A DNA stretch of 18,710 nt from a virus (taxonomy: Duplodnaviria; Heunggongvirae; Uroviricota; Caudoviricetes): IMG/VR virus record IMGVR_UViG_2541047722_000004; one strand, written 5' to 3'. The notes beneath the pieces are model-generated. The model made no database searches. It had not been told where the DNA came from and was given only the letters and a program-made list of their open reading frames with translations. Shown in pieces: positions 1 to 18,710 of this stretch. The translations under genes and the position numbers were made by a program. Positions within the stretch are counted from its first letter, which is position 1, and every line of letters starts with the position of its first letter.

Positions 1-117
1 GGCTGCTACACCATGTTGCCGGGCAACGAGGGAGACCGTCATCCCTGGTTCAAAGCTCTGCTGAACAATTGCGATCTTTTCCTGTGTGGTACGCCGTCTG
101 CGTTTCTCCGGTCCTAA
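1..117 (+). CDS. 3-prime end of an unidentified upstream ORF (frame 1 open from the window edge to TAA at 115-117)
   Basis: Frame 1 is open from position 1 and translates to ...[38 protein letters not shown]. It lies where an endolysin gene would sit in a lambda-type lysis cassette, but I do not recognise it as an endolysin. May be non-coding. Confidence 0.25.
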
Positions 118-142
118 GACATCAATCATCTGCTCTCCAATG

Positions 143-188
143 ACTAGTCTAAAAACTAGTATTAAGACTATCACTTAAATAAGTGATA
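143..188. repeat. Cluster of palindromes: ACTAGT-N6-ACTAGT (143-160) and a 9-bp inverted repeat TATCACTTA-AA-TAAGTGATA (169-188)
   Basis: Read directly from the sequence. Sits in the junction between the upstream ORF remnant and the truncated Rz reading frame. Confidence 0.6.
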
Positions 189-583
189 TTGGTTGTCTGG
201 AGATTCAGGGGGCCAGTCTAGCGCAACGCGATAATGTGAAGGAAAAACTCAACCAGGCGACCGCAATCATTACTGACATGCAGATACGCCAGCGTGATGT
301 TGCTGCACTCGATGCAAAATACCTGAAGGAGTTAGCTGATGCGAAAGCTGAAAATGATGCTCTGCGTGATGATGTTGCCGCTGGTCGTCGTCGGTTGCAC
401 ATCAAAGCAGTCTGTCCGTCCGTGCGTGAAGCCACCATCGCCTCCAGCGTGGATAATGCAGTCTCCCCCAGACTGGCAGACACCGCTGAACGGGATTATT
501 TCACCCTCCGGGAACGACTGGTAATGATGCAGGCCCAACTTGAAGGTGCTCAGCAATACATAACCGAACAGTGTTTAAAGTAA
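179..583 (+). pseudogene. rzpR: Rz-like i-spanin lacking the N-terminal transmembrane anchor (rzpR-like remnant)
   Basis: From about 212 the translation (AQRDNVKEKLNQATAIITDMQIRQRDVAALDAKYLKELADAKAENDALRDDVAAGRRRLHIKAVC...) matches lambda Rz as I remember it. The frame opens only at 179 after a TAA, has no ATG before the GTG at 236, and the upstream residues (ISDIGCLEIQGASL) are not a hydrophobic TM helix. Confidence 0.7.
339..524 (+). CDS. rzoR: Rz1-like o-spanin outer-membrane lipoprotein, embedded in the +1 frame of Rz
   Basis: 61 aa, MRKLKMMLCVMMLPLVVVGCTSKQ... : signal peptide with lipobox (VVGC) followed by a proline-rich mature region (PPSPPAWIMQSPPDWQTPLNGIISPS), closely resembling lambda Rz1. 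Embedding inside Rz is the classic spanin arrangement. Confidence 0.8.
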   Translation: MRKLKMMLCVMMLPLVVVGCTSKQSVRPCVKPPSPPAWIMQSPPDWQTPLNGIISPSGNDW

Positions 584-669
584 AATCTTAACTACAATAT
601 GATTCATTTTGATGATTGTTTCATAAGGAACAGTGAAGTAAGATCTAAGATGAGTTAAATTTTATACAG

Positions 670-703
670 TATAATCATAATGTTGCAGCAAGGTGGTTAT
701 AAT
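670..703 (+). promoter_or_regulatory. Possible sigma70 -10 elements (TATAAT at 670-675 and 698-703) upstream of trkG
   Basis: Two exact TATAAT hexamers in the AT-rich intergenic region before the trkG ATG at 721. No convincing -35 at canonical spacing; weak call by eye. Confidence 0.25.
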
Positions 704-720
704 TGAAAGAATATTTAGAT

Positions 721-2178
721 ATGAATACATCTCATGTAAGAGTTGTTACTCATATGTGTGGGTTCCTGGTTTGGCTCTATAGTCTTTCAATGTTGCCACC
801 AATGGTTGTAGCATTGTTTTATAAAGAAAAAAGCCTGTTCGTTTTCTTTATAACTTTCGTTATATTTTTTTGCATTGGTGGCGGAGCGTGGTATACAACT
901 AAGAAATCTGGTATTCAATTACGTACCCGTGATGGGTTTATTATAATTGTAATGTTTTGGATTTTGTTTTCTGTTATTAGTGCATTCCCTTTATGGATTG
1001 ACTCAGAACTTAATTTAACGTTTATTGATGCTCTATTTGAAGGGGTTTCTGGAATAACAACAACAGGAGCAACTGTAATTGATGATGTTAGTTCATTACC
1101 TCGGGCATATTTGTACTATCGGTCACAGTTAAATTTTATAGGTGGCTTAGGAGTTATTGTTCTGGCGGTTGCTGTATTGCCATTATTGGGTATTGGTGGT
1201 GCAAAGCTTTATCAGTCAGAAATGCCAGGGCCATTTAAGGATGACAAACTTACTCCCCGCCTGGCCGATACGTCACGGACACTTTGGATAACTTATTCTT
1301 TATTAGGTATTGCTTGTATTGTCTGTTATAGACTTGCAGGAATGCCTTTGTTTGATGCTATTTGTCACGGGATATCCACAGTTTCGCTTGGTGGTTTCTC
1401 AACTCATAGCGAGAGTATCGGATATTTTAATAACTATTTGGTTGAGCTGGTGGCTGGTTCTTTTTCCCTGCTATCGGCTTTCAACTTCACCCTTTGGTAT
1501 ATTGTTATTAGCAGGAAAACGTTAAAACCTTTAATCAGAGATATTGAACTTCGTTTCTTTCTGTTAATAGCCTTAGGGGTGATCATTGTTACCTCTTTCC
1601 AGGTCTGGCATATAGGTATGTATGACTTGCCTGGAAGTTTTATTCATTCGTTTTTTCTTGCCAGCTCCATGCTCACTGATAATGGTTTAGCTACGCAGGA
1701 TTACGCAAACTGGCCCACGCACACGATAGTGTTTTTGCTGTTGTCAAGTTTCTTTGGGGGATGTATAGGTTCAACTTGTGGTGGAATTAAGTCACTTCGA
1801 TTTCTTATACTTTTCAAACAAAGCAAACACGAGATAAACCAGCTTTCTCATCCCAGAGCGTTGTTGAGTGTAAATGTAGGAGGGAAGATAGTTACAGATC
1901 GTGTAATGAGGTCTGTATGGAGTTTCTTTTTTCTTTATACTCTCTTCACGGTGTTTTTTATACTGGTGTTAAATGGTATGGGATATGATTTTCTTACATC
2001 ATTTGCAACAGTGGCTGCATGTATTAATAATATGGGATTAGGTTTTGGGGCTACTGCATCGTCATTCGGAGTGCTTAATGACATTGCAAAATATTTAATG
2101 TGCATAGCTATGATTCTTGGTCGCCTTGAAATTTATCCTGTTATTATATTGTTTTCAGGTTTTTTTTGGCGCTCCTAA
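721..2178 (+). CDS. trkG: TrkG, TrkH-family K+ uptake membrane protein (prophage moron)
   Basis: 485 aa from ATG 721 (the track ORF opens at TTG 703). Multi-pass hydrophobic protein with TrkH/KtrB-type pore-loop glycines (e.g. GITTTGATV, VSLGGFS, NNMGLGFG). Sequence and position after Rz/Rz1 match E. coli Rac prophage trkG as I recall it. Visibly more AT-rich than flanking phage genes. Confidence 0.9.
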   Translation: MNTSHVRVVTHMCGFLVWLYSLSMLPPMVVALFYKEKSLFVFFITFVIFFCIGGGAWYTTKKSGIQLRTRDGFIIIVMFWILFSVISAFPLWIDSELNLTFIDALFEGVSGITTTGATVIDDVSSLPRAYLYYRSQLNFIGGLGVIVLAVAVLPLLGIGGAKLYQSEMPGPFKDDKLTPRLADTSRTLWITYSLLGIACIVCYRLAGMPLFDAICHGISTVSLGGFSTHSESIGYFNNYLVELVAGSFSLLSAFNFTLWYIVISRKTLKPLIRDIELRFFLLIALGVIIVTSFQVWHIGMYDLPGSFIHSFFLASSMLTDNGLATQDYANWPTHTIVFLLLSSFFGGCIGSTCGGIKSLRFLILFKQSKHEINQLSHPRALLSVNVGGKIVTDRVMRSVWSFFFLYTLFTVFFILVLNGMGYDFLTSFATVAACINNMGLGFGATASSFGVLNDIAKYLMCIAMILGRLEIYPVIILFSGFFWRS

Positions 2179-2264
2179 TATATGGCTGATTTATAATTGT
2201 GAGTTTAATATTATATTGACTCACTCATTGATCCAATACCTAACTTTACCAGCAACACCTCCGC

Positions 2265-2299
2265 CCCCAGTAGCACTGGCTGCTGGGGTGCGTTTTATT
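2265..2299 (+). terminator. Putative intrinsic terminator downstream of trkG
   Basis: 10-bp stem (2265-2274 CCCCAGTAGC pairing with 2279-2288 GCTGCTGGGG, one G-U pair) with loop ACTG, followed 4 nt later by TTTTATT (2293-2299). Confidence 0.45.
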
Positions 2300-2315
2300 C
2301 ATAAAGCAAGGCTGT

Positions 2316-3107
2316 ATGAGCGAGAAATTGAAGATCGTCTATCGCCCTTTACAAGAACTGTCTCCGTATGCACACAACGCCAGGACACACAGCCCTGAGC
2401 AGGTGGCACAACTGGTAGAAAGCATTAAGCAATTCGGCTGGACTAATCCGGTGCTGATTGATGAAAAGGGCGAAATTATTGCTGGTCACGGTCGCGTTAT
2501 GGCGGCTGAAGTGCTCAAAATGGATTCCATTCCGGTCATCGTTCTGTCTGGTTTGATGGATGATCAGAAAAAGGCGTACCGCCTGGCAGATAATCGCCTG
2601 CCGCTGAACGCTGGCTGGGATGAAGAACTGTTGCGGATGGAGCTGTCGGAGCTAATCAATGCTGATTTTGATATCTCCCTGACAGGATTCAGCCCGACAG
2701 AAATTGATGAACTGTTGACGGATGTTTTGCCAGGTACAGGAAATGAGGAGGAGCCGTACACGACGAAAATTGATACGCCTGTTTATGAGCCGTCGGGCGA
2801 TAAACCGGACATCAGTGAGCTGTACGACGATACGAAAACTCAGGAGCTGATCAGCCGGATACGTTCGGCGTCCCTTGAGCCCGATATCGAAAAATTCCTC
2901 CTGTGCGCGGCAGAACGCCACACGGTGTTTAATTTCAGCAGAATTGCGGACTATTACGCTCACGCCCCCGCTGAAATTCAGTGTTTTTTCGAGGAGTCGG
3001 CGCTGGTGATCATTGATTATCAGCAGGCTATTGAAAATGGATTTGTCCGGATGACGCAGCGCATGGTGGAGATCATGCATGGTGGTGAGGAGGAGGAATA
3101 TGCGTGA
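2316..3107 (+). CDS. ParB-like nuclease (ParB/Srx N-terminal domain) protein with an uncharacterised C-terminal domain
   Basis: 263 aa. N-terminal region (YRPLQELSPYAHNARTHSPEQVAQLVESIKQFGWTNPVLIDEKGEIIAGHGRVMAA) has the ParB/Srx motif pattern. The short K-12 Rac ORF ynaK next to trkG appears, from memory, to be an N-terminal fragment of this type of gene. Stop overlaps the next gene. Confidence 0.75.
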   Translation: MSEKLKIVYRPLQELSPYAHNARTHSPEQVAQLVESIKQFGWTNPVLIDEKGEIIAGHGRVMAAEVLKMDSIPVIVLSGLMDDQKKAYRLADNRLPLNAGWDEELLRMELSELINADFDISLTGFSPTEIDELLTDVLPGTGNEEEPYTTKIDTPVYEPSGDKPDISELYDDTKTQELISRIRSASLEPDIEKFLLCAAERHTVFNFSRIADYYAHAPAEIQCFFEESALVIIDYQQAIENGFVRMTQRMVEIMHGGEEEEYA

Positions 3108-4032
3108 TGATTTTTGCGCCTTTATTCTGACTCACGGGCGACCGGACAAAGTTCTGACTTACCGGACGTTGCGTCGTGCTGGCTATACCGGGAAAATTTT
3201 TATCGTTGTTGATGATGAAGATAAGACACGGCATCAGTACATGGCTGAATTTGGTGAACAGGTGCTGGTGTTTTCCAAAGCCGATATCGCCAGTCGTTTT
3301 GACGAAGCCGATAATTTCGGTGACCGCCGCTCAATTTTTTACGCCCGTAATGCCTGTTTCGACCTGGCAAAACTGGTCGGGTGTAAATACTTCATTCAGC
3401 TCGATGATGATTATCACGAGTTCCAGTTTCGGGTGGATCGCAACTATGACCAGGCCTATTTTCCGATAAGGAAACTGGATGCGATCCTTTCTGAAATGCT
3501 GGCGTACTACGAATCAATACCTGCTCTTTCCATCGCTATGTCGCAGGGCGGGGATTTTCTTGGTGACAATGGCGGCCATGCTTCGTGGGTGAAACGCAAG
3601 GCAATGAACAGCTTTATCTGTTCGGTTGATCGACCGTTCTCATTCATGGGGCGCATTAACGAGGATGTGAATACGTACACGAATCTCGGTCGCTGTGGTG
3701 AATTGTTTATGACGATCGGTGCTGTCCAGTTAGGGCAGAAACAGACGCAGAAAAACAGCGGCGGAATGACCGAGCTGTATCTGGATTCCGGAACCTACGT
3801 TAAAAGTTTTTACTCCGTCATGTATGCGCCGTCGTGCGTAAAAATCTCACTGATGGGTGCCAGCCATAAACGCATTCACCATCAGGTCACTTGGAACAAC
3901 GCTGCAGTAAAAATCCTTCACGAAAAATACAGGAAGAAGACACCCTGCATATCAATAGGGGTGACAAATGATTCCATATTCGAAAGTCGAGTCTCTGGCA
4001 GCGTGCCGGATGACTGCACAACAAATCGCTGA
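3100..4032 (+). CDS. Hypothetical protein, possible GT-A-fold nucleotide-sugar transferase (DxD motif)
   Basis: ATG at 3100 preceded by strong SD GAGGAGGAGG (3087-3096); the track ORF opens at 3079. Overlaps the ParB-like gene stop by 8 nt. Motifs resemble GT-A/GT2 enzymes: FILTHGRPDKV (first strand plus loop), IFIVVDDEDK, and FIQLDDDYHEF (DxD). Fold assignment is by motif resemblance only. Confidence 0.55.
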   Translation: MRDDFCAFILTHGRPDKVLTYRTLRRAGYTGKIFIVVDDEDKTRHQYMAEFGEQVLVFSKADIASRFDEADNFGDRRSIFYARNACFDLAKLVGCKYFIQLDDDYHEFQFRVDRNYDQAYFPIRKLDAILSEMLAYYESIPALSIAMSQGGDFLGDNGGHASWVKRKAMNSFICSVDRPFSFMGRINEDVNTYTNLGRCGELFMTIGAVQLGQKQTQKNSGGMTELYLDSGTYVKSFYSVMYAPSCVKISLMGASHKRIHHQVTWNNAAVKILHEKYRKKTPCISIGVTNDSIFESRVSGSVPDDCTTNR

Positions 4033-4219
4033 CGTTCTGGATGTTGATCTGAACCGACTGAAAGAAAATCGGGAAGCAATGACAGATTTTTATGCGGCCA
4101 TCCGTAAGGGCAGAGCGAAAGGTGAAGCCGAGTTACGAGCGGCATTGTTTAAGCTTGCCAGAAAAGGGGATGCCTTTGCTCTGCGCGAACTACTCAGGGT
4201 GGATAAAAATCAGGACTAA
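3968..4219 (+). CDS. Small hypothetical protein, possibly HTH DNA-binding (packaging-associated)
   Basis: 83 aa from ATG 3968 (SD-like GGGGTG 6 nt upstream); overlaps the 3-prime end of the preceding gene by 65 nt in another frame. An alternative start at ATG 4010 gives 69 aa. Helix-rich, basic (AQQIADVLDVDLNRLKENREAMTDFYAAIRKGRAKGEAELRAALFKLARKG). Ends 3 nt before terS. Confidence 0.45.
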   Translation: MIPYSKVESLAACRMTAQQIADVLDVDLNRLKENREAMTDFYAAIRKGRAKGEAELRAALFKLARKGDAFALRELLRVDKNQD

Positions 4220-4222
4220 CTG

Positions 4223-5317
4223 ATGAGCAGACCGGACTGGGGGGCGTTGCAGCAGGAGTATATTGCTGAATACACCCGCTCCGGTATATCTCCGGTGGCA
4301 TGGTGTGAAGCAAGGGGACTGAATTACGCAACAGCCCGTCGTTACATCAAAAAACCTCCGAAAAATGCGCAGACAGAAATGCGCAAAACTGCGCAAAAAA
4401 GTGCGCAGAAAAAATCTGCGCAGACTGCACAAAAGCGGAACGAAAAATCTCAGGAAAAAAAGCCAGTATTCGATGCGGGCCTGAATGAGGGCGACGCGGA
4501 GGAATTTTCGTTCTGTCCCGATGAATTCGGCATTTCTGACCAGCAGGCTAAGTTTGCGATGCTTGTTGCTCAGGGGAAAAAGCCGACAGAGGCGTACCGA
4601 CTAGCCGGTTATGAGGGGCAAGGTGCGACAGCTAACAGCAACGCCAGTCGTATGCTTAGAAATGCCAGGGTTTTTCGCGCTATCAGCTACTTCCGCAATC
4701 AGTACCAGAAACGCTATACCGCAGACCTGGATTTACTGGTGAGTCAGTTGATGGCCATTGTCCTGGCCGACCCCAATCAGCTTGCACAATTTCGCCGTGT
4801 TAACTGCCGTTATTGCTGGGGCGAGAATCATCTCTACCAGTGGCGCGATATAGCAGAATTCGACAAGGCAGCGGCGCAGGCTTCCAGAGATGGCAAACCC
4901 GAACCGGAATATGGAGGCCTCGGCTTTGTTGATAACGCCATACCCAATCCGGACTGCCCGAAGTGCTGCGGTGAGGGAACGGGACAGCTTTATATGGCTG
5001 ATACCACTCTGCTTGATGGGGATGCGCGGCAATTATATGCAGGGGCAAAACTCGGAAAATTCGGCGTTGAGATCCTGCTGGAGGATAAGGCTGCCGCCCG
5101 GCGTGAATTGTTGCGTTTGCTTTCTGCTGGCGGGGCTTTATGTGCAGATAAGCGGCTACAGGAACTGGAAATTGAACGACGCAGAATGGAAAACCAGAAG
5201 CTGCGCAAAGAGATCGAAACGGTGGAAGATAATGAACATCCCCAGCCTGTGGCGATCAATATTAATGTGGTTGATGCCAGAGTAAGGAGTGATGAAGATG
5301 ATCTCTCCGACGCTTAA
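4223..5317 (+). CDS. Terminase small subunit (Terminase_2-like core with N-terminal HTH, K/A/Q-rich linker and Cys4 motif)
   Basis: 364 aa. Core motif ISDQQAKFAMLVAQGKKPTEAYRLAGYEGQGATANSNASRMLRNARVFRAI matches the pattern of phage small terminase subunits. Sits immediately upstream of the large terminase gene and overlaps its start. Confidence 0.8.
   Translation: MSRPDWGALQQEYIAEYTRSGISPVAWCEARGLNYATARRYIKKPPKNAQTEMRKTAQKSAQKKSAQTAQKRNEKSQEKKPVFDAGLNEGDAEEFSFCPDEFGISDQQAKFAMLVAQGKKPTEAYRLAGYEGQGATANSNASRMLRNARVFRAISYFRNQYQKRYTADLDLLVSQLMAIVLADPNQLAQFRRVNCRYCWGENHLYQWRDIAEFDKAAAQASRDGKPEPEYGGLGFVDNAIPNPDCPKCCGEGTGQLYMADTTLLDGDARQLYAGAKLGKFGVEILLEDKAAARRELLRLLSAGGALCADKRLQELEIERRRMENQKLRKEIETVEDNEHPQPVAININVVDARVRSDEDDLSDA
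4366..4431. repeat. Array of five perfect TGCGCA palindromic hexamers plus one degenerate copy (TGCACA), spaced 10-15 bp with A-rich spacers
   Basis: TGCGCA at 4366, 4380, 4390, 4402, 4417 and TGCACA at 4426. Encodes the N-A-Q / M-R-K / T-A-Q / S-A-Q linker of TerS; the copy at 4380 is in a different codon phase from the others. Confidence 0.6.
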
Positions 5318-6599
5318 TGTGCCTCAGGCGCGATTTCTTTCAATGCCCCATAAATTTAAAGCCTATATTGCTGGTTTTGGCTCGGGCAAAACATGGGTTG
5401 GGTGTGGCGGCATATGCAAGGGGATTTGGGAGCATCCAGGTATAAATCAGGGATATTTTGCGCCAACGTATCCCCAAATTCGCGATATTTTTTACCCTAC
5501 AGTGGAAGAAGTTGCTGCTGACTGGGGATTGAACGTAAAAATTAATGAGGGAAATAAAGAGGTTCACTTTTATTACGGACGCCAGTATCGGGGAACCACT
5601 ATCTGCAGATCGATGGAGAAGCCACAAACGATCGTCGGTTTCAAAATTGGTAATGCGCTGGTGGATGAACTGGACATTTTGCCGAAGGAAAAAGCCAGAA
5701 CGGCGTGGCGCAAGATAATTGCGCGTATGCGTTATAAGATTGATGGACTTCGCAACGGTATTGACGTTACAACCACGCCGGAAGGATTCAAATTTGTCTA
5801 CGAGCAGTTTGTTAAAGCCGTGCGTGAAAAAACAGAGCTGGCCTCACTGTATGGTCTGGTGCAGGCATCTACTTTCGATAATGAAAAGAACCTGCCAGCA
5901 GATTACATTCCTTCGCTTCTTGAATCATACCCTCCAGAGCTGATTAAAGCCTATCTTCGAGGACAGTTTACTAACCTGACAAGTGGTACTGTTTACCATC
6001 AGTTTGACCGGAAACTGAATAATTGCGAAGAAGTGGAGCAGCCAGGGGAGCCGATTTATATTGGGATGGATTTTAACGTTGGAAAGATGGCGGGGATCGT
6101 CCATGTGCTGCGTTTGGGGCTTCCATGTGCGGTAACTGAAATCATCAATGCCTACGATACGCCGGATATGATCCGCATCATTAAAGAACGCTTCTGGCTG
6201 TATGACGGGAATGATTACCGGAAAGTGAGGGAGATTTATATTTATCCAGATGCTTCCGGAGATTCCAGAAAATCAAGTAACGCAAGTACGACGGATATAG
6301 CCCAGCTTAAGCAGGCTGGTTTTAACGTTGTGGTGAACAGCTCGAACCCGCCAGTAAAAGATCGCGTTAACTCAATGAATGCAATGTTCTGCAATGCCAA
6401 TGGTGAGCGTCGCTATAAAGTTAATGTGAAGCGTTGTCCGGTATATGCCGAATCTCTGGAGCAACAGGTCTGGGATGATAAGGGGGAGCCTGATAAAAAA
6501 TCTGGCAATGATCACCCGAATGATGCCGGAGGTTATTTCATCGTTAAGCAATTCCCTATTGTCAAACCGACCGGAAGAGTCACATCACTTCGGATTTAA
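5298..6599 (+). CDS. Terminase large subunit
   Basis: Walker A motif (AGFGSGKT) near the N-terminus, then an ATPase region and C-terminal nuclease-like region. SD AAGGAG at 5284-5289 favours ATG 5298; GTG 5289 and ATG 5292 are alternative starts (the track ORF starts at 5289). Confidence 0.9.
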   Translation: MISPTLNVPQARFLSMPHKFKAYIAGFGSGKTWVGCGGICKGIWEHPGINQGYFAPTYPQIRDIFYPTVEEVAADWGLNVKINEGNKEVHFYYGRQYRGTTICRSMEKPQTIVGFKIGNALVDELDILPKEKARTAWRKIIARMRYKIDGLRNGIDVTTTPEGFKFVYEQFVKAVREKTELASLYGLVQASTFDNEKNLPADYIPSLLESYPPELIKAYLRGQFTNLTSGTVYHQFDRKLNNCEEVEQPGEPIYIGMDFNVGKMAGIVHVLRLGLPCAVTEIINAYDTPDMIRIIKERFWLYDGNDYRKVREIYIYPDASGDSRKSSNASTTDIAQLKQAGFNVVVNSSNPPVKDRVNSMNAMFCNANGERRYKVNVKRCPVYAESLEQQVWDDKGEPDKKSGNDHPNDAGGYFIVKQFPIVKPTGRVTSLRI

Positions 6600-6601
6600 T
6601 T

Positions 6602-8008
6602 ATGGCTGATATATCAACACCCAACCTCGACTATAACGATATGCTGGAGGCGTGGGATATTAACGACGCATTGATGGGCGGTACGCTTGAAATGCGCAGG
6701 CAGGGGGAAAATTATCTCCCCAAATGGCCTAATGAAGATGAAGACGCTTATAAAAAACGCCTGTCTGTGGCTACGCTACTTCCTGTGTATGAAGAAAGCA
6801 TCAAACAAAATATTGGGCGCATATTTGCAGAGCCGACAGTATTGAGTGAGGAAACGCCGGAAAAAATCAGGGAATATGCAGAAAATATCGACATGGAGGG
6901 GAGCCGACTGGATGTGTGGGCGCAGCAATTTTTCAGTCTCGCATTTCAGTATGGTGTGGCACATGCGCTGGTGGACTATCCACGAACGGATATGAAAGAG
7001 ATTCGGACAAAAGCCGATGAAAACGCGGCCGGTGGTCGCCCGTACGTTACGATGCTGAATCCACGCCAGGTTATTGGATGGAAATCGAAAGTTGAAAAAG
7101 GGAAAGTTGTTCTCACTGATTTGCGTATAAAAGAGGTCATCATTATTGATGGTGATGATTTCGGGCAGAAGAAGGTGGAGCAGATCCGCCATATTATGCC
7201 CCGTCGAGTTGAAATTTATCGACGCAGCGAAGGTACTAATGGCGAATCTGTCTGGACGCTTCATGAGTCATGGAATACCAGCCGTGATGATATTCCTCTG
7301 GTAACACTGTATACGAAGAAAACAGGGTTTATGCGTGGTACACCGCCATTGCTTAATCTTGGCTTGCTGAATATCAAGCACTGGCAAAGCCAGAGCGAGC
7401 AGGACAATATTCTTCATGTTGCCCGCGTTCCATTGCTGGTGGCCTACGGGCTGGACAGGAATGAAGAACTGACGGTTGGTGCATCCACCGCTACGATTTT
7501 TGAGGACAGAACAAAAAATGGCCTCGAATATGTTGAACATAGTGGCGCAGCGATAGAATCTGGCGAAACATCACTTGAGAAGCTGGAAAATCAGATGCGT
7601 CATGCCGGCGCTAAACTTCTGCGGGCTGAAAATACATCCACCAAATCTGTTGATCAGACTAATGAAGAGCGGATGCAGGAACACTCGCCGCTTTATACAA
7701 TGGCGAACTCCCTCGAAGATGCCCTCGATAATATTCTCCAGATAATGGCGGAATGGAGCGGAGAGAGTTGCGGTGGCAATGTGGATGTGCGCACTGAACT
7801 GGATGTATCTGCCCAGGTGTTTGACTCATCCTCCGCGCTGGCTGTTCAGTCATTGCGTCAGGGCGGTGATATACGTCAGATTGATGCGGTTCGGGTGTTG
7901 CAGGCGTTGAAATTTATCGATCAGGATTCCCGTCCAGAGGAAGTGATCGATGAATTAAAAAATCAGAGTGTAATGCTGATGGAAATCAATGATGCAAACC
8001 GTGAATGA
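6602..8008 (+). CDS. Portal protein
   Basis: 468 aa ORF starting 2 nt after the terminase stop, in the canonical position after TerL; size and composition consistent with SPP1-type portal proteins. Confidence 0.8.
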   Translation: MADISTPNLDYNDMLEAWDINDALMGGTLEMRRQGENYLPKWPNEDEDAYKKRLSVATLLPVYEESIKQNIGRIFAEPTVLSEETPEKIREYAENIDMEGSRLDVWAQQFFSLAFQYGVAHALVDYPRTDMKEIRTKADENAAGGRPYVTMLNPRQVIGWKSKVEKGKVVLTDLRIKEVIIIDGDDFGQKKVEQIRHIMPRRVEIYRRSEGTNGESVWTLHESWNTSRDDIPLVTLYTKKTGFMRGTPPLLNLGLLNIKHWQSQSEQDNILHVARVPLLVAYGLDRNEELTVGASTATIFEDRTKNGLEYVEHSGAAIESGETSLEKLENQMRHAGAKLLRAENTSTKSVDQTNEERMQEHSPLYTMANSLEDALDNILQIMAEWSGESCGGNVDVRTELDVSAQVFDSSSALAVQSLRQGGDIRQIDAVRVLQALKFIDQDSRPEEVIDELKNQSVMLMEINDANRE

Positions 8009-9104
8009 ACGGCTGCGTGATGAATCAATTGCTCATGCAGTCTGGATATCCCGCTATAGCACTGGTGTGGCTGCCAGAATAGTGAAAATACTGAATGACA
8101 GCGATGCGGAGCTTACAGCTCGCCTGCTGGTAGCACTGGACAGCCTCGATCCTAGTAGTTTTACCGTTACGCGCCTGGAGTCACTTCTGGCGAGTGTCAG
8201 AGAGGTTAACCGCACTGCTATTAACAGCATGTTTACCAGTCTCTCCGGAGAGCTGAACGAGCTGGCAATTTATGAGGTTGGTTATCAGTTAAGTCTGTTT
8301 GATTCTCTGCTACCTGATTTTGTTGCTGATGTTCACCCTCTGGTTGGTATCTCTTCTGATGCACTTTACGCCGCTGCAATGGCGCGACCATTCCAGGGAC
8401 GACTGCTCAGTGAGTGGGCCTCAGATCTTGAGGCGGATCGGCTCAGACGCATAACAAATACGGTGCGTCAGGGTTTTTTGCTGGGGGATACCAATGAGCA
8501 GATCGCAAGAAAAATTCGGGGACATGTCAGTAAGGGATTTCAGGATGGTGCATTGCAGATGAGCCGGGCTAATGCGGCCAGCATTGCAAAAACAGCGGTT
8601 GGACATCTTGCTGCTACTGCTCGTGAGAGTTTTGCACGCGCGAATAATGATTTGATTAAGGGTAAGCAATGGTTATCAACGCTTGATAATCGTACTACGC
8701 CACAATGTCGAATCAGGGATCGCCTCAAATATACGCTGGATAATAAACCTGTAGGTCACAGCGTGCCTTATTTGCAGGGGCCGGGAAAAATTCATTTCTG
8801 CTGCCGCTCAACGGAAACGTTCATTCTGAAATCAGCGAAGGAACTGGGTATTGATGTTCGTGATATTTCCCCGGCTGAGCGGGCCAGCATGGATGGCGTG
8901 GTGGCCGGAGATACAACCTACAGGGAATGGTTTTTGCGTCAGCCTTACACCAGACAAAAACAGATTGTGGGGGAAACCCGGGCAAAGCTGATTCGGGATG
9001 GTGGTATGTCGCCAGATGAATTTTACACCGATAAAGGCGAATGGCTGACGCTGAAGCAACTCCGTGAGCGTGATGCACAGGTATTCAGAAAAGCAGGGAT
9101 TTAA
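7989..9104 (+). CDS. Head morphogenesis / minor head protein (SPP1 gp7 / Mu F-like)
   Basis: 371 aa ORF overlapping the portal stop by 20 nt, canonical position after portal; alternative ATG at 7992. Confidence 0.7.
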   Translation: MMQTVNERLRDESIAHAVWISRYSTGVAARIVKILNDSDAELTARLLVALDSLDPSSFTVTRLESLLASVREVNRTAINSMFTSLSGELNELAIYEVGYQLSLFDSLLPDFVADVHPLVGISSDALYAAAMARPFQGRLLSEWASDLEADRLRRITNTVRQGFLLGDTNEQIARKIRGHVSKGFQDGALQMSRANAASIAKTAVGHLAATARESFARANNDLIKGKQWLSTLDNRTTPQCRIRDRLKYTLDNKPVGHSVPYLQGPGKIHFCCRSTETFILKSAKELGIDVRDISPAERASMDGVVAGDTTYREWFLRQPYTRQKQIVGETRAKLIRDGGMSPDEFYTDKGEWLTLKQLRERDAQVFRKAGI

Positions 9105-9123
9105 ATAAATCATTTATTACAAC

Positions 9124-9148
9124 AGGCTACCTTCGGGTGGCCTTTTTT
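9124..9148 (+). terminator. Intrinsic terminator-like hairpin with TTCG loop
   Basis: 8-bp stem AGGCTACC / GGTGGCCT (one G-U pair), loop TTCG (9132-9135), followed by TTTTTT (9143-9148). Lies 20 nt after the head morphogenesis stop and upstream of the scaffold start. Confidence 0.6.
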
Positions 9149-9208
9149 ATTGCTGCGATCCGGATGGTGAGCAGCGTAACTGTCGGAAGACTTAAACCAG
9201 GTACTAAT

Positions 9209-9973
9209 ATGAAACTGAAAACGGTCGAGATTAACGGAAAACAATACGCAGAAATTGATACTGCTGGCCTGCCAGTTTATGTGCACGACGATGGTAAAGA
9301 AATCGGCTTCGATGCACCGCTGGCGACAAAAAAAATTACAGAACTTAATGGCGAGGCAAAAAATCATCGCCTGGCTAAAGAAGCTGCAGAGGAAAAACTG
9401 GCTAAGTTTGCCGCTATCGAAGACCCGAAGAAGGCGATCGAGGCACTGGAAATGCTGTCAAAAATCGACCAGAAAAAGCTGATCGATGCGGGACAGGTTG
9501 ACCAGGTTAAGGCTGAAATTACGAAAAATTTTCAGCAGCAATTAGATGAAGAAAAGCAACGCTCTCAGATGCTGGAGAAGCAGCTTTACGATTCTATGAT
9601 TGGCGGTAGTTTTGCGGGTTCAAAATATATTGCCGATAAAATTGCGATCCCGGCAGATTTATTACAAGCCCGCTTCGGACAGGCATTCAAAGTGGAAGAA
9701 GGGAAGATCGTTGCTTATGACGCTTCCGGCAACAAAATTTATTCCCGCGCGAAGCCAGGAGAACTGGCGCAGTTTGATGAGGCGCTGGAGTTCCTCGTCG
9801 AAAATTACCCTCAGAAAGACTACATCCTGAAAGCCAGTGGCAACAATGGCGGCGGTTCCCGTCCGACACAGCATGATATTGGTCAGAAAACGATGAAACG
9901 CTCTGCTTTTGATGCACTGGATGTTGCAGGTAAGCAAAACGCACTGAAAGACGGTATCACAATCGTTGATTAA
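9209..9973 (+). CDS. Capsid scaffolding protein (putative)
   Basis: 254 aa from ATG 9209 (MKLKTVEING...). The track ORF opens at 9137, but that extension overlaps the terminator hairpin. Helix/coiled-coil-rich, charged sequence immediately upstream of the major capsid gene. Confidence 0.6.
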   Translation: MKLKTVEINGKQYAEIDTAGLPVYVHDDGKEIGFDAPLATKKITELNGEAKNHRLAKEAAEEKLAKFAAIEDPKKAIEALEMLSKIDQKKLIDAGQVDQVKAEITKNFQQQLDEEKQRSQMLEKQLYDSMIGGSFAGSKYIADKIAIPADLLQARFGQAFKVEEGKIVAYDASGNKIYSRAKPGELAQFDEALEFLVENYPQKDYILKASGNNGGGSRPTQHDIGQKTMKRSAFDALDVAGKQNALKDGITIVD

Positions 9974-10071
9974 TACATTTGCCAGCTTCCGGATGGGAGT
10001 TGGTGTCAGGGCTGGATAGCTCACTACTCAATCCATTCACAATTACGCAAATTTTTAAGGAATATTTAATT

Positions 10072-11211
10072 ATGGCTGGAAATACCCTGACCGGGTTGAT
10101 CCCGACTATTTACACCGCCCTGGATGTTGTATCCCGTGAGCAGGTAGGTTTTATCCCTGCGGTAGCAAAAAACGCAAAAGCTGACGCCGCAGCAAAAGAT
10201 CAGACGGTAACCGCGCCAGTTGCGCCTGAGGCGAAAACCGAAGATATCGTACCGGGGCCGTCAGCTCCGAATACCGGTGATCAAAATATTGGCACTGTTG
10301 ATGTAAAAATTACTAAATCCAAAATGGCGCCGGTTAAATGGAATGGTGAAGAACAACTGGCTCTTGGCCCTTCAGGGACTTACAACACCATTCTGGCTGA
10401 TCAGTTCAAGCAGGCTTTTCGCGCCCTTGCAAACGAGGTTGAGGCTGATCTTGGTGTGTTGTATTTCGGTGCTTCCCGCGCCGTGGGAACCGCAGGGACA
10501 ACGCCGTTTGGTGTTAAAGATGATCTTTCTGATGCTGCTCTGGCTCGTCAGGTTCTGGAGGATAACGGCGCACCGACAACAGATCTGCAGATGGTGCTTG
10601 GTTCCACTGCCATTGCTAATTTGCGCGGAAAACAGTCTGTATTGTTTAAAGTGAATGAATCCGGCACTGAACAGCTACTGCGTGAGGGCGTGTTGGGGCG
10701 TCTGGAGGGATTCAATATTCACAGTTCGGCAGGTGTAAAACGAGCGCCAAAGGTTGCTGCAACTGGTTATCTCGTGAATGGCGAGAAAAAAGAAGGCGAT
10801 GTTCTTATTTCCATTGATACTGGTTCGGGGAGTATTTCTGCAGGTCAGATTGTTACGTTCGCTGGCGATCCTAATCAGTATGTTGTGGCAGCAGCGACCA
10901 GCAATCTGATTACTCTTGCAGCACCGGGACTGCGTCAGGATCTGGCCGATGATACTGCAATCACAGTTGTTGGCTCCTTTACTGCAAATATGGCGTTTGA
11001 TCGCAACGCGTTTCTGCTGGCATCCCGTACTCCGGCAATGCCGGAAGGTGGCGATAATGCTGATGATGTAATGAATGTTACGGACCCGATTTCAGGGATT
11101 ACGTTCCAGATTGCACTGTATCGTCAGTATCGCCAGGTGCGCTATGAAGTTGGACTGGCATGGGGTGTTTCGTCAGTGAAACCGGCACATGGTTGTCTGA
11201 TTCTTGGTTAA
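10072..11211 (+). CDS. Major capsid protein
   Basis: 379 aa from ATG 10072 (MAGNTLTGL...), with AAGGA RBS at 10057-10061; the track ORF opens at 9979. Position after scaffold, size and composition fit a major capsid protein. Followed by a strong terminator. Confidence 0.75.
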   Translation: MAGNTLTGLIPTIYTALDVVSREQVGFIPAVAKNAKADAAAKDQTVTAPVAPEAKTEDIVPGPSAPNTGDQNIGTVDVKITKSKMAPVKWNGEEQLALGPSGTYNTILADQFKQAFRALANEVEADLGVLYFGASRAVGTAGTTPFGVKDDLSDAALARQVLEDNGAPTTDLQMVLGSTAIANLRGKQSVLFKVNESGTEQLLREGVLGRLEGFNIHSSAGVKRAPKVAATGYLVNGEKKEGDVLISIDTGSGSISAGQIVTFAGDPNQYVVAAATSNLITLAAPGLRQDLADDTAITVVGSFTANMAFDRNAFLLASRTPAMPEGGDNADDVMNVTDPISGITFQIALYRQYRQVRYEVGLAWGVSSVKPAHGCLILG

Positions 11212-11221
11212 ACATCCAAAC

Positions 11222-11241
11222 GGGGCTTCGGCCCCATTTTT
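11222..11241 (+). terminator. Intrinsic terminator after the major capsid gene
   Basis: GGGGC-TTCG-GCCCC hairpin (11222-11235) followed by ATTTTTA; next gene has RBS GGAGGG and ATG at 11254. Confidence 0.65.
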
Positions 11242-11253
11242 AATGGAGGGTAT

Positions 11254-11478
11254 ATGGCCGGATTAACTAAAGAGCAAAGAGCACAGCGTGAAGCCGCGCA
11301 AAAAAATGCAGTGGTGGAGCAAAATGTGGAGCAAATTCAGGAGCCACAAAAAACGCAAATTGAGTTAGTGGTTATGGTGACCGATTATCAGATGTTTCCC
11401 GGCGCACCAACTATCGCTAATGTTCATCCTGATGAAGTTGACAACTGGAAGGCTCTGGGCTGGAAAACTCAGGAGTAA
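11254..11478 (+). CDS. Small hypothetical head-associated protein
   Basis: 74 aa ORF with RBS (GGAGGG) at good spacing, between capsid and connector genes; function unknown. Confidence 0.5.
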   Translation: MAGLTKEQRAQREAAQKNAVVEQNVEQIQEPQKTQIELVVMVTDYQMFPGAPTIANVHPDEVDNWKALGWKTQE

Positions 11479-11481
11479 CAC

Positions 11482-11877
11482 ATGATCACTTACGTGACCT
11501 GTGATGACGTTGATAATGCGTTTGGGAACGCCTGGACGAGTGAGAACGCTAAAAATAAAGCTGTTTTAATGGCTAATGCCTGGCTTAATGGCTTCGGCCT
11601 GAAAATTAACCCATCCCGTATTCCGGAAGAGGTAAAACTTGCGGGAGCATATGCAGCCAGAATTGCCTCTGTCGGTAAGTTGTTTCAGCAGAAAAATGAT
11701 TCTGGCGTTGTTATCAGTAAAGCCGTGTCGGCTGACGGGGTCAGTGTATCGAAATCATTTGCTGAATTGCCAGCAAACAGCACTGCATTGCTTGAACCCG
11801 ATTTACAGCTTGCGATAGCACTGCTGAAACCGTACGGACTTAGTCGCTCACAAGTCAGGGTTGTGAGGGGGGGATGA
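11482..11877 (+). CDS. Head-tail connector protein (gp6-like, putative)
   Basis: 131 aa ORF in the canonical position after the capsid gene; stop overlaps the next start (ATGA at 11874-11877). Confidence 0.55.
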   Translation: MITYVTCDDVDNAFGNAWTSENAKNKAVLMANAWLNGFGLKINPSRIPEEVKLAGAYAARIASVGKLFQQKNDSGVVISKAVSADGVSVSKSFAELPANSTALLEPDLQLAIALLKPYGLSRSQVRVVRGG

Positions 11878-12260
11878 TGGGGCTTCGTGAAGAGATTCAG
11901 TCAGAGGTTGCCGCTGCTTTTGATGAGGATTTAGCAGACGCCGTGAGTGATTTTTCTGGTTCTTACGTTGCGCACCGGAACTGGAATCCAGTGACGGAAA
12001 CTGGCGGCGAATCCACAGCAACCTATACCGGGCGAGGCGTGTTGACGCGTTATAAGCTGGGCAGAATTGATGGGATTAATATTTTGCATGGTGACCTTAA
12101 ATTAACAGCTCTGGTATGCGAGGTTACGGATAAAACCGCTGTCGGCCATATTATTGAGATTTATGATCCTGTATCAAGGCAGTTGCAACGATACGAGGTA
12201 ATTACAGCGAGTGTAGATCCTTCCGCATCAGTTTACTCAATCCAGTTAAGGAGAGCGTAA
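11874..12260 (+). CDS. Head closure / head-tail joining protein (putative)
   Basis: 128 aa ORF translationally coupled to neighbours on both sides; positional assignment only. Confidence 0.5.
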   Translation: MMGLREEIQSEVAAAFDEDLADAVSDFSGSYVAHRNWNPVTETGGESTATYTGRGVLTRYKLGRIDGINILHGDLKLTALVCEVTDKTAVGHIIEIYDPVSRQLQRYEVITASVDPSASVYSIQLRRA

Positions 12261-12641
12261 ATGGCAAAGGCATGGGATATCGAACCGTCAATATTTGCCG
12301 GGATGATTGAGGAAGATGTGGGGCTGAAAATTCGCTACATCGCTATTCAGATTCTTACTGCTATCGATATTGCTGCTCCGGTTGATACCGGGCGTTTCAG
12401 AAATAACAACATGGTGTCGTTACAGCATCCCGATTTTGGTATATCTGATAACGTGGATCCGAACGGTACGATTGCGGTTCAGCGTGGGATCGGGGTTATT
12501 TCGAAAGCTGCAAATTACGGAATTATTTATATCCAGAATAACCTTCCTTATGCAGAGGCTCTTGAAAACGGTCATTCACAACAAGCGCCAACTGGCGTGT
12601 ATGCCAACGCTTTTCATGGTGTTTTACAGGCTTACAAATGA
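12261..12641 (+). CDS. HK97 gp10-like neck / tail attachment protein (putative)
   Basis: 126 aa; contains a PVDTGRFRNN motif resembling the conserved DTG-x-(L/F)R motif of the HK97 gp10 family. Stop overlaps the next start (ATGA at 12638-12641). Confidence 0.55.
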   Translation: MAKAWDIEPSIFAGMIEEDVGLKIRYIAIQILTAIDIAAPVDTGRFRNNNMVSLQHPDFGISDNVDPNGTIAVQRGIGVISKAANYGIIYIQNNLPYAEALENGHSQQAPTGVYANAFHGVLQAYK

Positions 12642-13030
12642 CGTTTACTGAAATCAGAAATACGGTCATTTCCAGAATGACGGCACAGACGGTTATTAAT
12701 GGAAAAGACGTATTGTATCCGAACGGGCCAACGTTCGATCCTTCCGGTAAGTTAATCTGGGCGCGGTTAAGTAATATTCCCGGGCAGGCTGGAGTTAATG
12801 AAATTGGTGCGGGGCCGGTTGTTTATCGCACGGGGATAATCATTATTCAGTTATTTGTCCCCGCAGGTTCTGGTTCAAAACTCATTACTGAGACAGCCGA
12901 TAAATTGCGGGAACTGTTTGAGTTTCAGGATGACGACCGTCTCAGTTACCAGGCTGTTTCCTCAATAACCGTTGGCGAAAAGAATGGCTGGTTCCAGCTT
13001 AATCTTCAAATTCCATATCGCGCGCTCTAG
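12638..13030 (+). CDS. Tail completion / tail terminator protein (putative)
   Basis: 130 aa ORF immediately upstream of the major tail gene; positional assignment (lambda gpU-equivalent slot). Confidence 0.5.
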   Translation: MTFTEIRNTVISRMTAQTVINGKDVLYPNGPTFDPSGKLIWARLSNIPGQAGVNEIGAGPVVYRTGIIIIQLFVPAGSGSKLITETADKLRELFEFQDDDRLSYQAVSSITVGEKNGWFQLNLQIPYRAL

Positions 13031-13056
13031 CGCAATTAATGACATAGGAGGCTCCT

Positions 13057-14019
13057 GTGAGTTCAGGTGCAAAGGTTATCTCGGCATTTATCCGGGAGAC
13101 AGTTGCAGGCACCACACCAGCAAGTGGTGACTGGAGTTTATTAAAACGCACAAGCTGGGGAGTAAAACCCACCCAGAATAAAGGCGAAAATAATGAGATT
13201 GGTGGCTCCCGGATGGCTCAGGGGGCGACGCCTGGCACTGTGGATGTTGGCGGTGATGTTGGTACCAAATTTCGCTGGGGTCAACATGATGATTTTCTTG
13301 CATCCTGTTTCGGCGCGGAATGGTCAGGTGATTCTCTGACAATGGGGAATGAGCGAATAACATTTTCTCTGGCGACCTATGCGTCCGATGTCGGAATTGC
13401 CTCTGTTGTCAGAGGAGCGCAGGTTGGCTCATGGAAAATGCAGATCCCTAACGACGGCGATATTACGGCGACCGTAACCTTTGCCGGGCTGGACTGGGAA
13501 TCAAAGGCCGATGATACGAATTTTATCAAAGGCGAACCTGTGGATAGTGCAGGAAAGCTACGTTATTCGTTTAAGGAGGTTTCAGCAGTAAGCCTGAATG
13601 GTGTTGCCGGAGGTAACGGTTTTTGTATCGACAGTTTTGATATTCAGTTCGATAACAAACTCCAGACACAGCGTTGTATCGGGACTGGCTCGCCTTATGC
13701 AGGAGCAAATATTCCGACTACTTTTACACCGTCCGGTACGGTGACGCTTTCATGGTCTAAAGCCGCGTGGGAAATCTGGAGTAAAACACTGACTGGAGAA
13801 ACAGTTCCGTTCAGCTTCACGCTTTCGAATGGAGAGGGGGCATACACTTTCAGTTTCCCGAAGGTTCAGATGTCAGGTGAATGGCCTGATGGGGGTAATA
13901 CCGACATTATCCAGGTTCAATTGAGCATTACCGCAGCAGATGAAGCACCTACGATAACCAGAAAAAAAGCCTCCCCGGCTGCCGTGATCGCAAAAGCCAG
14001 TGCTGAGGCGATTAGTTGA
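13057..14019 (+). CDS. Major tail (tube) protein
   Basis: 320 aa from GTG 13057 with SD AGGAGG 5 nt upstream. Gly/Thr/Ser-rich, beta-type composition; lies directly upstream of the G/GT chaperone pair as lambda V does. Confidence 0.7.
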   Translation: MSSGAKVISAFIRETVAGTTPASGDWSLLKRTSWGVKPTQNKGENNEIGGSRMAQGATPGTVDVGGDVGTKFRWGQHDDFLASCFGAEWSGDSLTMGNERITFSLATYASDVGIASVVRGAQVGSWKMQIPNDGDITATVTFAGLDWESKADDTNFIKGEPVDSAGKLRYSFKEVSAVSLNGVAGGNGFCIDSFDIQFDNKLQTQRCIGTGSPYAGANIPTTFTPSGTVTLSWSKAAWEIWSKTLTGETVPFSFTLSNGEGAYTFSFPKVQMSGEWPDGGNTDIIQVQLSITAADEAPTITRKKASPAAVIAKASAEAIS

Positions 14020-14031
14020 TTTTCCGTTATT

Positions 14032-14058
14032 CCCCCTGTGGTACTGCACTACAGGGGG
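14032..14058 (+). other. Stable stem-loop (8-bp stem CCCCCTGT / ACAGGGGG, 11-nt loop) with no U-tract
   Basis: Read directly from the sequence, 13 nt after the major tail stop. Not a canonical intrinsic terminator; possible RNA processing or stability element. Confidence 0.5.
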
Positions 14059-14133
14059 GCGCATTGAATGAGGTTATGGATGTTTATTCTTAATCAGAAA
14101 ATTATCATCGGTGGTGAACGCTGGTTTACCCCA

Positions 14134-14529
14134 ATGAAGGACTTAAAACCTGTAGACGGGTTAAAACTGTTGGTGGCAAGCAGCGATAACGATCAGTATC
14201 GCTCCCGTAATGCATTAATCCGTCGCCACATTGAGAAAATGGATGCCAGTTTGCACGTCGGAACGAAGGAGTTTGATATTGCAAAGGTTTCCGAGGTGGA
14301 TTCTGTTGATGATTTACTCATTGATAATGCTGCTCGTTATCTGCTGAAAGACTGGAAAGGGGTTGGTGAACTGGTTGATGGTGTTGAGGTTGCACTGGAA
14401 TATACGCCAGAACGAGGGATCGCGCTGCTTAAGCAGAATCCGGAGTTGTACTGGCAGATCCTTGCAGAAGCAGCCAGCATCGCCCAGGGTAAAGAGCAGC
14501 AGAAGCAGGATACGATAAAAAAGCCATAG
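14134..14529 (+). CDS. Tail assembly chaperone (lambda G-like)
   Basis: 131 aa from ATG 14134 (MKDLKPVDG...); the track ORF opens at 14068. Acidic protein between the major tail and tape measure genes; ends with the slippery heptamer A AAA AAG one codon before the UAG stop. Confidence 0.7.
   Translation: MKDLKPVDGLKLLVASSDNDQYRSRNALIRRHIEKMDASLHVGTKEFDIAKVSEVDSVDDLLIDNAARYLLKDWKGVGELVDGVEVALEYTPERGIALLKQNPELYWQILAEAASIAQGKEQQKQDTIKKP
14517..14523 (+). promoter_or_regulatory. Programmed -1 ribosomal frameshift slippery site A AAA AAG
   Basis: Heptamer in X XXY YYZ register in the chaperone frame (codons AAA 14518-14520, AAG 14521-14523), with the 0-frame stop UAG at 14527-14529. The -1 frame is open from 14523 to 14837. 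Confidence 0.65.
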
Positions 14530-14837
14530 CCGCCCAGCGGTGGTTATCGGAGTTCGGGGGAGAAAAGGGTGAAAAGGCAAGATGGAAGCGAGAAAAACTC
14601 AGGTTGCCACCGATACCGGAACCAGAAATAGACCCGGTGCTTAAGGAATTGTTGTACGCCTATTCGGTAATATCCCGTGCCCGACGTTATGCTGGAATGA
14701 CTGGGGTGCCTTTGCCTTTATCTCTGACAGAGATAAATGAATATTTAGCCACTCATCCGGTATTGATTGAGCGCGATGAATTTGAAGCAGTGATCTTTGC
14801 ACTGGATGACCAGTATTTTCAGGAGCAGTGTGTGTAG
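14523..14837 (+). CDS. -1 frame extension of the tail assembly chaperone (lambda GT-like fusion segment)
   Basis: Frame is open from 14523 (...DTIKK / AIAAQRWLSEFGGEKGEKARWKREKLRLPPIPEPEIDP...) to TAG at 14835-14837. No independent ATG or RBS; the track ORF at 14604 starts at TTG. Expected product is a fusion of roughly 235 aa made by frameshifting. Confidence 0.6.
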   Translation, partial: AIAAQRWLSEFGGEKGEKARWKREKLRLPPIPEPEIDPVLKELLYAYSVISRARRYAGMTGVPLPLSLTEINEYLATHPVLIERDEFEAVIFALDDQYFQEQCV

Positions 14838-14957
14838 TTGTTAATTACGTACACTCTGTTACAGAGATGTGATGGTGTCTTTAATTAAATCGATGATGCT
14901 CCTGGAGAAAAGCATTGCGTGGCCTCGTAATCGCTATATCTACTATTATGTCGCCTG

Positions 14958-14980
14958 AAACCCACTTCGGTGGGTTTTTT
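14958..14980 (+). terminator. Intrinsic terminator between the chaperone and tape measure genes
   Basis: AAACCCAC-TTCG-GTGGGTTT hairpin followed by a T-run (TTTTTT 14975-14980, then GTTG). Tape measure RBS AGGAG at 14986-14990 and ATG at 15001. Confidence 0.6.
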
Positions 14981-15000
14981 GTTGTCAGGAGTTTTAATGA

Positions 15001-18000
15001 ATGGCAGAGCAAACCTCGCGTCTCGCAATAATTATTGATAGCACTGGAGCGAAAAATAATGCTGACAATCTGGCCTCCTCATTAGTCAAAATGACGCAGG
15101 CTGGGGAAACTGCTGCAAATAGCGCAGGGAAAGTGACTAAGGCAACAGAAGATGAGAAGAACGCGCTCGCAAAATTAAAAGCAGCTATTGATCCAGTTGG
15201 TGCCGCAATTGATACTGTCGGTCGACGCTATTCTGAATTAAAGAAATTTTTCGATAAAGGGCTTATTGATAAAGAAGAATATGAATTTCTTGTCCGTAAA
15301 CTTAATGAAACCACAGAGGAATTGAGCGGGGTTGCGCAAGCGCAGAGAGAAGCCGAGAAGGCCGGAAAACTTGCTGCCGCCCAGCAGGAAGCGCAGGCTC
15401 AGGTCTTTCAAAGAATGCTGGACAAGATCGACCCTCTGGCTGCGGCGCTAAGAAATCTTGAACAACAGCAGGATGAACTTAATGCTGCGTTTGCATCCGG
15501 GAAAATAAATGGTTCTCAGTTTGAGAATTATAGCCGAAAAATACAGGAAACACGGCGAGAGCTTACCGGAGAGGCTCAGGCAGAGCGAGAAGCAGCAAAA
15601 GCACATGATGAACAGGTTGCTGCTTTGCAACGTCTGATTGCTCAACTTGATCCTGTCGGAACTGCTTTTAATCGTCTGGTAGAACAACAGAAACAGCTCA
15701 ATGAAGCAAAAGCTAAGGGGATGCTTTCTCCTGAAATGTATGAGGAGCTTTCTGGAAAACTTCGTGCTATGCGGAGTGAGCTTGAGGTTACTCAATCGCA
15801 ATTAAGCAAAACCGGAATGTCGGCAAAACAAACGGCTTTTGCTATGCGCATGTTGCCTGCACAAATGACGGATATTGTTGTTGGGTTGTCCACTGGTCAG
15901 TCGCCATTTATGGTGTTAATGCAGCAGGGCGGCCAGCTAAAAGATATGTTCGGTGGGATTGGCCCGGCGATCAAAGGTGTAGGTTCTTATGTGCTGGGAT
16001 TAATTAATCCTTTTACCCTGGCCGCAGCAGCCGTTGGCGTCTTAGGGCTGGCTTACTATAAAGGCTCTCAGGAGCAGGACGAATTTAATAAATCTCTTAT
16101 TCTTACCGGAAATCAGTTGGGGACAACCAGCGGGCAATTGGCCGATATAGCTCAACGTGCCGGGAATGCGGCTGATTCGACAACTGGCGCTGCGGCGGCA
16201 GTATTAAACCAGCTTGTGCGTTCGGGAAAGGTAGCGAGCAGTTCGCTGGAGCAAGTGACGACAGCGATAGTAAAAACGAGCGAAGTAACAGGAATATCAA
16301 CCGAACAACTGGTTAATGACTTCAATGAAATTGCAAAGGATCCTGTCAGTGCTATATCAAAACTTAATGATCAGTACCATTTTCTGACACTTGCGACTTA
16401 TAACCAGATTAAGGCGCTACAGGATGAAGGGAACCAGCAGGAGGCCGCCCGCATTGCGACAGAAGCATACTCATCCTCAATGATCCAGCGCACCAACCAG
16501 ATTAAAGAAAATCTTGGTTATCTTGAGACTGCATGGAAAGCTGTCGCAGACTCCGCAAAATGGGCATGGGATTCCATGCTGGATATTGGCCGTGAGGCCT
16601 CCCTTGATCAAAAAATCTCAGATGTTCTCCGTCAAATTGATGAAATAGAAAAAAATACCCGACCCGGAGTTTTCGGGTTAGGTGGCATTGGAGATGGCGG
16701 AGCTCAAAATAAAAAGCTGGCACGATTAAAGCAGCAATTGGGCGTACTTCAAGCAGAAAAAATTGCTCAGGACGTACTAAATTCATCAATAAACGATTAC
16801 AACAAGCGACAACAGGAAGGAATTGAACTCAGACAGAGAGCAGATGCTTTTTCAAAACAATATCAGACCCGGGAGCAGCAGAGAGCTAGTGAACTTGCAA
16901 AACTGGAAAAGCTAAAGAATCAGTATTCAAAGGAAGAATATAATAATCTTATCGCTCAAATAAATGAGCGTTATAAAGATCCAAAGCAACCAAAGGCGAA
17001 AGGTTATTCGGATGATGCTGCCCAACGAATGATTGATCATCTGAATCAACAGAATGCGTTACTAAGTTCACAAGCTGAATTGACCGTTAAATTAAGTTCC
17101 TCTGAACAGGAACTGGTTAAGTGGCGTCAGCAGATTGCCGACCTGGAGTCACGACCGTCATCGAAATTAACCCAGGATCAGAAATCGCTTCTCTTACACC
17201 GGGAAGAAATAACCGCGTTGATGGAGAAAAATGTTGCGATTGAAAAAAATAACAGGCTAATCAAAGAATCCGCCGAAATAGCCGCATGGCGTGATTCATT
17301 GCAGGCTTCGATTGATAATCGTCAGCAGGGGTATGATATTCAGATTGCTGGTTATGGGGTTGGCGATAAAAATCAGCAACGCCAGCAGGAATTACTGCGG
17401 ATTGAACGTGAATATAACAATCAGCGTCTGCAACTTGAACGTGACTATGCAGATAAATCCCGTGGAATGTCAAATCATGTTTTTCAGGAGAAAATGCAGG
17501 CTCTGAATGATGCTCTGGAGCGAGAAAAAGAAATTGTCAGCCAGAAAAACGAGCAGCTCGATATTCAGGCAGGAGACTGGATTAGTGGTGCCTCCCAGGG
17601 ATTCAATAACTGGCTGGATGACACTAAGGATATCGGTGCGCAAATAAAATCAACCACGACTCAGATGTTTGATGGGATGACCGATGCGCTAGGTGATTTT
17701 GTCACGACAGGCAAGGCAAATTTTCGTTCTTTCGCTACTTCCGTGATTTCAGATCTTAGTCGAATTGCATTAAAGGCTTCAATTACTGGGATTTTCGACA
17801 GCATTAGTAACAGTTCTTCTGGGGGTATTTTAGGAACTATCGGGAGTGCTATTAGTAAATTTATTCCGAATGCAAAGGGCGGTGTTTATGAGTCTCCGTC
17901 ATTGAGTACATATTCGAACGGTATTTATGACTCCCCGCAATTTTTTGCTTTTGCAAAAGGAGCTGGTGTTTTTGGTGAGGCTGGACCGGAAGCTATTATG

Positions 18001-18234
18001 CCATTAACGCGAACTTCCGATGGTTCTCTTGGTGTCAGAGCTATTAATAGTAAAAGTGGTAATGGAGGCAGAGATATTACTTATGCCCCTGTATACCAAA
18101 TCACTATTCAAAATGACGGCCAGAATGGAGAGATTGGTCCTCAGGCAATAAAAGCACTTATGGGGATGGTTGATCAGCGGGTGCAGGGCGCTCTGTTAAA
18201 TATGCGACGTGATGGAGGAATGTTAAGTGGCTAA
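15001..18234 (+). CDS. Tail tape measure protein
   Basis: 1077 aa, the longest ORF, following the G/GT chaperones. Coiled-coil-rich N-terminal part with internal repeats, a central hydrophobic segment ([20 protein letters not shown]...[14 protein letters not shown]), and a long helical C-terminal part. Confidence 0.9.
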
Positions 18235-18565
18235 TACGGAAGAATTTTACTGGTTACCAGAGGATGGAATGAAAACAGAAAATAAGCCATCGATAAAAAC
18301 TGTAAGATTTGGCGATGGTTATGAACAACGAAGCCCAAACGGACTTAATCATTCTCTGCGTGTTTTTACCTGTGATTTCAGGGTTGAGGCGAATGAACGT
18401 AATTCATTTGAACTGTTTCTGGCTCGGCATGGAGGCTATAAATCTTTTTTTTGGCGCCCGCCGGGTATTAACAGAAAAATCAGAGTGGTGTGTCGAACGT
18501 GGTCAGCGACAGAACATATCACCTATACCGATTTTTCGTGTCAGTTTGACGAAGTGGTGATCTGA
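18227..18565 (+). CDS. Minor tail protein M (lambda gpM-like)
   Basis: 112 aa from GTG 18227, overlapping the tape measure stop by 8 nt. Contains [16 protein letters not shown]...[12 protein letters not shown]...F..QFDEVV, matching lambda M (VRFGDGYSQRAPAGLN...HGGWKSFLWTPP...FEQVV) from memory. Confidence 0.85.
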
Positions 18566-18710
18566 TGCAGGACATACGACAGGAAACACATCATGAGACG
18601 ACACGCCTTACTCAGTCAGCCCAGGTGGTGCTCTGGGAAATCGATCTGACAGAGGTCGGTGGTGAACGTTATTTTTTCTGTAATGAGCAGAACGAAAAAG
18701 GTGAGCCGGT
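18565..18710 (+). CDS. Minor tail protein L (lambda gpL-like), 5-prime partial, truncated by the window end
   Basis: ATG at 18565 overlaps the M stop (TGATG). Translation [48 protein letters not shown] is near-identical to the lambda L N-terminus as recalled. Confidence 0.85.
   Translation, partial: MQDIRQETHHETTRLTQSAQVVLWEIDLTEVGGERYFFCNEQNEKGEP

Follow-up and report, generated by a model that had tools for sequence, protein, structure and literature searches.

Lysis cassettes of trkG-linked Rac-like prophages

The Rac-like prophages of E. coli 042 and APEC O1 carry an intact lysis cassette, in the order essD (holin), rrrD (lysozyme), Rz/Rz1 and trkG, which is of the S-R-Rz/Rz1 type of phage lambda. 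Rz, the i-spanin, is described in the literature as an inner-membrane protein of type II topology, anchored by its transmembrane domain (residues 1-24). Rz needs such a membrane anchor, and an artificial transmembrane domain can replace the native one (PMC5295617). The intact Rz of E. coli 042 has 154 aa and a hydrophobic N-terminus (MNRVTAIISALVICIIVCLSWAV; mean Kyte-Doolittle value of 2.3), which forms a clear transmembrane segment.

A defective version of this cassette is found in the Rac prophage of K-12, where rzpR/rzoR, immediately upstream of trkG, represent a defective Rz in which the embedded gene for an Rz1-type lipoprotein has remained intact (~97% identity to the locus studied here). 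In K-12 Rac, homology to the intact cassette runs from ~Rz nt 21 (L004:4201), adjoining ydaW, which means that the start of Rz is missing along with lysozyme and holin; an IS plays no part in this lesion. As this homology begins inside the ydaW coding sequence, the 3' end of ydaW is Rz-derived. The annotated rzpR pseudogene (L004 4346-4645) spans only part of the Rz remnant.

Two further trkG-linked Rz genes are interrupted by a complete IS2. In E. coli FACU 2024 (NZ_CP147009.1) the element lies after Rz nt 81 and is flanked by the 5-bp duplication CCGTG, while in CP026831.1 it lies after nt 182, with the duplication GATGT. In both cases IS2 has the same orientation as in the locus described below, the holin and lysozyme genes are kept upstream, and the palindrome of the element has the K-12-type centre.

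Here we analyzed a stretch of 18,710 nucleotides (the window), which corresponds to E. coli HVH 59 scaffold KE699351.1 (GCA_000456885.1; L005), starts there at position 5766 and shows no mismatch along 6,583 nt. Its host prophage is a Rac-like, trkG-carrying lambdoid prophage, in which Rz is split. The gene order and the upstream holin and lysozyme are as in 042 and APEC O1, and the DNA is identical from Rz nt 103 on but for 4 substitutions in 18.5 kb; unlike in those strains, IS2 parts Rz codons 1-35 from codons 35-154. We considered whether the lesion was identical to the K-12 rzpR deletion and rejected this, since HVH 59 has retained holin, lysozyme and Rz nt 1-71. The insertion point in HVH 59 (nt 102/107) differs from those at nt 81 and nt 182, and the three insertions are therefore independent events. 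The features at the start of the window are as follows.

1-220, minus strand: left 220 nt of IS2 (IS3 family), with IS2 nt 1 at window 220 and nt 220 at window 1, from the alignment with IS2A
1-129, minus strand: first 43 codons of IS2 orfA (insC; HTH_Tnp_1), with the ATG at IS2 nt 92, cut by the window start
143-160, no strand: ACTAGT-N6-ACTAGT (143-148 and 155-160; IS2 nt 61-78), in the orfA leader downstream of PIRL, identical in IS2A
165-173, minus strand: extended -10 of the weak IS2 promoter PIRL, TGATAGTCT (IS2 nt 48-56; from PMC3299598 and the alignment, with the probable extent of the hexamer)
169-188, no strand: 9-bp inverted repeat with arms TATCACTTA (169-177) and TAAGTGATA (180-188), equal to IS2 nt 33-52
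179-220, minus strand: left terminal inverted repeat of IS2 (IRL), 42 bp, TAGACTGGCCCCCTGAATCTCCAGACAACCAATATCACTTAT, from the alignment with IS2A, its length from PMC3299598
221-225, plus strand: GCGCA, predicted right-hand copy of the target duplication, by analogy with CCGTG and GATGT
221-583, plus strand: 3' fragment of the Rz i-spanin gene, codons 35-154 and stop, 100% identical to E. coli 042 Rz nt 103-465
339-524, plus strand: Rz1 o-spanin, intact, 61 aa, proline-rich (PF06085, E=4e-18; lipobox LVVVGC)

Since window 221 is Rz nt 103, codons 35-154 are kept unchanged, and the fragment is also identical to the corresponding part of the intact 154-aa Rz of the APEC O1 Rac-like prophage. 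It encodes the periplasmic domain alone, with neither a transmembrane domain nor the native start. The match to PF03245 (E=4e-48; profile positions 7-125 of 126) begins at residue 15 of the translation, which is window 221. This agrees with the alignment to the intact cassette of 042, in which the breakpoint falls at 220/221 and Rz resumes at nt 103. The original prediction had placed an abrupt start of Rz homology around 212; the break is indeed abrupt, and only its position needs to be corrected to 220/221. Upstream of it, the frame is closed by a TAA at 176-178, and the next 14 residues (ISDIGCLEIQGASL) are not hydrophobic and contain no membrane segment. The earliest conventional in-frame start in the remnant is GTG 236. 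As had been claimed, Rz in the window thus lacks an N-terminal transmembrane anchor continuous with the periplasmic domain, and judged by its sequence it is a disrupted member, that is, a pseudogene, of the PF03245 i-spanins.

The claim of an intact, proline-rich Rz1 with a VVGC lipobox was equally borne out. Rz1, which begins MRKLKMMLCVMMLPLVVVGC..., lies within Rz in the +1 frame and is preceded by AAGGAG, 7 nt before the ATG; at the DNA level it does not differ from the intact E. coli 042 allele.

Downstream of Rz, the lysis cassette is separated from the packaging genes by trkG (721-2178), a host-type K+ transporter gene, an arrangement shared with K-12 Rac. Just past the Rz stop, at 574-603, there is a weak promoter-like match. 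Deposited phage records, for example vB_EcoS-683R6, have the identical Rz-trkG-terminase order at ~98.5% identity. Just upstream of the small terminase, window 2316-4032 encodes a ParB_N-domain protein of 263 aa followed by a 310-aa PF20691 (TAGT) protein; the ParB_N-domain protein is full length here, whereas it is truncated (as ynaK) in K-12 and in FACU 2024. Between the tail tube and tape measure genes (window 14068-15000) there is a ydaY-like ORF, which ends at 14529, followed by ~470 nt without an ORF of at least 80 aa. In lambda-like phages, a frameshifted tail assembly chaperone is encoded between the tail tube and tape measure genes.

The structural module had been described as apparently intact, and our comparison agrees with this description. 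Window 221-18710 differs from the E. coli 042 prophage by 4 substitutions (3891, 5933, 6985 and 16191) and 0 indels over 18,490 bases, and the terminase, portal, capsid, tail tube and tape measure ORFs have lengths equal to those of the strain 042 annotation. From its sequence, the module looks intact, and beyond the IS2 insertion nothing visibly decays. So few substitutions relative to strain 042 also argue that the insertion is recent.

The IS2 left end and its palindromes

When window 1-720 was compared with 5,426 complete E. coli genomes by megablast, the query was split. Positions 1-220 matched thousands of loci annotated as IS3 family or IS2 transposase, while 220-720 matched a "lysis protein" upstream of trkG, with 100% identity in E. 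coli 042, APEC O1 and others. Among these results, matches H2-H15 place the IS2 left end at varying upstream distances, some of them within the lysozyme gene.

The reverse complement of window 1-235 was then aligned to IS2A, the curated mobile element annotated in E. coli K-12 MG1655. Window 220 to 1 equals IS2A nt 1-220, with 215 of the 220 positions identical (97.7%; 5 mismatches), and the alignment starts exactly at IS2A nt 1 (TAGACTGGCCCCC...). The left terminal inverted repeat beginning TAGACTGGCCCC is present, with identity to the reference IS2 from the terminal base onwards; the IRL of IS2 is 42 bp long (PMC3299598), and its last base here differs from the A of K-12. The Shine-Dalgarno sequence is shared with IS2A as well. 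The orfA ATG at IS2 nt 92 matches that of K-12 insC1, and the gene called here in L005 carries PF01527. The alignment and the OrfA start together indicate that the window begins within IS2 and that window 220 is the outermost base of the IRL. By all the features that can be tested in its sequence, the element at 1-220 is IS2. Only these left 220 nt lie in the window; the DDE transposase domain of orfB, the -1 frameshift window and the right inverted repeat fall in an assembly gap of 1,655 N.

The ACTAGT-N6-ACTAGT motif and the 9-bp inverted repeat exist where the original prediction had placed them. It had proposed that they might mark a deletion or recombination scar, or else a protein-binding site. 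Both palindromes are internal IS2 sequence and also occur in K-12 IS2A, which removes the scar, and their conservation in a repeated element of thousands of E. coli records makes them neither chance occurrences nor specific to this junction. The binding-site proposal survives for 169-188 alone, where the site serves IS2 and not the phage. The IS2 transposase footprint covers IS2 nt 39-48, including the OrfA repressor docking site TAAATAA (PMC3299598), and the TGAT of the PIRL extended -10 lies at IS2 nt 48-51 (PMC3299598, Lewis et al. 2012). This published numbering agrees with the window-IS2A alignment at every base. By the alignment and that numbering, the 169-188 repeat straddles the inner end of the IRL and includes the OrfA-repressor/transposase footprint (window 173-182), and it runs into the TGAT of PIRL, the promoter that drives orfA/orfAB away from Rz. 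The ACTAGT-N6-ACTAGT motif could form a 6-bp hairpin, to judge from its letters.

At the centre of the 20-bp palindrome (178-179), K-12 IS2A has AA in the IS2 orientation, whereas this copy has TT. The 20-mer found here is the exact reverse complement of the K-12 version, with TAAATAA on the opposite strand. Both alleles are common: in BLAST searches with 56-nt queries, which seeded on both alleles so that only the counts at ≥99% identity are usable, 1,074 records matched the 56-mer of this copy, compared with 4,097 for the K-12 type.

The interrupted gene on both sides of the assembly gap

Taken together, a transposition of IS2 into the Rz i-spanin gene of a Rac-like prophage very probably explains the truncated Rz. 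In this event, an IS2 copy (1.3 kb, IS3 family) would have transposed into Rz at codon 35/36, with its transposase genes antisense to Rz and pointing away from the downstream fragment. We infer a simple insertion with a 5-bp target duplication, GCGCA. Such an insertion would read ...CCTACAAAGCGCA / TGGATTTGCCCC...(IS2)...GGCCAGTCTA / GCGCAACGCG, and the IS2 right end is predicted to be joined to ...TACAAAGCGCA.

The source scaffold supplies the part of the cassette that the window lacks. Window base 1 (L005:5766) directly follows the 1,655-N gap (L005:4111-5765), and before this gap, on the same strand as the window, the holin and lysozyme genes and Rz nt 1-71, the part of Rz coding for the membrane anchor, are all intact. 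This pre-gap region has 1 mismatch to strain 042 over 3,970 nt. The original prediction, which had found no recognizable endolysin upstream, is correct for the window, since only 220 bases precede the break there and all of them are IS2; for the prophage it does not hold, as lysozyme and holin lie intact beyond IS2 and the gap. Anchor, endolysin and holin were invisible in the window because it starts inside IS2, directly after the run of N. Inspection upstream for both genes, which had been proposed together with the alignment to intact cassettes, thus recovered them.

The gap also leaves room for more than a simple insertion: IS2 may have caused a deletion or rearrangement next to itself, or the insert may be larger or composite, with two IS copies or extra DNA. 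Rz nt 72-102, the IS2 right end and the left-hand target duplication all fall within the run of N, and a simple insertion is therefore probable rather than proven. At 1,655 N, the annotated gap exceeds by ~500 nt the ~1,147 nt that a single IS2 and the Rz bases absent from the scaffold would take up. In addition, neither the right-end junction nor the duplication is seen, and the predicted N-terminal Rz::IS2 right-end fusion for this site had no exact match in a set of 5.8 billion proteins; what the search returned were Rz-IS2 fusions with other insertion points (P0001-P0003), along with unrelated genes in their thousands that read into IS2. Scaffold gap lengths, however, are estimates, and the excess may reflect a loose estimate or more than one IS2 in the gap. 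Moreover, the scaffold puts Rz nt 1-71 and, with it, lysozyme and holin immediately before the gap, on the strand of the window and near-identical to 042, so that ≤31 nt of Rz could be missing, and the two other IS2 insertions in Rz described above are simple, with 5-bp duplications. We therefore regard a more complex event, with IS2 still present, as unlikely, although it is the alternative that keeps the most weight.

It is highly improbable that the IS2/Rz junction is an artefact of assembly or scaffolding and that Rz is intact in the real genome. IS copies do break short-read assemblies, and the window adjoins a gap. The exact junction is also missing from the large collections searched: there was no single-piece high-identity match across it in the 5,426 complete E. 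coli genomes, and the 41-nt IS2/Rz junction had no match in species-representative genomes or JGI metagenome contigs. Against this, the junction is located in contiguous sequence at the precise IS2 terminus. An exact-protein look-up with the 115-aa leftover Rz ORF returned two assemblies, GCA_000456885.1 and GCA_903975485.1 (L006), and the second one has the identical IS2/Rz junction, in a contig that ends within IS2. As the junction occurs independently in GCA_903975485.1, it is no artefact of a single assembly.

We give equally little credence to the idea that a functional Rz variant is still made from the truncated ORF (GTG 236 or ATG 278 to 583). The frame does stay open for 115 aa, and NCBI annotates it as 'lysis protein' (WP_021522737.1). 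However, its product has neither a transmembrane domain nor a signal sequence and would not leave the cytoplasm, and the anchor is needed for Rz function (PMC5295617). Scanning 1-760 for promoters and terminators likewise revealed nothing promoter-like that points out of IS2 to the Rz fragment on the plus strand of 1-235, which is a weak negative.

A decayed lysis cassette, the original prediction, in which the Rz N-terminus and the endolysin had been lost by deletion or recombination and the palindromes were the scar, has practically no standing left. It suits a window without anchor, start codon or endolysin, and K-12 Rac does show a true deletion of this type, with homology from ~Rz nt 21. 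It is refuted, however, because IS2 fills the window up to 220, exactly to its terminal base and with palindromes that K-12 IS2A shares, and because the anchor start, endolysin and holin are intact across the gap in the source scaffold.

Predicted consequences for lysis and late transcription

Under the IS2 insertion that we favor, the anchor fragment and the periplasmic domain would no longer be one protein, and with the two on separate fragments no functional i-spanin would be expected. Rz1 alone would be insufficient to breach the outer membrane, and lysis of the induced cell would halt at a spherical stage, with the outer membrane as its boundary. Particles would then be released by shear or through spanins from another prophage. 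The possible lysis defect raised by the original prediction is thus a reasonable expectation for the outer-membrane step: without a working i-spanin the prophage is probably impaired in the last step of lysis, with nothing deleted. The phenotype may be mild, since lambda Rz mutants classically still lyse in shaken, low-cation cultures.

Transcription of the downstream genes could also be affected. The late-promoter transcript would extend to Rz1, trkG and the structural genes only after passing through the 1.3 kb of IS2. Read-through across IS2 would probably need Q-type antitermination, and given that no outward promoter-like site was found at the IS2 end, it would depend on it.

Independent IS2 insertions are present in E. 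coli prophage Rz genes at four or five sites, all oriented as here (L002:2890-4220; L008:3183-4513; P0001-P0003). We considered a hot spot for IS2 in Rz and dropped it: among 6,422 recorded ORFs reading into the IS2 right end there are 3 Rz fusions, which by rough proportion is about the expectation from target size, so no enrichment and no hot spot are evident. The same rough check lends no support to the idea that IS2 in the spanin gene of trkG-carrying Rac-like prophages is recurrently favored, as a reversible block to virion release that keeps trkG and other prophage genes. We consider it quite improbable that either this idea or an altered IS2 self-repression through the flipped OrfA-site allele holds.

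For the reading of similar loci, a truncated gene with palindromes at its junction, placed at the edge of a window, can be the end of an IS beside an assembly gap. Insertion of an IS is a textbook route of prophage inactivation and already known, and the present case carries little weight beyond annotation. For E. coli HVH 59, it predicts a prophage that is otherwise near-identical to an intact relative but lacks the i-spanin, and whose particle release after induction could drop.

Follow-up and report, generated by a model that had tools for sequence, protein, structure and literature searches.

A translationally coupled ParB-like protein and TAGT-family glycosyltransferase encoded upstream of phage terminase genes: a candidate DNA glycosylation module

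Two overlapping genes located just 5′ of the DNA-packaging genes of a Rac-like E. coli prophage encode a ParB-like protein and a putative glycosyltransferase, which raises the question of what such a pair modifies. The window analysed here is a stretch of 18,710 nucleotides from this element (IMG/VR virus record IMGVR_UViG_2541047722_000004). An earlier note on this DNA had proposed that the ParB-like protein supplies DNA binding and the second protein a sugar transfer, so that the pair could glycosylate phage DNA or a virion component. In our preferred reading, to which we give about an even chance, the cassette is a late-expressed, ParB-guided DNA glycosylation module.

The gene pair and its products

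The ORF for 263 aa and the one ending at 4032, their 8-nt overlap (ATGCGTGA) and the Shine-Dalgarno sequence described in the earlier note are all present in the window (Table 1), and the motifs GHGRVMAA, FILTHGRPDKV, IFIVVDDEDK and FIQLDDDYHEF were found in the translations. At the junction (...GGTGGTGAGGAGGAGGAATATGCGTGATGA), the ATG of the downstream gene at 3100 precedes the TGA of the upstream gene at 3105-3107, and the same two genes with the identical 8-nt overlap are annotated in E. coli 042 in RefSeq. The length of the second protein needed correcting: counted from this ATG, it has 310 aa, the 311 given previously being the number of codons including the stop. An alternative in-frame ATG at 3079 would yield 317 aa; the annotated start is a different one.

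Upstream of the cassette, a pattern scan detected a putative terminator in which 7 of the pairs of the 10-bp stem are GC and TGCGTTTTAT follows the stem. The cassette is presumably transcribed by antiterminated late read-through. The small ORF which overlaps the 3′ end of the glycosyltransferase gene matched phrog_309 (terminase small subunit) with an E value of 8.3e-23, is annotated in E. coli 042 and has a homologue at position +1 in 10 non-redundant loci; it is probably part of the small-terminase function.

Table 1 Features of the cassette and its surroundings in the window
Feature	Position	Strand	Basis
Terminator-like hairpin and T-run between the trkG moron and the cassette	2265..2297	+	Pattern scan
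Partner gene, full-length YnaK, 263 aa, acidic	2316..3107	+	ORF list; phrog_620; RefSeq
ParB/Srx N-terminal module and two helices, aa 1-140	2316..2735	+	Pfam, PADLOC, PHROG, Foldseek
Invariant linker motif in predicted disordered segment	2757..2807	+	Alignment of 70 partners; AF2 pLDDT
Helical C-domain, aa 172-255, without Pfam family	2829..3080	+	Alignments
Shine-Dalgarno GAGGAGGAGGA of the TAGT gene, within the 3′ end of the partner gene	3088..3098	+	Sequence
TAGT-family GT-A glycosyltransferase, 310 aa, basic	3100..4032	+	ORF; Pfam TAGT
DxD metal and nucleotide-sugar site, D102 D103 D104	3403..3411	+	Invariant in homologues
Clade-specific conserved C-terminal region, aa 223-285	3766..3954	+	Downstream of Pfam TAGT model end
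Small ORF overlapping the TAGT 3′ end, 69 aa from 4010 (83 aa from 3968)	4010..4219	+	phrog_309
Terminase small (4223-5317) and large (5289-6599) subunit genes	4223..6599	+	Pfam Terminase_2, phrog_51, RefSeq

The downstream gene encodes a member of the TAGT (TET-associated glycosyltransferase) family, which is said to have been defined by Iyer et al. in 2013, in NAR 41:7635. The Pfam TAGT profile (PF20691) matched the protein with 121.5 bits (cut-off 27.5; E 6e-35), residues 8-222 being aligned with profile positions 4-205 of 205, and PHROG 842 matched it at 2.4e-103. A sequence search for a solved structure of the protein yielded none. The protein has a GT-A fold, and glycogenin and SunS, GT-A enzymes that glycosylate protein or peptide, are among its structural neighbours. 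D102-D104 are invariant in 13 sequences from bacteria and an archaeal virus as well as in 29 further homologues. R14 and D189 are also invariant, E188 is invariant in the 29 close homologues and almost invariant in the more diverse 13 sequences, and V190 occupies the position of Y/F in the motif R...DDD...ED(Y/F). The R...DDD...ED motif is common to phage DNA GT-A enzymes and JGT (bioRxiv 10.1101/2023.12.21.572611). The GT-A glycosyltransferase with an intact DxD motif, suspected from short sequence motifs, is supported by family, fold and invariant residues.

The Pfam match stops at residue 222 and is followed by a conserved region (aa 223-285; MTELY..GTYVKSFYSVM..PS...RIHH..W) in which Y227, G231, T232, K235, F237, Y238, P244, R258, H260, H261 and W265 are invariant. 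This region is missing from the partner-less tandem paralogues (TAGT2), and in the monomer model it lies within the C-terminal half, which has low pLDDT. It may bind the partner or the acceptor. The TAGT proteins are basic, with a median pI of 8.7.

The partner is the full-length YnaK protein. It matched phrog_620 (1.5e-88 over residues 1-250), is named 'ParB/Srx family N-terminal domain-containing protein' in RefSeq and ynaK in several genomes, and the K-12 ynaK gene (87 aa) is an N-terminal remnant of it; a literature search for ynaK returned nothing relevant. The ParB_N profile (PF02195) matched marginally, with 28 bits against a cut-off of 26.3 (E 2.3e-6), a profile search reached Noc and ParB structures at about 1e-5, and Foldseek of the N-terminal domain retrieved Noc, ParB-CDP, PadC, KorB, Srx and SerK with a probability of 1.00. 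The ParB/Srx domain recognized in the earlier note is therefore supported by both profile and fold. Among 70 non-redundant partners, the conserved residues of the N-module are N21 (at least 95%), G57-H58-x-R60 and D92-N93. The segment G57-H58-G59-R60 corresponds to the nucleotide-binding box II (GxxR), with G57 conserved in at least 95% and R60 in at least 80% of the partners, and nucleotide binding is predicted.

In the AF2 model, the N-module (aa 1-140) mostly has pLDDT above 70 and is followed by a disordered linker, with residues 136-157 below 50, and by an unrelated helical domain modelled with low confidence. The linker carries the motif Y148-[T/S]149-x-K-I-x-x-P155-x-Y157-E-P-x-G-x-x-P164. 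Y148, P155 and Y157 are kept in 70/70 partners, so that phenylalanine never takes the place of either tyrosine, and residue 149 is T in 56 and S in 14 of them. The motif persists in partners lacking the ParB domain, such as that of Vibrio phage pv27 (YTRKIEIPIYEPKN). The C-domain, with the signature FL..AA.RH.VF.F..IA.YYAH....Q.L.E.SALVIID..AIENG, has no Pfam family and gave only repeated sub-threshold matches to PF23887 (E about 0.03-0.05) and PF06793. Its profile retrieved 1410 representatives at 50% identity, 834 of them at E<=1e-30; in the 150 best of the 1410, the domain is almost always C-terminal, in proteins of ~130 aa or 250-300 aa.

All three segments of the partner are acidic and contain neither an HTH nor any other recognizable DNA-binding domain, while the TAGT protein is basic. 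The suggestion that the ParB-like protein supplies DNA binding is therefore not supported. Nor is the partner a partition protein, although phage records label it as a 'partitioning protein'. It shares with partition ParB proteins (Spo0J, Noc, KorB) the N-domain fold, the GxxR arginine and the box III asparagine, but it is acidic and has neither HTH nor ParA, and at the CTP-hydrolysis positions it carries N in place of Q and H in place of E. The TIGR00180 profile (partition ParB) reached 36 bits, below the cut-off of 58.45, over residues 11-93 only, and parA is absent from the annotation of the E. coli 042 prophage.

Distribution and genomic context of the cassette

The set of TAGT loci comprised 93 clusters at 85% identity, 91 of which have upstream DNA, and in all 91 the partner gene lies directly upstream on the same strand. 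These loci include Lactobacillus, Nocardia, Vibrio and Porphyromonas phages and the haloarchaeal virus HHTV-2. The pairing is far beyond chance, and the co-occurrence of the two families, noticed before at this locus alone, was thus found in very distant viruses. When all neighbours of the 93 loci were clustered, TAGT and its partner were the only universal families; no third conserved gene was detected, and terminase families alone recurred. The ParB N-domain is absent in about 10% of the loci, and the constant core consists of the linker motif, the C-domain and TAGT. In the proposed division of labour, sugar transfer by the GT-A protein agrees with its family, whereas the part which always accompanies TAGT is the linker motif with the unannotated C-domain and not the ParB domain.

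The hosts are Enterobacteria, Firmicutes, Actinobacteria, Bacteroidota and haloarchaea, and TAGT identity stays at 40-65% across them. This speaks for an acceptor that all these hosts have in common and against a glycan or protein specific to certain hosts. Purifying selection on both genes is strong (dN 0.13-0.30, dS saturated, omega about 0.1 where computable), and of 5426 complete E. coli genomes, 889 carry an intact pair.

Candidates for a fusion of the two families were rejected. In Aeromonas phage Ah1, a TAGT-like protein is extended at its N-terminus by a segment with PHYEP, which resembles P-x-Y-E-P of the partner; this Rosetta-stone likeness was judged to be chance, as the homologues from PTm1, Kuja, POP12 and Vibrio phage 1.124.O show MPIFQ, MPEHT, MPHFD and MPRFN instead and the partner profile scores just E 0.05. 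The long TAGT ORFs at two further loci (L008 and L163) are upstream in-frame extensions and not fusions.

The cassette precedes terminases of at least five Pfam families, and the first large downstream gene encodes a terminase subunit in at least 58 of 71 cases. Versions without the ParB domain sit in replication modules, between DNA polymerase A and the sliding clamp, dUTPase and RecA. The common denominator of the two contexts is DNA, which we count in favour of DNA as the target. The earlier note had also pointed out that lambdoid prophages often carry DNA-modifying genes, such as ParB-methyltransferase fusions, directly upstream of the packaging genes; the N-module of the partner is indeed the same as in phage DNA methyltransferase fusions found at this genomic position. 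Positions 13-151 of the PADLOC MTase_II profile matched partner residues 10-144 at 5.7e-37, phrog_498 (ParB-methyltransferase) matched the N-module at 2.8e-50, and in Streptococcus phage Javan28 a ParB-methyltransferase is encoded upstream of the terminase. A tblastn search with the N-module yielded 378 phage records, and among the matches listed many are annotated as DNA methylases. A QueH gene is present in the E. coli 042 prophage; it is not conserved with the cassette.

Other targets, namely RNA, a nucleotide or another small molecule (e.g. in anti-defence), or a non-catalytic role as a packaging accessory, seem improbable. ParB-CTPase folds are known to be fused to RNA-binding and RNA-methyltransferase domains and to bind various NTPs (bioRxiv 10.1101/2025.10.10.680097). 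Moreover, the partner at one locus (L118) has an N-terminal class I SAM methyltransferase domain, and a cytidylyltransferase-like gene lies 3′ of TAGT at another (L176). However, a non-catalytic role is disfavoured because the catalytic residues are invariant, and a packaging-specific role because the ParB-less versions are located away from the terminase. No PADLOC defence family matches TAGT, the partner matching the methyltransferase-type ParB module only, and positive evidence for RNA or a small molecule is lacking.

The acceptor and competing explanations

According to the preferred reading, the two proteins would together form a module for nucleic-acid glycosylation, expressed from the first genes of the late (packaging) operon of the phage. 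The basic, DxD-dependent TAGT protein would be the catalytic subunit using a nucleotide-sugar, and the acidic, translationally coupled partner would serve as its adaptor or activator. The linker motif and C-domain may engage TAGT, and the ParB/Srx N-module could allow the enzyme to act on double-stranded phage DNA. After replication, this DNA would receive sugars ahead of packaging or in the course of it and might consequently be shielded from restriction and other nucleases in the next host. The tandem TAGT paralogues recall sequential sugar addition and were counted in favour of DNA; the absence of an evident acceptor, the acidic partner without HTH, the protein-glycosylating GREB1 and the low-confidence models of the TAGT C-terminal half and the partner C-domain were counted against it.

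To our knowledge, all TAGT acceptors are hydroxyl groups (those of 5hmU, 5hmC, glucosyl-hmC and protein Ser/Thr), and the bases of ordinary DNA carry no hydroxyl acceptor. No dioxygenase, hydroxymethylase or other enzyme supplying a modified base as acceptor is annotated in the complete E. coli 042 prophage. TET_JBP and thymidylate synthase are not among the 25 commonest families of 150 proteins encoded upstream at 44 loci, form no recurrent neighbour cluster in the 93 loci, and were not found in the replication-module loci. The glycosylation of DNA proposed for the pair is therefore in agreement with the enzyme family and the pairing but not with the lack of a hydroxymethyl-base maker in the prophage and cassettes, and we infer rather than observe it. 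According to Pyle et al., contigs with glycosyltransferases but without 5mYOX or ThyS are less likely to encode DNA modification. As no hydroxymethyl pyrimidine is made, the acceptor on DNA would need to be something that ordinary DNA offers, which would mean new chemistry. That a sugar is installed directly on ordinary, non-hydroxymethylated DNA, with the ParB-like adaptor as a guide and a base nitrogen, exocyclic or in the ring, as one conceivable site, seems unlikely to us.

The enzyme might instead be a classical hydroxymethyl-pyrimidine glycosyltransferase that receives 5hmC or 5hmU through a gene located elsewhere or on a co-infecting element and is idle or a relic here. It is from such enzymes that the protein has its Pfam label (TAGT) and its PHROG label ('beta-glucosyl-HMC-alpha-glucosyltransferase'), and glycosyltransferases (31%), ParBs (27%) and terminases (19%) are frequent on 5mYOX contigs (PMC13229309). 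On the other hand, the complete prophage gene list contains no candidate for the base-making enzyme, and TET/JBP and ThyS are not among the commonest families upstream at the 44 diverse loci, nor do they form a recurrent neighbour cluster. The strong purifying selection on both genes speaks against this explanation, and so does the number of E. coli genomes with an intact pair, which fits a relic poorly; we regard it as very improbable.

Protein glycosylation is a more serious possibility, though still on the unlikely side. TAGT would O-glycosylate the partner linker (Y148, T/S149, Y157) or another phage or host protein, and the ParB-like protein would be a substrate or carrier and not a DNA guide. 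The linker motif with the C-domain is the sole exceptionless companion of the TAGT clade, and the two never-replaced tyrosines and the strict Ser/Thr site lie in a predicted disordered segment, where glycosylation acceptor sites are often found. The acceptor-side half of TAGT and the linker motif are both extremely conserved, glycogenin and SunS are among the structural neighbours, and the problem of the missing acceptor disappears. A precedent is GREB1, whose TAGT domain glycosylates protein Ser/Thr (PMC7968844). However, a docking motif would be conserved equally well, and the polymerase/clamp and terminase contexts together with the methyltransferase-type ParB module point to DNA. In three of the five cases, tandem second TAGTs have no partner of their own. 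Furthermore, we know of no role for a glycosylated ParB-like protein.

Comparison with known systems and significance

A close parallel to a ParB-guided DNA glycosylation module is 5mYOX176, a phage thymine dioxygenase whose action on double-stranded DNA depends on its activator ParB176 (O'Toole et al., PNAS 2026; PMC13229309). Both systems combine a phage DNA-modification enzyme with a small ParB-like protein, and the 5mYOX/ParB clusters are also often close to terminase genes. ParB176 resembles the cassette partner in layout (a nucleotide-binding domain, short helices, a disordered linker of ~50 aa and a C-terminal domain, with no DNA-binding domain), as judged from our AF2 model set against the published description. 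In contrast to the 5mYOX176 system, the cassette encodes a glycosyltransferase instead of a dioxygenase: no dioxygenase was detected and the downstream gene is TAGT at every locus. ParB176 needs both its domains, whereas about 10% of the cassette loci do without the ParB N-domain.

The characterised TAGT-family enzymes which act on DNA bases are the trypanosome base-J glucosyltransferase JGT together with phage 5hmC GT-A enzymes (bioRxiv 10.1101/2023.12.21.572611), and also the second glucosyltransferase of T6 (PMC13390438). These enzymes and animal GREB1 have the sequence family, the GT-A fold and R...DDD...ED in common with the cassette protein. The DNA-acting members use a hydroxymethyl pyrimidine or a sugar already attached to one, and those of phages are co-encoded with base-making enzymes, while none were found with the cassette clade. 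This clade also differs from the characterised TAGTs in its extra conserved C-terminal region of 60 aa and its obligatory partner. The PHROG 842 label refers to the T-even beta-glucosyl-HMC-alpha-glucosyltransferase, an enzyme acting in hmC-making phages, and is not transferable to the protein of the prophage, in which no hmC pathway was found.

The ParB-N6/N4 methyltransferase fusions have a homologous N-module of ~140 aa (ParB domain and two helices; 30-55% identity) and are likewise encoded where the packaging operon begins, the presumed logic being that DNA is modified before packaging. In the cassette, the catalytic protein is separate and probably recruited via the C-domain, and sugar rather than methyl transfer is expected. 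Pfam detects no methyltransferase domain in the partner, whose residues 140-263 comprise the linker and the C-domain. The novelty of the ParB-glycosyltransferase pair, which the earlier note had left to a search, was upheld in part. In the library searched, no study was found that characterises a ParB-TAGT pair without a dioxygenase. ParB-like proteins beside phage DNA-modification enzymes have nevertheless been discussed since 2013 (cited in PMC8256090), and the ParB-activated dioxygenase is known (PMC13229309).

If DNA is modified, the cassette would represent a dioxygenase-independent route to glycosylated phage DNA, its acceptor could be a new base modification, and ParB-like activators would be extended from dioxygenases to glycosyltransferases. 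For temperate phages of E. coli, Salmonella, Klebsiella, lactobacilli, gut Bacteroidota and haloarchaea, the modification would have consequences in restriction, CRISPR and sequencing. Direct attachment of a sugar to ordinary DNA, if true, would be an undescribed DNA modification, encoded by roughly every sixth complete E. coli genome as well as by viruses of haloarchaea and of many bacterial phyla. Should the partner itself be the acceptor, the cassette would be a conserved viral protein-glycosylation system. The labels currently attached to the two families ('partitioning protein', 'beta-glucosyl-HMC-alpha-glucosyltransferase' and 'GREB1-related') are misleading, and the C-domain, with its many representatives and no Pfam entry, is a candidate new adaptor domain.

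The two-gene cassette and its conservation

The coupled ParB-like and GT-A-like gene pair that the earlier note had described in the window was borne out by the reading frames (2316–3107, encoding 263 aa, and a second one with its end at 4032), by the junction sequence and by the RefSeq annotation, which has both genes and an identical overlap. At the junction GGTGGTGAGGAGGAGGAATATGCGTGATGA, the ATG of the second gene at 3100 lies ahead of the stop codon of the first at 3105–3107, resulting in an overlap of 8 nt, and a Shine-Dalgarno sequence for the second gene, GAGGAGGAGGA, occupies 3088–3098. All of the motifs quoted for the two proteins were found; the second protein counts 310 aa instead of 311 aa. 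The first protein is here called the partner, and the second the TAGT, after its Pfam family.

Homologous loci were gathered from annotated phages, viral contigs, one genome per species and metagenome contigs; profiles were built for both proteins, TAGT sequences were clustered at 85% identity and ORFs were assigned with a simple rule, longest-ORF and greedy. Upstream DNA was available for 91 of the 93 TAGT clusters, and the partner gene was located directly upstream on the same strand in all 91, which answers in the affirmative the question of co-occurrence raised earlier. In the longest-ORF calls, the genes usually overlap by 4–41 nt. The 91 partners break down into 73 full-length and 8 C-domain-only forms, 7 truncated by a contig end, 2 split and 1 with the N-domain only. 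Among the hosts are Enterobacterales, Lactobacillus, Veillonella, Clostridia, Bacteroidota, Verrucomicrobiota, Actinobacteria, candidate phyla and Haloarcula (HHTV-2). Clustering of all neighbouring proteins left the partner and the TAGT as the sole universal families, and both genes are under strong purifying selection. The collected loci show that a translationally coupled partner is obligatory for this TAGT.

Domains of the partner and the glycosyltransferase

The ParB/Srx-type N-domain proposed for the partner was recovered by Pfam ParB_N, barely above the cut-off, and by Foldseek matches to Noc, ParB-CDP, PadC, KorB, Srx and SerK. The protein is not a partition ParB, since TIGR00180 scored well under its cut-off and both an HTH and parA are absent. 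Residues 10–144 align with the N-terminal part of a phage-type DNA methyltransferase profile (5.7e-37), and the partner matches PHROG 498 (ParB-methyltransferase) at 2.8e-50. By tblastn, the N-module occurs in 378 phage records, and many of the matches listed are annotated as DNA methylases. A ParB-methyltransferase fusion of Streptococcus phage Javan28 likewise lies just 5' of the terminase. These homologies show that the N-module is the one which phages attach to DNA methyltransferases.

Past residue ~135, a predicted disordered segment leads to a helical C-domain. The 70 non-redundant full-length partners share N21, G57-H58-x-R60, D92-N93 and W101-D102 in the N-domain, the linker motif Y148-[T/S]149-x-K-I-x-x-P155-x-Y157-E-P-x-G-x-x-P164 (both tyrosines and the proline in 70/70, position 149 always Thr or Ser) and the C-domain signature FL..AA.RH.VF.F..IA.YYAH....Q.L.E.SALVIID..AIENG. 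No Pfam family was found for the C-domain, whose own family has sharp bounds and counts 1410 representatives at 50% identity; in nearly all of the best 150 matches listed it is C-terminal, in proteins of ~130 or 250–300 aa. The median pI is 4.2–4.8 for the segments of the partner, which is acidic throughout, and 8.7 for the basic TAGT.

The GT-A-like identity suggested for the second protein also held, as judged from its sequence, its fold and its motif: the protein falls into Pfam TAGT PF20691 (121.5 bits vs a cut-off of 27.5) and PHROG 842. Over a range from E. coli prophages to Lactobacillus, Nocardia and haloarchaeal viruses, R14, D102–D104 and D189 never vary and E188 hardly does. These residues constitute the R...DDD...ED motif that phage DNA GT-A enzymes share with trypanosome JGT (bioRxiv 10.1101/2023.12.21.572611). 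Sixty more residues past the Pfam model (aa 223–285, ...GTYVKSFYSVM..PS...RIHH..W) are equally conserved. The comparison shows a TAGT that is catalytically intact in its motif and comes from a DNA-glycosylating family.

Genomic contexts and the source prophage

Cassettes with a full-length partner open the packaging operon. Of 71 non-redundant loci, at least 58 have a terminase subunit gene as the first large gene downstream, and these subunits span five Pfam terminase families. Lactobacillus phage c5 has the pair as ORF1 and ORF2, straight after the cos site, and in Nocardia phage NTR1 it is immediately 5' of TerL. Cassettes with C-domain-only partners (129–139 aa, motif kept) lie within replication modules of larger phages, typically in the order DnaB, primase, DNA polymerase A, (second divergent TAGT), C-domain protein, TAGT, (cytidylyltransferase-like gene), sliding clamp, dUTPase, RecA; Vibrio phage pv27 has the cassette between primase/exonuclease and helicase. 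The second TAGTs have lost the clade-specific C-terminal motifs. The contexts of the cassette are thus shown to be DNA packaging or DNA replication.

E. coli 042 and APEC O1 carry the pair with 99.9% identity. In 042, it resides in a complete Rac-like lambdoid prophage adjoining ttcA, with the order int, xis, ralR, recT, recE, kilR, sieB, ydaS/T/U/V, QueH moron, hokD, Q-type late control, two tRNAs, lysis genes, trkG, pair, small ORF, TerS, TerL, portal, head, tail. At least 80% of the pair was found in 889 of 5426 complete E. coli genomes. The cryptic Rac of K-12 retains only the first 87 codons of the partner gene as ynaK, fused by a deletion to ydaY, which lies ~11 kb downstream in the intact prophage, past the tail tube gene; the glycosyltransferase, terminase and head genes are gone. 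The E. coli TAGT has a ~25-aa tail without counterpart in other homologues, hence the overlap of its gene with the small ORF. Homologues of this ORF occur at position +1 in 10 non-redundant loci, and since it precedes a 364-aa Terminase_2 protein, the role of the small terminase may be shared between two genes. The QueH moron showed neither conservation with the cassette nor any link to it.

Coordinates of the cassette and of further features in the window and the comparison loci
Sequence	Position	Feature
Window	703-2178 (flanks to 2300)	trkG, TrkH-family potassium transporter (Pfam E 1.8e-143); low-GC moron (34-40% GC vs ~48-50% around) between Rz/Rz1 lysis genes and cassette
Window	2265-2288	Terminator-like hairpin, 3' of trkG
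Window	2316-3107 (+)	Partner gene
Window	3100-4032 (+)	TAGT gene
Window	3968/4010-4219	Small ORF overlapping TAGT gene 3' end; matches small-terminase phrog_309, profile positions 145-218 of 319
L001	12855-13520	QueH (epoxyqueuosine reductase) moron of 042 prophage, early-late region, outside window
L178 (NC_000913.3)	1425377-1425980	ynaK, N-terminal remnant of partner
L174	1-1142	Escherichia phage vB_EcoM-473R2: stand-alone 196-aa ParB-like protein, 62% identical to partner N-module; gene directly 5' of small gene and TerL, without TAGT
L118	189-1739	Class I SAM methyltransferase domain (Methyltransf_23/12/25, weak matches) fused N-terminally to ParB-C-domain partner
L150	122-967	Separate methyltransferase gene just 5' of partner
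L176	9121-11985	Tandem cassette
L177	9105-11387	Tandem cassette
L116	2970-5117	Tandem cassette
L146	8460-10906	Tandem cassette
L166	2-3267	Tandem cassette
L003	17837-20316	Four consecutive family-2 glycosyltransferase genes straight after capsid gene
L004	8659-11138	As L003
L179	2189-3388	Partner-less TAGT-like clade
L180	1315-2730	Partner-less TAGT-like clade
L181	1288-3976	Partner-less TAGT-like clade
L182	1492-2646	Partner-less TAGT-like clade
L183	1495-2658	Partner-less TAGT-like clade

The arrangement in vB_EcoM-473R2 is a third variant of the ParB module heading a packaging operon. The partner-less TAGT-like clade comes from large lytic phages (Aeh1/Ah1, PTm1, Kuja with two copies, POP12) and has its own conserved N-terminal extension of ~100 aa (W..MP.F ... 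TDKTKSIWFP).

Proposed function and comparison with known systems

Known TAGT pathways begin with a hydroxymethyl pyrimidine, supplied by a TET/JBP-type dioxygenase or a thymidylate-synthase-like hydroxymethylase. Within ~9–10 kb on either side of the cassette and in the whole of the complete, fully annotated 042 prophage, neither enzyme was found: not as a recurrent neighbour family, not among the families matched by 150 upstream proteins of 44 diverse loci (25 commonest Pfam families) and not in the replication-module loci. Some phage dioxygenases escape Pfam (PMC13229309). The cassette is a member of the TAGT family but lacks the association that gave the family its name. That the enzyme is a classical hydroxymethyl-base glycosyltransferase, idle here, is highly improbable, being contradicted by the purifying selection and by the consistently absent supplier.

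We propose late ParB-guided glycosylation of DNA, a reading to which we give about an even chance. The linker motif and the C-domain would bind the TAGT, the ParB module would let the enzyme reach duplex DNA, and, as a protection, sugar would be added to the DNA at a late stage of infection, either ahead of packaging or while it proceeds. Binding is suggested because the conserved C-terminal half of the TAGT and these partner segments are exactly the low-confidence parts of the monomer models, which were single chains built from shallow alignments of 25–29 sequences. A universal acceptor is favoured by the 40–65% identity that the TAGT retains over a host range reaching from bacteria to archaea. 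A protein acceptor, either the partner itself or another protein, is rather unlikely: the motif, disordered, universally co-inherited and with three hydroxyls that never vary, does resemble an acceptor site, and GREB1 is a TAGT that glycosylates protein (PMC7968844), but a docking motif would look alike and the genomic contexts point to DNA. For RNA, a nucleotide or a small molecule as the target, or for a non-catalytic role, no positive evidence emerged, and we consider these options improbable.

In its layout, and probably in its working, the cassette resembles two kinds of system with a different enzyme, the ParB-methyltransferase fusions and the ParB-dependent dioxygenases (PMC13229309). 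The layout of the partner equals the one described for ParB176, the activator of a phage thymine dioxygenase on duplex DNA (PMC13229309). The idea that ParB proteins steer modification enzymes to DNA during packaging is credited to Iyer et al. 2013 where PMC8256090 cites that work. Pyle et al. (bioRxiv 10.1101/2023.12.21.572611) noted ParB-like genes near phage glycosyltransferases and set aside the 65% of glycosyltransferase contigs without a dioxygenase or ThyS (the hydroxymethylase) as less likely DNA modifiers. A ParB-CTPase survey lists methyltransferase fusions and no glycosyltransferase partner (bioRxiv 10.1101/2025.10.10.680097). Since no study of the ParB-TAGT pair was found in the literature searched, the strict TAGT-partner cassette is new, as are the adaptor domain, which has no annotation, the invariant motif that goes with it, the finding that the ParB module is dispensable and the apparent independence from any hydroxymethylating enzyme.

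In the tandem cassettes, a second divergent TAGT gene precedes the genes for the C-domain protein and the main TAGT, and in L176 a cytidylyltransferase-like gene (PF01467) comes next. This suggests sequential sugar addition, possibly with a dedicated activated donor. The metagenomic phage of L003 and L004 also has a ParB-TAGT cassette, and its cluster of four glycosyltransferase genes may be a separate virion-glycosylation module.

Follow-up and report, generated by a model that had tools for sequence, protein, structure and literature searches.

Phage lambda packages its DNA by the cos mechanism, with nicking at a defined site, and its TerL belongs to a different family from the one described below. 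Its cosB element lies next to the terminase genes, outside coding sequence, and combines the sites R3-R2-R1 for the winged HTH of gpNu1 with an IHF bend. In P1, the repeated element of the pac site is a hexamer of sequence TGATCA/G. Seven hexanucleotide repeats make up P1 pac (PMC11260489). P22 and SPP1 have their pac sites within or at terS, the gene of the small terminase subunit (PMC9611059, PMC4737164). That of P22 is one asymmetric 22-bp site within gene 3 whose wobble positions are constrained (PMC9611059, PMC11260489), and that of SPP1 and SF6 consists of the direct repeats boxA, boxB and boxC, laid out as pacL-pacC-pacR and read by G1P, for which HTHs displayed on a ring and contacting the repeats have been proposed (PMC4737164). 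Conservation of these repeats between SPP1 and SF6 is poor, and binding by the Terminase_2 HTH is non-specific in vitro (PMC4737164). Reviews describe TerS-pac binding in vitro as weak and non-specific, and no model accounts for specificity (PMC9611059, PMC4737164). Both a pac site inside terS, as in P22 and SPP1, and a pac site made of hexamer repeats, as in P1, are already known.

The window analysed here is the whole stretch of 18,710 nucleotides. It is a Rac-like prophage, 100% identical to E. coli 042 across the region tested, and the array of hexamers that concerns us sits within terS of its packaging module, with the terL, portal and Mu-F-like genes downstream:

703-2178, trkG-like gene
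2316-3107, gene of a ParB_N protein
3079-4032, gene of a TAGT-type glycosyltransferase
3968-4219, ORF of 83 aa
4223..5317, plus strand, terS, ORF of the small terminase subunit of 364 aa (Pfam Terminase_2; phrog_51)
5289..6599, plus strand, terL, large terminase (Pfam Terminase_6N, E 3.7e-33; Terminase_6C, E 5.8e-11)
6602-8008, DUF4055 portal gene
7989-9104, Mu-F-like gene
beyond the Mu-F-like gene, more structural genes as far as a tape-measure-sized ORF of 1,077 aa

Terminase_6N/6C is the family of T4, P22 and SPP1-type enzymes. TerL also matched TIGR01547 (PBSX), under the cutoff of that model, and inspection of the sequence placed its probable ATG at 5292 or 5298. A sequence search of the PDB with TerS and TerL returned no useful relatives.

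TerS begins with an N-terminal domain of 45 residues, continues through a linker rich in Lys, Ala and Gln, and then has a Terminase_2 core:

4223..4357, plus strand, three-helix (HTH-like) N-terminal domain of 45 aa, proposed reader of the repeats
4325..4351, plus strand, codons of YATARRYIK (aa 35-43), putative recognition helix, placed by its covariation with repeat type
4349..4461, plus strand, linker-coding DNA, rich in A-tracts, in which the array lies
4586..5185, plus strand, Terminase_2 core, which has an HTH and an oligomerisation region of its own and can be separated from the upstream part (Pfam; mosaic boundaries)

The assignment as a small terminase is given by the Pfam Terminase_2 match at aa 122-321 (E 2.5e-8; 35.1 bits vs a cutoff of 26.1) and by the match to phrog_51, 'terminase small subunit' (E 1.7e-76). 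AlphaFold2 modelled the N-terminal domain as three helices (6-20, 24-31 and 35-38 or beyond) with a pLDDT of 85. Foldseek against the PDB returned best matches that were nearly all HTH DNA-binding domains, the N-terminus of IstA, DeoR and Aca1 being among the nearest folds; scores were weak (E > 0.2) and fall short of statistical significance because the domain has only 45 aa. NCBIfam gave a weak match to the IS66 TnpA HTH, and a Pfam search with the domain alone gave nothing significant. The domain is common to the TerS PHROGs 51, 370, 32222, 30708 and 1711, and among the homologues collected it was seen fused to small terminases only.

Directly behind this domain, beginning 143 nt into the terS ORF and corresponding to aa 48-70 of the linker, lies the following array:

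4366..4371, TGCGCA hexamer 1, aaT GCG CAg, N-A-Q
4380..4385, TGCGCA hexamer 2, aTG CGC Aaa, M-R-K, in another codon phase
4390..4395, TGCGCA hexamer 3, acT GCG CAa, T-A-Q
4402..4407, TGCGCA hexamer 4, agT GCG CAg, S-A-Q
4417..4422, TGCGCA hexamer 5, tcT GCG CAg, S-A-Q
4426..4431, TGCACA, sixth copy with one mismatch, acT GCA CAa, T-A-Q

The earlier note had described five TGCGCA and one TGCACA within 4366-4431 of terS, the copies at 4366, 4390, 4402, 4417 and 4426 reading N/T/S-A-Q and that at 4380 reading M-R-K, and all of this was found exactly as described. Five of the 12 TGCGCA in the 18.7-kb window fall inside 57 bp, and a search for a second cluster of the hexamer in the window, allowing up to one mismatch, found none; some Klebsiella-type relatives carry a second trio at about CDS nt 348-400. 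The A-rich character ascribed to the spacers was likewise borne out (A accounts for 51 of 106 nt), and A runs of at least 4 start at 4349, 4361, 4385, 4395, 4409, 4431, 4443 and 4455, with a periodicity of ~12 bp; these A-tracts may contribute bending around the array. As to the proposed helical-turn spacing, it holds as an approximation, and strict phasing finds no support: start-to-start distances are 14, 10, 12, 15 and 9 in the window, and across the family they range irregularly over 7-16 bp, with modes at 7, 9, 12, 14 and 16 and without helical phasing.

The parallels that had been drawn with P22 and cosB turned out to be loose, and repeated-element sites such as P1 pac come nearer. Like P1 pac, whose hexamers lie in pacA, the window carries palindromic hexamers in several copies inside the gene of a recognition subunit. 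Unlike P1 pac, its hexamer contains no GATC, its copies form a single cluster and do not flank a cut site as two clusters, and its TerS is a Terminase_2 protein with an extra HTH and not a homologue of PacA. Dam control is therefore not expected for the window array, since TGCGCA lacks GATC; 933W-type relatives do carry GATC-containing repeats (YGATCAT), as in P1 pac. Like the P22 packaging site, the candidate site in the window lies within the coding part of terS and shows constraint at its wobble positions, but it is an array of short palindromes, and the gp3 of P22 belongs to a different TerS family. The resemblance to lambda cosB lies in multiple short candidate sites for a TerS HTH adjoining the terminase genes; the window differs in its TerL of the Terminase_6N/6C type and in sites placed inside coding sequence, and Pfam reported no Nu1-type domain in the window. 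Finally, the Terminase_2 core and the position of repeats at the 5′ end of terS recall SPP1 and SF6 (G1P), and the idea of ring-displayed HTHs put forward for those phages is applicable to the window TerS. SPP1 G1P lacks the extra N-terminal HTH, however, and the window sites lie wholly within the coding sequence of the tether, that is, the linker; no tripartite pacL/pacC/pacR layout across promoters and gene start was seen in the window.

Clusters of at least five hexamers did not appear in any of 300 Markov-1 simulations of the window, the biggest containing 3. A null explanation, raised by the earlier note, is that the array is mere codon repetition in a K/A/Q-rich linker. In a fuller form, a 12-nt unit would have slipped or been duplicated to give the peptide, and the hexamer would have no function as DNA. 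The peptide is indeed repetitive, with (K)xAQK units, and one E. coli allele has a 12-bp deletion that takes out exactly one repeat unit. Nevertheless, when the peptide was held fixed and its codons were redrawn from phage usage, five or more TGCGCA were obtained in only 9 of 200,000 draws (4.5e-5).

To compare DNA and protein across homologues, DNA loci were collected, a protein homologue search with the 45-aa domain having returned only short frameshift-truncated ORFs. Scanning the N-terminal domain against one genome per species gave 80 loci in Enterobacterales, Vibrio and Aeromonas. Density and phase were counted in 70 unique loci from >30 genera whose helix 3 is ARR[YH]IK, taking CDS nt 126-300 as the linker. 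Results showed 350 copies of TGCGCA in these linkers, that is 28.6/kb, vs 0.58/kb in the other ~5 kb of each locus. By codon phase (2/1/0) there were 256, 74 and 22 copies, encoding xAQ or xAH, [LMV]R and CA, respectively; one phase thus holds 73% of copies, as peptide repetition might suggest, but three phases with different peptides are used, and the phase-2 copies stand behind twelve different codons, all ending in T, which between them specify ten amino acids. The phase of hexamer 2 in the window (xTG CGC A, L/M/V-R) also occurs in homologues. Codon choice was equally telling: T|GCG|CA is used for 256 of the 284 A-[QH] dipeptides in the linker (90%) vs 26 of 276 outside terS (~9%), and [LMV]R dipeptides are coded xTG-CGC-A in 76 of 81 cases in the linker vs 25 of 130 elsewhere in terS. 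Finally, in two sets of loci picked by protein anchors only and not by motif, the frequency of the major allele at third codon positions was 0.88 and 0.99 inside consensus hexamers vs 0.66-0.72 elsewhere (Mann-Whitney, p 1.8e-4 and 1.2e-5), so that third-position conservation is confined to the hexamers.

The same pattern is visible in individual relatives. Klebsiella prophages, whose core sequence differs, match the window at only ~72% DNA identity across the N-terminal part; six TGCGCA occupy the corresponding stretch, in all three phases (TAQ, TAQ, PAQ, L-R-T, TAQ and C-A-E). Copy number, spacers and surrounding protein vary across homologues while the hexamers stay, and the array persists across genera as its spacers diverge. 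Recent copying of one sequence is excluded, given homologues at 51-76% protein identity. We conclude that the hexamers are almost certainly under selection at the DNA level, as read from these sequence comparisons. The suspicion of a DNA-level constraint has therefore been substantiated by hexamers kept in three phases, behind 10 preceding amino acids and with near-invariant third positions, and the comparison of DNA with protein conservation, synonymous sites included, gave the opposite of freely varying codons. Codon repetition in the linker is ruled out by codon resampling, by the dipeptide codon test and by third-position conservation, and as an account of the array we find it scarcely credible.

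At homologous loci the array always lies directly behind the 45-residue three-helix domain. When viral contigs were searched by DNA pattern alone (three hexamers with gaps of 3-10 nt), 81 arrays were found and 58 of them lay ≤450 nt from a homologue of the N-terminal domain; at least one further array (L098) lies behind a more diverged terS HTH. The repeat moreover changes with the third helix of the domain, as follows, the counts being of related loci and not of phylogenetically independent events:

Helix 3 ARR[YH]IK: repeat TGCGCA; about 120-150 unique loci
Helix 3 AKRYIK: repeat TGCGAA(T) or the 12-bp palindrome TGCGAATTCGCA, with zero TGCGCA; 13 unique loci
Helix 3 ARTRIK (933W and other Stx phages): YGATCAT in 4-5 copies at 12-bp spacing; 12 unique DNA variants
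Unrelated HTH_50-like N-terminus (phage pPE4): GTTTCCAC/GTGGAAAC in four copies; 1 locus

TGCGCA is the commonest 6-mer of the linker in all ARR[YH]IK loci, and in AKRYIK loci the replacement repeat reaches 28.6/kb in the linker vs 0.6/kb elsewhere (11 of 13 loci counted). Residue 39, encoded in the window by the Arg codon at 4337-4339, covaries with repeat type and is the sole position in aa 1-43 at which the R and K groups have disjoint compositions. K-types interleave with R-types and do not form one deep clade, several of them being 94-97% identical to an R-type over aa 1-33. A Pasteurella phage at 53% identity has Lys39 and nine copies of TGCGAA, which fall in two codon phases; relatives of 933W with near-identical helices 1-2 but an ARRYIK helix 3 have 5-6 TGCGCA; and pPE4, whose TerS core is the same as that of the window, has its own repeats at the same place. 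Overall, at least three distinct N-terminal backgrounds show a change of helix 3 accompanied by a change of repeat. One exception is an AHRYIKK locus with TGCGCA. In addition, codons 37-39 themselves spell TGCGAA in 7 of the 13 K-type loci, so that a constraint on the DNA, as opposed to the protein, could account for some of the R39K correlation; in the remaining 6, Lys is retained with codons that do not spell the motif. The pairing of Arg to Lys with C:G to A:T at motif position 5 would be chemically reasonable for direct readout. From linkage and covariation, the array is probably the binding site of the N-terminal HTH of TerS. The family differs in this respect from SPP1 and SF6: its hexamers persist from genus to genus, and they change together with one residue of the extra N-terminal HTH.

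Two other readings of the array bear on this conclusion. The hexamers could be sites of something other than TerS, for example a DNA-binding protein of the host, a second phage protein or an enzyme that modifies or restricts DNA, with the link to helix 3 reflecting coincidental co-inheritance. TGCGCA contains GCGC, genes for a ParB-like protein and a TAGT-type glycosyltransferase lie just upstream in the window, and the covariation events are few and involve related sequences. Against this, repeat type changes with helix 3 in the several N-terminal backgrounds just described, and, as the hosts span Aeromonas, Vibrio, Pasteurella and Enterobacterales, it is improbable that they share a factor whose specificity switches. 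As for the upstream pair, array-bearing phages of Klebsiella, Yersinia and Pasteurella lack it, and a link of the array to the ParB/TAGT genes was rejected on these relatives. We therefore regard binding by another factor as quite improbable. Still less probable is an action at the RNA level, in which paired UGCGCA would form hairpins in terS mRNA that tune its translation or stability. The linker RNA of the window does fold better than shuffled versions (-32.3 kcal/mol, z -4.95), as does that of Klebsiella (z -3.4). In contrast, TGCGAA arrays in one orientation show no excess structure (Pmp11, z -0.04; Yersinia phage, z -0.29), and there is no conserved hairpin, copy number and spacing changing freely. 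The excess of folding is most simply a by-product, since self-complementary repeats give it automatically and it is gone in the TGCGAA arrays.

Because the array combines DNA-level selection with the tracking of a residue in a DNA-binding helix, it is most likely the packaging start site. Our favoured reading, which we hold as likely although less firmly than binding itself, is that the array forms the recognition part of the pac site of this family and would be bound by the N-terminal HTH of TerS; physical binding, oligomeric geometry and a role in packaging initiation are what we infer here from comparative data. Ring assembly is established for the small-terminase class. TerS would assemble through its Terminase_2 core, and every subunit would bear the extra HTH of 45 residues at the end of a flexible tether, ~55 residues long and rich in Lys. 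Several HTHs could then bind 4-10 close-set hexamers in A-rich DNA, specificity being gained by multivalency, and TerL would thereby be placed for the first cut of headful packaging. A different outcome of the same binding has to be weighed, namely that TerS occupies the array for a purpose other than packaging (autoregulation of terS/terL or cis-loading) and that the pac cut signal lies elsewhere. Covariation and linkage speak for TerS binding and not for its downstream function, and a protein bound to the sites, which are inside an ORF, could hinder transcription or translation. On the other hand, DNA recognition for packaging is a known job of TerS (PMC9611059), the N-terminal domain is found only in fusion with small terminases, and arrays of 4-10 sites within an ORF would be unusual for an operator. 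We thus consider a non-packaging role unlikely, though less remote than the two readings above.

Under the packaging reading, the binding sites would be written in the tether codons immediately behind the domain that reads them, and reader and target could therefore be inherited together and recombined onto different TerS cores as a cassette of ~250 bp. Whether this amounts to a portable packaging-specificity cassette with a helix-3 code (Arg39 with TGCGCA, Lys39 with TGCGAA, ARTRIK with YGATCAT), shuffled among unrelated small-terminase cores, we judge to be evenly balanced on present comparisons. The literature searched contained no description of an extra HTH with tether-encoded sites and a correspondence between helix 3 and motif, and a family-wide cassette of this kind appears undescribed there. 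The array family lends itself to testing: it has its own reader domain, its short, defined motif occurs 4-10 times, and its natural specificity variants are set apart by a single residue of helix 3. If the proposal is true, this would be the first pac system with sequence-specific TerS-DNA readout legible from sequence; the readout would be reprogrammable by single substitutions, and it would predict which phages, satellites and plasmids can cross-package. A known pac signal would also help to predict start points of lateral and generalised transduction and the cross-packaging of satellites, and to design transducing vectors.

Mosaic boundaries around the array bear on how far it moves as a unit. 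Homology between the window and Klebsiella phages is limited to ~4281-4410, and that between the window and pPE4 to ~4517-5107. The N-terminal domain and its array are joined to several Terminase_2 subtypes and to cores without a Pfam match, 933W-like ones included. Relatives occur in prophages of Klebsiella, Salmonella, Shigella, Yersinia, Proteus, Pasteurella and Aeromonas and in Shiga-toxin phages. In Rac-SA53 the N-terminal domain has been deleted through a gpO-terS fusion, and the hexamers there have decayed to TTCGCA, TGCGCT and TGCCCA.

The family is a common one. Within E. coli, the exact terS allele class of the window, annotated as terminase small subunit, is present in 891 of 5,426 complete genomes. 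E. coli alleles have 4-6 perfect copies, and individual hexamers mutate and turn over between them, so that no single copy is essential. Some alleles of E. coli and Shigella have TGCGCG as hexamer 4, and in others (JNU, MLI108K3 and L008) the sixth copy, TGCACA in the window, is a perfect TGCGCA.

Repeats of other sequence lie behind an N-terminal helix-turn-helix (HTH) domain in further small terminase genes. That of phage 933W, like those of other Shiga-toxin phages, carries four to five YGATCAT repeats at an exact 12-bp spacing, the fifth unit being found in one variant. These repeats encode the peptide IDHEIDHKTDHEIDH and are located directly 3′ of a distant homologue of the HTH domain of the window TerS. 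Each of them includes a Dam site (GATC), a feature reminiscent of the Dam-regulated pac site of P1. Phage vB_Apl-pPE4 encodes a TerS with the same core as that of the window and an unrelated, HTH_50-like N-terminus, and its linker holds two copies each of two repeats in opposite orientations. This arrangement suggests that the pPE4 N-terminus and linker repeats represent a second, independent cassette of reader plus sites.

Repeats in small terminase genes of other phages
933W (AF125520.1, locus L088), nt ~1335-1390: YGATCAT repeats; likewise in loci L297-L336
vB_Apl-pPE4 (PP818812.1, locus L003), nt ~1355-1400: GTTTCCAC, two copies, and GTGGAAA(C), two copies

Additional TGCGCA hexamers were found within terS itself and, in one case, away from it. 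Klebsiella-type relatives contain a second trio about 160 bp downstream of the first cluster, inside the Terminase_2 domain, which encodes VAQAIAQ...IVRT in two codon phases and is missing from the window. Since 42% of the A-[QH] dipeptides beyond residue 100 of TerS are encoded as T|GCG|CA, this second trio may also be under constraint, in which case the site would have a two-cluster layout like that of P1 or SPP1. A lone hexamer close to the 3′ end of the window terS, some 90 bp before terL begins, is conserved in position in Rac-SA53 (a relative without the 45-aa HTH domain), in pPE4 and in Shigella and E. ruysiae alleles. Finally, four to five copies are present in non-coding DNA close to a tyrosine integrase gene in locus L145, and the terS HTH was not found near this array. 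An unrelated operator is one possible explanation for it, a pac-like site belonging to a satellite-type element another.

Additional TGCGCA copies
CDS nt ~348-403 of terS in L002, L004, L005, L007 and many genome loci: second trio
Window 5202-5207: lone hexamer (aaG CTG CGC Aaa, K-L-R-K)
L145 (IMGVR_UViG_3300022666_000221), nt ~10006-10060: non-coding array

In many database copies, this terS is cut short by frameshifts that fall within its A-run-rich linker, e.g. at runs of A6-A10, as seen in the proteins P0002-P0025, matched by the 45-aa domain, and in loci L015, L032, L036, L047, L070 and L083. The hexamers are retained in these copies although the peptide is altered. The frameshifts could stem from sequencing errors in homopolymers, from prophage decay or from genuine slippage.

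Several genes precede terS in the window.

703-2178, + strand: TrkH-family potassium transporter gene (trkG-like), at the prophage edge
2316-3107, + strand: ParB_N (YnaK-like) gene
3079-4032, + strand: TET-associated glycosyltransferase (TAGT) gene (Pfam TAGT, E 6.5e-35)
3968-4219, + strand: 83-aa ORF, immediately upstream of terS

The 83-aa ORF matches the middle part (positions 145-218 of 319) of phrog_309, a different small-terminase family (E 8e-23); it may be what is left of an earlier terS that was replaced, or else a distinct small partner that binds DNA. The ParB_N and TAGT genes overlap and sit just upstream of the terminase genes. The glycosyltransferase also corresponds to phrog_842 (‘beta-glucosyl-HMC-alpha-glucosyltransferase’) and is annotated as ‘GREB1-related’ in one RefSeq genome. 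The pair may constitute a DNA-modification module; no TET/JBP or methylase gene is visible within the 18.7-kb window. The trkG-like gene marks the prophage edge as it does in Rac of E. coli K-12, whereas the full packaging and head-tail module, lost from K-12 Rac, is still present downstream of this gene in the window.
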